Shown here: piece after piece, positions 1 to 64,000 of the stretch | How the letters are laid out: the number at the start of each line of letters is the position of its first letter | How positions within the stretch are numbered: the first letter of the stretch is position 1 | Assembly: GCA_963845755.1 (NCBI GenBank) | Contig: CAWJTV010000029.1 | Location: 128,001 to 192,000 of the forward strand | Reading direction: 5' to 3' | Origin: an uncultured Planctomycetota bacterium | Lineage (GTDB): Bacteria > Planctomycetota > Planctomycetia > Isosphaerales > Isosphaeraceae | Length of the DNA: 64,000 nucleotides | Position numbers and translations under genes: made by a program | Notes under the pieces: model-generated | Database searches by the model: none | The model's input: the letters and a program-made list of their open reading frames with translations, nothing else | Told to the model about the DNA's origin: nothing

Positions 1-5
1 TGGGG

Positions 6-605
6 GTGGCAGCGATCCGCAAGGTCGTGGCGGCCGCCCGCCATCCGGAAGCCCTCACCCGGTCGGGGACAACGGCGGGTGCCTCGGCCGGCTCGAACTC
101 CGATTCGCCGCTGGTCGTGCGCAACCAGGTCCGGTTGACCCTTGCCGGCGCCCAGGCGATCCTGGCCGGCGCCGAAGCGAAGGCCCATGTGATGGGTCTG
201 AAGTTCAACATCGCGGTCGTCGATGAGGGCGGTCACCTGCTCGCCTTCGAGCGGATGGACAGGGCGCGGCCGGCCAGCGCCTACACGGCCATGTCGAAGG
301 CCACGACCGCCGCGACGTTCCGACAACCGACCGGGCCGATCCCGCCCGGCTCGGAGCATCCGGACCCCCTGCTAAACCTGGCCCTCGAACATGCGGCGGC
401 GGCCAGCGGCGGTAAGATCACGACCCTCCGCGGCGGCTTGCCTATCGTGATCGACGGCCAGGTCATCGGCGGGGTGGGGGTCGGCGGCGGTTCCGGCGAG
501 CAGGACAGCCAGGTTGCCCAGGCGGGCTTCCAGGCGTTCTCCGATCGGATTGCCGCGCACCCAGGCGCACCCGCACCCGCACCCACTGGCAATGCTCGGC
601 CTTGA
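6..605 (+). CDS. GlcG/HbpS family heme-binding protein (probably 5'-truncated by the window edge)
   Basis: NIAVVDEGGHLLAFERMD...KATTAA...GGLPIVIDGQVIGGVGVGGG...D pattern typical of GlcG/DUF336. Confidence 0.85.
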   Translation: MAAIRKVVAAARHPEALTRSGTTAGASAGSNSDSPLVVRNQVRLTLAGAQAILAGAEAKAHVMGLKFNIAVVDEGGHLLAFERMDRARPASAYTAMSKATTAATFRQPTGPIPPGSEHPDPLLNLALEHAAAASGGKITTLRGGLPIVIDGQVIGGVGVGGGSGEQDSQVAQAGFQAFSDRIAAHPGAPAPAPTGNARP

Positions 606-965
606 GGTCCCCTTGCGGAGGATCTGACCGCGAGACGGGCGAATGGCTCATTGCGGGCGTGCAGATCACCTGCAAATTGCCAGGAGAAGGCGGTGAAGTC
701 GTGTTGCGAATCCGCAATAATAGCACAGGCATCCCCCCGAGATGCTAACGCAGCCGCGACCTGCTGGTGCAGGCGGGGCAACGCGTGCCGTGCTCCCAGG
801 ATGGGGTTGGCATCGTGCCGCCCCTCGATCTGGTACGTTGTCGAAAGACATGGCGGGACCGTTGTGGCCGACCGTTCGCGACCCGGTGCAGGCGAGGAAT
901 GCGTCGTCTGCCGCGCGTACGGATAGCCCGGGGAACGGCACCCGCCAGCGAAGGAGCCCGACCGC

Positions 966-1406
966 TTGAGCCATTCCGCACTTCGACATCGTGTGCTGGT
1001 CGTGGACGACAACGTCGACGCGGCTGTGAGCCTCGGCATGTTATTGAAGTTGGCGGGCCAGGAGGTTCGCGTCGCCTACGACGGGCCGGCTGCCCTCCGA
1101 CAGGCGGTCGAGTTCCGTCCGGGTCTGGTCCTGCTCGATATCGGCATGCCGGGTATGGACGGCTACGAAGTCTGCCGCCGGCTCCGACGCGAGGTCAGCC
1201 TGGGGCCGATGACCCTCGTCGCCCTGACCGGCTGGGGCCAGGATGAGGATCGCCGCCGCTCGCACGATGCCGGCTTCGATCACCACATCGTCAAGCCGGT
1301 GGAACCCAGTGCGCTGCAACGGCTGCTCGCCGAGCTGCCGGTCGACCCCCGCCCCGGCCATGATCCGGCCGGCGATGCGGGAAATACCCCGAACGAATCG
1401 CCCTGA
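966..1406 (+). CDS. Stand-alone response regulator receiver domain
   Basis: VLVVDDN, LLDIGMPGMDG, ALTGWG and HIVKP receiver motifs. Confidence 0.9.
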   Translation: MSHSALRHRVLVVDDNVDAAVSLGMLLKLAGQEVRVAYDGPAALRQAVEFRPGLVLLDIGMPGMDGYEVCRRLRREVSLGPMTLVALTGWGQDEDRRRSHDAGFDHHIVKPVEPSALQRLLAELPVDPRPGHDPAGDAGNTPNESP

Positions 1407-1480
1407 CACACCGGGCATCGATCCACAAGACAGTCCGCGGAGGCCATCTCCCGGACTGGCTGACAACGGGAGGAGCCTCG

Positions 1481-4400
1481 ATGGGGCGTGTTGTCCATTT
1501 CGTGAGCATCGTCCTGACCCTCGCGATGGGAATCCGATGGGTCACGACCGGTTCGAACGCCTTCGCCCAGGAGAGACCGGCGCCGGCCGCCCTGATCCCG
1601 CACGGCCAGGATCGAGCCCCAAACGCCCCCCGCTCTCCGGCCGAAGCGATCCGGGCCATGACGGTGCCACCCGGCTTCCGCGTCGAGCTGGTGGCCGCCG
1701 AGCCCGATATCGTCAACCCGGTCGCCATGACGTTCGACGAGCGCGGCCGGATCTGGATCACCGAGAGCCTGGAATACCCGCGACGTCGAGCGGGCCCAGG
1801 CCGCGACCGGGTCAAGGTCATCGAGGACACCGACGGCGACGGCAAGGCCGACAGGTTCCGGGTCTTTGCCGACGGGTTGAACATCCCCTCGGGGATCGCC
1901 GTTGGTCACGGCGGTGTCTGGGTCGCCAACTCGCCGGATCTTCTCTTCCTCCAGGATCGCGACGGCGACGGCAAGGCCGACTCCCGGGAAGTCGTCGCGA
2001 CCGGCTTCGGCCGCTCCGACACCCACGAGTTGCCCAACTCGCTGACCTGGGGCCCCGACGGCTGGCTCTACGGCTGGAACGGCGTATTCAACCCCAGCAA
2101 GGTTGCCTCCAAGAATGGCAAGACCTACGAGTTCACCTGCGCGATCTTCCGCATCCATCCCAGGACCCGGGTCTTCGAGGTCTGGTGTGAGGGGACCAGC
2201 AATCCCTGGGGCATCGCGATCGACCCCGAGGGCTCGTTCTTCTCCAGCGCCTGCGTGATCGATCACCTCTGGCACCTGGTCGAGTCCGGCTATTACATTC
2301 GCCAGGGTGGGCCGTATCCGCCGTATACCTGGCCGATCGAGTCGATCGTCGATCACGCTCATCAAAAGGCCGCGTACTGCGGCATCCACTACTTCGACAG
2401 CCCGGCGTATCCCGCGGAGTATCGCGGCCGGCTCTACATGGGCAACATCCACGGCAACTGCATCAATGTGGACGTCCTGAATCGCAGAGGCTCGACCTAC
2501 AACGCCGAGCCCGCGCCCGACTTCCTCCAGGCCAACGACTCGTGGTTCATGCCGGTCTCGCAGAAGACCGGGCCCGATGGCAGTCTCTATATCCTCGACT
2601 GGTACGATCAGTATCACTGCTACCAGGACGCCAACCGCGACCCCGCAGGCATCGACCGGCTCAAGGGACGGCTCTACCGCGTCCGCTACATGGAGACGCC
2701 CCGGCGCTTCGGTTTTGATCTGGCGAAGTCGACCGATGACGAGCTGATCGAATTCCTGCGCGATCCCAATGTCTACGTGCGCGATATCGCCCAGCGGCTC
2801 TTGACCGAACGCGCCTCGCCCGCACTCCGGAAGAAGCTCGAGGCGCTCGTGCTCGACGACGAAGCCGCGCGTTCGGCCCGGATGCACGGCCTGTGGGCCT
2901 TGATCGGATCGGGGGCGCTGGATCTTGACTTCCATCTCAAGCTCTTATCTCATCACGAGGCGACGTTTCAGGCCTGGGGCGTCCGGGCGGCGGGGAACCA
3001 GGGGCGTGTTGCAACGGCGATCCGCGATCGGGTTTGCAAGCTGGCCCGTGATTCCTACCTCGAGGTCAAGCTCCAGGTGGCCATCGCGGCGCGGAAGTTT
3101 CCGGATGTGGACCCGGTGCCCGTGCTAGTCGATGTCTTGCTGAACTCCGTCGATCCGCTCATCCCCCACATCGTCTGGCAGAACCTCCACCCGCTCCTGG
3201 AGAGCCGTCAGGCTGATGTCGTCCGGCAATTCCAACGCGCACAATCGCGGAACTTCGGGCTCAGTGCCATCTCTCCCAGGGCCCTCGAGCGCATCCTGGA
3301 CAGTCCCAAGGCGGACCCGGAAGCCGTTCGGATCCTGATGGCCTCAACGCATCGCGAGGGCGACCTGCGCCAGGCGCTCGACGTCCTGGCCGCTCATTTC
3401 CGCGAACGCGCCCTGCCGCCGGAGATCGAGAAGAGTTTGCACGCGGTGCTGATCCGCCTCTTGAACGAGGCGGCTTCGACTCCCGGCGAGGACTCACGCT
3501 GCCCTCGAATACCGAATCCTTCTGGCCTACTGCGGCGATCAGGCGAGTGTGAAACAGTGCTGGGAGATCGCCCGCACGATCCGGCAGGGAGATGACCCTG
3601 CCTCGTTGGCTCGCCGGGAAGAACTGAGGATGCGTGCGGTCGACGCGATCCTCTACCGAAGGATCCAGGGAACGATTCGTTCACTGGTCGCGAGCATCCT
3701 CGCCGAGAACGACTCGGAAAGCTCGGTCGCGTTCCGCGGCAAGATCCTCGACGCGCTCGACGACCTCGACGACGACGAGGTGGCGCCGACCGTGCTCAAA
3801 TCCTATGACAACCTCACGGCTTCCCTGAAGCCCCGCGCCATCGACCTTCTGACCCGTCGTGCCGAGTGGGCGAAGGTCTTGCTGGCCGCCGTCGCCGAGA
3901 AGCGAGTCCCCGCCACGGCGCTGAACGTCACCCAGCTTCGCAAGCTCCAGCAGAGCAAGGACCCCGAGGTTGCCCGCCGGGTCAAGGCGATCTGGGGGAC
4001 GATCCGGGAAGGCCGCAATCCTCGGCGCGAGCTGGTGGTCGACCAGATCCGCCGGTCGCTCCGCCGGATGACCGGCGATCCGGCCGCCGGTCAGGCCGTC
4101 TTCAACAAGCTCTGCGTCCAGTGCCACAAGATCTACGGATCAGGCCAGGACGTCGGCCCCGACATCACCTCCAACGGCCGCAACGAATTCAACCAGCTCC
4201 TGTCCAACGTCTTCGACCCGAGCCTGGTCATCGGCCCCGGCTACCAGGCGACGACGATCGCCACCCACGACGGCCGCGTGCTCAGCGGCCTGCTGGCCGA
4301 ATCCGGCAAGGACCGCATCGTCCTGAAGCTTCAGGGCGGCAAGCTCGAGACGATCCCGCGCGACCAGGTCGACCAGATGAAGACCGCCGATGTCTCGCTC

Positions 4401-4541
4401 ATGCCCGAGGAGGTCGAGAAGCAGCTCTCACCGCAGGAGATCGCCGACCTGTTCGCGTTCCTCTGCCTGGATAAGCCGCCTTCGGATCCCTCCGCCCGGC
4501 CCCTGCCCGGCGCCGGCCCCATCCTGCGGCGAGCCCGATGA
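1481..4541 (+). CDS. PVC-type membrane-bound dehydrogenase-like protein with C-terminal CxxCH heme domain; frameshifted near 3500-3550
   Basis: Signal peptide, AAEPDIVNPVAMTFDERGR beta-propeller, HEAT-like middle, CVQCH and GPDIT...SLMPE in the second ORF (3549-4541). Confidence 0.85.
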
Positions 4542-5294
4542 GCCCACAAGACTCCCCACCCTTCCGCCGGCCCAGCCCGCATGGAGGAAACCGACGAGAC
4601 CGATCACCTCGCCGATCAGAAACAACGGCCACGGGAAGGGGTTCGGCATGCCGCCTGATGCGATGTTCCGCCAGTCCCAGCAGAAAGAGCCGACCAAGAT
4701 CAGTCCGCCCAGGACGATCACCGTCCAGTCCCACCGCGAAACGCGGAACGGCCGGCCCGATGCCTCCCGGACGATCACGGCCGAACCGGCCACGACCATC
4801 GACGCGGCCACGATCGCCGGCGCCAGCACGGGCGCGGCCCACGGGACCGGGATCAGGAACAAGATATCCCACGTCCAGACCGACGCCGGCCAGCCGAGCA
4901 GCAGCTTGAGGGACAGGTAATAGCTCAGGTCCCAGATACCGAAAGCGGCGAGAAAGGCCGAGAACCGTTGCAGAGACGTCCGGCCGGCCGCCAGGCCGAT
5001 CCCCGCGAGCATGACCAGGGTCGCAGCCTCGCGAATCACCTCGATCTTCATCAATCGCGCGGCGACCGGATCGGCCTGATCCAATCGCTCGATGGGGATC
5101 ATGGGGAAAATCTCGCCCGCCGAAAGCGGACCGGTCCAGCCGGCAGCCGGACTCAGGATCGCGCGGAGGTCAACCACCACAACCGCCTCGACGAACCCGA
5201 AGCCGATGCCGAATAGCACAAGCCCGGCCAGTAACCAGCCCGGTCGAAACGGCGTCATAGCGAGATCCTCATGCCATCGTTGATGCTCATTCAC
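4428..5294 (-). CDS. Integral membrane protein of unknown function
   Basis: Several hydrophobic segments; EAVVVVDLR, REAATLVML and WDILFLIPVPWAAPVLAP motifs; overlaps the ispH stop. The 3' end overlaps the convergent gene and is uncertain. Confidence 0.7.
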   Translation of the reverse strand: MNEHQRWHEDLAMTPFRPGWLLAGLVLFGIGFGFVEAVVVVDLRAILSPAAGWTGPLSAGEIFPMIPIERLDQADPVAARLMKIEVIREAATLVMLAGIGLAAGRTSLQRFSAFLAAFGIWDLSYYLSLKLLLGWPASVWTWDILFLIPVPWAAPVLAPAIVAASMVVAGSAVIVREASGRPFRVSRWDWTVIVLGGLILVGSFCWDWRNIASGGMPNPFPWPLFLIGEVIGLVGFLHAGWAGGRVGSLVGSSGSPQDGAGAGQGPGGGIRRRLIQAEEREQVGDLLR

Positions 5295-6230
5295 GAGCTT
5301 ATGGAATTTGGAGATCCGGGATTTCGGATCTCGAATCCGGAATCGGGAATCTCGAATCCGGAATCGGGAATCTCGAATCCGGAATCCACGCCGATCCGGA
5401 CGAGGGCCCGATGGACCTCATCGATGGTCTCGGGCAAGGTCGAGGTCCCCGCGGTCAGGCCGACGGTGGCGAACCCTTTGAACCACGCGGCGTCCAGGTC
5501 GGCCGCCGACTGGACATGCAGCGCCGGCTTGCCCCGCTCGCGACAGCGGGCGGCCAGCTCGCGCGTATTGTTGGAATGTTGCCCGCCGACGACCACCACC
5601 GCCTCGACCCGATCGATCAGTCGATCGAGGGCGCGCTGATGCTCCTTGGTCGGCAGGCAGACGGTGTTGAACGAACTGGATCTCGGCACCCGGATTGCGC
5701 TCCGCGATTGCGGCGCGGATCCCCGCGACGCGGCGTTCCGTGGCGGTTGTCTGGCAAACGACCCCCAACCGGCGGTGCGGGTACCCGGCCACCTCGTCCA
5801 CCGACTCGATCACATCGTAGTGGTCCAGGTCGCCGACGATTCCCTCGACCTCGACATGTCCCCTCCGGCCGATGACCAGGACATGATAGCCTTCGGCCTG
5901 GAGGTTCTGGGCCGCCTGGTGGACCCGCGCGACCAGGGGACACGTCGTGTCCACCAGACGCTTGCCGGCGGAGGCCAGCCGCTCCCGCTCCCGGTCGCTG
6001 ATCCCATGAGCCGTGACCAGTACGGCCGGCGTCGCCGGCAGCGAGTCCGCCCGCTGCGCCTCGCTCCTCATCGCGAACCCACGGGCCTGGAGCTGCGACT
6101 CGACGATCTCGTTGTGGACGAGCTGCCCGTGGATCGTCACCGTGGCCGGTTCTTCAATCGCGTCGATCACCTCCAGAGCGTCGCGGACCCCGAAACAAAG
6201 TCCCAACACCTCCGCTCGAATCACCCGCAT
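5291..6230 (-). CDS. ispH: 4-hydroxy-3-methylbut-2-enyl diphosphate reductase; +1 frameshift near 5670
   Basis: GLCFGV, LVHN, AHG, DTTCPLV, GHVEV, QTT, NTVC, VGGQHSNNT and TAGTST motifs across two ORFs. Confidence 0.92.
5312..5385. repeat. Tandem GAATCTC/GAATCCG/GAATCGG heptamer array inside the ispH 3' end
   Basis: Seen directly; translates as DSGFEIP repeats. Confidence 0.85.
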
Positions 6231-6299
6231 GAAGCCTCCTTCCGCCCTCGGGAGTAACGATCCTGGCGATCGAGAAAGCGAACCTTGGAATCAACAACG

Positions 6300-6316
6300 A
6301 CTTGGTACGACAAAGT
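6300..6316. promoter_or_regulatory. Putative operator ACTTGG-N5-CAAAGT upstream of ispH
   Basis: 17-bp imperfect palindrome resembling the site at 7492-7508; about 70 bp upstream of the ispH start. Confidence 0.5.
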
Positions 6317-6409
6317 TCACACGTCAAGAATCGGTGCCCGTCTCGTGGTCGGGACGTCCACATGATCGGGATTCACCCACAGGACGGGAGTCCGAGTCGG
6401 GCCACACGA

Positions 6410-6814
6410 TCAAGCGGGCGACCATCCCTCGGCGAGATTGGGATTGCCCGCCGGGGCGGGCTCCGTCCGCGCGGCGTTCAGGGCGTCCTCGACGACGGTC
6501 TCCAGGACGTTGATGTACTCCAGGAACCGTCAACGTCCCCGGTCGGTCATCCGGCAGAGGGTCTGCGGACGGTTGTGGTGGAAGCCCTTCCAGATCTCCA
6601 CGAATCCGGCCTCATGCAGGACCTGAAGATGACGGCTGAGGTTTCCGTCGGTGAGGTGGCAGAGCTCCTTCAACTCGGCGAAGATGACACCCCGGGGATG
6701 GTTGACCAGGGAGGTCATGATCCCGAGCCGGGCTTTCTCGTGGAAGACGCGCTCCAGACCCTCGTAGGCGAATCGACCGGTCGGCTCGACCGCCTTGGCT
6801 TTATTCGGCGGCAT
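6410..6814 (-). CDS. Winged-helix transcriptional regulator (ArsR-like/HTH_34) with an in-frame TGA at 6530-6532
   Basis: VFHEKARLGIM...LTDGNLSRHLQVL...GR*RFLEYINVLE; the frame continues past the TGA to a stop at 6410. Confidence 0.8.
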
Positions 6815-7425
6815 GATCGCACTCCAACGTACGATAAAGGATGACAGCGGCCAGGAGCTGGCCCACGCCGAATGGCAACCCCATGGCCCATGGGGAGAGC
6901 GCCGCATCACCGTGTGCCAGCGTCAGGACAGCCAGCCCGGAACCGAGATAGAAGACCGCCACCCAGAAAGTTGCGCGGGGCAACAGCCGGCAGGAGGCGA
7001 AGATCCCCAGGCTATACACGACCTGCCAGAGCCCCGGCAGCATCCAGAGGCTCGCCGTTGAGGTCCGGACCACCACCAGCGTCAGCAGGCGCGCCGGCGA
7101 CCAGGCACGGACAGAATTGTTCCAGCGCCAGCCAGGTCAACTCGCGCGTCAGCGGCGTGCCGGCATTTCGCGCCCGGACCACCATCTCCAGCCCCGCCGC
7201 CAATCCGCTGATCACCGCCGCGCCGATCCACAACACCAGGTACGGGCCGATCTGCAAGATCGGGTCGGCGATCGTCAACGCCTGGAGCACCGCCGCGACC
7301 ACCGCCACGACCCCCGAGAATGCCACGGGCATCGCGCGGTAGCCGCGAAAGACCTCCGTCCGTGCCAGTTGCAGCCGGATCTCCGTGATCTGTGTCAGGG
7401 CCTCACGCAGTTCCATCAATGTCAC
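6801..7425 (-). CDS. Membrane protein co-transcribed with the wHTH regulator; frameshift near 7090
   Basis: Two hydrophobic ORFs (7012-7425 and 6801-7076) join into one multi-TM protein that overlaps the regulator start. Confidence 0.7.
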
Positions 7426-7491
7426 CCTTCCATCTCAGGTCCCAGGTTCCCGCGACCCTCGATCCGACAGCGACCCGACACTCCCCTCTTC

Positions 7492-7527
7492 GCTTTACAT
7501 CGTAAAGTTCCCGTGGTGGGGCGTCAA
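7492..7527 (-). promoter_or_regulatory. Sigma70-type promoter TTGACG-N17-TACGAT with its -10 overlapped by the palindrome CTTTAC-ATC-GTAAAG
   Basis: Minus strand reads TTGACG ccccaccacgggaactt TACGAT; inverted repeat at 7493-7507. Confidence 0.65.
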
Positions 7528-8352
7528 GAGCGATGAGATCCGCGGCCGGGGATTCCGCGGGTCTGGGCCGCTTGGCGAAGGCGTTGCCATTGTGCGTTGC
7601 CGACCTCGATGATCCGGGAATCCGGCCACTTTTCCAGGTAAGCGTAACGGGGATGCCGTGAGTCCTTGTATGGGTCGTTTCGCGCGGCGTTGTAGCAGCC
7701 GATGAGAGCCCAGCGCGGCTCGTCGCTACGGTTGCGGTCGGAGCGATGCAGGAGGTTACAGTGGAAGAAGATGGCATCACCGGGCTCGAGCGGACACTCG
7801 ACTCGCTCCAGGCGCCGGAGTGCCGCCTCCACGCGCTCGGGGTCGGCACCGGTCTGATCGCCGACAGGTCCATGATTGAGCCGTCCGAGGCGGTGCGAGC
7901 CCGCGAGAACCTGAAGGCATCCATTATCGTGAGTCGCCCGATCGACGGCAATCATGCAACTGGCCAAATCGGGGAACAGGCAGCCGGTCTCATACCAGTA
8001 GCCGTAATCCTGGTGCCACTCCCAGGCGCCGCCGATCTGGGGTTCCTTGAGGATCATCTTGTGATGGTAATGGTAGACTTCTCCGTCGAGCAGCCGTTCC
8101 ATCGTGTCGACGATCTGCCGGGAGCGGACGAACGCGCGTATAGATGTCGTCGTCCAGCGCATTGCGGACGGAGAGCCGGACGATACCCCCTTCGCCATCG
8201 CGACGGCCGGCGGACTGCTGCACCATCTCATGATCGGCACGAGCAATCCGGCCGAGCAGGTCGATTTCCTCGCGGCCGAACAAACGGTCAACGATCAGGA
8301 AGCCGTCCCGCAGGAACCGGGCGAGCTGCGGATCGCTCAGAGTGAACGCCAT
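7524..8352 (-). CDS. Phytanoyl-CoA dioxygenase (PhyH) family 2OG-Fe(II) oxygenase; frameshift near 8135
   Basis: QLARFLRDGFL, WEWHQDYGYW, NGCLQVLAGSH and FHCNLLHRS..N.S..R motifs. Confidence 0.88.
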
Positions 8353-8751
8353 GGTGATACTCCGCGGGAGATCGAGCCTGGGAAACGGGTCCTCTGAGGG
8401 TGCCAGGAGCGGCCTGGCAGATCGCGAGCCCGCCCCTCGATCCCTGGTTTTGCACGTCCGCTCGAAACAGCGATGTCCTTGGTATAGCACGAGTTCGGAC
8501 ACTCCTCCAGGGTGTATCGCTGGAGCTCCGGCGATCCCCGAGAGCCGCGAGCCGTTCGGGGGACCAGACCTCTCGGAATCTACCAACGGGAGAATTCGGG
8601 AGTGTTAACGCGACGCAATTCGGTTAGAATCACGACCTTTGCGGGAAAGCATCGGCGCCGGCACGATCTGAGGGATACCGGGTCCGCGGATCCCGCGGCC
8701 TTCCCAGGATGCCGGCGCGAGCGACCGCAGTGAGGCCGGATTTCGACCGTC

Positions 8752-10125
8752 ATGGGATACATCGAGATCCTGATCATCGCCGGTCTGATCCTGATCAACG
8801 GGTTGTTCGTCACGGCCGAGTTCGCCCTGGTGAAAGTCCGTGCGACTCAGATCGACGAGCTCGCCGAAAAGGGGAACTGGGCGGCCAAGCTCACCAGCAA
8901 GGCCCTCGATCGCCTCGACTTCTACCTGTCGGCTTCCCAGATCGGCATCACAATGGCCAGCCTGGCGTTGGGGATGGCGATCGAGCACTGGGTTGCGCCG
9001 CTGGTGAAAGCGGGTTTCGAAGCCATCCGAATTCCCTCGCACCCGATCACGGTATTCGGATTCTCGATCGCCATCGTCCCGGTGGTTTCCCTGGGCCTGA
9101 TCACCTTCTTGCACATGGCACTCGGTGAACAGGCACCCAAGAACCTGGCCATCCGCGCCCCTCGGGCCCTCGCGCTGCTGACGGCACCTCCTCTGGTGAT
9201 CCTCTCCTACATCTTCTCGCCGCTCATCTGGTTGTTGAACAAGGCGAGTAACCTGACGCTCTGGGTTGTGGGGCTGGGTCAGACGAGTGCCTCGGAACTG
9301 GCGCACTCCGAGGAAGAACTCCGCCTGATCGTCGCCGAAAGCGTGGCGGGCGGCCACCTCTCGCGCAACGAGCGGATCATGATCGAGAACGTCCTCAACC
9401 TGGAGGAGAAGACCGCGCGGCGGGTGATGGTTCCCCGACCCGACATCGTCTATCTGAGCCTGGCCCGGCCTATCGAGGAGAACTTCCGCGTGGCCCGTCA
9501 GGCCGGGCACACCCGCTTCCCACTCTGCGAGGACGACCTGACCACGGTCATCGGCATGATCCACGTCAAGGATGTCTTCCGCGCCGGGTCGTACCAGAAC
9601 GGTCGCGTCGAGCTTCGCCAACTGGCCCGCAAGGTCCCATTCCTGCCCGTGATGCTCCGGCTCGACCAGCTCCTGCTGGAATTCCAGAGAAACCGCGTGC
9701 ACCTGGCCATGCTGCTGGATGAGTACGGGAGCGTCGTCGGCATGGCGACGCTCGAGAACGTGCTGGAAGAACTGGTCGGTCCGATCCAGGACGAATTCGA
9801 TCGGGAGACGCCGCCGATCACACCCCTGGGCGAGAATGCGTTCGAGGTCGAGGCCTCCTGCCCGCTCGACGTGCTGGCCGAGACCTGCCAGATGGAGATC
9901 CCCGAGACCGATGCGGAGACCGCGGGCGGGCTGGTCCTCGACCTGCTGGGCCGGCTGGCCCGGCCGGGAGACTCGGTCTCGATCAACGGCCATCGCCTCA
10001 CCGTCCTCCGCGCCGATCCCACTCGGATCCGACGGATCCGCGTCGAGCCCGCGGTCCCCGAAGTTCCCGCAGCCCCGTCCGAAGGCTCCTCGGAACAGGC
10101 CGGCCGGAACGATCACAACGCGTGA
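8752..10125 (+). CDS. Hemolysin/CNNM family transporter (DUF21, CBS pair, CorC)
   Basis: NGLFVTAEFALV, QIGIT, GEQAPK, HTRFP and DEYG...LEELVG motifs. Confidence 0.93.
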   Translation: MGYIEILIIAGLILINGLFVTAEFALVKVRATQIDELAEKGNWAAKLTSKALDRLDFYLSASQIGITMASLALGMAIEHWVAPLVKAGFEAIRIPSHPITVFGFSIAIVPVVSLGLITFLHMALGEQAPKNLAIRAPRALALLTAPPLVILSYIFSPLIWLLNKASNLTLWVVGLGQTSASELAHSEEELRLIVAESVAGGHLSRNERIMIENVLNLEEKTARRVMVPRPDIVYLSLARPIEENFRVARQAGHTRFPLCEDDLTTVIGMIHVKDVFRAGSYQNGRVELRQLARKVPFLPVMLRLDQLLLEFQRNRVHLAMLLDEYGSVVGMATLENVLEELVGPIQDEFDRETPPITPLGENAFEVEASCPLDVLAETCQMEIPETDAETAGGLVLDLLGRLARPGDSVSINGHRLTVLRADPTRIRRIRVEPAVPEVPAAPSEGSSEQAGRNDHNA

Positions 10126-10159
10126 ACTCCACGCTCGGCTCGGCTCGGGCGATGGCGCC

Positions 10160-11049
10160 TCAGTCGTCGAGGAATCTCCGGGTGATCGGCGCATAGGCGT
10201 CGATGCGACGATCGCGGAGGAACGGCCAGTTTCGTCGGGTCTGCTCCAGGAGTTGGGGTTGGCAGGTGGCGATGAGGACCTCCTCGGCGTCCGGACCGCG
10301 CGCACGACGACGCGACCGAAGGGGTCCGCCAGGAAGGAGCCGCCCCAGAATTCCAGACCGCCGCCGGACGGGCCTTCGTGCCCGACCCGGTTGACGGCCG
10401 CGACGTAGACCCCGTTGGCGATCGCGTGGGACCGCTGGATCGTCTCCCAGGCCGAGGCCTGCGCCTCACCGAACTCGGCCTTCTCGGAGGGATGCCAGCC
10501 GATCGCCGTGGGGTAGAAGAGGATCTCGGCGCCGCGCAGGGCCGTCAAGCGGGCCGCCTCGGGGTACCACTGGTCCCAGCAGACGAGGGTCCCCACGCGG
10601 GCGTATGCGGTCTCGAACGCCAGGAATCCCAGGTCGCCGGGCGTGAAGTAATACTTCTCGTAATAGAGCGGGTCGTCGGGGATGTGCATCTTGCGGTAGC
10701 GTCCCCGGAGCGTGCCATCGGCATCGAGGACGACCGCGGTGTTGTGATAGACGCCGGCCGCGCGGCGCTCGAACACCGAGCCGACCACGACCATGCTCGT
10801 CTCGTGCGCCAGCCGGGCCAGCGCCTCGGTGGTCGGACCGGGGACCGGCTCGGCGAGATCGAATCGCGCGGCGTCCTCGACCTGGCAGAAATACTCCGAG
10901 CGGAACAGTTCCGGCAGACAGGCGACTTGCGCACCGCGATCGGCCGCGGAGCGGAGCAATGCAGACGCCCGGCGCAGGTTATCCTCCGGGTCGTCCGAGC
11001 ATCGCATCTGGATCAGGCCGACGGTGAACGGGCGGGACTCACGGCTCAT
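10160..11049 (-). CDS. Carbon-nitrogen hydrolase (N-carbamoylputrescine amidase-like); frameshift near 10295
   Basis: LPELF, YRKMHIPDDPLYYEKYYF and VCWDQWYPE (E-K-C triad); C-terminus WPFLRDRRIDAY lies in the alternate frame. Confidence 0.88.
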
Positions 11050-11764
11050 GGCAACCTTCGGGCAGTTCAACCATGGAGATACTTTCGCATCTCCGCGACC
11101 AGCGACTTGAAAACCGTGTCACTCGGCTCGACTCTCTTGATCACGGGCTCGGAGACATCATCCGAGAACAGAGCCAGGACTCTTCCGTCGTTGCAAGACT
11201 CGACATGGACCTTCCTTCGACCCAGTCGATGCGTGGTCGCGACACCTCCGACTGCGGACGGCGCTAATCGCGTCGGCTCGAAGTTCTCTTGCAGGAGGAC
11301 GTCGAGAAAGCCCCTGGCCGCCAGGATGGCTCGCTCGGTCGGGGCCGCCGCGGCATATCCGTTCCACCCCTCCCGCAGTTGCGAGAACTTGGAGAGTGTC
11401 GCATCCCAAGCCGCAGCTTTTATTGGACTCTGTCGTGCAGCTCCGTCCCACCCGCGTCCGGAGTGATCGCGAGCGTTTGTCCGTCGTGTGGGCCATCAAT
11501 GATTTTCAGGGCGATTTCTCCTCATCGTGAGTCCCTCCCGATTTTACATCAATCGGCGTCACATCGACCAGAGCGCGCGGCGTCGAGTCTCGGAGGCGGG
11601 TGATCGCGGCAACGTTGCTCGACTGCGGCGGGATGCCGCGATCGCGGTGCCGGCGGTCGCGGCTCCGCGCTGTTGATTTGGCCGCGACCAGCCGTTAGTG
11701 TTGGCTCCATGGTCGGTTGGAGATCGTGACCGAATCCACGACACCCGAGGAGAGGACGCTTGTC

Positions 11765-12226
11765 ATGGGAGCCGAGGCCCGCCTGATCGAGTTGAAGCTG
11801 GAATTGCCCCCCGCGCCCAAGCCGGTAGCTACTTATGTGACGGCCATCCGTCATGGCGATTTGCTCTACGTCTCGGGCCATGGTCCCTATCGATCCGATG
11901 GGACGTTGATCGTCGGCCGACTGGGCGACACCATGGACGTGCCGGGAGGTCAGGCGGCGGCACGGCAGACGGGCCTGGCGATCCTGGCCACCCTGAAGCT
12001 CCACCTCGGTTCGCTCGACAAGGTCGTTCGCCTGATCAAGACGCTGGGCATGGTCAACTCGACGCCCGAGTTCCCCGATCAGCCCAAGGTGATCAACGGC
12101 TTCTCGGACCTGATGAAAGACGTCTTCGGTAACGCGGGCGTCGGGGCCAGGAGCGCCGTCGGCATGGGCGCGCTACCGGCCGGAATTGCCGTGGAGATCG
12201 AGGCCATCTTCGAAGTGAAGGATTGA
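11765..12226 (+). CDS. RidA/YjgF family protein
   Basis: LYVSGHGP, VINGFSDL and ARSAVG..LP..IAVEIE motifs. Confidence 0.92.
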   Translation: MGAEARLIELKLELPPAPKPVATYVTAIRHGDLLYVSGHGPYRSDGTLIVGRLGDTMDVPGGQAAARQTGLAILATLKLHLGSLDKVVRLIKTLGMVNSTPEFPDQPKVINGFSDLMKDVFGNAGVGARSAVGMGALPAGIAVEIEAIFEVKD

Positions 12227-12230
12227 GCCC

Positions 12231-13079
12231 GTGGAACGTCCCGGCCGGCTCGACGGCCGCACCTGCCTGATCGTCGGGGGAACCAGCGGAATCGGCCTGG
12301 CCGCGGCGCGACGGTTCCTCCAGGAAGGCGCGAGGGTCGTCGTCGCCGGACGGTCTCCCGAGATCGGGAGATCGGCGATGGCGCAGCTCGCTCCGCTGGG
12401 CCAGGTCTGGGAATACACGCTCGAGCTCGGACGCGGCGAGTCCGAGGTTCTCCTCCTGTTCGCGTATGCTGTGGATGTCCTCGGCGGGCGGCTCGATATC
12501 CTCCTCCATGTCGCCGGGATCAGCGGGAGGAAGTTCGGCGACGGTCCCCTGCACGAATGCTCGAACGAGGGCTGGGAACGGGTGATTCAGATCAACGCCT
12601 TCGCCGTATTCCTCACCAACCGCGAGGCCGTGCAGATCATGCTCCAGCAACCACTCGACGCGACTGGCCTGCGCGGGACGGTCGTGAATGTGGGCTCGGT
12701 CCTGGACCGATCGCCGGCGCCGACGCATTTCGGGACGATCGCCTACGCGGCCAGCAAGGGGGCCGTCCGCGCGCTGACGACGTCGGCCGCCGCATGCTAT
12801 GCCCCGGACCGCATCCGGTTCAACCTGCTCGTTCCCGGCCTGATCGACACCCCGATGGCCGCCCGGGCCGTCAACGACTCGCGGATCCGGCCGTACCTGG
12901 CCGCCAGACAACCCCTGGCCGGCGGCCCTGGCTCGGCCGAGGACGTCGCCGAGGCCGCACTGTATCTCTGCGAGCCGGCTTCGCGGTTCGTCACCGGCGC
13001 CGAGCTGGTCGTGGACGGCGGCTGGTGCGTCTCGGAAAGGGGAATCGATCAACCGGAATCGACCGAGCCCGGGCCATGA
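12231..13079 (+). CDS. SDR family oxidoreductase
   Basis: GGTSGIG, YAASKG, PGLIDTPM and VDGG motifs. Confidence 0.92.
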   Translation: MERPGRLDGRTCLIVGGTSGIGLAAARRFLQEGARVVVAGRSPEIGRSAMAQLAPLGQVWEYTLELGRGESEVLLLFAYAVDVLGGRLDILLHVAGISGRKFGDGPLHECSNEGWERVIQINAFAVFLTNREAVQIMLQQPLDATGLRGTVVNVGSVLDRSPAPTHFGTIAYAASKGAVRALTTSAAACYAPDRIRFNLLVPGLIDTPMAARAVNDSRIRPYLAARQPLAGGPGSAEDVAEAALYLCEPASRFVTGAELVVDGGWCVSERGIDQPESTEPGP

Positions 13080-13858
13080 GCGATCGAACCGATGTCCTTG
13101 CCCAATACCTGGCCGCCGTCCGGTCGGCGATCGACGGCATCGAGGCGACGCAGTTGCCCGCGATCCGCCAGGCGTCGGCACGCTTCGCGGCGACGATCCT
13201 CAAGGGCCGCCTGGTCCACGTTTTCGGGACCGGCCATTCGCGCATGGCCGTCGAGGAGATGTTCCCCCGCTACGGATCGTTCCCCGGCTTCCATCCGATC
13301 GTCGAGCTGTCGATGACGTATCACAACCCGGTCGTCGGCGCCAATGGCCAGCGCCAGGCGATGTTCCTGGAGAACGTCCAGGGATTCGGCCCGGTGCTCT
13401 GGCGGAACTTCGCGACCTCGCCCGACGATGCCTTGCTGGCCATCTCCACCAGCGGCTGCAACGCCGTGACGATCGACGTGGCGCTCGAAGCAAGGCGGCG
13501 CGGAATGCCTGTCGTCGCCCTGACCTCCCTGGCCCACGCCGGTCAGTCGACGTCGCGGCATGAATCCGGGAAGAAGTTGCACGAAGTCGCCGAAGTGGTG
13601 CTCGACCAGCAGGCTCCGGCCGGCGACTCGGCGGTCTGGATCGCGGGCCTGGAGACGCCGGTGGCGCCGCTATCGAGCGTCACGGGTTGCGCGATCATCA
13701 ACCTCGTCAAGGCCGAGGTCGCCCGCTTGCTGACCGAGGCCGGCTCGCCCCCGAAAGTCCTGACCGCCGCCTGCCACCTCGGCACCGATCGCGCGACTCA
13801 GCTCTTTGAAGAGACTTACGATGAATACCGTCGACGAGTTGGAGTGTTGTATCAGTAG
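13076..13858 (+). CDS. SIS-domain sugar isomerase family protein
   Basis: VFGTGHS, ISTSGCN and VVALTS motifs; ATG overlaps the SDR stop. Confidence 0.85.
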   Translation: MSDRTDVLAQYLAAVRSAIDGIEATQLPAIRQASARFAATILKGRLVHVFGTGHSRMAVEEMFPRYGSFPGFHPIVELSMTYHNPVVGANGQRQAMFLENVQGFGPVLWRNFATSPDDALLAISTSGCNAVTIDVALEARRRGMPVVALTSLAHAGQSTSRHESGKKLHEVAEVVLDQQAPAGDSAVWIAGLETPVAPLSSVTGCAIINLVKAEVARLLTEAGSPPKVLTAACHLGTDRATQLFEETYDEYRRRVGVLYQ

Positions 13859-13960
13859 GTAGTAGGCAGTAGGCAGTAATCAGACAACCCATCTGTGGGC
13901 GAGTTTTCGAGCAAGCCCGATTGTCGAACTGAGGTTGTCGTGAGCTTTCGTTCCTGATCC

Positions 13961-14107
13961 CTAACGCGGCCTTCGGCCGCAACCCCATCGGGATTCCCGA
14001 TTCGAGATTCCGGATTCCCGAAGGGGAATGATCCGGGAATCGGGAATCGCGAATCCGGAATTCGGAATCCCCAGAGGCGCGGGGATCCTACCGAGGAAGA
14101 CTCTACT
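13961..14107 (+). repeat. ~150-bp dispersed element (GCGGCC-N4-GGCCGC hairpin plus heptamer arms), copy 1
   Basis: Close similarity to 37862-38017 (reverse) and to three tandem units at 45296-45727. Confidence 0.85.
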
Positions 14108-14137
14108 GACTACTACGTCCTGACCACGACTTCCTGA

Positions 14138-15088
14138 CTACTGACCACGAGGCACGAAGACCTTGACGTCCGGGTGCATGGTGTACAGTCGATCCTGCCC
14201 TTCCGGGGTCCGGACCAGGATGGCGCTGGAGCAATTGTTCTGAATGATCGGGTTGCCGGGATACTTCTCCCAGCGGACCAGATCGCGCGACCGGGCTACG
14301 CAGGTCGTCCAGTCTTTCCAGGGACGCTGGCGATTGGCATGGTAGAACGCGTAATACCAGCCGCCGCGCTTGACGATCTGATTCAGTGCCACCGCGGCGC
14401 GGTCATAGGGCTCGGGCCCCATCGCGATCACGGGGTCGTCCTTGACGTTGGTCCAGACTTTCCGATCTTTCGATGTGGCCAACCAAACACCCAGATCGCC
14501 ACGTTCGTAATAGAGGTACCAGGTTCCCTCCTCGAACCAGGCGGCGGGTGTTCCGTAGGGCCCGGCATCGATCGATGTTCCATCGGTCTTGCGGATGTCC
14601 AGAGATCCGTGATCGGTCCATCGAATTCCGTCATTTGAGGTGAGGAGATGAGCGATGTCGTTCTTGCCCTCGGCGAATAGGAAGTAAGTTCCGTCCTGCT
14701 TGACGACACAAACATCCTCGACCCACGCACCGTGGGTGATCGGATTGGCCGGGTCGCGGGCCCAGTGAATGCCGTCGTGCGACGTGGCGTGTCCCAGGGA
14801 CATCGTCGGAGGCTTGTCGGCGGCATATCCTGTGTACCAGAGATGATACGTCCGATCATCGCCGACCAGGATGTAGCCACGCTCGCGGATCTTACGGTCC
14901 CAGGTGTCGCGGTCCGTGCCGGCGAAGACGGGGTTGTCGGGGATGGGTGACCAGGAGACAAACATCCATGAAGCAGCGGCCGGGGGGCTTTGTAGCTGTT
15001 GCGCCCCGGTGGGCGGTGTTCCGGCCAGGAGGGCCAGAAGGACGGTCAGGCTGCGGCAGGCCGCGTGGAACGCGCGTCTCCGAATCAT
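14138..15088 (-). CDS. Secreted five-bladed beta-propeller glycoside hydrolase-like protein
   Basis: Signal peptide; repeated ATSHDGIHW, TSNDGIRW, TSKDRKVW and RSRDLVRW blades with NPV/NPI. Confidence 0.75.
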   Translation of the reverse strand: MIRRRAFHAACRSLTVLLALLAGTPPTGAQQLQSPPAAASWMFVSWSPIPDNPVFAGTDRDTWDRKIRERGYILVGDDRTYHLWYTGYAADKPPTMSLGHATSHDGIHWARDPANPITHGAWVEDVCVVKQDGTYFLFAEGKNDIAHLLTSNDGIRWTDHGSLDIRKTDGTSIDAGPYGTPAAWFEEGTWYLYYERGDLGVWLATSKDRKVWTNVKDDPVIAMGPEPYDRAAVALNQIVKRGGWYYAFYHANRQRPWKDWTTCVARSRDLVRWEKYPGNPIIQNNCSSAILVRTPEGQDRLYTMHPDVKVFVPRGQ

Positions 15089-15249
15089 GGTGGTGTCCTT
15101 AATCGTGTGTTGGACCGGAGTTGTGATCCTGGTCCGGCCGTCCGTTCCGTGGGGGAACCCATCGTCCACGGCATCGGGTTGTCCATCGTCATGATACCTT
15201 GTGTTCGGAAGGCCGTGAGGTTAACCTAGGTGGGTCGTGTGATCCGATT

Positions 15250-15322
<73 letters not shown>

Positions 15323-15414
15323 TTGTTCACCACGATATCCCTCCGGCTCCCTAATGCAAGCTCCGTTCGGGTTCGACCTCCTCGCCGATTCAAATCCGGC
15401 CCGAGTGACCATCT

Positions 15415-18400
15415 ATGGTACGCGCGCTCATCTCGTGGAGTCTCCACAATCGCTTTATCGTCCTGCTGGGGACGGTTGGGCTGATCTTCCTGGGGATCTA
15501 CTCGTACAGCAACCTCAATATTGAGGCATACCCGGACCCGACCCCGCCTCTGGTCGAAGTCATCACGCAGAAGCCCGGGAGCAGCCCCGAGGAGATGGAA
15601 CTCCTGATCGGGATCCCAATCGAGACGGCCCTCAACGGCATGCCGGGCTTGAAATACCTGCGGAGTATTTCGCTGGCGGGGCTCAACGATGTCAAGTGCC
15701 AGTTCGAGTACGGGACGGATTACTGGGCGGCCCGGCAAGAGGTGATCAATCGCCTGGGCATGATCAGCAACCTTCCTCCCGGGGTCACCCCGGGGCTGTC
15801 CCCGTGGAGTCCGATCGGCGAGATCGTCCGCTATGTCCTGGAAGGGGACGGCTATACCTTGAACCACCTGAAGGCGGTCCAGGACTGGGTCTTGAATCGG
15901 GCCTTCAAGACCGTGCCGGGCGTGATCGATGTGACCGGATTCGGCGGGACCGTCAAGCAATACCAGATCCTGCTGGATATGCAGCTCATGAGGCGGTACG
16001 ACATCACCTTGCAGATGGTCACCGACGCCATCGCGCAGTCCAACGCCAATGTGGGCGGCGACATCCTCTCGCTGGGTCAGCAGGCGCATAACGTCCGGGC
16101 CAAGGGTTACCTGGGCGAGGGGAGAGACGCGCTCGAACCGACCGTCGCGGAGCACGCCTACACGATCGAGGTCGAGAAGCTCGAGGATATCCAGGATGTC
16201 AAGGTAGCCACCTACAACAATATGCCGGTCTACATCAAGCAGATCGCCAAGGTCGTCATCGGCTATCAACCGCGGCTCGGGGTCGTCGGCCGCAACGGTG
16301 ACAACGACGTCGTCGAGGGCATCGTGTTGATGCGCAAGTACGAGAAGTCGCTGCCGACCTCGGAGGCGGTCGAGAAGAAAATCCACGAGATCAACGTCGG
16401 CACCCTCCTGCCCAAAGGGATGAAGATCGTTCCATTCAACCAGCGGACCGACCTCGTGAAGGTGACGACGCACAACGTCGTGCACAACCTCGTCGTCGGC
16501 ATGCTCCTGGTCATCCTGATCCTGTTCATATTCCTGGGAGACTTTACCAGCGCCCTGATCGTGGCCCTGATGGTCCCGCTGGCGCTGTTGTTCTCCGTGT
16601 CGGTCCTCTTCCTCCAGGGGAAGTCGGCCAACCTGCTCTCCATCGGCGCGGTCGACTTCGGGATCATCGTAGACAGCTCCGTGATCATCGTCGAGAACAT
16701 CTACCGGCACATCACGGCGCACGACGCGGACCGGACGCGGCCGCTCATCGAGCGGATCATCGAGGCGTCGCACGAGATCGAGCGCGCGCCTGTTCTTCTC
16801 GACGCTGATCATCGTCTGCGCGTTCATCCCGCTCTTCTCGATGACCGGGCCGGAAGGGGCGCTGTTCGGTCCGATGGCCAACACGTACGCGTTCGCCATC
16901 TGCGGGGCGCTCACCCTGGCGGTGACGCTCACCCCGGTCCTCTGCTCCTTCCTGTTCCAGAACAAGAAGGAGGAGAAGGAGACCTTCATCGACCGGATCA
17001 TGAAGCTGCGATACCTGACCATGCTCGACCGGGTGCTGAGGAATCGATTCCTGGTCCTGGCGGGGATGGGGGGCCTCCTGGCCTTCACGATCTTCCTGAT
17101 CCCCACGCTGGGCGGGGAGTTCATGCCGCCGCTCGAGGAAGGGAACCTCTGGATCCGGGCGATCCTGCCCCGGACCGTGACCCTCCAGGAAGCGGCGCGG
17201 ATGGCCCCGCGGCTGCGCGAGGTCATCGGCTCGATCCCCGAGATCAAGGGGGTCATGTCCCAGGTCGGCCGCCCCGACGACGGCACCGACGTGACCAGCT
17301 ACTTCAACCTCGAGTTCAATGCCCCCTTGATCCCGATGGAGCACTGGCGGACCAAGCCGGTCTCGATCCTGGGACACGAACTCTGGCAGCGCGCGATCAC
17401 CCGCGAGGAGATCCAGGACGAACTCATGGAGAAGTTCAAGGGGTTCCCGGCGGTGAACTTCAACTTCTCGCAATTGATCCGCGACAACGTCGAGGAGGCG
17501 CTCTCGGGGGTCAAAGGGGCCAACTCGATCAAGCTCTTCGGCAACGATCTGGATGTGCTGGAGCGGAAAGGCCAGCAGGTCGTGAACATCCTGAACAAGG
17601 TCCCGGGGATCGCCAACGTGGGGCTGTTCCACATCCTCGGCCAGCCCAACCTGGAGATCCAGATCGATCGTCACGAATGCGCCCGCTACGGGATCAACGT
17701 CTCGGACGTCGAGGCCGTGGTCCAGGTGGCCATCGGCGGGCGGGCGTTCACCCAGATGGTCGAGGGGGAGAAGAAGTTCGACATCGTGCTCCGCCTGCCG
17801 GTGGACCAGCGCGACGACCCCGAGGTGATCGGCCGGATCCCCGTCGATGCTCCCCCCGGCCAGGACGGCAAGCCCGGTGCGCGGATCCCCTTGAAGCAGC
17901 TCGTCACCGTGATCGACCCCCACAAACCCGGCGCCACGTATATCTACCGCGAGAACAACCGCCGGTATATCCCGATCAAGTTCAGCGTCCAGGGTCGCGA
18001 CCTGGCCTCGACCATCCACGAAGCCGAGGAGAAGGTGCGCGACAAGAACTATGGCGCCCAGCTCCCGGACGGCTACAGCATCGATTGGGCCGGCGAGTTC
18101 GCGCAAATGCAACAGGCCAACCGGCGGCTCATGGTCATCGTCCCGATCTCCATCGCGCTGATCCTGATCCTGCTGTTCACGGCTTTCAACTCGATGAAGG
18201 ATGCGCTCCTGGTCATGGCCAACGTGGTCGCGGCCACGATGGGAGGAGTCTGGGCGCTGAAGCTCACCGGAACGCCGTTCTCGATCTCGGCCGCCGTCGG
18301 CTTCATCTCGATCTTCGGCGTCGCCGTCCAGGACGGAGTGCTGCTCATCTCGTACTTCAACCAGATGCGTGCCGCGGGCCTGCCGGTCAGGGAGGCGCTG

Positions 18401-18727
18401 CTGCGCGGGGCCGAGCTGCGGGTCCGCCCGGTGGTCATGACGTCGCTGACCGCGGCGCTGGGCTTGCTCCCGGCCGCCGTCGCGACCTCGATCGGCTCGC
18501 AGGCGCAGAAGCCGCTGGCCATCGTCGTGGTGGGCGGGATGCTGGTCACCCTGTTCTTGACACGCTATCTCATGCCCGTCCTCTACTCGTTCTTCCCCGC
18601 ACCCGCCGGCCATGGTCAATGCCAGACGGACCTGATCATGGGCTCGCACTACACCGACCGGTTCCTTCACCCCCCGGGTAGTCCGCCCGAACGGTATGAC
18701 CACGGCCACGACACGCACGCCGGCTAA
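15415..18727 (+). CDS. CusA/CzcA family heavy-metal RND permease; frameshift near 16790
   Basis: IEAYPD, GAVDFGIIVDSSVIIVENI, GGEFMPPLEEG and RVRPVVMT motifs across two ORFs. Confidence 0.92.
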
Positions 18728-18776
18728 CCACGACCGATCCCACTCGGAAGGGATGGCTCCTTGGAGGCTCGAAGCC

Positions 18777-20133
18777 ATGAAGATGAACTGGAAACTCCTG
18801 ATATCCCTGTTGGTGATCGCCGGCGGCGCGACGGGCCTGACTCTCAACAAAGGGGCCCGCGCCCACGTGCTTGGCGTCTGGCACCGGTTGGCCCAGTCGT
18901 CGGCTCACGGCGAGGAGCCCGCGCCGGACAAGTCCTGGACCGAGAAGCCGAAGACTCCCTGGGACCGCACGCTCAGCCTCACGGAAGGCGAGATCAAGTC
19001 CATCGGCCTGGAAAAGGTCCCCGTGCTCGAGCAGACCGATCCGAGCGCCCTGCCCTTATTCGGCACAACCCATTATGTTCCGTCCACGGTGACGCTCGTT
19101 CGTACGCTCTTCGACAACTGCCGTGTCGAGGAGGTCCTCGTCGACCTCGGTGCGACGGTGAAACAGGGCGACCCGCTGCTCAAGGTGTTCAGTACCGACC
19201 TGGCCGCGGCCAAGAGCGAATACGAGATGGCATGCAGCCAGCATAAACATGACAAGGCCGTCTACGATTACAAGGGCCCGCTCGCTAAGGACAATACCCT
19301 CGCCAAGAAAGAGTTGTACGAGATCGAGAACGACGAGCAACAGAGCCGCCTCAAGATGAAGCTGGCCAAGGACAAGCTCCTGGTCTACGGCATGACGGAG
19401 GAGGAGATCCTGGCCGCGCCGAACGAGGATGGCGCGCAGAAAGCCAAGATGATCCTGCGGTCGCAAGGCGATGGGGTTGTGGTCAAGAAGACGGTCGTGA
19501 AAGGGAACTTCTACGACTCCAAGGACGAGTTGATGGTCATTGCCCCGCTCGATCAGCTCTATGTGGAAGGAAACGTCAGCGAACTCGACGCCGACAAGGT
19601 CCAGGTCGGGCAGTCGGTGAAGGTGATCTTCCCCTTCTCGGATTCCGATCGCGAGGTCAACGCCAAGATCGATTACATCGATAAGGGGATCGATCCCGAC
19701 ACGCGGTCCGCGAAGTTCCGCACCCAGATCCCCAACCCCGGGGGTCGGGTGAAGGCCGGCGCAATTCGTGAAAGTCCAGGTGAAGATCCCCCCCAAGCCC
19801 GGCTTCACCGTCATTCCGCGCACCTCCATGGTCTCCGTCAACCGCTACGACTACGTCTTCGTCCGCAAGCCAGGTAAGGCCGACATCTACGAGCGACGGT
19901 CCATCCAACCGGCCAAGGAGGGTAACGACATCGTGGTCGTGGCCGCGCCGGCGGAAGGCCACCGCGAGCTCAAGCCCGGCGAGGAAGTGGTGACCACCGG
20001 CAGCCTGATCCTCGAGCAGTTGTTCGAGGACAAGGTCATGTCCGAGGGCGGTCTCCTGGTCTCGCAACCTGCCCAGGAGCGGCTCGATCGCTTCCGGAAG
20101 AACCCGATGATCATCTCCACCAACGCGCCATGA
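18777..20133 (+). CDS. RND periplasmic adaptor (MFP); frameshift near 19763
   Basis: N-terminal TM, VDLGATVKQGDPLL, IDPDTRSAKFR and LKPGEEVVTTG motifs. Confidence 0.88.
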
Positions 20134-20524
20134 CGCGATCGAATCCTCGCCGGAAACCGTCGCTTGAGGGAGCGCGGCGCGACCGGCGCAGACAAATTCG
20201 GATCGGCGTAACTCCATAATTTGCAAGCCATTATGCCTGAAGATCCTCCTCGACTGTGATCGCCCTGCGCACCGGCATAACCCCTCCGCACCGACCTTTC
20301 GCGCCGAACCACGCGGCCCTCGCCTTCACTCTCTTGGTTCCGGCTGGTCCGGTCCCACCGACTTTGACGAATACTCCATGAGCGCGGGGATTTCAGATTC
20401 GAAGTGTGGGAAGCCGAATTGCGATAGCAGCGGTCGTTGCAACCCTGAGGAATGGGACACCTGGTCTCGATGAGCCAGGGTCCCCCTCGTCGGGCGCGAT
20501 CCCGAATCCAGGCGGAAAGCGGGA

Positions 20525-22197
20525 ATGCCTATGCTCTCGATCCAGGCAAGGAACGCTTCCCAGGCGTTGAGGCGGTCCGTTCGGCACGGTTGGAATGTCC
20601 TGATCCTGAGCGGTCTGGCGCTGGCCGGACCGGCGCATGGCCAGGCTCCCACGGTGGATTCGAGCATACCCGCCTTACCCGGCGGAGTTGGATCGATGCT
20701 GGGTTCCAGCCCCGGCGCCGGGATCTCGATGTTGGGGCCATCGCCAGGAGCCGGAGGCAGTACGCTCGCCAACTCGCCGGTCTCCGCGGGCATCCTGGGT
20801 GGCCGGGCCGGCCCACAAGCTCCCAAGGGCGTTCCCACCTCGGTCGCGACACCCGGAGCCGGCCAGGGACCGACCGACTTGCAACGCCCGATCGCGGCGC
20901 CACAGCCGGAGCCCGTCTCGCCGACGACCCAGCCTTTCTATGGAACCTTGGACCTCACCACGGAGGAGCAGGAGGAGCCGCCCGACGGCCTCACCCTGGA
21001 CATAGCCATCGAGCTGACGCTGCAGCGCAGCATCGACCTCCGCGCCAAGTTCCACGAGATCCCCATGGCGCGCGCGGATATCCTCCAGGCGAACCTCCGA
21101 TCCAACCCGGTCTTCTACCAGGACGGTCAGCTCTTGCAGTACAAAGGCGAGCCGTTCAGCCGCGCGCGACCCGGCGGCCCACAACAATTCGACACCAACA
21201 TCATCTACCCCCTTGATCTTTCGCACAAGCGCCAGGCGCGCACCATCGTGGCGACCCGCGCGAGAGGGTCCTGGAGGCCCAGTACCAGGAGGCCGTCCGC
21301 CAGCGGATCGACGATGTTTATGACGCGTTCGTCCGGGTGCTCGCCACCCGGCAGACCGTCTGGTATGCGCGAAAGAGCACCGAGAACCTGCGCGCCCTCA
21401 CGGGCCGTGAAGAGCGACTCTTCCGAGGGGGAGAGGTCAAGCGCCTCGAGTACATCCGGGTGAAGAATCAGTTGCGCACCTCCGAGCTCTCGCTCATCGA
21501 TGCCGAGGCCACCGACCGCAAGGCCCGGCTCGAGCTGGGAACGCTCATGAACTTCACGTTGGAACAGAGCGCCCAGATCAAGATCAAGGGCAAGATCAAT
21601 GTGGAGGCGCCCGCGCCTCCGCCCCTCGATGAGCTACGGAGCCTGGCCGTGGCCGAGCGGCCCGACGTCGCTTCATTCCGGCTGGGGATCCAGCGGGCCT
21701 CCGCCGACGTCCGGCTAGCGCGAGCCAATGCCTATAATGATGTCTATGTCCTCTGGCAGCCTTACACGTTCCAGGATAACAGTCCCTACGGCGTGAAGAG
21801 CGCCACATCTTGGGCCCTCGGCCTGACCGTACCGCTTCCGATCTACAATCGCAACCAGGGTGGAATCGAGCGGGCCAGGCTCAACGTCCATCAGTCGCAC
21901 CTCGAACTGGCCGATGCCGAACGACAGGCGCAGCTCGATGTTGCCGAAGCCCTCCAGGAATACGAGACCACGCTTCGTCAGGTGAAGGAGCTGAAGGAGG
22001 AAGTGATTCCCGAGGCGCTGCTGGCCCGCAACGAAGCCTTCACGCTCATGAATCAGGGGGCGCAGAGCGTCCTCGATTACATCCCGGCCCAGCTCGAATA
22101 CAACCAGGTCGTCAAGCAGTATCTCGACACCGCGATTCGCCATCGGCGGAGCATGCTCTCGATCAACACAGTCGTGGGAAAACGGATCATGCCCTGA
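20525..22197 (+). CDS. TolC family outer-membrane efflux protein; frameshift near 21262
   Basis: ARADILQANLRSNP, ERPDV and VPLPIYNRNQGGI motifs; Pro/Gly-rich N-terminal extension. Confidence 0.85.
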
Positions 22198-22199
22198 CC

Positions 22200-22370
22200 C
22201 CGATTCCAGGATTCCCGATTCCAGCTTGAAATCGAGGCGTTCTCTTCGTTCCGGAATCGGGAATCTCGAATCGGGAATCGGGAATCTCGAATCGGGAGTC
22301 TCGAATCGGAATCGGGAATCTCGAATCGGGAATCTCGAATCGGGAATCTCGAATCGGGAATCTCGAATCC
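22200..22370. repeat. Tandem GAATCGG/GAATCTC heptamer array with a short inverted arm
   Basis: Seen directly between the TolC gene and the next CDS. Confidence 0.9.
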
Positions 22371-22407
22371 GATCGCGGCTCAGCCGTGCCAGGGAGGAGA
22401 GGAGAGA

Positions 22408-23139
22408 ATGGGACGACGAAACCATCGCAGAGTGAGGCTGAACCTGGAAGCGTTCGAGGACCGCGTCCTGCTCTCCGCGATCACGGATGTCTTGAGCGCC
22501 CACAGCCTCACCGCCGGCCCGACCGGGGGATTCTCGTCCTCGATCTCGCTCGGCCCCGCGACGCTCAATCAAGGGCCGCTCCTGAATCCCGACGGATCGA
22601 TCAATAACATGGCACTGGCTCCTTCAGGCACCCCCAAGCCGGGAGAGGTCAAGAGGGCGGAATTCGCGGCCCGATATGTGGGCCCCTACAGCGTGGTGCC
22701 CGGTAAGACCACGACCCAGGCCCTCCAGACCCTGATCCAGGGGGCCGGGACCGCGAATACCATGCTGCACTCCGACATCCAGATTCGGCTCGTCACGCCG
22801 AGCGACCCGAGCCTGCCAATCGGCGGCGTCCTCACGATCTTCGACCGCAATATCAACACCAACACGGTCCTCGGCCTGGACCTGGCGGCCTCCCAATCCG
22901 ACGTCGACTCCGCCGGGCGCCCCAACTTCATCCCGACCGTCTCGCTGGACGCCAACATCAGCTCGGGCACCTACATCGAGGGCTACGCGCAGGGCGTCGT
23001 CAAGATCCGCTACATCCCCGGCGGTCGCCGCACGATCCCCGGCGCGATCAGCCAGGGGACGGCCATCGTCACGATTCATGCTCATATTTACACTGCCAAC
23101 ACCAGCTTCCTCCTCCGCAACGTCAGCATCAATCCCTGA
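22408..23139 (+). CDS. Exported hypothetical protein with planctomycete-type RR...LExxEDRVLLS leader
   Basis: RRNHRRVRLNLEAFEDRVLLS followed by a beta-rich sequence. Confidence 0.7.
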   Translation: MGRRNHRRVRLNLEAFEDRVLLSAITDVLSAHSLTAGPTGGFSSSISLGPATLNQGPLLNPDGSINNMALAPSGTPKPGEVKRAEFAARYVGPYSVVPGKTTTQALQTLIQGAGTANTMLHSDIQIRLVTPSDPSLPIGGVLTIFDRNINTNTVLGLDLAASQSDVDSAGRPNFIPTVSLDANISSGTYIEGYAQGVVKIRYIPGGRRTIPGAISQGTAIVTIHAHIYTANTSFLLRNVSINP

Positions 23140-23848
23140 GCCGGCGATCACGAAGCGAGCGGGGAGTTGCGGACATGAGACGATCCAGGCCGTCGACGAT
23201 CGAGAACCCGCCGGTCGGTGTGGCCGCGACGTAGGTCCAGGCCACGGCGTTCGATATCCGCGTCACGACGGGAACCTCATCGCCGTTGACGTAGCCGGTC
23301 GAGAGAAGAAACTCCCGACCGCGTCGGCTGGCGTCCAGCTCCACCGGCAGGTTGGTGAGCTGAGCGAGCAGGATCAGGTAGAACAGGCCGATCGCCAGGA
23401 CGATCAAGCGTAACATGCCCAGCCAGACCCCCGCCGCCAGGAGGATCCACACGACCTGCGCGCCGAGGTTGGTCCAGGGCACGATGACGTTGCGGACGGC
23501 CAGACCCGGATAGCCCGCGGCTTCCTGGATGGCGTGTCCCGCCTCGTGGACCGCCGCGCCGACCGCGGCGAGAGAGCCTCCCTCGTGGACGGCCCGCGAC
23601 AATCGCAGGACGTTGCGGTCGGGATCGAAGTGGTTGCTCAATTCGCCGGTGGACGGCGCGATCTCCACGTCGGTCACTCCGCCGGCGAGCATGACTTCCG
23701 ACGCGGCCTCGGCGCCGGTCAGACACGAAGTAGACGCGATCCGCCAGGCCGCCCGATAAGCCCGCGCGATCCGGATGTTCGCCCAGAGCGAGAGCAGGAT
23801 CCCCGGCAGGACGATCATGACATAGTCGAACCAGATCAGGTTCATCAT
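23129..23848 (-). CDS. Membrane neutral zinc metallopeptidase (YugP-like)
   Basis: LSNHFDP, AAVHEAGHAIQ and LPVELDASRR motifs. Confidence 0.88.
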   Translation of the reverse strand: MMNLIWFDYVMIVLPGILLSLWANIRIARAYRAAWRIASTSCLTGAEAASEVMLAGGVTDVEIAPSTGELSNHFDPDRNVLRLSRAVHEGGSLAAVGAAVHEAGHAIQEAAGYPGLAVRNVIVPWTNLGAQVVWILLAAGVWLGMLRLIVLAIGLFYLILLAQLTNLPVELDASRRGREFLLSTGYVNGDEVPVVTRISNAVAWTYVAATPTGGFSIVDGLDRLMSATPRSLRDRRLRD

Positions 23849-25003
23849 CACCTCGACATCGGGACCAGTCCAAGTCGCCGACTCCAGCACCGTTCCTGCT
23901 GAATCGAACGCGCGTGGCAGATGGCGGAGGACTCGCCGCTGGCGAACACCGTCAAAACGGGCTCTCCGGCCTCGACGATCGTCCCGGGACCGGGGACGTC
24001 GGCGATCGAGGGTACGGCGAAGAGGTCCTCGAGTCCATCGGGGTCGATCCCCGCCGGCACGACGAGACGCCGCGAAGCATAGATCACGCGCTTGGCGATC
24101 ACGCGCGTGGGGCCGGGTTCCGGAGGAGCGGGGCCAGCGTGGAAACTCCCGGCTCCCTCACAGGCGCGACGATGCTCCTCCATCAGCGAGCGACCCGACG
24201 CCAGCTCGTGGATCTCGAGCGAGGCCGTATACGCGCGGGTTGACCTCGACCGGCCAGGGGATGCCATCTCGCAGGACGTAATCCACGCCGAACCACCCGA
24301 CGAGATTGTAGGCGGCCACCAGCCGGTTCCCCAGCGCCTTGAGGCGTTCCGCCAGTTCGGGAACGATCGGACACGGCCCGATGCTCCCCCGATACGCGAA
24401 CGGATGACCCGGAATGCCGATCCACTGCCTCGTGATGCCGATCAAGTGTGCCAGGCCGGCGCGGCCGATGAACAAAGCCGAGTAACTGGGCCCGTCCACG
24501 CGCCGCTGAAAGTAGACCGGTAACGAACTCGGCCCGGATTGAGACTTCAGAGGCTCGATCCCGCGCCCTCCTCCCGAGGCCCTGGGCTTGACGAGCCAGC
24601 TCCCATCGCGGGGGAGCCCGGAGGGATCGAGGCGCACCTCGGGCGCCGGGAGGCCGGCCTCATCCAAGGCGCGCGCGACCGCGATGGGGTCACGGACCGC
24701 GCGCAGAACCTCAGCCCCGACGCCCCAGAGTTGATGTCGTCGGGAAATCCGTTCGACGAGGTCCGGATGATTTTCCAATCCCCCTGTGTAGAACCAGGGA
24801 GTTTCTCCCAGAGCACGAGAGAAAGCGTCGGACCACCGCTCGAAAGCCTGATGAGTCTCAGTCCCGACCGGTTCGACCGGGCAGACCGCGGCCAGATCGC
24901 GGTCAGCGAAGCAGTCCACGCAACGCGGACGCAGCCCGCACCGCAACGCGGTGAACGCGGCGGCCCGGGTGCTCACACCCATGATCAAGACATTGTGTGA
25001 CAA
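23848..25003 (-). CDS. ATP-grasp protein of the H4MPT/methanofuran-linked C1 cluster type; frameshift near 24232
   Basis: STRAAA, DCFADRDL, WLVKPRASGGG, FGVD and EVNPR(Y)TASLE motifs; close to fae/mtd. Confidence 0.75.
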
Positions 25004-25123
25004 GGCGGTAACAAAAGGGCCTCGCCAGGCGAGAGATGCCCGGCGAGGCGCATTTCGGGAGGGAGAATCTCACCAGGACACCGTCGATGACAGAATCCGG
25101 GGATGGCGAGGTTGCCGATCCAC

Positions 25124-25474
25124 TCACTCCTCGTTCTTCTCGATCTTCTCGGCCGTGAAGACGAGCTTGCCATCCTCTTCCTTGCAGGTCCCGACGATCT
25201 TCACCTTCGCCGGCTTGTCCTTCTTGGCCCCGCAGAAGCCGATCTTCTGATGGGCGTCCTTGGCGACCTTGTCATGAACGATGTAATACGTCTTCTTCAC
25301 GCCATCTTTCGTCACGATGACGACGTTCTGGCAATCGGTCTTCTCCTTCAGGGCGCACTTGGCGCACATGCCGTCGCCCTTGAGGGTGAGCTTTTCACCC
25401 TTGTCATCCGCCCTCAGCAGACCCACGCTCGAGAACAGAATGCCAACCACCGCGAGCGCCAACAGTTTCCGCAT
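25124..25474 (-). CDS. Small exported Lys-rich protein with CAKC/C/HC motif (DUF6370-like)
   Basis: Signal peptide; GMCAKCALK..DCQN...H...C. Confidence 0.7.
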   Translation of the reverse strand: MRKLLALAVVGILFSSVGLLRADDKGEKLTLKGDGMCAKCALKEKTDCQNVVIVTKDGVKKTYYIVHDKVAKDAHQKIGFCGAKKDKPAKVKIVGTCKEEDGKLVFTAEKIEKNEE

Positions 25475-25765
25475 GATCGTTCTCCAATAAAGGATCAAGA
25501 CTCCAATCACGCACCCGAATCCCTGGGATTGGTGCGACACACCCGATTGTCGAAATGTTATTGAACCACCTCGACCGGGCAAGAACAATCTCTTAGTCCG
25601 CGAAAACCGGCCGAGACCGGCGTGCCGGGTAGCGTGGGGGTTGCCCGCAGCCGCTCCGTCGTCGTATGATTCGGGTCCAATATCGTCGTACGCCGCACGG
25701 AGCCCGGGCCGGGGCGAGAGCCGGAGTACGCATCCGCAGATGGCTCAACCACGGAGAACCACACC

Positions 25766-26272
25766 ATGGCCAGCAACATCCTCATGAATGTCGGCGAGGC
25801 CCTCGTTGGAGAGGGGAATGAGATTGCGCACATCGACCTGCTCATCGGCGACAAGACGGGGCCGGTCGGGACGGCGTTCGCCAATGCGCTGGCGAATCAG
25901 TCGGCCGGCCACACCAACCTCCTGGCCGTGCTGACGCCGAACCTGATCGCCAAGCCGGCCACGGTCTTGATCACGAAAGTGACCATCAAGGGGATGAAGC
26001 AGGCCGTGCAGATGTTCGGCCCTGCGCAGTACGCGGTGGCCAAGGCCGTGGCCGACTGCGTCGCGGACAATACGATCCCCGCCGCCCAGGCCGACGACCT
26101 GGTGATCGTCTGCGGCGTCTTCATCCATCCCGACGCGGACGACAACGCCAAGATCCTCAAGTACAACTACGAGGCCACGAAGCTCTCGATCCAGCGCGCC
26201 ATGAAGAGCCTTCCCACGGCGGCCGAGATCACCGCGCAGAAGGATACGGTCAAGCATCCGTTCGCGGGCTGA
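25766..26272 (+). CDS. fae: Formaldehyde-activating enzyme
   Basis: VGEALVGEGNEIAHIDLLIG, QMFGPAQ, GVFIH and C-terminal HPF motifs. Confidence 0.95.
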   Translation: MASNILMNVGEALVGEGNEIAHIDLLIGDKTGPVGTAFANALANQSAGHTNLLAVLTPNLIAKPATVLITKVTIKGMKQAVQMFGPAQYAVAKAVADCVADNTIPAAQADDLVIVCGVFIHPDADDNAKILKYNYEATKLSIQRAMKSLPTAAEITAQKDTVKHPFAG

Positions 26273-26444
26273 CCGCGACCCGGGAACCACGCGGCGCCGA
26301 TCCTTCGGACGGGCGGGCCTCGACCGATCGTCTCGGGCGGAGCCGCCCTCCCTCGCCGCGCGGGGGATGAAAGGGAATCGGATAGAAGATTGAAAATTCA
26401 AGATTCCATCAAGGTAATACCTTGTGCAGACGGGGTTTTTCGGA

Positions 26445-26521
26445 TTTCTCTGATCTCGAAATCTCGAATCTCTGAATCTCGAATCTCTGAATCTCGAATC
26501 TCGAATCCTGAATCGAGAATC
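26445..26521. repeat. Tandem GAATCTC heptamer array
   Basis: Seen directly between fae and mtd. Confidence 0.8.
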
Positions 26522-26554
26522 GATAGTTCACGGCCTCACGGCGGAGGGTCACCG

Positions 26555-27431
26555 ATGGCCACCATGAAGCCGAAGATCCTGATCCAGCTCGACACCGACC
26601 CCCAGCCCAGCGTCTTCGATGCGGTGGTGGCGGCCGACGCCGGCGCCGACCATCTGTTCCGGCACGGCGGGGTGACCGCGGAGAATGTCCGTGACCTGGT
26701 ATACGGGGCCCTCTTCACGCGCGGGCCGGCCGACCTCGCCGCCACGGCCATCTTCATCGGCGGCTCGAACGTGGCGGCGGGCGAGGCGGTGCTCGGCACG
26801 GTGAAGCAGACCTTCTTCGGGCCGTTTCGGGTCTCGGTCCTCTTCGACGCCAATGGCGCCAACACGACGGCGGCCGCGGCCGTCCTGGCCTGCTTGCAGG
26901 GCCGTGGCGGGTCGCTCCAGGGGGAGGCGGTGGCGGTCCTGGCCGCGACCGGTCCGGTCGGCCAGCGTGCCGCCAGGCTGCTGGCCCGACTGGGGGCGAA
27001 GGTGTCCGTCGGCTCGCGCAGCCTCGAACGCGCGTCGGAGCTCGCCAAATCCCTGCAACAGGCCACCGGTCAAGAGGTGTCCCCTTTCGCCACGACGCGC
27101 GATTCACGATCTGAGCAAGGCGCTGCGGGACAAGTCGGTCCTCATCAGCGCGGGCGCCGCGGGCGTCTCGATCCTGCCGGCTTCGGTCTGGAAGGCGTTA
27201 CCGGACCTCAAGGTCCTGATCGACCTGAACGCCGTCCCCCCGCTCGGCATCGAGGGAATCGAAGCCGACGACAAGGGGACCGATCGCGGCGGCGTCCATG
27301 CCTGGGGTGCCCTGGGCGTCGGCGGCTCCAAGATGAAGATCCACAAGAAGGCGATCCAGGAACTGTTCACCTCCAACGACAAGGTCTTCGACGCCGAGGA
27401 GGTCCTCGAACTGGGGCGTTCTCTGGGCTGA
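26555..27431 (+). CDS. mtd: NAD(P)-dependent methylene-H4MPT/H4F dehydrogenase (MtdA/MtdC-like); frameshift near 27100
   Basis: LDTDPQPSVFD, GALFTRG, DANGANTTAAAAV, TGPVG, DLNAVPPLG and GALGVGGSKMKIH motifs. Confidence 0.9.
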
Positions 27432-27463
27432 CTGAGACGAGACCGAAACCGCGAGGCATCGCC

Positions 27464-28484
27464 GTGATCCGCGTCGTCGGCAGCGATCCCGGGACGAGCA
27501 GCCTCGACCTCGTCTTGCTCGTCGAGGGTTCGGTCGCCGATCAGGTGCGGTTCCTCCCCGCGCAACTCCGGGACGATCCCGAGATCCTGGCTCGGCAACT
27601 CAATCGATGGTCGCCGCTCGATCTCGTCGCGGCGCCCTCGGGCTACGGATTGCCGTTGGTTCGCGGCGACGCGTTCTCGGACGACCATCTCGATCAGATA
27701 TCGCTGGTCCGGCCGGACGAACGCGGGCGCGATTCCGGAGTCCTCGGCTTCCGGGCCTGGGTCCGCGGCTTTTGTCGGATCCGGCGTGCGCGCTGGTCTT
27801 CCTGCCGGGCGGCCTGCATCTGCCGACGATCCCCGCTCACCGGAAGGCGAATGCGGTCGACCTCGGCACCGCGGACAAGGTGGCCGTCGCCGCCCTGGCG
27901 TTGTGGTTTGACTCCATCGCGTGGGGCGGGTTTGATGTGTCGACTTTCGCGGTCGTCGAGATCGGCTCGGCCTTCTCGGCGATCCTCGTCGTGGACCGGG
28001 GAAGGATCGTCGATGCCTCGGCCGGGACGCGCGGTCCGATCGGGCTGCGTTCGGGAGGCTGCTGGGACGGGGAATTGGCTTACTGGCGGGCTCGGCTCTC
28101 GAAGGACGACCTCTTCCGCGGCGGCCTGGCCGACCTGGGCGCGAGTCGGCCCGGCGGCCATCCGCGAATCGCTGATCAAGCACCTGGCCGGCTTGAAGGC
28201 CGTCACACCCTTCGAGCGAATTTACGTCTCGGGACGTGGCCTGGAAGAGCCCGAGATCGCCCGGATGACGACCGAAGCCCTCGCCCGTTTCGGCGCGAGT
28301 CACCCCCCTGCCCTCGCTCCCCGCCGCCTGGGTCAAGCATGCCGCACAGGGCGCGGCCCTCCTCGCCGATGCCCTGGCCGGCGGCCGGTATGCTCCGCTG
28401 GCCGCATCACTGCAGTTCGCATCGGCTTCGGGGTCGGTCTGGGATGTGGTCCAGCCTCCGGAACCCCCCGACCGTGAAACGTGA
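27464..28484 (+). CDS. DUF1464 family (ASKHA/butyrate-kinase-like) protein; about three frameshifts
   Basis: GSDPGTSSLD, APSGYGLP, DLGTADK, EIGSAF, DGELAY and VKHAAQGAALLADAL motifs across frames. Confidence 0.75.
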
Positions 28485-28523
28485 TCGGGTGCCTCGGGAA
28501 GCCTCGAAGAGAGTCGGCATCCC

Positions 28524-28895
28524 TTATTTCTTGGGCTGCACGAATTTGTTGGGCGTCCCCTCGAGCGGTCCACCCGGCTCGGGCCGCCACAAGACGACCT
28601 CCTCGATCTTGTGGGCCAGGGCGAAATCCTTGTCGGTGATTCCTCCTGCCGAGTGGGTCTTCAATTTGACCCAGACCTTGCCCCACGTGACCGCGAGATC
28701 CGCATGGTGCCAGGCCGCCTCGCACAGGTAGCCGATGGCGTTGACCAGCATCAGGGTGGTCGGCCAACCGTCGGTGTTGTACTTGCGACGGAGCCAGCCA
28801 TCGTCCAGGTTCCATTCTGATAGACCTTCCTCCTGAACCTTCGCAGCAACCTCCTCATCCGTGTAGGTTTTCGGTTTCTGCTTCGGGTCGCTCAC
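28524..28895 (-). CDS. Pterin-4a-carbinolamine dehydratase
   Basis: EAAWHHADL and THSAGGITDKDF motifs. Confidence 0.9.
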   Translation of the reverse strand: MSDPKQKPKTYTDEEVAAKVQEEGLSEWNLDDGWLRRKYNTDGWPTTLMLVNAIGYLCEAAWHHADLAVTWGKVWVKLKTHSAGGITDKDFALAHKIEEVVLWRPEPGGPLEGTPNKFVQPKK

Positions 28896-29037
28896 GGTCA
28901 GCCTCCTTCGCCAATCGGGACGTGAAAAGAACCTTGATCCACGAGTACGGGCTGCGCAGCCGCTTCGAACTCCGGGACCGGGAGACCTGGGACAGACCGC
29001 CGGCTGAGATCCGCAATCCGCCGCCGGTGCTCGATCG

Positions 29038-29859
29038 TCAAGTCCTGCGGACCTTCGAACTCTTCCCTTCCGAGCGAGGTCGCTGCGCGGGCTTCGCCGA
29101 AATCTGCGTCGGACCGACTCCCCAGAGATTCTGGACCAGTTCGTAGGCGACCGGGTCGTGCTTCTTCAGCTCGGAACGGACGAACGGATAGAAGTCATTC
29201 GTCCCGAAGAACGCCTCGGTCGCCTCGGCGAAGTACTCCATCGGATTCGTTGCCGCGTAGGCCTTGTCGTCGCGACCGTTGATCCGCAGCACCTTCTCGT
29301 AAATCTTCGACTTCATGGCTCGATCGTAGGCCGCCTTCACACGCGAGTTCTTGAAGCCGTCATTGAGGAACTGGTGGTGATAGGCGTGGGATAGCTCGTG
29401 CAGGACCATCCACGGCTGTTCGAGGGTCCAATCGAGGAAGGTCCGGGCGTTGGCGAGCTCGACGCATTTCTGTTTGTCCGGATTCATGCCGTGCGCCCTG
29501 AGCCAGGCCGCCTCGGGATGGTACGCCATGCAGGGCGTGTTCGGCTCCTTCTCCTCGACCCAGATCCGAACCTTCCGCAGTTTCTTCACGGCCACGACCG
29601 GGACGCGCCGGACGATCTGATAGAGCTGGTGCTGCAACAGGGTCAACGTGCGGTCGGCCAGGCTGCGACGCCGTTGGAGGAAATCTCGGTTGACCAGGAT
29701 CGTCCATCCTTCGATCGGCCTCGTCTCGTACTGCTCGGAAGTTGCCTTGGTGCGGGCTCGATTCATCGGACCGGGGACCTGGGACTGGACCTGTCCATAC
29801 GATGGACCGAAGAGGAATGCCAATACAAGGGAACACGCGAATGGTCGCTGGAGCGCCAT
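29038..29859 (-). CDS. Secreted zinc metallopeptidase (HExxH with distal E; lethal-factor/MtfA-like)
   Basis: Signal peptide; VLHELSHAYH and YAATNPMEYFAE motifs. Confidence 0.8.
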   Translation of the reverse strand: MALQRPFACSLVLAFLFGPSYGQVQSQVPGPMNRARTKATSEQYETRPIEGWTILVNRDFLQRRRSLADRTLTLLQHQLYQIVRRVPVVAVKKLRKVRIWVEEKEPNTPCMAYHPEAAWLRAHGMNPDKQKCVELANARTFLDWTLEQPWMVLHELSHAYHHQFLNDGFKNSRVKAAYDRAMKSKIYEKVLRINGRDDKAYAATNPMEYFAEATEAFFGTNDFYPFVRSELKKHDPVAYELVQNLWGVGPTQISAKPAQRPRSEGKSSKVRRT

Positions 29860-29960
29860 GGCGGCTCCTGACGATGAGAGATCGGATGAGGAACGGACCG
29901 GAACGCTGAGGGATGAAGGATGAGTGGGATCGGATTCATTCATCCTTCCGCCTTCATCCC

Positions 29961-30770
29961 TCATCCTTTCGAAGGCTCGCCCTTCCGCACTTGCGGCGCC
30001 TTCACCTTGATCATATGGTGGGTCTCCGCCTCGCGACCGATCGCATCCCGGCCCTGGAAGTAATCGCGCTGCCAGTCGTCCCCCTTGACCTGACCCTGGG
30101 CCTTCTGCTGGTGGAATTGCCTCCGCCCCATGTCCCATTCGTGGTAGGCGCGGTAGAGCTCGGGATCGTCGGTGAGCTGCTGGAACGTCACGTCGGCCTG
30201 TTCGAGGTCGGCGCAGATATTGCTCACCAGCGGGATCGTCTGGAAGAGCGGCTCGCCCTGCTCGAAGCGAACCGGCTGTTTCGGAGTCATAATTTTATAA
30301 TTCATCGTGAACGACATGCTGATCCAGTCGCTCTCGATCAGCGCGGTCAGGGGATGGGCGTTGGCCTTGAAGTAGTTCAACGGCCCGCAGACCAGGAGGC
30401 GCGATCCCTGGGGTTTCGTGCGGAAGAGGAAGGGCGTGTTCCAGGTGATGATCCCTTCGCCGAACTGGCTGTTGATCCACTGCGACCAGACCTCGCCCGA
30501 GGTGTCGAATTGGAAGTCGATCGAGCCGGGGTACGTCTCCCCGCGCCACGTCGCCGTGAACCCGACGGGATTCTTGACCCACCATCCCGTCTGATTGGCG
30601 ATCGTCAGCGGCAGGCAGCGGTAGGCATAGCGCTGCGGTGTGTTGTTCATCCACGTCCGCTGCCAGTCCGCCCACGACCACTCCCAGCCCGTCCCATCCG
30701 TGCGGTTCGGCTTCATCATGCTGGCGTCAGCGATCTGGTAGATATGAACCTCGAGCCGCGACTGATCCAT
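29961..30770 (-). CDS. DUF6065 family protein
   Basis: AYRCLPLTIANQTGW, GPLN, IESDW..SFTMN and WQRDYFQG motifs. Confidence 0.8.
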   Translation of the reverse strand: MDQSRLEVHIYQIADASMMKPNRTDGTGWEWSWADWQRTWMNNTPQRYAYRCLPLTIANQTGWWVKNPVGFTATWRGETYPGSIDFQFDTSGEVWSQWINSQFGEGIITWNTPFLFRTKPQGSRLLVCGPLNYFKANAHPLTALIESDWISMSFTMNYKIMTPKQPVRFEQGEPLFQTIPLVSNICADLEQADVTFQQLTDDPELYRAYHEWDMGRRQFHQQKAQGQVKGDDWQRDYFQGRDAIGREAETHHMIKVKAPQVRKGEPSKG

Positions 30771-30996
30771 GGATCGACCCTCGAAATAAGGGATCCCGGA
30801 AATGCCTGGGACATGGCGGAACCTGGCGGCAGGCTCAACGATGTCGCAAGGCGGACCTAGACTAACCTAACCGATCGATCAATTTCGAGCAATCGGGTCA
30901 TGTGGCCGGCACGCGCCCCGGAGAGTCGGCTCGCCGCGAATCGGTCCGCCGGAGGCCACACCGTGCCGATCCTTCGCGTGGCGCGGCTTGAAAGGC

Positions 30997-31819
30997 TCAT
31001 CGTTCATAACCGAAGCGTTCCATGAACTCCGTGATGGTCGAATTCGAGTACACCCTATCGAGTTGCTCATCCGCCAGCGTCGTCCGCCAGTGCGAGATCC
31101 GACTCGGGTCGAAACTCATGTGAATCCCGGTATCGAGATCGATCGTCGTCTGCCAGAGAAATCGGGCCGGGAACGGTCGCCTGAATGACTCCAGGAATCG
31201 CAACGAATGCGGCAGATCGAGGTGGGAATAGACGGTCCGCATCGTCATCTCGGGCCTGGAAAGCAGGTCTTCGTAACGGACGACCAGGATGTTGGGAGAA
31301 TTCAGGTGGGATTTCCAGGCCTGATAATTCTGGATGAGGTTGTCCCATCGTTCGACTTTCAGCTCCGGAGCGACTTCGGACTGGGACTCGATGCTGCCGA
31401 GAATCGCGCGGGTCGCGAACCGTGAAGATCAGCCGGTAGTTCGACGCCAGGTACTGGAGGAGTTCCGGACTTCGAAAGAAATCCGGATCCTTGTCCCCGA
31501 GTGCAAGGATATAGCTCTTCGAATACAATGCGGATAAGAGTGGAGACACCTGAGAAAACCAACTCAAGTAGCTCGCGATGTCGTCCTGCTTCTTCTCGTC
31601 GAGCAATCCGATGGTTTCCTCCAATGTCAGCCCATGGGCGACCATTCGATCGCAGTGAAGCCTCACGAAATAATCCCGGAAGAGCGCCCGATTGATCTCC
31701 GACTCACACAGGCAAATCGCGGCGGGATGATCATCGATGCAGCGGGCCATCAATGACGATCCGGTCCTCAGGGGGCCGACCACGAAGAACAACCCGGCTC
31801 GATAAAGATCGGTATTCAC
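30997..31819 (-). CDS. PAPS-dependent sulfotransferase; frameshift near 31405
   Basis: VVGPLRTGSSL (5'-PSB loop), GDKDP, VRDPR, VRYEDL and C-terminal FMERFGY. Confidence 0.8.
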
Positions 31820-31879
31820 GGGCCCCTCATGCCTCCACGGGATCAGTCATCATCGGTGAGGTCAACGCGACCGCCCCGC

Positions 31880-33819
31880 CTACCAGAAACGATCCGCAAT
31901 CTTTGCACCGGTCGATTCGGCGCCGGGAACTCGACCTTCGAACCCGAGATCCCCGAACGATACGGCCGCCGAGGTCTCGAGCAATTCGACGGATAGCCCC
32001 CAGCCGACCGGCAAGAAGAGCAACTCGGCCGGGTTGAGGAGGCATTCGATCACCTGGGGCTTATCCAAGGCTTCGCCGGCCCCGCCGGAAACCGGGGCAT
32101 CGAGCCCCATCGCGGAAGAGTCCGGGCTCTTGTGCAATAACGGCAGATCCCATGAGGGCGTGACCCGCACCTGCATCTTCCCCATCACGACGGCAAAAAG
32201 TTCAACTCGTGAGATAATAATGCGAGGAGGCGATCGCGCCAGGAGAGCCGAGCCAGAGGGACCCAGGCCAAACGTCGTTCCCATGCAGAAACTCCGTGAA
32301 GGGTCCGATCTCGGACCAGAGACCGGAGAGCTCGTCCCGATTGCGGCGGTCGTTCTCGACGACCCAGCACCGCCGATCCGAGGCGCCGTCGTCCCGGATC
32401 ATCGCGACAAGCTCGGCCATCCTGAGCGTGCGGGGAGGCGGCTCCTCATCGGCCTTGAGATGATCGGCGGCGTAGGGACCGGGGCGTGCCGCGATCGCGC
32501 AGTCGCCGAATCGTCGCGCGAGATCATCCAGGTTCCATCTCTTCAAGGCCGGCCAATCATTCATCATGCCACCGATAATAACAGGTCGGTTCTTGACGAC
32601 GAAGTCCCGGACGAGATCGGTGCGGGTCGGGCGTTCGCGGCGTTCGATCTCCCCCGATCCGGGGTGGAGTTCGACGAACCTTCCGGTACATCGTGAGCAA
32701 CCAGTCGCGCTTCTTCAGGCGGTTTCGTAGGCGCCAGGACCCCTGGAAATAGGGACTGCGCAGAATGCGACGGATCTCCTGATAAGATTCCTCCTCGGAG
32801 TACCCTTTCCCGGCGAGAACTCGCACCATGCTTTCGTGCGAGCCTTCCATCATGAGATTCTCCGCGAGCCATCGGCGCCAAGAGTCGTCCATCTTCCGGC
32901 TGATCGCCCCGGTCGGATTGCCGGCCGCGGTAAACGTGACGACCTCGTCTTCTTCGTCCTGACGATTCTCTTCAAAATACCAGGCAATTTCGCATCGATA
33001 CGACAGTTTGCGTTTCAGGCCCAGCGCGACCGGGTCCGGACGCGTCAACTCCGACGGAGAATCGGCTGCGACCTGGTCATCGAAGAGATGGGGTAATAGC
33101 ACGTTCGCCGCCGTGCCTCGCCGAGCCAGCTCCCCTAACATGCCCTGCGGAAGGTCGGGGAATGGAAAAAGCGTGACCCCTTCAGCTTGTGACAGCCAGT
33201 AGGCATGGATCACATTGAGATGCACCGTATCGGCCTGATTGTTGCCCGGCCGCGTCCCGTACAAGGCATGGATTCGACCGTCGAACCCGTTCCGTGCGAT
33301 CAGCGTCGCGATCTGGTATTCCTTCGCCAGGGTCGGCTTGGGAAACTCGCTCAGCGCCTCCTCCCAGCGTCGGTCATGGTAGCGCACCAGCTCATCTCGG
33401 ATGAGATGGGCCACCGGCTCGACCGCGACCACGCGACGGGCTCCTAACAAGACCCCGAAGATCAAGGCCGCCAGGCCGCCGAGTCCTTCTCCGAAGGTGA
33501 TGATTTCGCTCGGTTCAAGCCCGACGATCATCGATCGAAGCGAGGCCGAGACCGCATCGATGGTCCTGCCGAGCCCGGTCACACCCCGGAAAAAACCCGA
33601 TCGCTCGCTGTCGAAAAGGAAGACCCGGCTGAACGCGGGCGCATGGTGTCTTGCGATGTGCTCGAACAGCTCGGCATGTTCGAACGCACGCCCAGGTTCC
33701 TCGGCCCGCCCGAACACGAAGACGATCGGGGCATTGCGGCCGGCCCACTCGACCATGTATCCCTTGCGGCCACCCACCGTGTCGGGCCCCTCCCTCAGGA
33801 CGACTTCCTGCCTCGTCAC
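31880..33819 (-). CDS. Alpha/beta-hydrolase-like domain, helical domain and degenerate JmjC/cupin domain fusion; two or more frameshifts
   Basis: ORFs 32557-33819, 32202-32567 and 31880-32284 align in order with the 34212 hydrolase and the C-terminal half of the 35336 protein. Confidence 0.7.
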
Positions 33820-33983
33820 AATGGAAATCCTCGCTCGACTTCTTCGGCGGCGGCCGTCTCAACACAAGACCCCGGAACAACGACTCGCCGACTCGGAATT
33901 CGTGAAAGACTCGGAAAAAATCGCGATTGTCGCAAGGGAACCGGGCTCAAGAGGGAGGGTTTCTTCCTGACGCCAGTGGAATC

Positions 33984-34012
33984 CTCGTTCCCATGCACTG
34001 CGTGGGAACGAG
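33984..34012. repeat. REP-like palindrome CTCGTTCCCA-N9-TGGGAACGAG
   Basis: Perfect 10-bp inverted repeat, intergenic. Confidence 0.65.
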
Positions 34013-34211
34013 AGCACCCGGTATCGTTGCGACAGTCTCAAAACATTCGATACTCAAGGTCCAATCAACGCAAGGCCTCACTCGGCGACAACTTGCATCT
34101 ATCTTCAATTTGGCATTTACTATTTTGAATCGATCCCTTCACGGCCTTTCAGCCCGCCCGATGGACCACGAAGCCGAACGATCGAGCCGGCATGACGGGC
34201 CCTGATCGACC

Positions 34212-35048
34212 TTACGAGGCCCGGCAGGCAAAGGTTACGGCTCTGGAATCGTTCCAGTGCCGGTCAGTGCGCAGCAACCGGACGAACAGGTCGTCGAGCT
34301 GCCGATGCTCGGTCAACCACTGGACCACGGCGCGATTCGAATCGGGGTACGGGTGGAGATGGACATTGTGAAGCCGCGACAACCGAAGGGCGTGCATGGC
34401 GTCGAGATTCCCCGAGATGCCGTCGTCACGCCCTGGGTGCGTCCCGAAGACCAGATGGAGTTCCCCTCGAAAATCCACGGCCGCCCCGAGCTGGAGCAGA
34501 TCATCGTAGACAGACCGGGGTGGATCGGCCTCCAACTCCTCCATGACCGCCAGGAAGCGGCGATCGCCATGACAGGCCGCTTCGGAAGCCTTCAGATGGG
34601 ACAGGGTGACGAACGCAACGATCTGGTCCGCGTTCAGGAGCATGCCGAACATGATCGCGCCGTAGCCCCCCATTCCCTGTCCGACGGTGATCACCCGACT
34701 CGGCCGGATCGACCCGATGAGCCCCCTCAGGGTCGCCGCGACCTCATCCACATGGGCTCCCAATCCGGGAATCCCCCTGTGATACCAGGCGTTGACCGTG
34801 TCGCGAATCAGGAGGCGATTGTGCGGGACGTCGATCGATCCTTCCAGCCTCTTCAGGGACGCGAAGAAAGCGAAGGCCGGCAAGTGGTGCCAATCGGCGA
34901 ATGCGAAGCTGATGAACATGGGCTGACCGGGGAAACAACGGTCGATCAGGCACCCGATCTTCGGGTTCCAACGCGCGGTCTCCACCGCGGCGTTCGTGAG
35001 CTCGACCACATCCGAGAGCCTCGTGGCAGTCATGAAGCTGGATCTCAT
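34212..35048 (-). CDS. Alpha/beta-hydrolase-fold protein (elbow GQGMGG, no Ser)
   Basis: RDTVNAWYHRGIPGLG and VITVGQGMGGYGAIMFG motifs; D..HA near the C-terminus. Confidence 0.7.
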   Translation of the reverse strand: MRSSFMTATRLSDVVELTNAAVETARWNPKIGCLIDRCFPGQPMFISFAFADWHHLPAFAFFASLKRLEGSIDVPHNRLLIRDTVNAWYHRGIPGLGAHVDEVAATLRGLIGSIRPSRVITVGQGMGGYGAIMFGMLLNADQIVAFVTLSHLKASEAACHGDRRFLAVMEELEADPPRSVYDDLLQLGAAVDFRGELHLVFGTHPGRDDGISGNLDAMHALRLSRLHNVHLHPYPDSNRAVVQWLTEHRQLDDLFVRLLRTDRHWNDSRAVTFACRAS

Positions 35049-35335
35049 GGAATAGCCCTGGCAACTGCTCGACTTCGTCTCGATGGTCCCGGCTCGACCG
35101 AACATCCCGGTCGATGTCGCCGATGCGCCTGCCCTGGCGTCGGAGCCGGCTCGCGAGCCCTGCTGCGCGGGCCGGTCGCCCGATCGTGGGCAAGGATGTC
35201 CCTCATGGAAACGCCCGAGATTTCTCCCGACGCGGACGCGAATGAGGCCTGCGCACCGATTCGCCCGCGGACGCGGGAAGCCGGCCCCCCGTCATGTCGC
35301 CGCGGGGGCAGCTCCCTGCTCCGCGCCGTTCGAAC

Positions 35336-37429
35336 TCAAAGCGGACAGTAAGTCGTATAGAAGCTGGAGTAATCATTATCGAAAACGAAGTTGGTGAACG
35401 AGATCGTCACGGTGATGTCCAACCCCTGGACGTAGTGCATGCAGCCGATCGGCAGGAACAAGATTTCGCCCGGATTGAGGATGAACTCCAGGATCTGCGG
35501 CTGCTCGAGGGTGGGCCGGGCAGTCGGCGTCGCGACACGGCCATCGATCTGCGAGAAACAGTGGAGATAGTTGCGCATCAGCGGCATGTCCCACGACGGC
35601 ACGATCCTGAGCAGCTTTCGGCCGATGACCTGCGCCATGAAATTGTTGGTGAGGTCATGATGGAACGGCGTGACCGTGCCGGCCGGTCCCATCCAGAAAA
35701 AGCCCCCGGGTGGATTGTTCGTCAGATACTCCGGGATCTGCACGATGTCATCCCACAATTCGGATAGCGTGCTGCGGTTCGAGGTGCTGTTGTTGGCGGT
35801 GAGGTAAAAATCGTTGGTGTCGGCGGACGTGCGCACCTTCTCGATGAACTCGCTGAACTTGATCCGGCTGACATACTTCTGCCTCTCAACTTCATAATTC
35901 GGGCTCGCGTTGCGGCCCATCTGCACCTCGACGATCCGATCGCCGAACTTCTGCGAGAAGTAGTCGAGGCTCCACTTCCGGATGGCGACCCAATCGTCCA
36001 TCATACCGGTGATGATCACGGGCCGATTCGCGCTGTAGTACTCGCAAAGGAATTCGTCACGCGACAGGCGATGACGCCGTTCGACCGTGGCCGACTGGGG
36101 ATGGAGTCGGTTGCTCTTCCGATAGGCCGTGAACAGCCAGTCGCGCTTCTTGATTCGATTACGCAGGATCTCTGCACCCCTGAGATAGGGACTCTGCTGG
36201 GCCAGGCGGATCTCGTAGGCCGCTTCGTCGGCGGCGAACCCGATGGATTTCATGGTCTCGAGCATGCTCTCGATCGGCTGGCCGATCAACAGATTCTCGG
36301 AAATCCACCGGCGCCATTCATCGTTGACCTGGTAGCCAGCCGCCGGATTCGGCTTCGCCGCGGCAGCCTGAGGCGAATCATCACTGACCACGACCGGCCG
36401 CGAGACCTCGGGATGAGGTCGCAACGAACCATCCTGGCGCGGTTCGAGGGTGATCATCGTGGGGGTGCTCTGGGGGCGACGCGGTTCCATGGGAGTCCCT
36501 CGTGATAGATTCGTGTGCGAGGAGGTTGGCTCGAGAGGTTCGATGGGTTGACCGCCCTCGCCCGACGGACGAGGGCTTCCCGATCCGACATCCATGCCGT
36601 TCCGACCGTTGAGGTTGGAGGTCTCGGGATTCGTGGACGGATACTGCACTTTTGGTGGCTTGATCTTGACCATGTGGTAGGTCATGGCCTCGCGCCCACT
36701 CGCGTCGTGGCCCTGGAAGTAGTCGCGCTGCCACTCATCGGGCTTGACCTCGCCCTTGATCTTCTGGTCGTGGAACTGCTTCCGACTCCGGTCCCACTCC
36801 TGGTAGGCACGCTCCAATTCGGGATCGTCCGCGAGCTTCTGGTACGACACCAACGCCCCCTCCAGGTCGGCGCAAATGTTGTTCATCAGCGGGATGGCCT
36901 GGAACAACGGCTCACCCTGCTCGAACCGAACGGGGCGATCGGGGGTCATGACCTTGTAGTTCATCGTGAACGACATGCTGATCCAGTCGCTCTCGATCAG
37001 GGCCATCAGAGGATGAGCATTCTCCTTGAAGGAGTTGCTCGGGCCGCAAACCAGAAGGCGCGACCCCTCCGGTTTGGTCCGGAACAGGAACGGCGTGGTC
37101 CAGGTGATGATCCCCTCACCGAAATGATTGGTGATCGAATGTGCCCAGACTTCCGGTGAGACGTCGAACGCGAAATCGAAGCTACCGGGATGAGAACCAC
37201 CACGCCAGGTCGCGGTGAAGCCGACCGGATTCTTGATCCACCAGCCCGTCTGGTTCATGATGGTCAGTGGTAGACACCGATACGCGTGTCGCCGCGGCGT
37301 GTTGTCCATCCACTCGCGCTGCCAGTCCGCCCAGGACCACTCCCAGCCCGTCCCATCCGTGCGGTTCTGCTTCATCACCACATCTTCCGTGAGCTGATAG
37401 ATGTGAAGTTCGAGTCGTGGATGATCCAT
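35336..37429 (-). CDS. DUF6065 and JmjC (cupin_8) 2OG-Fe(II) hydroxylase fusion
   Basis: N-terminal half is paralogous to 29961-30770; C-terminal half has NRPVIITG, FWMGPAGTVTPFHHD, GRK and PGEILFLPIGCMHYV (HxD...H triad). Confidence 0.88.
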   Translation of the reverse strand: MDHPRLELHIYQLTEDVVMKQNRTDGTGWEWSWADWQREWMDNTPRRHAYRCLPLTIMNQTGWWIKNPVGFTATWRGGSHPGSFDFAFDVSPEVWAHSITNHFGEGIITWTTPFLFRTKPEGSRLLVCGPSNSFKENAHPLMALIESDWISMSFTMNYKVMTPDRPVRFEQGEPLFQAIPLMNNICADLEGALVSYQKLADDPELERAYQEWDRSRKQFHDQKIKGEVKPDEWQRDYFQGHDASGREAMTYHMVKIKPPKVQYPSTNPETSNLNGRNGMDVGSGSPRPSGEGGQPIEPLEPTSSHTNLSRGTPMEPRRPQSTPTMITLEPRQDGSLRPHPEVSRPVVVSDDSPQAAAAKPNPAAGYQVNDEWRRWISENLLIGQPIESMLETMKSIGFAADEAAYEIRLAQQSPYLRGAEILRNRIKKRDWLFTAYRKSNRLHPQSATVERRHRLSRDEFLCEYYSANRPVIITGMMDDWVAIRKWSLDYFSQKFGDRIVEVQMGRNASPNYEVERQKYVSRIKFSEFIEKVRTSADTNDFYLTANNSTSNRSTLSELWDDIVQIPEYLTNNPPGGFFWMGPAGTVTPFHHDLTNNFMAQVIGRKLLRIVPSWDMPLMRNYLHCFSQIDGRVATPTARPTLEQPQILEFILNPGEILFLPIGCMHYVQGLDITVTISFTNFVFDNDYSSFYTTYCPL

Positions 37430-37861
37430 GAATCAACCCTCATTCTCGTTTTTCCATGGAAACTCCCCAACGATGCGGGCTCGTTTGGGTCTGTCTGAGA
37501 ATCGCGAGCGATCCATTCTACCCTAGCCGTGGAGGTCCTGAAGAGCAATCGAGTGAGCGAACCGACTCGTGTGGTCATGACCTATCGACTACATCGAATA
37601 GATGGATCGAAGACGACATCCAGCCCGACGATCGGCATCGAAAAGTGTTTCAGTGGGATGACCCGTAAACGAACTACGAAGGCCAGGCTTCCCGGAGCAA
37701 ACCCGGCACCCATTCCTCCGGAGCGCCTGACCGCATGCTTATTGCCGTGTAAAAGCTATCTGACGTGAAAAATCATCGCTGTGAGCACCACGTAGAGAAA
37801 TTCCCTAGCTGGCACTTCGGGCTCGTACGAGCAACCCAAACGTTAGCGACGCTAGGCGGCC

Positions 37862-38017
37862 AGTAGAGTCGTCCTCCGTAGGATCCCTGCGCCGTGCGCG
37901 CCTCTGGGGATTCCGAATTCCGGATTCGGGATTCCGGATTCCCGGATCATTCCCCTTCGGGAATCCGGAATCGCGAATCGGGAATCCCGATCGGGTTGCG
38001 GCCGCAGGCCGCGTTAG
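37862..38017 (-). repeat. ~150-bp dispersed element, copy 2 (reverse orientation)
   Basis: Reverse complement matches 13961-14107. Confidence 0.85.
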
Positions 38018-38136
38018 GGAATTCCTGATGCGTACCCGGCTCGTTCCCGGATAGATCCGGCGGGAAAACCCAGTACCTAGGTAGGGTTTTCCCGCCGCTC
38101 GCCTGAACGCGGCCAAGGGCCGAGTCGGGCAATCCA

Positions 38137-39732
38137 TCATGGCGTCGGCGTCGGGGGCGGCGTCGGCGTCGGAGGCGTCGGCGTCGGGGGCGGCGTCGGC
38201 GTCGGAGGCGTCGGCGTGGGCGGTGGCGTCGGCGTCGGAGGCGTCGGCGTCGGGGGTGGCGTCGGCGTCGGAGGCGTCGGCGTCGGGGGCGGCGTCGGCG
38301 TCGGAGGCGTCGGCGTGGGCGGTGGCGTCGGCGTCGGAGGCGTCGGCGTCGGGCGGTCGGCGTCGGCGTCGGGGTGGCGTCGGCGTCGGGGGCGTGGCGT
38401 CGGCGTCGGGGGCGTCGGCGTGGGCGGTGGCGTCGGCGTCGGGGGCGTCGGCGTGGGCGGTGGCGTCGGCGTCGGGGGCGGTGTGGGCGGAGGCGTCGGC
38501 GTCGGGGGCGTCGGCGTGGGGGGTGGCGTCGGCGTCGGGGGCGTCGGTGTGGGCGGAGGCGTCGGCGTCGGAGGCGTCGGCGTCGGCGGTGGCGTCGGCG
38601 TCGGAGGCGTCGGCGTGGGTGGTGGCGTCGGCGTCGGAGGCGTCGGCGTCGGGGGCGGCGTCGGCGTCGGAGGCGTCGGCGTCGGGGGCGGCGTCGGCGT
38701 CGGAGGCGTCGGCGTCGGGGGCGGCGTCGGCGTCGGAGGCGTCGGTGTGGGTGGTGGCGTCGGCGTCGGAGGCGTCGGCGTCGGGGGTGGCGTCGGCGTC
38801 GGAGGCGTCGGCGTGGGTGGTGGCGTCGGCGTCGGAGGCGTCGGCGTGGGTGGTGGCGTCGGCGTCGGAGGCGTCGGCGTGGGTGGTGGCGTCGGCGTCG
38901 GAGGCGTCGGCGTCGGGGGTGGCGTCGGCGTCGGAGGCGTCGGCGTGGGTGGCGGCGTCGGCGTCGGAGGCGTCGGCGTGGGTGGCGGCGTCGGCGTCGG
39001 AGGCGTCGGCGTCGGGGGCGGTGTTGGCGTCGGTGGTGTCGGTGTGGGCGGAGGCGTCGGCGTCGGGGGTGTCGGCGTCGGGGGTGGCGTCGGCGTCGGA
39101 GGCGTCGGTGTGGGTGTCGGCGTCGGAGGCGTCGGTGTGGGAGGGGGAGTTGGGATTGGGCCGATGACGATTCCAGCCGCCTGGGCGACGTTGATGAAGC
39201 TCTGGGCCACCTGCTCACGACTCACACCCGAACCCAACTTGCGGAGCCAGAGGTTGAACTCCGTCGTAGTGGGTGTCTGATGCAGAACGTTCGTGTAGAG
39301 AGAAGTCACATAAGAAGGGGCCGAGCCGAACAGATCCACGCCCGCTTTCAGGAGGATTTGCTGTCGCTCGGACGAATTGAGCAGAACGGCGCGCAGGCCT
39401 TTCTTGCTGATTTCCCCGCTACGGAGTGCCGGTACCCACTGAGACACCTCGCCGTTAGTCGGCGCGCGCAGAAGGATGGCCTCGTACTGGGCGATCACGA
39501 ACAGTCCGGCGGGCGAGGTATCAATACCGCTGTCCAGGCCAGTTTGACCACCGGTTGCCGCCGGTTGGGCAAGAGTCGCCGACTCCTCTTTGCCCCGACC
39601 AGCCGTCGATAGGAGCTGGCGTTTCTCAAGAGCCGCGGCCAATGCGGCAAGCTCAGGGGAGTAGCGTCGCTTCGGGCGAAAGTACTTCGAGGGTCCCATC
39701 TCTCGCATGAGCTTCTTCAGCTTCCGGAACAT
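38137..39732 (-). CDS. Exported DUF4214-domain protein with a long C-terminal Pro/Thr repeat
   Basis: KRR...LEKRQLLS leader; two DUF4214-like units (YEAILLRAP...W...L, YVTSLYTNVLHQTP...W...SREQVAQSF); (TPTPPPTPTPP)n to the stop. Confidence 0.85.
   Translation of the reverse strand: MFRKLKKLMREMGPSKYFRPKRRYSPELAALAAALEKRQLLSTAGRGKEESATLAQPAATGGQTGLDSGIDTSPAGLFVIAQYEAILLRAPTNGEVSQWVPALRSGEISKKGLRAVLLNSSERQQILLKAGVDLFGSAPSYVTSLYTNVLHQTPTTTEFNLWLRKLGSGVSREQVAQSFINVAQAAGIVIGPIPTPPPTPTPPTPTPTPTPPTPTPPPTPTPPTPTPPPTPTPPTPTPPPTPTPPTPTPPPTPTPPTPTPPPTPTPPTPTPPPTPTPPTPTPPPTPTPPTPTPPPTPTPPTPTPPPTPTPPTPTPPPTPTPPTPTPPPTPTPPTPTPPPTPTPPTPTPPPTPTPPTPTPPPTPTPPTPTPPPTPTPPTPTPPPTPTPPTPTPPPTPTPPTPTPPPTPTPPTPTPPPTPPPTPTPPPTPTPPTPTPPPTPTPPTPTPRPRRRRHPDADADRPTPTPPTPTPPPTPTPPTPTPPPTPTPPTPTPPPTPTPPTPTPPPTPTPPTPTPPPTPTPPTPTPPPTPTP
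38140..39155 (-). repeat. Coding tandem repeat, 33-nt period (TPTPPPTPTPP)
   Basis: Seen directly; variation falls mostly at third codon positions of the Pro/Thr frame. Confidence 0.95.
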
Positions 39733-40107
39733 TCGGGCGCCTCCTCAGGGTGTAGGTTGCGAAAAACGGAAACCAGTCCTCTGAAAGGAAGACTGGGCGG
39801 TGGACCTGGGTTCGACTCACAATCTCCGAGATCTCGCGTCGATGCGCACGCAAGCATTGTGCCAAGTTTCGAGAAAATGAGGGGGATAGGATGAGTTTGA
39901 TTGCAATCCCACAGTCGGGATCCCTTGCCTCCGTATGAAGGAAGCGTTAACAGAGGTCCAACTCTTCTCAGTCGAAACGAATGGTCTTATTTACGCAATC
40001 TACGCCACCTTCCATAGACTGTCACCAATCTTTTGGCTCGAGCCCATCGAAACAACAAAGATTTACAATGCGTCGCGACAACTTCCGGCAGCAAAACTTG
40101 ATGAATC

Positions 40108-40129
40108 TATAATATATTCATATATTATA
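40108..40129. promoter_or_regulatory. AT-only inverted repeat TATAATATA-TTCA-TATATTATA in a divergent promoter region
   Basis: Perfect 9-bp arms in an AT-rich patch between the Pro/Thr gene and hom. Confidence 0.4.
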
Positions 40130-40523
40130 TCATTGAGATTCGAAAATGGTCCGGGCTGGCCCGTAAGTTGTTTCGTCTCGTGGACTTTCGGAGTATCGCG
40201 CGGCCAGATTATTCGAGCGTAGGGGCGGTGGAGGTGCGAGGCGCGTGCCGAGACATCAAGGCGGCGTCCTGGGTAAGTTGCATGAATGCTCGTCGGCGAC
40301 ATTTTTGCGGCCGGACCCTCGACCAGGTCGCAGGCCAACCGAACCCCTTCGCGTCGTCGGTCTCCGAACCGACGACGGCGATCCCGGCGACGAGAACGCC
40401 ATCGGTGACACGAAGGATCGAGTTCCCGTTGCATATCACGCGCCAAAGTCCGTACTCTCGATGATTCCAAGCGGGATAGCGTCGAAGGGCCGACATGGAT
40501 CGAAGCAGGAACCGGGAATTGCG

Positions 40524-41828
40524 ATGGCACACGTGACGATTGGTTTGATCGGGCTCGGCACGGTCGGTACCGGAGTCGCGAGGCTGTTGACCGAGTATCC
40601 CGAACGATTGGCTCGGCGCTGCGGCCGTGCCATTCGTTGGAAATGGGTGGCCGTCCGCGACCCGAGCAAGCCGCGGGGTATTTGCCTCGACGGCGTGAGC
40701 GTGACGACCGACGTGGAGCGGATCCTGGATGATCCCGAGGTGGATGTCGTGATCGAGACCATGGGTGGGACGGATCCGGCCCTCCGTTATGTGACGACGG
40801 CGCTGGCGGCAGGAAAGGATGTCGTCACGGCCAACAAGGCCCTCCTGGCCGAACATGGGGCGCGGGTCTTCGCCCAGGCGCGCGCCTCGGGTCGGGCCCT
40901 GGCGTTCGAGGGCAGCGTGGGCGGCGGCATCCCCATCGTCCAGGCGCTGGGCGTTGCCCTGGCGGCCAACCAGGTGCAGAGCCTGGCCGCGATCGTCAAT
41001 GGCACATGCAACTTCATCCTGACCCGGATGACCCGCGAATGCCTGCCCTATGAAGACGCCCTGAGGCAGGCCCAGCAGCTCGGCTACGCCGAGGCCGATC
41101 CGACGCTCGACGTCGACGGCACCGACACGGCGCACAAGCTCACCATCCTGGCGCAGCTCGCCTTCGAAGCCGACGTCCGGCTCGATGCCATCCCGCGCCA
41201 GGGGATCGACCGGCTCCTGCCGGCCGATCTGAAGTATTCCGGAGAGCTGGGATATCGGATCAAGCTGCTGGCCCTGGCGAAGCTGTCGGCCGCCGGACTG
41301 GAGTTGCGAGTGGCCCCGACCCTGGTCCGGCAGGGGACGCCGCTGGCGGAGATCAGCGGGCCGTACAATGCCATCCGCGTGGTTGGCGACGTCGTGGGCG
41401 ATACGCTGTTCTACGGCCGCGGTGCCGGCGCGTTACCGACGGCCTCCGCCATCGTGGGCGACTTGATCGCCGTCGTGAGCGACCGGGCGGGCCTCCCCTC
41501 ACATCTGCGTAACCTGTGGTCGGAATCGGCACCGAGGATGGTCATGACTCCGACGAGCCAGGTCAGGAGCCGGTACTACCTCCGCTTCACCATCGCCGAC
41601 CGCCCCGGCGTACTGGCGCGGCTGGCCCAGATCCTCGGTGAGCGCGGGATCAGCATCGCCAGCGTCATCCAGCACGACCCCGGCGACGACGCCCCCGAGC
41701 AGAGCCCGGTCCCGCTGGTCATCATGACCCACCTGGCCATCCAGGCGGATCTCCATGCGGCCCTTGCCGTGATCGACCGACTGGACGTGGTCCACGCGCC
41801 GAGCGTATGCCTCGGCGTCGAAGATTGA
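40524..41828 (+). CDS. hom: Homoserine dehydrogenase with ACT domain
   Basis: GLGTVG, VVTANK, FEGSVGGGIP, NGTCNFIL, GYAEADP, GRGAG and DRPGVL motifs. Confidence 0.95.
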   Translation: MAHVTIGLIGLGTVGTGVARLLTEYPERLARRCGRAIRWKWVAVRDPSKPRGICLDGVSVTTDVERILDDPEVDVVIETMGGTDPALRYVTTALAAGKDVVTANKALLAEHGARVFAQARASGRALAFEGSVGGGIPIVQALGVALAANQVQSLAAIVNGTCNFILTRMTRECLPYEDALRQAQQLGYAEADPTLDVDGTDTAHKLTILAQLAFEADVRLDAIPRQGIDRLLPADLKYSGELGYRIKLLALAKLSAAGLELRVAPTLVRQGTPLAEISGPYNAIRVVGDVVGDTLFYGRGAGALPTASAIVGDLIAVVSDRAGLPSHLRNLWSESAPRMVMTPTSQVRSRYYLRFTIADRPGVLARLAQILGERGISIASVIQHDPGDDAPEQSPVPLVIMTHLAIQADLHAALAVIDRLDVVHAPSVCLGVED

Positions 41829-41958
41829 GCTTGCCGGCTTTCGACGCGACACGTACTATGCCACCCACTCGGGATCCGGTTGCCGGATGGATCCGGCGCC
41901 ATTCCATTCCACGGCTCGGCCGTGGGGACAGCGAACCGTCGACAGGGAGGTCGCGGTG

Positions 41959-42447
41959 ATGCCAGGTGCTACAAATCCGTCGCGAAGGCGGTCGCGTTCG
42001 CGCTTGATGGGACTCCTCATGCTCGGCCCATGCTTTTCAGGCTGCGCCGCGATGACCCAGGATGTGGACCTCTACTACCGTCAGATGGCGATCAACTACC
42101 ATGAAGCGGCGGAGAAAGCGAAGACCGATGAGGTGTCGCTGGAAAACCAGTTGCGAATCCTCGGTATGAGCGGCGACCAATCGAACTACTTCAAGGGCCA
42201 GCGCAAGCTGGACCGACTCAAATCCTGGGAAGAGAAGTGCGCCAAGGAAGAGAAGCGCTTCGCGAAGGCCGCGAATTGGATGGAGTCGCACTTCGACATC
42301 AAGAAACCGAAGCTCGACGGCAAGGCGGACGTCGGCAGTGCCACGCCTGACCGACCGACCGAGAGCATCCCGAAACCGACGGACATCGATTCGACCGATT
42401 CCGAGGATACGAGGGGCCATAACATCAAGGAAACGCTCGTCGAGTGA
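41959..42447 (+). CDS. Putative lipoprotein
   Basis: Basic N-terminus, hydrophobic core, FSGC lipobox, coiled-coil-like body. Confidence 0.6.
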   Translation: MPGATNPSRRRSRSRLMGLLMLGPCFSGCAAMTQDVDLYYRQMAINYHEAAEKAKTDEVSLENQLRILGMSGDQSNYFKGQRKLDRLKSWEEKCAKEEKRFAKAANWMESHFDIKKPKLDGKADVGSATPDRPTESIPKPTDIDSTDSEDTRGHNIKETLVE

Positions 42448-42829
42448 CGTCCTCGCGCCGCCGGAGTCTTGGGGCCCATACCGCTGGATTCGAGCGCCTC
42501 ACGCTTGCGTTGCGCATTCCAGTCCGAATCGCCAGCGAGTCGATGGAGGATTCCCACCGGAATTCACTCGCTGGTGCTTCGGGCTCGTATCCCATCGATC
42601 ATCTGCTCGTGTGTGCAAGCCAACCATTGAGCGCTCTAAGATTCCGTGGTCGGGCTGTCGTGGTGGCGATCTCATCTGTCGAACTTCCGAGTTCATTGAG
42701 CGACGGCGGATGGCTGGTAGACGCTCCTGCCCCCCTTCTGTGCTCACAATGGCTCATTTCCCGTCCGTCCGTTTCCCGTCCCGTCCGTTTCCCGTCCTGG
42801 GTGATCTCGCTCGGGTCGCCGATCTCCAT

Positions 42830-43281
42830 TCAGGCCATCGTCTTCCCGGCAAGCCAGTCTTCGAGGGGCACGACCTCAACCACGGCGTCCGGGTTGATGG
42901 GGCCGTACACGTGGGGGAACAACTTCCACGTCTCGTGGGGATTCTCCCACTTCAAGGGCGACCTCAGCTTCTCGGGGTCGATCCGCAGGACGACCAGCTC
43001 AAGTCTGTCCCAGAAGGGCGAGCGCGGGGCGTCAGCCCCCTGTCCGGTGAGCGACGGACCTCCAAGTCAGGGGGCTGACGCCCCCCGCTCGCCCGGACCG
43101 GCCCCTGCTGGGACAGACGCTCAGTCCTGTCCTTGTAGAACTTCCCGTAGACGTAGGGCAACTGCTCCGGGGTCATGCAGTGGATGAACCCCTCGGTCGC
43201 CAGGTCGTCGCTGCGGTACTCCCCGTCGGCGACGGCCTGCTCCCATCGGACTCGGGGCGTGATGTGTAGGATCTCGGGCAT
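42830..43281 (-). pseudogene. DUF952 family gene interrupted by a 122-bp insertion
   Basis: ILHI...EGFIHC.TPEQ before the insert; LVVLRIDP...FPHVYGPIN after it; removing the insert and one TSD copy restores ...DRTELVVLRID... Confidence 0.9.
43002..43119. mobile_element. MITE-like element: GTCTGTCCCAG terminal inverted repeats, (G)CTCA target duplication, internal REP hairpin
   Basis: gctca|agtctgtcccag...ctgggacagac|gctca at 42997-43123. Confidence 0.85.
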
Positions 43282-43411
43282 CGGACTTATTCCTTGTCTT
43301 TGGTGATCGGGACGACCCTGGCGTCCACGACCCGTATGGAGTCGTCGGGGGGATGAGGATCTGGTGGCGGAGGGCACGTCGCCCTGACCTGTAGCCGGTC
43401 CGACCTGTCGA

Positions 43412-44455
43412 TCATGAGGCCAGGAACGTCCGCAAATCGCCCGCCAGGGAGTCCGCCTTCTGGTAGCGCGCGTTCGGGCTCCGAGCCAGGCAACCCAGGC
43501 AGAGTCGCTCCAGGGCTTCCGGGATGTCGGCCTCGATCGAACGTGGTGGCGGGACCTGCCCCGCGAGGATCTGCTCTCGAAGGTCGAACGGCGATGCCGC
43601 CCGGAACGGCCGACGTCCGGTCAGCAACTCGAAGAAGACGACCCCCAGAGCGTAGATGTCGGCCCGGTAGTCCGCTCGCCCGAGCGCGCTGTCCAGTTGT
43701 TCCGGCGCCATGTACGGGAGCGTCCCTGCGGCACCCACATCCTTCAACAGCTCCTCCTCGACCACGGCGATCCCGAAGTCGGTCAGGTACGCACGGCCTG
43801 AGCCGTCTAGCAGGATGTTGGCGGGCTTGATGTCTCGGTGGACATATCCGTGAGCGTGGGCATGCCCCAAGGCGTCGGCCACTTCGGCGATGACCCGTAC
43901 CGCCTGCCGTTGAGGCAGTCGTTCGTCTTTAATCCGGTTCGCCAGATTCTCCCCCTCGATCCACTCGGACACGATGAAGCAGCTTCCGCCGTCCTTGCCC
44001 ACGTCATGGACGGGCACGATGTTCGGGTGACGGAGCCGGGCGACCTTCTTCGCCTCGATCCGGCACTGATCCACCTCCTCGGCGCCCACCGGCCGGTCCA
44101 CCTTCGGGACCTTCACCGCCACGGGGCGGTCCAGCCATGTGTCGAAACCCTTGTAGACGCGCCCGAAGCCGCCGACGCCCATCAGGGTGTCGAGGCGGTA
44201 TCGATCCGCCAGGGTGCGGGGCAGGTCGGTTTCTGGAAGGATCGTGTCGGCCGGGTTGGTCTCTGAGGGATTGGTCGCTTCGAGGGGATGGTTGAGCCAA
44301 TCGACCCGGCCCAGCTTCTCGATCTGCCGACGGAACTCGTTCAGTCGATCCGGGCAATCCCGGCATAACTCCTCCGGCGCAGGGGACTGGCCCTGGGCTC
44401 TGGCCTCCTCCCAGCGAACGATCAGTTCGAGGATCTCTTCACGGCTTCGCGTCAT
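43412..44455 (-). CDS. Soluble Hanks-type Ser/Thr protein kinase
   Basis: GVGGFG, VAVK, HRDIKPAN, DFG and GTLPYMAPE motifs; no TM segment. Confidence 0.95.
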   Translation of the reverse strand: MTRSREEILELIVRWEEARAQGQSPAPEELCRDCPDRLNEFRRQIEKLGRVDWLNHPLEATNPSETNPADTILPETDLPRTLADRYRLDTLMGVGGFGRVYKGFDTWLDRPVAVKVPKVDRPVGAEEVDQCRIEAKKVARLRHPNIVPVHDVGKDGGSCFIVSEWIEGENLANRIKDERLPQRQAVRVIAEVADALGHAHAHGYVHRDIKPANILLDGSGRAYLTDFGIAVVEEELLKDVGAAGTLPYMAPEQLDSALGRADYRADIYALGVVFFELLTGRRPFRAASPFDLREQILAGQVPPPRSIEADIPEALERLCLGCLARSPNARYQKADSLAGDLRTFLAS

Positions 44456-44464
44456 CGATCTCTC

Positions 44465-45067
44465 TCATTCGTCCTGGAAGTGTTCGCCGTTCAGGGCGCC
44501 CTGGAGCAGCAGGCGGGCCGAGGCCCATCGCCGCTGGACGGTCTTGGTCGCCACCCCCAGGACTTCGGCCGCCTGGGCATGGGTCATCCCCTGATACCAG
44601 AGCAGGCCGAACACCTCACGCTCCTCCACGGGCAACCGATCCACCGCCTCATGGAAGGTCATCCAACCCTCCAGCGTCTCGGGCCGACCCGAGCCGTCGC
44701 TCACCTGGGCGAGACGGCCGCCGGGATCGGTGCCGTCGGTGTGATGGTTGGCTCCGAGACCTTCGGGGCCGTAGTGACTGCGAGCCAGGTCGATCAACTC
44801 CCGGCGGAACTGGGTCGCCGCCAGGTTATCGAAGTGACGGACCGTCTCGGGCCGGACTTCGGCCAGGCTCCGATGCAGCCGATTCAAGGCGGCGTTGAGC
44901 AGGTCGTCGGTCTGCTCCCAACGCCGGAGGTGTGGGTGACGCCGAAGCATGGCACGAGCCAGCGTCGTGAACCGAGATTGGGCGAGGCGGATCAGGCTGT
45001 CCCTGGCCGAGGCGTCTCCGGCCCGATGGCGTCCGAGCAGGTCGTCCGCTTCGCGAGTCTGATCCAT
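44465..45067 (-). CDS. ECF sigma factor (kinase-associated type)
   Basis: Sigma2 region with EQTDDLL; sigma4 LPVEEREVF.L..YQGMTHAQAAEVLGV...V..RW; immediately upstream of the kinase. Confidence 0.9.
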   Translation of the reverse strand: MDQTREADDLLGRHRAGDASARDSLIRLAQSRFTTLARAMLRRHPHLRRWEQTDDLLNAALNRLHRSLAEVRPETVRHFDNLAATQFRRELIDLARSHYGPEGLGANHHTDGTDPGGRLAQVSDGSGRPETLEGWMTFHEAVDRLPVEEREVFGLLWYQGMTHAQAAEVLGVATKTVQRRWASARLLLQGALNGEHFQDE

Positions 45068-45295
45068 GGCCCTCTTGCCCTCGTGAGTGCTCCCGACCTG
45101 CGGAACACTCTCATCTTACCGGCCCGTCCAACGGACGGCAGCCCCTACGTCTTCAACCTCCTTCCGCCATGAGACTTGCACGAAGTCCGGCCCCGTTTGT
45201 TTTCGGATTCTCGGAAGGCTCTGTCCACCGACGGCAGTGGCTCTCGCACTCTCTCTCAGGGCGGTCGCTCTTGATCATCGCCCGGAACCAGAATC

Positions 45296-45727
45296 CTGAC
45301 GCGGCCTTCGGCCGCAACCCCATCGGGATTCCGGATTCGCGATTCCGGATTCCCGAAGGGGATTGATCCGGGATTCCGGAATCGCGAATCCGGAATTCGG
45401 AATCCCCAGAGGCGCACGGCGCAGGGAGCCTACGGAGGAAGACGCTGACGCGGCCTGCGGCCGCAACCCCATCGGGATTCCCGAAGGGGAATGATCCGGG
45501 AGTCCGGAATCTCGAATCCGGAATTCGGAATCCCCAGAGGTGCGCAGGGCGCAGGGAGCCTACGGAGGAAGACGCTGACGCGGCCTGCGGCCGCAACCCC
45601 ATCGGGATTCCCGATTCACGATTCCGGATTCCCGAAGGGGATTGATCCGGGAGTCCGGAATCTCGAATCCGGAATTCGGAATCTCCAGGATGCGCGCACG
45701 GCAGCAGGGATCCTTCGGTGGAAGACT
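45296..45727 (+). repeat. Three head-to-tail copies of the ~150-bp element (starts 45296, 45445, 45575)
   Basis: Each unit begins CTGACGCGGCC and ends GGAAGAC; unit 2 lacks three heptamers. Confidence 0.9.
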
Positions 45728-45758
45728 CCAAGTAACCAAAACGGAAAGGAAGTGCGTC

Positions 45759-46082
45759 ATGGCCAAAGAGATCAGGTCTTCGGAATGGGAAGCCGAGGTC
45801 GTCCAGTCTGCCGTGCCGGTCCTGGTGGACGTATTCGGAACCTATTGCCCGCCGTGTCGGGCGCTGGCTCCGACGCTCGACAAGCTCGCCTCGGAATACG
45901 AGGGCCGTGCCAAGGTGGTGAAGCTGGACGTGGAGTCCGACCGGGAGCTTGCCGGTGGTCTGCATGTCACCTCGGTCCCGACCGTGATCGCCTTTCGTGA
46001 CGGCAAGGAGGTGGACCGTCTCGTCGGCCTTCGACCTGAAGGGGCTTACCGCAAGCTCCTCGTGGAAGCCGGCGTCTCTTGA
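45759..46082 (+). CDS. Thioredoxin (YCPPC)
   Basis: PVLVDVFGTYCPPCR, VVKLDV and VPT motifs. Confidence 0.9.
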   Translation: MAKEIRSSEWEAEVVQSAVPVLVDVFGTYCPPCRALAPTLDKLASEYEGRAKVVKLDVESDRELAGGLHVTSVPTVIAFRDGKEVDRLVGLRPEGAYRKLLVEAGVS

Positions 46083-46396
46083 GGAAGGAGAACCGAGCTG
46101 TCGTTTTCTCTCGTTCTCCCTCGGGCAATCCTCGACCGCCTCTTCGCTTGGCGGCCACGGGGGGAGACGACTGTGGTCCTCGCCGCTTTGCCAGGAGAAA
46201 AATGGGGGGAGAACGGGGGCAGGCCAATCGCGCGGGATGGAGAGGGGAGCGGCTTCAGGACCCGCCTTCCTTTCCTCATGAGGTCGTGAAGTCCGGACTC
46301 GCTCCTTTCCTTTCTCGCCTGTGGGGCCGGGATCTCGACGGCAATCCGTGGACCGCCGCCGAGAGATGAGGGTCCGGCCTCGCCAAGCGACTTTCC

Positions 46397-47638
46397 TCAG
46401 GCCCTGGGCTCGAGTGCCTTCACGTGGTCCCACTTCGCGCCGAGGACGGCCTTGCTGTCGCAGCCGAGCCAGTCGTCGAGCAGGGTCGCGTAGAGCCGGC
46501 GGAAGTCGGTGTGGAACTTCAGGTCGTCGGCGTCGAGGTCGGACAGGCTGGGGTGCTTGCCGACGACGCCGCCCTGGACCGACGGCCCGGCCACGAACAG
46601 GCACGAGGCGGCGCCGTGGTCGGTGCCTCGGCTGTTGTTCTCCTTCACGCGCCGGCCGAACTCCGAGAAGGTCATCAGCCGCACCCGGCGATCGTGACCA
46701 GTGGCCTTCAGCGCCTGGAAGAACGCGCCGACGGAGTCGGCCAGCTCGGCCAGGAGGTTGTTGTGCGTGACGCCCTGGAAGGAGTGCGTATCGAAGCCGT
46801 CGAGGCCGACGTAGAAGATGCGCGTGCCGAAACCCTTGGCGACCAGGCCTGCGATCAGTTGAAGCTTCTGGCCGAGGCCATTGCCCTGCCGCGATACGGC
46901 ATTGGGTCCCTCCAGCAACTCGCGCAGTTGCTCGACCGCCGTCAGCGTCTGCACCTGCTGTCGCTGCACGAACGAGACCAGTTCGTTTTCTCCGGCCTTC
47001 CCGGTCGGTGCCGCCAACTCGTCCAGCAGCCGGCGTCGCGCCTTCTGCTGCGCCGCCTGGCCACCACCCAGCTCGAGGTGGAAGGAGTCCTTGCTGTTGA
47101 CAGTGACCGCCCCACCCCCCGGCGCCCCGGTCACGGCGAGCGGCAGGCGGCTTTGGCCGATGTGGAGGATGGGCACCCCGCCCGAGTAGTCGCCCCTCGC
47201 GACCGCCGCCCGGCCCAGCCAGCCGTTCGCAATCCCCCCTCGAGGATCGGCCGACTGCCAGATGTCCATGGACTCGAAGTGCGAGCGCTGCGGGTTCGGG
47301 TAGCCGACGCCCTGCACGACCGCCAACTGCCCCTGATCCCACATCGGTCGGAAGCCCCGCATCCCGGGGTGCAGCCCGACGTGGTCGTCCAGGCGAATGA
47401 CGTCGTTCTTGGCCTGGCGGAGCGTGGGCCGAGCCTTGTGGTACAGGTCGTCGGCGTAGGGGATGACGGTGTTAAGACCGTCATTCCCGCCGGTCATTTC
47501 CAGCACAACCAGGATATTGTCCTTGCCGGGCGCGGCCGCGTGGGCCGTCCGGGCCACGAATTGCGGGACCATTGCGTTCAGGGCCACCAGCGACGAGCCC
47601 TGGAGCGCGTGAGTCAGGAACTGACGGCGATGGAACAT
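46397..47638 (-). CDS. DUF1501 family Tat-exported protein
   Basis: RRQFL, GGNDGLNTV, RSHF, GFDTH, FSEFGRR and GTDHG motifs. Confidence 0.92.
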   Translation of the reverse strand: MFHRRQFLTHALQGSSLVALNAMVPQFVARTAHAAAPGKDNILVVLEMTGGNDGLNTVIPYADDLYHKARPTLRQAKNDVIRLDDHVGLHPGMRGFRPMWDQGQLAVVQGVGYPNPQRSHFESMDIWQSADPRGGIANGWLGRAAVARGDYSGGVPILHIGQSRLPLAVTGAPGGGAVTVNSKDSFHLELGGGQAAQQKARRRLLDELAAPTGKAGENELVSFVQRQQVQTLTAVEQLRELLEGPNAVSRQGNGLGQKLQLIAGLVAKGFGTRIFYVGLDGFDTHSFQGVTHNNLLAELADSVGAFFQALKATGHDRRVRLMTFSEFGRRVKENNSRGTDHGAASCLFVAGPSVQGGVVGKHPSLSDLDADDLKFHTDFRRLYATLLDDWLGCDSKAVLGAKWDHVKALEPRA

Positions 47639-47671
47639 GGGCGGTACTCCGTGGGGGACGATGGAAAATGG

Positions 47672-49211
47672 CTACGCCAGTTGATACTCCGCCATCGTCA
47701 GGATGGCGTGGACGGCTTCGCGCACCCGACGATCGAGGGCGGCGCCAGCGGGCTTGCCCCGGGCCATGAAGGCCACGAGCTTCGCCCGCACCTCGGCGGC
47801 GGGCGGCGCCGGGAAGATACAGATCCAGGAGCGAGCGGACGATGTCCTCGGGACGGCTCACGCCATCCTCTTGGAGCAACCGGGCCGGGTCGAAGGCCCT
47901 CGGCGGCGCCGGCTCCTCGGGTGTGTTGCGAGTCCCCATCAAGCGGGCGATCTCGCGAACAATGGGCCCCTGGCTCCGAGAGGCGGTCACAACCCTGTCG
48001 GCCGGCTCCGACGACGCGGGGTGCCAGAGCGTCCCCATCGCCAGGTCTTCGGCGAAGTTGTCGCGCTCCAGCAGCGTGAAGGTGTTCAGCCAGGATGAGC
48101 CTCCCGGCCAGCCCTTCACGTTGGGCGGTGCGAACAGCGCTTGACCCATCGCGTCGATCGGGCCTATCAGCGCCTGCTGCGGCATCGGCCGGTAGTCCGC
48201 TTCCTCTTCGCCATATCGCCGATAGACCGCCTGCACCGCCCCCAGCACGTATTCGACCGGTCCCTTGATCTTCTGGAGGAGGGCATGGCTCGAGTAGAAG
48301 TGCCGCGAGGCCAGGATGGTCCGGACCAGCGCGGCGATGTCGTAGTCGCTTGCGCGGAATGACTCGCAGAGCGGCTCGAGGAGGGAGTCGGACGGGCTGG
48401 TCCTCTCGCTGACGAGGAAGCGGTAGAGCTTGCGGACCAGGAAGCGCGCCACCGCCGGCTGCTCCAGCACGATGCGCACCACATCGACGCCGTCCCAGTT
48501 GCCGGTTTTCCCAAGGACATTCTTGGACCCACCGTCGTGCAAGCGGGCGTCGAACAGGAAGCGCTCGCCGTCGGTGCGCCAGCCGGTGAAGGCGCGGGCG
48601 GCCTCGCGGATATCCGTCTCGGTGTAGCGGCCGACGCCCAGGCTGAACAGCTCCATCAGCTCGCGGGCGTAGTTCTCATTCGGCCGGCCCTTGGTATTGG
48701 TGTTGGAGTCGAGCCAGAGGAGCATGGCCGGGTCCTTGCTCATGGCTTGCAGGAACGGGCCGAACCGCCCGAGAGCGTGCTGCCGGATCAGGCCGTTCTG
48801 GCGGAGCATGAGGGCCGGGAAGAGCACCTTGGCGAGGCTCGTGGCGAAGTGGTCGTGCCAGAACAGGGTCATCTTCTCGCGCAGCGGGTGCCCACCCTGG
48901 AGCATCCGGTACAGCCACCAGCCTCGGAGCAGATCGCCGCTATCATCGCGCTCCGCGGCGATGCGGCCGACTTCCATCAGGGTCTCCTCGACCTCCTCGA
49001 CATCGGGCCGCCCGTGGAGCAGCCGATCGAGCGTGCCCTCGAAGCCGAGGCGCTCGGCTTCGAGGAGGTCCTCGCGGCTGGGGCCGAAGCCCGCGCGGCG
49101 GTAGAGATGGGCCGCCCACTTGCGTCCCCATGGGTCGTCGGTGGTGGGCTGCCAGGGCTGCCAGGCCTGGGCGGGATCGACCTGGTCCGGCTTCGCGAAC
49201 GTCATGGCCAT
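47672..49211 (-). CDS. DUF1800 family protein; frameshift near 47800
   Basis: AHLYRRAGFG, EKMTLFWHDHF, NENYARELMELFSLG and PPNVKGW motifs; C-terminus EYQLA in the alternate frame. Confidence 0.9.
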
Positions 49212-49243
49212 GTGGCACCTCGGTTGCACGGGATCAGGAACAA

Positions 49244-50634
49244 TCACCTCGAAATCATCACCTCGTAATGGACCTTGCATCTCGCCTTGCTCCCCTCGCC
49301 CGAGCACGATTCGCCGCGAAGGTGGGCGGTGGTCCCCTCGACCGTGTAGTCGAAGGGTTTGCCGCTGAACGGGTCCACGGGCAAGGGTACGGGGATGTCG
49401 GACAGCCTTGCGGGCAGCTTGCCGCCGTGTCCCGCCGCGTAGAGGCGCAGTGCCTCGACGTGCCGTAGCAGGGCGATTTGCCGCTCCAACTGACCTCTTG
49501 CCCGGCAGAGCTTGGTGATTTGGGGTAGGAAGTCCGCGAACAGCCCGTTCCCGCTTCGTTCCCCCTCCACGCCGCCGGCCAGGGAGTCGACCTGCCAGAG
49601 CGGCAAGGACAGGAGCTTGGTGCGCTCGTCCCGCTGGACCTCGAACTCGAGTTTCTCGCCCAGCAGGATGAGCTGCGAGGGCGGGAACCGGCGGACCAGG
49701 CTCTCGGCATAACCCGCGTCGATGAGGCGACGTTGAGTGTCGCGGATCCGATCCGCGTCCCTGGCGAGGGCCTGCAACCGGCCTTGCAACTGGCCCCGAA
49801 TGTTGCGAGGCGCCTTGCCCTCCTGTTCGCGATGGAAACTCAGCATGGCCGCCAGATGGCTCACGAGGTGATCGACGTCGGATTCCGTCATCGGAGCGTC
49901 ATCTCGGAGTCCCTTCAGCTCGCCCGCGACCAGGGCGCGGCCCGCCTGAACGCCCTTGCGCAGATCCACCGGGGGGCAGGGCAGATCGGTCAGCGCCCAG
50001 TAGAGGTTGGGGCTACCGGGCTGTTGCACCATCTCCTCCAGGCCGCCGAGGGTGAGGTGCGCGACCCACAATCCGACGAGATTCGCGACCTCGGTGCCGT
50101 GTTCGCCCAGGTGCCGGGACAGGGCGAACAGCGTCTTGGCGGTGCGGATCGCGTCGTCGAACCGGCGCCCGGCCACCTCGGCACGGAACCGGACCTGGAG
50201 CGCGGCCCCCAGGACCTGGAGCTGCCCCAGCTCCCCGGGGACGTCTCCCATGTCTCCGCCCCGGCTGGACTGAAGGTACTGCCAGTCGACGGCATCCAGC
50301 CGGGCCGCCCAGTCGGCATGGCGGATGCGCCGAGCCGCCGTACCCCTTGAGCTGGCCCGCCGGCAGCTCGGCCAGCGGCATCGCCAGGAAGCGGGCGCGC
50401 TCGGCGACGGCCTCCCTGCCGAAGAAGAAGTCTCGCTGTTCCATGAAGCACAGCAGATAACCCTGGGCGGCGTTGCCGGGGCTCAGCTCCGCCGATTCCG
50501 GCAAGAGCTGATACCGGAGGCGCAGGCTTCGGGGCCGGCATCGGCCGCACGGTGAAACGGACCGCCGCCTCGTCGGCCCGGGAATTCGGGGGTGCCGCGG
50601 CCAGTAACACGGCGGCGAGCAGGAAACGAGTCAT
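49244..50634 (-). CDS. Exported alpha-helical hypothetical protein, paralog 3 of 3; frameshifts near 50520 and 50325
   Basis: Shares PNLYWALT and QIALLRHVEALRLYAA...DPF.GKPF.Y with its two neighbours. Confidence 0.75.
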
Positions 50635-50695
50635 TGTGGAATCCTCCCGGCGACAAGAGAACAGGAAGGAGGCGCGTGGTGGCTCGACCACTTCC

Positions 50696-52087
50696 TCATT
50701 TCTGAAGGGTGACCTCGTAATGGACCCGGAAAGCGGGATCGTTTTCCACGCCCGGAGGCGGGCTGCCCCGAAGGTGGGCGGTCTCGCCGACGACCTCATA
50801 GCGGAACGGTTTACCGGTGAACGGGTCGTCAGGCAACGGTACAGGGATCGCGGACAGGCTCGCGGGCCATGCGCCCTTGTGCCCCGCGGCATAGAGCCGC
50901 AGCGCCTCGACGTGCCGCAAGAGCGCGATCCGCTGCTCCAGCCGCCCCTGCGCCCGGCGCACGGTGGCAAAGGCCGGCATCAGGTAATCGGCGAACAGCG
51001 CCGGCTCCTTGTTCGAGGGCATTCCGGCGGTCTCTGCCTCGTATTGCCAGGCCGGAAAGGTGATGGCCTTCATGAGATCGTCGAAACGCACCTCGAATTC
51101 CCGCTTTTCATCGAGCAGGATCACCTGGCTTGCGGGGAAGCGAAGTAAGTTTTCTTCCGGGAGGCTGTGCTCGACGAGGCGGCGGCGGGCGGCCCGGACG
51201 ACCGCCTCGTCCTTGGTCCTCGCGTCCAGCCACCCCCGCACGCCCTCGCCCTCCTTGGCGGGTTTTCCAACTCCGAACAGCACATCTTTGTGCTCGATGA
51301 ATTCCTGGATCTGTTCCGCGCTCATTGGGGACCTGTCGTCCAGGTCGCGGAACACCCAGCAGACGATCGACAACCGATCGCCGGCCGCACCCTTGTCCAG
51401 GCGGACCAGAGGGTCGGGTAGGTTCGTCAACGCCCAGTAGAGGTTGGGGCTCCCCGGTTGCTCCAGCATCTCCTCCATCGGGCCGATGGCGTTGTACGCA
51501 ACCGCGATGCCCACCATGTTGCCGACGAACGTCGGGTGCTCGCCCAGGTGGCGCGACATGGCGAACAGCGTCTTGGCGGTGCGGATCGCGTCGTCGAACC
51601 GGCCCAGCGCCACCTCGGCCCGGAACCGCACCTTCAGGGCGGCGGCCACGGGCCGGAGCTGCGCCACGTCGGGGATCAACGCGCCGATGCCGTCGACTTT
51701 CAACTTCGTGAGGATCTGCCAGTCGGGAGCTTCGAGCCGGGCCGCCCGATCGGCCTGGCGCAGCGCGACTTGACCGTGAACTTGGAGCCCCTGCACGGCC
51801 AGATCCTTGAGCGGCATGGCCAGCAGGTCCTCGCGGCGCTCGAGGGCCTCCATGTCGAGGAAGAATCCCTGGTGCTCCACGGAACACCTCATGTAATTCG
51901 GGATGGGGTTGCCGGGACTCATCTCCCCGAGCTCGGGGAGGAGCTGGTATCGCAGCGCCGGCCTGGGGGCCGGCGCCGCTGTGACGATCAACCGGATCAG
52001 GGTTTCCGGTGCCGGGCTGGTCGAGTTGGCCCGGCATGACAGCGCGAGGATCGCCATCGCGGCGCAACCGAGGAAAGTTCGGGACAC
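50696..52087 (-). CDS. Exported alpha-helical hypothetical protein, paralog 2 of 3
   Basis: Signal peptide; PALRYQLLP, PGNPI, DWQ, PNLYWALTNLP and RHVEALRLYAA motifs. Confidence 0.85.
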   Translation of the reverse strand: MSRTFLGCAAMAILALSCRANSTSPAPETLIRLIVTAAPAPRPALRYQLLPELGEMSPGNPIPNYMRCSVEHQGFFLDMEALERREDLLAMPLKDLAVQGLQVHGQVALRQADRAARLEAPDWQILTKLKVDGIGALIPDVAQLRPVAAALKVRFRAEVALGRFDDAIRTAKTLFAMSRHLGEHPTFVGNMVGIAVAYNAIGPMEEMLEQPGSPNLYWALTNLPDPLVRLDKGAAGDRLSIVCWVFRDLDDRSPMSAEQIQEFIEHKDVLFGVGKPAKEGEGVRGWLDARTKDEAVVRAARRRLVEHSLPEENLLRFPASQVILLDEKREFEVRFDDLMKAITFPAWQYEAETAGMPSNKEPALFADYLMPAFATVRRAQGRLEQRIALLRHVEALRLYAAGHKGAWPASLSAIPVPLPDDPFTGKPFRYEVVGETAHLRGSPPPGVENDPAFRVHYEVTLQK

Positions 52088-52165
52088 GGGATCGCTCCTG
52101 GCAAGCAGAAACGGACAGGTTCACACCCTGGAACCTGGGAAGAGGTCGCCCCTCTCTCCATCGGG

Positions 52166-52196
52166 GACAATTGTAAGATGTCTCTGACAATTGTCA
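52166..52196. promoter_or_regulatory. Tandem palindromic boxes GACAATTGTA and TGACAATTGTCA, 20 bp apart
   Basis: Seen directly in the intergenic gap upstream of paralog 2. Confidence 0.5.
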
Positions 52197-52200
52197 ATGA

Positions 52201-53592
52201 TCACTTCCGGAGGATCACTTCGTAATGGAGGTTGAAGCTCGGGTTCTTTGCTTCGGCCGAGGGCGGAGTGCCGCGCAGATGAGCCGTGTTGCCGGTGATC
52301 TCGTAGCGGAACGGCTTGCCCGTGAATGGATCGTCGGGCAGCGGCACCATGACGTCAGACAGCTTCGCGGGGAGTGAGCCGCCGTGCTCGGCCGCATAGA
52401 GGCGCAGGGCCTCGACGTGTCGCAGCAGGGCGATCCGCTGGTCCAGCCGTGTCCGCATCCGGACGGTCGGGCCGACCGCCGGGACGAACTCGTCGATGAG
52501 GGTTGGCAGATCGTCGGGTGGCTTGTGCCCGTTGGTCACCATCTCGGCCTGCCAGACGGGCAGGTTGGTGGTCTTAATGACGTCGTCGAAGCGGACCTCG
52601 AGCCCCCGCTTCATGTCGAGCAGGAGCACCTGCTCGGCCGGGAACCGTCGGACCAGTACCTCCGACAGGCCGACCTCCACAAGGCGGCGGCGTGCGGCCA
52701 CGACCCTCCCCTCGTCCTTGGTCCGCGCGCCCAGCCACGCCCGCAGGCCCTCGGTGAGCTTGCGAGGAAGTTCATATTTGAAGAGCTTGTCCAGATCCGC
52801 GATGAACCTGTCGAGTCGGTCCGGGGACATGGGGGTGCCGTCGTCCAGGTCGCGGAAGATCCATTGGATCACCCCAATCCGCTCACCTTGCATCGCCGTT
52901 TCCAGGGAGACCAGGGGGTTGGGCAGGTTCGTCAGCGCCCAGTAGAGATTGGGGCAGCTCGGCTGTTCCAACATCTCCTCCAGCGGGCCGAGGGCGAGGT
53001 TGGCGAACGCGACACCAAACAGGTTGCCAAGGAACGTCGGGTGCTCGCCCAGGTGGCGCGACATGGCGAACATGGTCTTGGCCGTTCGGAGGGCGTCGTC
53101 GAAGCGGCCCAGGGCAACCTCGGCTCGCATGCGCACCTTGAGTGCACTGGCCAGGGATCGGAGCTGCCGCACGTCAGGGATCGGCACGTAGATCCCTTCG
53201 GCCTTCATTTTCAGCAGGATCTGCCAATCGGGGTTGTCGAGCCGGGCCGCCCAGTCGGCCTGCTTCAGCGCGAGGCCGCCATAATCGTTCAGCTCCCGCG
53301 CGGGCAGTTCCTTGAGCGGCATGACCAGCAGCTTCTCGCGGCGTTGGAATGACTCCTTGTCGAAGAAGAATTTCTGCTCCTCCATGAAACACTTCAAGTA
53401 ACCCTGGATGGGGTTGCCGGGATTCATCTCCTTGAGCTGGGGCAGGAGCATGTAACGGAGGGCCGGCGTGGGGAGGGCCGCCGGATCGACGGTCAGCCGG
53501 ATCAATGTCTCTCCCTCAGAGGTCGCTTGATCGGCCCGGCAAGGGAGGGCGAAGGCGGCCAGTGCGGCGCAGGCAAAGACGGTTCGGACCAC
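52201..53592 (-). CDS. Exported alpha-helical hypothetical protein, paralog 1 of 3
   Basis: Same motifs as its neighbours; GTG start after a GAGGAG RBS. Confidence 0.85.
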   Translation of the reverse strand: MVRTVFACAALAAFALPCRADQATSEGETLIRLTVDPAALPTPALRYMLLPQLKEMNPGNPIQGYLKCFMEEQKFFFDKESFQRREKLLVMPLKELPARELNDYGGLALKQADWAARLDNPDWQILLKMKAEGIYVPIPDVRQLRSLASALKVRMRAEVALGRFDDALRTAKTMFAMSRHLGEHPTFLGNLFGVAFANLALGPLEEMLEQPSCPNLYWALTNLPNPLVSLETAMQGERIGVIQWIFRDLDDGTPMSPDRLDRFIADLDKLFKYELPRKLTEGLRAWLGARTKDEGRVVAARRRLVEVGLSEVLVRRFPAEQVLLLDMKRGLEVRFDDVIKTTNLPVWQAEMVTNGHKPPDDLPTLIDEFVPAVGPTVRMRTRLDQRIALLRHVEALRLYAAEHGGSLPAKLSDVMVPLPDDPFTGKPFRYEITGNTAHLRGTPPSAEAKNPSFNLHYEVILRK

Positions 53593-53635
53593 GGGATGAC
53601 TCCTCGTAGACAGAAGGAAAGGCGGTCGCAAGGGC

Positions 53636-54043
53636 TCAATTCAAGAGTGACGGGGGCGGCCGGAAGGCCCGCAGCGGCGGCTCACTATCGATGAACGTCA
53701 CATCGCCAGCGGGACGATCGTTGGAGTCCAACTCCAGCAAGCCGCGGCGGGCCGACCAGAGGCCGGGATCGGCCGTTGCGCCGGAGGCCGGAGGCTCGGG
53801 AGCCGCGGCCGGAGCCGGCACGCTCGCGATGGAGACGGTCGATCTCCCGACCGAAGGGCTCGCGTGGGGCCACAAGAGCGCCAGCGACAGCGCCTGGGTC
53901 CCGGCCAGCAGAGAGGCCAGCGTCATCCAGCCGCGGTTCGGGCGGGCGGAGGCGCGGCCGGCGGCGAACAGGAGGGCGTCGCGGTCCAGTCCGCCGGCAT
54001 CCGGCGTGAATCGGTTCAGGCGTTCGAGGATCGGTTCGGACAT
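53636..54043 (-). CDS. Small single-TM protein, candidate anti-sigma factor
   Basis: LERL..FTP..LDRDALLFAAGRAS followed by a TM segment; overlaps the ECF gene end. Confidence 0.65.
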   Translation of the reverse strand: MSEPILERLNRFTPDAGGLDRDALLFAAGRASARPNRGWMTLASLLAGTQALSLALLWPHASPSVGRSTVSIASVPAPAAAPEPPASGATADPGLWSARRGLLELDSNDRPAGDVTFIDSEPPLRAFRPPPSLLN

Positions 54044-54507
54044 GTTACCCCCAGTCGCTTGCGCAGGACCTCGACACCGGCGGTGTACCGCCGGAAGGCG
54101 GTGCTCGCCGAGCAACCGACGACCGCCGCGACCTGTTCGAAGCTCAGACCGCCCCAGTGATGGGCCACGATGACCTCGCGCTGCTCGGGAACGAGTCGTT
54201 CGAGGGCGGCCACGGCGGTTTCGGCATCGAGGCCGTCCACTTCGGGCTCGACGAACCATCGCACCGGCCGGGCGGACGCCGACTCGCGGCCTCGCCGCCG
54301 CCGGGCGATCTTGGCGACGTCGAGGGCGCCATTGCGAACCACGCGGTAGAGCCAGGCGACAACATCCTCCGGCGGCCTCCGCTGACGGACGAGCTTCAAG
54401 AACGCGTCCTGGACGGCGTCCTCGGGCGCGTCGCACCACTGCCGCGCGTACAGCACCAGCGGTGCGGCATGGGCGTCCATCAGTTGTGCGAAGTCTGAAG
54501 GACTCAT
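54016..54507 (-). CDS. ECF sigma factor
   Basis: LYARQW...EDAVQDAF...WLYRVVRN and L.PEQREVIV...WGGLSFEQVA motifs. Confidence 0.9.
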   Translation of the reverse strand: MSPSDFAQLMDAHAAPLVLYARQWCDAPEDAVQDAFLKLVRQRRPPEDVVAWLYRVVRNGALDVAKIARRRRGRESASARPVRWFVEPEVDGLDAETAVAALERLVPEQREVIVAHHWGGLSFEQVAAVVGCSASTAFRRYTAGVEVLRKRLGVTCPNRSSNA

Positions 54508-54598
54508 TTTCCTCTAAGACGACGCGGAGCCTCGGGCATTCCGCCCGATTCTCGGGACGTCGCGATTTCCTCCTCTCCCCCAAGCCCGGATTGACCCA

Positions 54599-54660
54599 GT
54601 AGGGTGGGTGCAACCCGCCGGCCGGATGTCCGGGTTCCGGTGGGTCGTAACCACAATACA
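54599..54660. repeat. Degenerate GTAG-type REP doublet
   Basis: GTAGGGTGGGTGCAACCCGCC ... GGTGGGTCGTAACCACAATAC imperfect inverted pair. Confidence 0.45.
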
Positions 54661-55468
54661 AGATCGGTTCCTCACCCTCCAGGACAGGCTCCGAGCGTCA
54701 CAGGGTCGGCTCGAGGCTCCCTTTATTCTCGTGCCCGGCGCTGGACAATCGCGTCTCCGAGTTCGCTCGTTGAGCAACGCTTGTCCGTCCCCGAGAGTCC
54801 ATATCTCGCGTGGAGGGTGCAGGCGCTCAGCAGGATCATCAACGCCGGGTCGTACGCAGTCCGGCCCCCCTCGTCCAGCGAGGGGAGCTCGTCGAGCAGG
54901 GCGACGACTCCCCCGGCCTTTCGCCGCCTGAAACACCGATCGGCCCCGCCCGCAGATTCCCGGGACGCTGGCCGCGCCCGCGACGATGGTAGAGGATGGA
55001 CCCTCGCGCCCGACCCTGACCCTTCGCCCGGCGCAGGCCTCACTCCTGCGCCGTCGGTCCGACGACACCGAAGCACCCCCAGGGGTTGCCTCTGGCTCTC
55101 TGCGGGCGGGATCGGCTCTGATGCTGCCGCCCTTTTGCGCTTCTGAACGACTGTCACCTTCGGCCCGTAAACGCGTGCCGATGAACAGGTACGATCAAAT
55201 CGGGTGTCGGGATTTCGCGATCCAACTTGGTGTCGCGTGACACTTCCCTTTCCCCACACCAGGGAGGCCTTGCTGGGGACCTCCCGGGATGATGGCGTTG
55301 GTCACTGTCACCCCGTCGAGGCGTGACGTTCGGGCGGCCCGGTGAATACACGAACGCAGTGTCCAATCCACCTGGGGCGGTACACCAGCGCTAAAAACTT
55401 CGAGCGATTGTGCTAGGATCGACGTTGCAGGTGCCCTGGCGAAATCGTCTGAATTTATTGATATAAAT

Positions 55469-57418
55469 ATGAGAATTTATATGGAGCCGAATGAACCGGC
55501 GGGTGTTGCGGATGGGATCAACGGAACTGGAATGGGCTCATTGGTAGCATGGTCGGTACCAGGCACTGTGTTATTGATCGCTTTATGGATTGGATTGGTG
55601 GGCGGTTTTCTGGATCTTGGCGTGTTTATCCTGAAACAGCACTTGAATGGCGACCGCTTTTTTCGACTGGGCGACCATTTTTTCTGGCTAATTCCAGCAG
55701 GAGATACGGTTCTGATTCTGATTCTCGGGCTATTTCTGGCTGTAGCTGGATTAATGTGGCGCGGTGCGGGTTTCTTGCGTGTTGCGGTCGCGATGCTGAC
55801 TTTCCTCGGCATTCTGAATGCCACAGCGAGGTTGCCGCTCGCTCCATGGTCGGTCATATTGTTGTCAGCGGGGGTGGCCGTTCAAGCTGCGCGGTGGGCA
55901 GGGGGAGGGGGGCGTCGTTGCAATTCGTTTGGTTGGCTCGTGCGGCGAACCACGCCGCTTCTAGCGGGCGGCTTACTCAGCCTCATCTTGATATGGTTCG
56001 GCGAACGAGTATGGTCTGAACACAAGGTGAAAGCGCTGCTGCCGTCCGCCCCGACGACCGGCCGGAACGTGTTGCTGATCGTCTGGGACACGGTACGGAC
56101 CAATAATCTGAGTCTTTATGGATACGGGCGCCTGACCTCGCCGAACCTCGATCGGCTGGCACGCCAAGGCGTTCGGTTCGATCGCGCTTTCGCGGCGGCT
56201 CCATGGACTCTCGCATCGCATAGCAGCATGTTCACCGGGCGGTGGGCTCATGAATTGAGTGCCAACTGGCTCGAGCCGCTCGATGCAACGTACCCAACCA
56301 TCGCCGAGTTTCTGAGTTCCAACGGGTATGACACAGCCGGTTTTGTGGCAAATCTCGACTATTGTAGCCGTGAGACCGGCCTCGCAAGGGGATTTGCGCA
56401 CTATGAAGATTATCCGATCACGCCGTGGGATGTTTTCAGTCGTTACGTCGCGATCGGCAACCGGGTCGACTGGGTTACTGAGGCCTATGTGCTCAACCGG
56501 TTGCTAAAGCTGTGCGTCGGCGATGGCTTTGACGTGATTCCGCATGCGAAAGAACATGCCAAGAACGCGGAGATAATCGACCGGTCATTCTTGAGATGGC
56601 TCGACTCGCGACAAGGCCGCAGCCGCCCGTTCTTTGCGTTCTTGAATTACAATGATGCCCACTCACCGTACGAAGTGCCGGATCGATCGATTCCGGCTTT
56701 TGGACTCCGGCCGATCTCCTACGCGGATCATGCGATTCTCCAGTCGTGGGAGAAGACGGACAAGACCACGTTGCCGCATCAATACGTTCAAATGGCGATC
56801 GACATTTACGACGACTCGGTCTTCTACCTCGACAAGCAACTGGGAATCTTGCTGGACGAGCTTGCGAAGCGTGGGGTGCTCGACGACACGCTGGTCATCG
56901 TTGCGTCCGATCATGGCGAGCATCTCGGCGATCATCGCCTTTTTTTCCATGGGTGTAGCTTGTATCGCCAGTTGGTGAATGTTCCGCTCGTCATTGTCGA
57001 CCCAGGCCGAGCGCCGCGGGGTCGAATGATCAGTGAGCCGGTGAGTTTGCGCGAATTGCCCGCGACCATTGCGAGCCTGGTGGGACACGACAAGAATTCC
57101 CCGTTTCCGGGTAAGTCGCTCGACCGGTTCTGGACCGAATCAAATGGGGTTGGTCAATCTCAGGTTGGTCAGGTCCTCATGGAGACGGACAAACCACCAT
57201 TCCTTGCGAACCAGGGGCGAGAACCGGTATCGAAAGGGCCGATGAAGTCCCTGATTTCGGAGGGACTGCATTACATTCGCCGTGGCGACGGTGTTGAAGA
57301 GATGTACCATCTCGACACGGATCCGCTCGAGCGAACGGACGTGGTGTTGTATCAGCGTTATTTCGATGCACTCGAGCGATTACGGGCGCGCCTCGAGGTG
57401 ATCACTCGAAAGCCATGA
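55469..57418 (+). CDS. Membrane-anchored sulfatase-like (AlkP superfamily) hydrolase/transferase
   Basis: About five N-terminal TM segments; WDTVR, PWTLASH..MFTGR, DAH and SDHGE motifs. Confidence 0.88.
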   Translation: MRIYMEPNEPAGVADGINGTGMGSLVAWSVPGTVLLIALWIGLVGGFLDLGVFILKQHLNGDRFFRLGDHFFWLIPAGDTVLILILGLFLAVAGLMWRGAGFLRVAVAMLTFLGILNATARLPLAPWSVILLSAGVAVQAARWAGGGGRRCNSFGWLVRRTTPLLAGGLLSLILIWFGERVWSEHKVKALLPSAPTTGRNVLLIVWDTVRTNNLSLYGYGRLTSPNLDRLARQGVRFDRAFAAAPWTLASHSSMFTGRWAHELSANWLEPLDATYPTIAEFLSSNGYDTAGFVANLDYCSRETGLARGFAHYEDYPITPWDVFSRYVAIGNRVDWVTEAYVLNRLLKLCVGDGFDVIPHAKEHAKNAEIIDRSFLRWLDSRQGRSRPFFAFLNYNDAHSPYEVPDRSIPAFGLRPISYADHAILQSWEKTDKTTLPHQYVQMAIDIYDDSVFYLDKQLGILLDELAKRGVLDDTLVIVASDHGEHLGDHRLFFHGCSLYRQLVNVPLVIVDPGRAPRGRMISEPVSLRELPATIASLVGHDKNSPFPGKSLDRFWTESNGVGQSQVGQVLMETDKPPFLANQGREPVSKGPMKSLISEGLHYIRRGDGVEEMYHLDTDPLERTDVVLYQRYFDALERLRARLEVITRKP

Positions 57419-57570
57419 CGGCGGACCGTGCTCGAAATCGCGCCGGCGCCCGACGGCTGAGCGCTCCGGGGTCCAAGGTTGAAACCGCGTGGCATCCTGG
57501 ACAAGATCGGATGCTGGCGAGTGAATCAATCGACAATCAGAGCCGGCCCGTCCTGGCAGGAATCGCCCCG

Positions 57571-59546
57571 ATGGACTCGACACCGACCAAGACCGCGGAT
57601 CGGCGGCCGCCTGCCCGGGTGCCGCTCTCCCCGATGGGCGCGGTTCTGCTGGCGATCTCGCTCGGCCTCTGCGGGGGGTATCTCGATCTGGGAGTGATCC
57701 TCTTCAAGAGTTTCTGGCTGAACCCCGAGGGGTCCGTTCGCTGCGCGAGGGATTTCCCATGGACCGTCCCCGTGAGCCACGCGATTTTGCTGGCGATCCC
57801 CGGGGTAGTCGTGGCCGCCGTGAACCAACTCCGACCGAAGGCCCTCTCGCTGAACGCGGCGTCGTGGCTGTTCGCGACGATCGCGATCTGGTCGGCGCTC
57901 CTCCGATTGCCGATCTACGGCGCCTGCAGCCTGCTCATGGCCGCGGGGCTGGCCCGGCCGATCGCCGACGCGATCGTCGCCCGTGGCCTGCGGTCACGGC
58001 CGTTGCGATCGAGCCTGGCGGCGATCCTCGGCCTCTTGGTGGTCCTGGCGGCCCTCTCTTCGGGGCGGCGGTCGGTCGGCGAATCCCGCGCGTTGGCCGC
58101 GTTGCCGCCGGCGCCTCCCGGCGCCCGTAACGTCTTGGTGATCGTCTGGGACACCGTCCGCGCTTCCTACACGAGCCTTCATGGCTATCCGCGCGACACC
58201 ACGCCCAACCTGGTCGGGTGGGCGCGCAGGGGAGTCCGGTACGACCGCGCCCTGGCTCCCGCCCCGTGGACGTTCCCCTCGCATTGCTCCTTCTTCACCG
58301 GCCAGTGGCCGTTCCGGCTCAATGCCCAGTGGAAGTACACGCTCGAGGCCTCACATCCGACCCTGGCCGAGTACCTCGGCTCGAACGGCTATCAGACCGC
58401 CGGGTTCGTGGCGAACACCGCGAGCTGCAATTACGAGACCGGGCTGGATCGGGGATTCGCCCATTACGAAGACTATGCGCTGACTTCGCGGTCGCTCGTC
58501 GGTCGGTCCGTTGCCGGGACGTGGATCCTCGAAAACCTCGTGAGCTTCGGCGATTACTACGAGAAGAAGTGGATCGGACTCCAATCTCGCGGCGCACGCG
58601 AGATCAACGGCGCCTTCCTCGACTGGCTGGGCCGACGGCGGCCGGATCGTCCCTTCTTCGCCTTCCTGAACTACTTCGATGCCCACGCGCCGTACATCGC
58701 CCCGGCCGGCCATCAGGGACGCTTCGGCATCCGGCCCAGGACCCCGGTGGATTACCGGGTCCTCCTCGATTTCACGCTGATGAACAAGGATCGGATCACG
58801 AAGCGTGACGTCTGGCTGGCCCGGGATGCCTACCACGACTGCATCGCCTCCCTCGACGACCAGCTCGGTCGCTTGCTCGACGAGCTGCAAGGCCGAGGGA
58901 TCCTCAGCGACACGGACGTGATCATCACCTCGGACCACGGCGAAGAGTTCGGCGAGCATCTCTTCTTCGGCCACGCCCACAACACCAACCTCGACGCGAT
59001 CGGGGTCCCGCTGGTGATCCTGTCCCCCGCGCGCCCGCGGGCCGGGTGGTGTCCAGCCCCGTCAGCCTGCGCGACCTGCCGGCGACCGTGGTCGAGTTGG
59101 TCGGCCTCTCGGACGACTCGCCGTTCCCGGGCCGCTCGTTGACCGCCTACTGGGGGCTCGGACCCGGGGAGCACCCGGAGATCACCAGCCCGGCCCTCAC
59201 CGAGCAGGCCGAGGCCGCCGCATTCCAGCCCCGGCCGCCAGGCGGTCGCGAGCACCCAGGATTCCAGATGTCCCTCGTGGCATCTGGACATCATTATATA
59301 AGGCACGGCATGGGACTCGAGCAGCTCTACGACCTGCATATCGATCCGGACGAGCGGGTCAACCTCATGGCTTCCCGCCTCGGCGGCCAGCGGGTGGGGG
59401 CCTTCCGGAGGATGCTCCTCGAACTGCTGATCGATAACCCCGGCTCGGCCGAGGTGGAAAAGGCCTACCTCGAGCCGTACAGGAAATGGCTCGAAGCCCT
59501 CGTTCAGGACCGTTCGGACCCGAGCGCGACTAGCACCCCGAAGTAG
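57571..59546 (+). CDS. Membrane-anchored sulfatase-like protein 2; frameshift near 59030
   Basis: TM N-terminus; WDTVR, PWTFPSH..FTG, DAH and SDHGE motifs; C-terminus in ORF 59046-59546. Confidence 0.85.
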
Positions 59547-59771
59547 CGGCGTCGCTTCCGCAAGAATCGCGGCATGCGCGGAGGCCGCCCGCGAGGGGAA
59601 CCCCGGCGCGCCGTCCCGAGGCTCCGCGCCGACCCGCGCCTCGACCGAGGGGCTTTTCCACACGGTACGCGACAAGGGCCGACTCGGCTTCGACGATCGC
59701 TTGTGCTGTGATGGCGAAGCGGCTGGCCCCGGTTTCCTTGCACGCTTTGAAGAGCGGAGGCGGTCCTGAGA

Positions 59772-59837
59772 GGCGAGCGGGGGGCGTCAGCCCCCTGTCC
59801 GGTCGAGCAGACAGGGAGCTGACGCCCCCCGCTCGCC
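59772..59837. repeat. REP doublet hairpin, same family as the core of the 43002 element
   Basis: GGCGAGCGGGGGGCGTCAGCCCCCTG ... CAGGGAGCTGACGCCCCCCGCTCGCC. Confidence 0.85.
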
Positions 59838-60709
59838 CCGGACCAAGTGTACGACAACCGCCGCCACTTCGATGCCGCTCGCTACGAGCCTGGCGATTCG
59901 GAGTTACGACGATTCGGGTTTACGCCCCCGGAGATCCCGCGGATTCTGATCGGTTTGTCCGATCTCGCTCGCCACGCATAACCCCAAGATCAGGCCCGCT
60001 CAGCCCCGTCGCGGCAACTCAATGCATGAAAATTCCTCGCATATTTTTGATGTGTACACGATAAACGGTTATGTGCCAAGCCCTTGCTCCGCGGCTATCT
60101 CGAGGGGATTGGCTATCTTAAGTGGCGCTCCAGCAAGGGCTTGTGGCCTTCATATTATCACTACACGAGCTAACGTAAAGTGTTGTAAGAGGTTGCGGTG
60201 CGAATGCGCATTCGTCGCAAGTCCTTGTCCAGCAGGCAGTACCAGATATCACGCCAAGCATAACCTAGGTTTTGCTTGACATCCGGCACAGCCATGGGGA
60301 TATTGTTCTGATCGCCGTGGGATCGTTTCGGTGGGATGATCCGGAATTGCAACTCTGGCCGCTTCCTCTCAAACCGGCGGCCGACCTCGATCGATAGCCG
60401 TCAGATTCTAGGCTGGGTTTCCGCTCCCTGGAAAGCCGTTTTCTCAATCAGCTTATTAGAATCGATCTTCGTCCTCATCTTCGTCCTCTATGATCGAACG
60501 CGCACGTCCCCACGTATGCCGTCGAATGGGGTCGGGCACGCATGCGGTCAGAGAGCTCACCCAATCTCCTGATCGTGTCCGCGGGATTTGGGAATCCGCC
60601 GTGGTGGGCAAAACCATGACACCGCGTGCCTGATTTTCGGGCCCCGTTCACGGTCGTCGTGTCCAGATTCTTTTTTCCGAGTGCGAGTCTACACTGAGGA
60701 GACTTATCG

Positions 60710-61804
60710 ATGCGTCGACGCGGTTTCACCTTGATCGAACTTCTCGTCGTGATCGCCATCATCGCGGTGCTCATCGCGCTCTTGTTGCCGGCCGTCCAGG
60801 CCGCCCGCGAGGCCGCCCGGCGTATCCAGTGCACCAACAACATGAAGCAAATCGGCCTCGCCCTTCACAACTACCACGAGGTCCACAACGTATTCGCCAT
60901 GGGCTGCTCGAGCGGCGCCTACAATCCCCCCGGCACGTGGTGGAGTGTCAAGCAGAATCTGGGCCCTCTCGCGCTCATGCTGCCGTTCCTCGAGCAGACA
61001 CCGGTCTACAACTCGATCAATTTCAATTTCGGATCTGATGAGTTCGAGCCAATCGCGAGTCGCTCGCTGACCGCCAGCGTCCAAGCGACCGCGATTAACT
61101 CGAGCATGAAAGCCTTCCAGTGCCCTTCCGACCCGCTCGCGGGAGCGCCGGATTATCAAGGCACGACCAACACCACCAATTATTACGCTTCCGTCGGCAC
61201 GACGATGTACTGGTCGCAGCTCGGGACGACGTGGTCGAATAACGTGCCAAGTGTCAACATCCCGAGCACGGGGCTGTTCACCTTGCAAGCGTCGTACGGC
61301 ATGCAAAATTGCACGGATGGGTCCTCGAACACCATCGCATTTGGTGAGGCCGCGGTCGGCGCACAGACCGCCCAGCTCGGTCAGAAGTTTGTCGGCGTTG
61401 TGAATGTCACAGCACTCGTACCGTACGAAACCCTCGATGCGTCGGCCAACATTAAGAACACAATGGCGGCCCTTCAGGCTTGCCAGACCGCGTGGCAGAC
61501 AGGGACCGGCGGTAGCGCTGACGAGCAGCGCGGTGATAACTGGTCCCACGGGTCGATGGCGATTGAATTGTTTAACACGATCGCAACGCCTAACTTGTAC
61601 AACGGCTCGTTCGCCTATTGCGGCAGCATCGGCTCGGGCGGGCGGGCGGACCTCAGCAACTCAGATAGCTGGCATCCGGGCGGGGTGAACGTGCTGTTCG
61701 CCGACGGCAGCGTCCGCTTCGTTAAGAACTCAATCAGTATGCCGACCTGGATGGCATTGGGTACCAAGGCCGGCGGCGAAGTCATCAGCTCCGACAGCTA
61801 TTGA
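60710..61804 (+). CDS. DUF1559 family prepilin-type N-methylation protein with H-X9-DG motif
   Basis: [47 protein letters not shown] and [14 protein letters not shown] motifs. Confidence 0.95.
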
Positions 61805-62077
61805 TCGACTGCCGGCACGAAGGCGGCATGCGAATCTGAGCGGTCTTCCTGACCCGAAGATGCGCGGGTGAACCATGTTGCGGAAGTTGCGCACCTTCTA
61901 AACGGCATTGCGTGATTCCAGGAGGGTGAGGCTCCGCCCGAGCCCGAAGTCATCGTGGCGCTCCGGGCGGCTCGCCCTGCCAGGATTTTGCACTCGATCC
62001 CGGATGGTTACGACGGAACGCCCCTTCGCCGCGCGACGTCAGGGCCTGCGGGGGTGTTCCGGGCCGCCGTTCCCAAA

Positions 62078-64000
62078 TCAGCGATCGGCCTCGCGCAGGC
62101 GCCCCTTCCACTGGCCGAGACGGGCGCGGAAATGCTCGAGGACCGGCTGAGAGGCCGCGGCACGCGCCCGATTGATCAACTCGCGCGGGTCGTCACGCTC
62201 GTTGTATAACTCCTCGGTTCCATCCCCCGCGTTCTGAATGTAAACAAGGTCGCGTTCAGCGATCGCCACCAGCGGCCCGCGATAAGCAGGAGACCGTCCC
62301 TGATTGGGATTGATCGGATTGGGAGCCGATAGCTCGGATACGACCGAGTCGCCGGCGACCGGATCTCCGCCGGGAGTCGGATCAGCCCACAGGCGCGACA
62401 GACTGCGGCCCGGAAACGGCGAGCCGGTGCCCTGCCCGGCGAGCTCGACGATCGTCGCCGGCAGGTCGCGGAGGCTCACCGTCTGGCTGACAACCCTTCG
62501 AGTCCGCAGGGCGGCGGGCGGCACGATCAGAAGGGGTACGCGGATCTCGGTTCGGTACAGGCTCTCACCGTGATCGAAGAGGTCGTGTTCTCCCAGTCCC
62601 TCACCATGATCGGACGTGACGATCACGAGCGTTCGGTCCAGCACGCCACGTTCCGCCAGTTCGTCGAACAGCCTGCCCAGGCCCTCGTCCAGATGAGCGA
62701 CGCAATTGTCATAAGAATCGCGCGCCAAAGCGCGATAGCGCGGCGGCAGCCGGCGCTTGTCGATCGAGGTCCAGAGATCGTCGAGCACCTGGAAATCGTT
62801 CGGGCCCTCTGGTTCCAAACCGAAACGATGCACAGCACTCCGTGGAAGCACGTAGGGAGAATGGGCATCCAGGTAATTGAGAAAGACGAAAAAGGGACGC
62901 GCCGGCTCGGGCCGTTGCGATAGCCAGTCGACGAATGCGCGATTGATTGACCCGGCGTCCTTGCGCTGCTCTCGGGGAAAGAAGGATCGAACGATCGCGG
63001 CACGCAAGCTCCGGAACGGATCGGCGTCCACGAGCCTGCTCAGCGCGGATAATTCCCTCGCGGCCTTGTCGATGAGGCATGCCGTTCGGAGCGCCATCAG
63101 TCGTTCGAGAACGTAATCTTCATAGTGCGTGAATCCGCGATCCAGGCCGGTGTCGTACGAACAGTAGATGAGATTCGCCACGAAGCCCGCGGTGGCGTAG
63201 CCGCGCGAACCGAAGTACTCCGCCAGCGTCGGGGCCGTGGTGCCGAGCGGGGTCATCCATTTCACGCCGAGCTCGTGGGGCCAACGCCCCGTGAACAGGC
63301 TTGCGTGCGAGGCGAGGGTCCACGGCGCGGTGGCGCGTGCCTCCGAAAAGAGTATCCCTTGCCTGGCCCACCGCTCGAGGGCGGGCGTGGTGGGGCGATC
63401 ATATCCGTAGAGGCTGAGGCGATCGGCCCGGACCGTGTCCAGCACGATGAAAAGAACATTGGGCGCCGCCGCCGAAGGCAAGGGACGGCATGACTCGCGA
63501 TGCTGTTTGAGCCGATCCACTCCGAATACGAAGCCTGCCAGGACGAAGACCAACCCCACCAGGCCCGGAAGACTCGCGATCACGATTCGTCGCAGCGCGG
63601 CCGGACGCCGCTCGAGCGCGGGCACCAGCCGGGACGCGAGGCCGAGGAACAGGAGAAACCAGGCCTCGACGTAAATGAATTGCCCCGCGATCAGCGAGAC
63701 CGGCAGCAGGGCCAGGGCACAAACCAGCCGTGGGCTCACAAAGCCGCCGAACCGCGGCCAGACCCTGGTCAGCGCGGCCAATCCCATGCCCAAACCCGAG
63801 AACAGCAGCAAATTCGAGAACGGCCCGAGCCAGAGAAAGTGCCGGCTCATCAGGTAGAGCGGCTGCGCCACCCCCATCTTCTTGCAGAACACGCGGGTCG
63901 CCACCTCGAGCCAACCCGCTGCCAGGCCGCACCAGACCGACAGCAGGAACACATCCAGCGAGCCCAGTCGGGGCGTGGCCGTGGGAGTCGGGGCTGATCG
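62078..64000 (-). CDS. Membrane-anchored sulfatase-like protein 3 (5' end probably beyond the window)
   Basis: TM N-terminus; LDTVRAD, PWTLASHASLFTGR, DAH and SDHGE motifs. Confidence 0.88.
   Translation of the reverse strand, partial: RSAPTPTATPRLGSLDVFLLSVWCGLAAGWLEVATRVFCKKMGVAQPLYLMSRHFLWLGPFSNLLLFSGLGMGLAALTRVWPRFGGFVSPRLVCALALLPVSLIAGQFIYVEAWFLLFLGLASRLVPALERRPAALRRIVIASLPGLVGLVFVLAGFVFGVDRLKQHRESCRPLPSAAAPNVLFIVLDTVRADRLSLYGYDRPTTPALERWARQGILFSEARATAPWTLASHASLFTGRWPHELGVKWMTPLGTTAPTLAEYFGSRGYATAGFVANLIYCSYDTGLDRGFTHYEDYVLERLMALRTACLIDKAARELSALSRLVDADPFRSLRAAIVRSFFPREQRKDAGSINRAFVDWLSQRPEPARPFFVFLNYLDAHSPYVLPRSAVHRFGLEPEGPNDFQVLDDLWTSIDKRRLPPRYRALARDSYDNCVAHLDEGLGRLFDELAERGVLDRTLVIVTSDHGEGLGEHDLFDHGESLYRTEIRVPLLIVPPAALRTRRVVSQTVSLRDLPATIVELAGQGTGSPFPGRSLSRLWADPTPGGDPVAGDSVVSELSAPNPINPNQGRSPAYRGPLVAIAERDLVYIQNAGDGTEELYNERDDPRELINRARAAASQPVLEHFRARLGQWKGRLREADR

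Follow-up and report, generated by a model that had tools for sequence, protein, structure and literature searches.

What do the enzymes encoded around a JmjC oxygenase of an uncultured planctomycete act upon, and is it the Thr/Pro-rich protein encoded beside them? Within the 64,000-nucleotide stretch of Isosphaeraceae DNA analyzed here (herein referred to as the window), a cluster of seven genes occupies positions 29038..39732 of the minus strand, and a preliminary description proposed that its enzymes, acting as one complex, hydroxylate and sulfate the tract of an exported DUF4214 protein. The seven co-oriented genes lie where and in the order that this description placed them, and Pfam bears out its assignments to DUF4214, DUF6065, Cupin_8/JmjC, sulfotransferase and a second DUF6065; intergenic gaps of 60-707 bp fall short of establishing a single operon.

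A conserved gene pair and its optional companions

The putative substrate (38137..39732, minus strand) combines a planctomycete-type leader (LEKRQLL), two DUF4214 stretches (Pfam E 4e-13) and a C-terminal Thr/Pro tail. The tract itself (38140..39156, minus strand) consists of 30.4 copies of TPTPPPTPTPP encoded by a 33-bp unit, amounting to 339 residues (208 Pro, 118 Thr), with synonymous variation among the units and a short compensated frame excursion near 38390-38357; it also forms the C-terminal end of the protein in relatives whose frame is intact throughout. The claim that this protein is exported gains from the leader motif, which was spotted by eye and appears as LEDRxLL in relatives (LE[KD]RxLL in 11 of the 13 family members listed), but it lacks profile support, as a search of the protein against NCBIfam gave no match, including to NF012209 (the LEPR-XLL leader). 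An interspersed genomic repeat element (37860..38030, unstranded; 212 copies of at least 90 bp across 32 contigs) lies behind the tract gene and is outside the system.

Among 27 DUF6065–JmjC loci of the host family, the DUF4214-(TP)n gene is directly upstream of the fusion in 12 and another Pro/Thr tract is found within 7.1 kb in six more, whereas a sulfotransferase orthologue is near only eight, the metallopeptidase near six and the hydrolase pair near two, a patchiness that speaks against a dedicated complex of seven gene products. The conserved unit is two genes, encoding the DUF4214 protein with its Thr/Pro tail and the DUF6065–JmjC fusion; the presence of a sulfotransferase, of the hydrolase pair and of the metallopeptidase beside it is optional.

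The first member of the hydrolase pair (34212..35105, minus strand; database start about 35033) has no Pfam match, and its alpha/beta-hydrolase fold is upheld at the family level by the model of a relative, P0168 (pLDDT 91.5), whose best fold match is the capsule O-acetyltransferase 6yuo (Z 17.2, rmsd 3.2, 201 aligned; next match Z 16.0). Searched with the Asp2/XcbB-CpsF O-acetyltransferase profile NF033892, these proteins score 11-17 bits against a cut-off of 125. The family's catalytic set comprises the Ser of GQSMG, an Asp and a His; the first copy, in which the nucleophile Ser is Gly and the His is Arg, is likely inactive, and the second copy and its relatives also lack the nucleophile Ser. 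This second copy is part of a pseudo-hydrolase, helical module and JmjC fusion (31880..33819, minus strand; frame changes about 32680 and 32200), which four other loci encode as one whole ORF of 602-685 aa that is equally degenerate. The HxD...H triad is absent from its JmjC (31880-32880) here and in the four whole relatives, and we therefore reject it as an active oxygenase; the protein appears to be a double pseudo-enzyme retained across loci, and might serve as a scaffold.

The sulfotransferase (30997..31819, minus strand; frame change near 31410) matches Sulfotransfer_3 (E 9e-8, 33.1 bits against a cut-off of 27), retains 69 of 76 columns invariant among seven relatives and, on inspection by eye, shows RTGSS and RDP motifs; with an APS kinase present in the genome, the profile, the motifs and the genomic PAPS supply qualify it as a predicted PAPS-type enzyme. 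A stand-alone DUF6065 paralogue with a dUTPase-like fold (29961..30770, minus strand; Pfam E 7e-67; invariant R38, W40, Y50 and C52) is 74% identical to the DUF6065 copy of the fusion, and is followed by a Zn-metallopeptidase-like protein (29038..29859, minus strand) with HExxH at aa 154, an N-terminus resembling a signal peptide by eye, and matches to Peptidase_M90 and ATLF that are both under cut-off. The metallopeptidase accompanies DUF6065 even where JmjC is missing, and the two appear to form a loosely attached sub-module. Frame changes in the cluster (two in the hydrolase–JmjC gene, one in the sulfotransferase and the compensated pair in the tract) are probably assembly errors, since the ORFs of relatives are whole and a frame change also affects nine of 50 unrelated conserved genes of the same assembly.

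The DUF6065–JmjC fusion and its helical module

The core enzyme (35336..37429, minus strand) is a 697-residue fusion of DUF6065 (aa 25-257, E 2e-65), a helical module (aa 367-417) and a JMJD5-like JmjC domain (aa 458-677; Cupin_8 E 1e-33, 117.6 bits against a cut-off of 27.4). The nearest solved relative of the JmjC domain is JMJD5 (E 3e-31), with TYW5, a tRNA enzyme, matching less strongly (E 2e-7). Compared with the JMJD5 cofactor residues as PMC5862942 describes them, the site (H590-D592-H665, N596, K605, Y542, T587 and W579) is conserved across the family: HxD...H and the 2OG-binding Tyr, Trp, Ser/Thr, Asn and Lys are invariant in 37/37 members, except for a distal His kept in 36/37. The Fe/2OG site of the fused JmjC is intact, and hydroxylation of a protein residue is its predicted activity. 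The enzyme shares its fold, HxD...H and 2OG residues with JMJD5 (KDM8), an arginyl C3-hydroxylase of the FIH/JMJD5/JMJD7/TYW5 clade (PMC5862942), and differs in being bacterial, in its added N-terminal helical module, in its tie to Thr-Pro tracts and in its substrate pocket, where the Arg-binding Glu238 of JMJD5 is Gln in 37/37 members, which argues against a JMJD5 orthologue.

DUF6065, as modeled, is of the dUTPase/dCTP deaminase fold (match to 5y5o: Z 8.4, rmsd 3.0, 120 aligned). The top 21 structural matches are all dUTPases, dCTP deaminases or herpesviral proteins, the last of which we take to be dUTPase-derived; identity to the matches is 8-16%, and a dUTPase Pfam match sought in the cluster proteins was not found.

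The helical module (36179..36331, minus strand) is a three-helix unit of about 50 residues with the pattern W..W+.ENL. Fused to JmjC, P4H-like, alpha/beta-hydrolase and DUF6065 domains alike, this Trp-bearing module is a candidate for a common targeting unit; one locus (L126) joins a hydrolase and a JmjC, both with intact active sites, in a single ORF. The module-fused P4H-like enzyme (E 3e-53 to bacterial P4H, 5e-42 to algal P4H) is encoded directly beside JmjC in several loci and is present in 4/4 tract-rich genomes without JmjC, but is broader than the tract, the pattern being absent in 27 of its 48 carriers.

Association of the JmjC family with (Thr-Pro)n tracts

The substrate link, which earlier had only adjacency at this locus behind it, now has neighborhood and phyletic support across phyla. 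When homologous clusters were examined for a lack of any repeat protein, recurrent (TP)n-protein neighbors were found instead: DUF4214 and FG-GAP proteins in Isosphaeraceae, GH18/GH19 chitinases in betaproteobacteria, and TbpB-like or TPS proteins in alphaproteobacteria. CBM5/12-(TP)n-GH18/GH19/ChiC chitinases adjoin JmjC in Janthinobacterium, Chitinimonas and two other MAGs. A (TP)n lipoprotein is a further neighbor. It is the (Thr-Pro)n tract that the JmjC family tracks, whichever folded domains its neighbors carry. A tract lies within 5 kb in 26 of 49 JmjC loci (dereplicated at 80% identity, flanks of at least 5 kb, window included), as against 2.4% of random points, a background drawn from the host genome as the single reference, and the tract-adjacent loci are spread over several separate JmjC clades. 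In the remaining 23 (Dyella, Chitiniphilus, Rhodocyclaceae and others) that distance is free of tracts, and one syntenic metagenome series includes loci (L259, L274) that keep JmjC but in which a search for the partner gene came up empty. No tract accompanies three small JmjC relatives that occur on viral contigs. Among 26 alphaproteobacterial DUF6065 regions, both JmjC-fused ones have a (TP)n gene within 1 kb; DUF6065 was found in 0/5 proteobacterial JmjC genomes searched for it. Neither a recurrent glycosyltransferase nor SecA2/SecY2 was found next to JmjC in the cluster and scanned neighbors. A GT2 cluster adjoins some Dyella JmjC copies only.

Genome-level counts, obtained with a DNA pattern irrespective of reading frame and including some simple repeats, agree: a (TP)6 codon pattern occurs in 27 of 28 tested JmjC-bearing genomes. 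Across 301 genomes of Burkholderiales (the order of Janthinobacterium), it is present in 14/14 with JmjC (10/10 once four already-known genomes are removed) versus 32/287 without, and in none of three that have only distant JmjC paralogues; the 32 count against strict pairing. In the host family, (TP)8 occurs in 32/35 JmjC genomes (absent in three) versus 21/86 others, at least 20 matches occur in 23/35 versus 1/86, and JmjC is present in 23 of 24 tract-rich genomes; these counts take in kin as independent and are uncorrected for genome size, so that Fisher p-values overstate the association. Isosphaeraceae genomes rich in tracts tend to be large, and the small G213 (2.8 Mb) also fits the rule. 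The host genome itself has 25 ORFs bearing (TP)5 as well as a second JmjC copy whose surroundings are free of tracts, which disagrees with an enzyme dedicated to one protein; the JmjC looks like a genome-wide rather than a single-client enzyme.

Proposed modification and competing explanations

We consider it probable that the JmjC enzyme hydroxylates the Thr/Pro tract in the cytoplasm, Pro being the likely target, and that sulfation or O-acylation is an optional further step. The JMJD5-like domain would hydroxylate (Thr-Pro)n before export of its clients, of which the DUF4214 protein is the nearest at the present locus, while the module would dock on the polyproline-II tract via its conserved Trp. 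The residue attacked would most likely be Pro, at C3 in keeping with the habit of the JmjC clade. Capping of the hydroxyl so created, or of those of Thr, would fall to optional partners: two sulfotransferase families and the Ser-Asp-His hydrolase/acyltransferase. The modification likely serves to make a linker or surface bristle that is exposed to proteases stiffer and better protected. We know of no precedent for JmjC action on peptidyl Pro. A general (Thr-Pro)n system across Gram-negatives and planctomycetes is a more doubtful extension: the Trp module would be a polyproline-II reader swapped among JmjC, prolyl 4-hydroxylase and O-acyltransferase. JmjC would then be the first enzyme of its fold to hydroxylate peptidyl proline, and chitinases, lipoproteins, TPS and DUF4214 proteins would acquire extensin-like surface bristles and linkers bearing hydroxyl, acyl or sulfate groups.

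Cellulases with PT linkers are expressed in E. coli without special help, one of several points that make it unlikely that the JmjC enzyme aids translation or export by modifying a ribosomal protein, elongation factor or tRNA while the tract stays unmodified. Such a role would fit the genome-level dose relation equally well and agrees with the action of JMJD5 on RPS6 (PMC5862942), the kinship to TYW5 and a known bacterial prolyl hydroxylase of EF-Tu, but it leaves unexplained the repeated independent adjacency to tract genes and the sulfotransferase and acyltransferase partners; moreover, the Arg-binding Glu of JMJD5 is replaced, and Pro-Pro is missing from the majority of tracts, which are plain (TP)n. 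It is distinctly unlikely that an unlinked transferase O-glycosylates Thr and that JmjC, hydrolase/acetyltransferase and sulfotransferase decorate the glycan or its nucleotide-sugar precursor: a glycosyltransferase family recurrent beside JmjC was not found in the scanned loci, the JmjC clade and P4H-like partner are peptide hydroxylases, and the hydrolase is found in only one of 14 JmjC genomes of Burkholderiales, against which stand the fold match to 6yuo, a weak XcbB/CpsF match (E 0.003, far below cut-off), a Stf0-type sulfotransferase recruited in L078, sulfotransferase- and glycosyltransferase-like ORFs (motifs by eye) beside distant hydrolase relatives, and the acetylation of GlcNAc on serine-rich repeats by Asp2 that PMC5578698 describes.

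That the protein ends with its tail and has no domain beyond it, that DUF6065 and the peptidase travel together, that in two scanned loci (L191, L194) short ORFs for repeat peptides containing Pro precede distant DUF6065 genes and that JMJD5 has been reported as a protease could point to a precursor cut by DUF6065 (through its conserved Cys), JmjC or the exported metallopeptidase, releasing a modified Thr/Pro polymer; we regard this as highly improbable, as a cut in the tract of the chitinases, where it links domains internally, would strip off the chitin-binding modules, and DUF6065 was not found in the chitinase-type genomes tested (0/5). There is scarcely any likelihood that a JmjC enzyme with an unrelated small-molecule role rides along with a lifestyle marked by chitin degradation or a large genome: chitinases do make up many of the betaproteobacterial partners and the Isosphaeraceae show the genome-size trend, but at least five unrelated non-chitinase partner families, tract-adjacent loci in several JmjC clades and small genomes such as G213 oppose it.

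The tract hydroxylation that we favor has a parallel in plants, where the spacer of tobacco class I chitinase is reportedly prolyl 4-hydroxylated (work by Sticher in 1992 and 1993). This tobacco spacer contains Thr-Pro. As with plant chitinases and extensins, the target would be the Pro/Thr spacer of a secreted chitinase, and a P4H-like gene shares the module here; unlike them, the enzyme is a cytoplasmic bacterial JmjC rather than a eukaryotic secretory-pathway P4H, and its hydroxyproline is a prediction. The serine-rich repeat glycoprotein/accessory Sec system with Asp2 likewise modifies a repeat surface protein in the cytoplasm before export and uses a serine-hydrolase-type acetyltransferase for tailoring (PMC5578698), whereas the present locus has no glycosyltransferases or SecA2/SecY2, an oxygenase core, and one enzyme family with many unrelated clients. 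Peptidyl hydroxyproline is held to be rare in bacteria, a 2018 review counting two bacterial prolyl 4-hydroxylases (PMC6219649); the tracts are potential native substrates of a bacterial JmjC family that is still an orphan and of a widespread P4H-like family, and everyday secreted enzymes, Janthinobacterium chitinases among them, are predicted to carry a modification that has gone unnoticed. A portable small module targeting Pro/Thr tracts would also help engineer protein linkers.

The preliminary description knew of no account of this system, yet operons of hydroxylase and sulfotransferase were already predicted to modify bacterial collagen-like/tail-collar proteins (Iyer et al. 2010, PMC2938197), a general prediction made for other enzyme families and Gly-rich substrates that shares the co-encoded low-complexity exported substrate and the same order of reactions. 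The Syn9 dioxygenase array in that study also includes a dUTPase-fold protein with a conserved Cys.

A recurrent pair within the seven-gene locus

The seven co-oriented minus-strand genes reported in the preliminary description are present as described at 29038..39732, in an assembly of 14.3 Mb and 49 contigs whose relatives carry the name Isosphaeraceae; their order is a DUF4214 protein with a C-terminal Pro/Thr tract (38140..39156), a fusion of DUF6065 to a JMJD5-like JmjC domain (35336..37429), a hydrolase-fold protein, a fusion of a second hydrolase copy to a degenerate JmjC (31880..33819), a sulfotransferase, a second DUF6065 protein and a peptidase. Pfam matches within the locus are to DUF4214, DUF6065 with Cupin_8, Sulfotransfer_3 and the second DUF6065, and the metallopeptidase matches of the peptidase fall below the cut-off. 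A 33-bp unit recurs 30.4 times in the tract, which spans 339 residues, 208 of them Pro and 118 Thr; the units differ synonymously. Intergenic gaps measure 60–707 bp, and a promoter and terminator scan of the locus returned signals at chance level only. Of the sequencing runs listed as containing this DNA, none is of RNA, and three DNA runs have it in a small share. The reading frame changes twice in the hydrolase–degenerate JmjC gene and once in the sulfotransferase gene; these breaks are probably artefacts, because relatives carry both as unbroken ORFs and, among 50 unrelated conserved genes from the assembly, nine are likewise defective (some of these perhaps on the query side).

DUF6065 was found in 75 of 121 host-family genomes, and 27 of the 40 regions taken around these matches have DUF6065 followed by JmjC. 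In 12 of these 27 a DUF4214-(TP)n gene sits immediately upstream in the same orientation, and six have another Pro/Thr-tract gene no more than 7.1 kb away; the remaining nine, some with short flanks, have no such gene. Wherever no frame change interrupts the tract, the putative DUF4214 substrate starts with a LEDRxLL-type leader and ends with its tail. The dedicated seven-gene complex of the preliminary description is not borne out and is rejected: the sulfotransferase orthologue is near 8/27 loci, the peptidase near 6/27 and the hydrolase pair near 2/27, leaving only the tract gene and JmjC fusion as the recurrent part. A Stf0-type sulfotransferase substitutes for the Sulfotransfer_3 orthologue at one locus (L078) and, judged by motif only, at another (L037), and the peptidase also lies behind stand-alone DUF6065 in four loci without JmjC.

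Association of JmjC with Thr-Pro tracts

JmjC is preceded on its N-terminal side by a module of ~50 aa that has two conserved Trp, and a genome scan with a module-plus-JmjC query gave 61 loci. JmjC without DUF6065 adjoins chitinase genes (CBM5/12-GH18, GH19 or ChiC, with (TP)n linkers) in Janthinobacterium, other Oxalobacteraceae, Chitinimonas and two further MAGs. Other (TP)n partners include FG-GAP proteins, TbpB-like lipoproteins, a TPS protein, a Methylotenera protein and a lipoprotein in a metagenome series, and these non-chitinase partners rule out a chitin lifestyle as the sole cause of the link. After addition of 80 metagenome loci and dereplication at 80% identity, 49 loci had 5-kb flanks; a tract lies within 5 kb of JmjC in 26 of them and within 3 kb in 23, compared with 2.4% and 1.5% of random points, respectively, drawn from the host genome alone. 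No tract lies within 5 kb in the remaining 23 loci, among them Dyella, Chitiniphilus and Rhodocyclaceae, and at L259 and L274 JmjC is still present and the partner gene was not found. Tract-adjacent loci are spread over several JmjC clades in a quick tree used for spread only. Among 26 alphaproteobacterial DUF6065 regions, the two with a JmjC fusion each have a (TP)n gene no farther than 1 kb away; (TP)n is absent from the other 24, two of which have other Pro-rich proteins at 8–12 kb, and DUF6065 is hence mostly not a general marker of Pro-rich neighbours.

The association extends to whole genomes, in DNA-level counts that take any frame, treat kin as independent and are raw for genome size. 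A (TP)6 pattern occurs somewhere in 27 of 28 tested genomes drawn from the 61 loci. Across 301 genomes of Janthinobacterium's order it occurs in 14/14 with full-length JmjC versus 32/287 without, and three genomes carrying only ~32%-identical JmjC paralogues have none. In the host family, (TP)8 is found in 32 of 35 JmjC genomes versus 21 of 86 others (two of 37 matching genomes, at 26–31% identity, were dropped), and of the 24 genomes with at least 20 (TP)8 matches, 23 encode JmjC. The sole exception, G109 (99% complete), has 68 (TP)8 matches, DUF6065 and the peptidase, and no JmjC match. The inference of the preliminary description that the tract is the substrate is much strengthened.

Several further loci were recorded. 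The host's second intact module-plus-JmjC gene (G000:C22:66628-67713) has transposase-like remnants alongside, and its surroundings out to 10 kb hold no (TP)n tract; relatives at 32–39% identity on two phage-like contigs and one giant-virus MAG (L289, L290, L291) have no tract nearby. At L271 and L286, JmjC is near 72–92-aa ORFs of a common type (MSxLLDY.NHLD..ADAR.AH) and a 'GRLVCVGTG' protein, which may point to peptide maturation.

Active site, module and proposed mechanism

JMJD5 is the nearest solved relative of JmjC (E 3e-31), and its metal- and 2OG-binding residues (PMC5862942) map to H590, D592, H665, N596, K605, Y542, T587 and W579, which vary little or not at all among 37 members. 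In place of the arginine-binding E238 every one of the 37 has Gln, and the enzyme is therefore probably an active one with a target other than Arg. The module, three helices in the structure model (its Atlas match, 0.79, is a lead only), has a profile that also matches the N-terminus of a prolyl-4-hydroxylase-like (P4H-like) protein, some DUF6065 proteins and the C-terminus of Janthinobacterium hydrolase-family members. The P4H-like protein has matches among solved prolyl 4-hydroxylases, both bacterial and algal, and its gene directly adjoins JmjC in several loci. No copy was found in the host genome; the gene is present in 48/301 genomes of Janthinobacterium's order, 21 of the 48 being pattern-positive, and in all four tract-rich genomes of that order without JmjC.

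From the observed active-site residues, tract associations and common module, we infer a substrate, a regiochemistry, a role for the module and a purpose of the modification. In the reading that we favour with some reserve, cytoplasmic JmjC would hydroxylate the Thr-Pro tract ahead of export, probably on Pro, the module would dock enzyme to tract, and optional enzymes would cap the hydroxyls. The same associations could be read as an aid to translation, JmjC helping in the making of Thr/Pro-rich proteins, which we consider unlikely; that JmjC and its variable partners decorate a glycan on the tract is slightly less likely still. Processing of the Thr/Pro tail as a precursor seems improbable, and mere hitch-hiking of JmjC with tract genes very improbable.

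The proposed mechanism has precedents: hydroxyproline was reportedly found by Sticher in the spacer of a tobacco chitinase. A repeat adhesin is likewise modified in the cytoplasm before export (PMC5578698). Hydroxylation followed by sulfation of co-encoded repeat proteins was already predicted in 2010 (PMC2938197); the systems there pair other dioxygenase families with Gly-rich substrates. Literature searches covering few subscription papers found none naming DUF6065, none on a bacterial prolyl hydroxylase with a proline-threonine linker, none linking a JmjC to Thr-Pro linkers, and no description of prolyl hydroxylation of chitinase threonine-rich linkers or of a Janthinobacterium JmjC acting on chitinase. 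The gene-neighbourhood supplement of PMC2938197 may hold the family. That bacteria have a general system for Thr-Pro tracts, targeted by the module, is a tentative extension, less likely than not.

Accessory families and other features of the window

The hydrolase family keeps Ser, Asp and His and has an alpha/beta-hydrolase fold. Structure comparison with VIA-align, used for this model and that of DUF6065, gave a capsule O-acetyltransferase as best match (Z 17.2, next 16.0); a sequence search against the PDB gave nothing significant. Window copy 1 has lost both Ser and His (6/59 conserved columns differ), and copy 2 is part of the hydrolase–module–JmjC fusion, both domains of which lack catalytic residues, and are hence taken to be dead, in every relative examined. 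The hydrolase is fused to an intact JmjC at L126, and a tandem two-domain hydrolase gene lies directly 3' of JmjC in four metagenome loci (L229, L233, L241, L246). Order-wide co-occurrence with JmjC was dropped, the hydrolase being in just 1/14 JmjC genomes of Janthinobacterium's order.

The DUF6065 model (pLDDT 86) has a dUTPase fold (Z 8.4) and one invariant Cys; the Syn9 dioxygenase array (PMC2938197) includes a dUTPase-fold protein with a conserved Cys. DUF6065 was not found in any of five proteobacterial JmjC genomes tested, nor in viral contigs and annotated phages. In Sinorhizobium medicae (L166:5394-8675, CP140910.1) it begins 9 bp after an autotransporter whose linker is poly-Pro; a strain of S. 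meliloti (L167:7768-8702, CP050512.1) keeps only a 76-aa remnant of the autotransporter and has DUF6065 split in two, and the two genes look to be decaying together. Short ORFs of GNMSPAF or GMMAPAF repeats lie upstream of distant homologues at L191 and L194.

An interspersed element of GGAATCC/GAATCGG heptamers has 212 copies of at least 90 bp across 32 contigs of the host, with window copies at 5328-5387, 22253-22369, 26453-26507, 37860-38030 and 45323-45614. The region 24158-28895, which by eye we take to be like a planctomycete methanopterin-linked C1 cluster (fae-, mtd- and ATP-grasp-like genes), contains a Pterin_4a dehydratase (Pfam), and a gene near 27300-28500 looks frameshifted.
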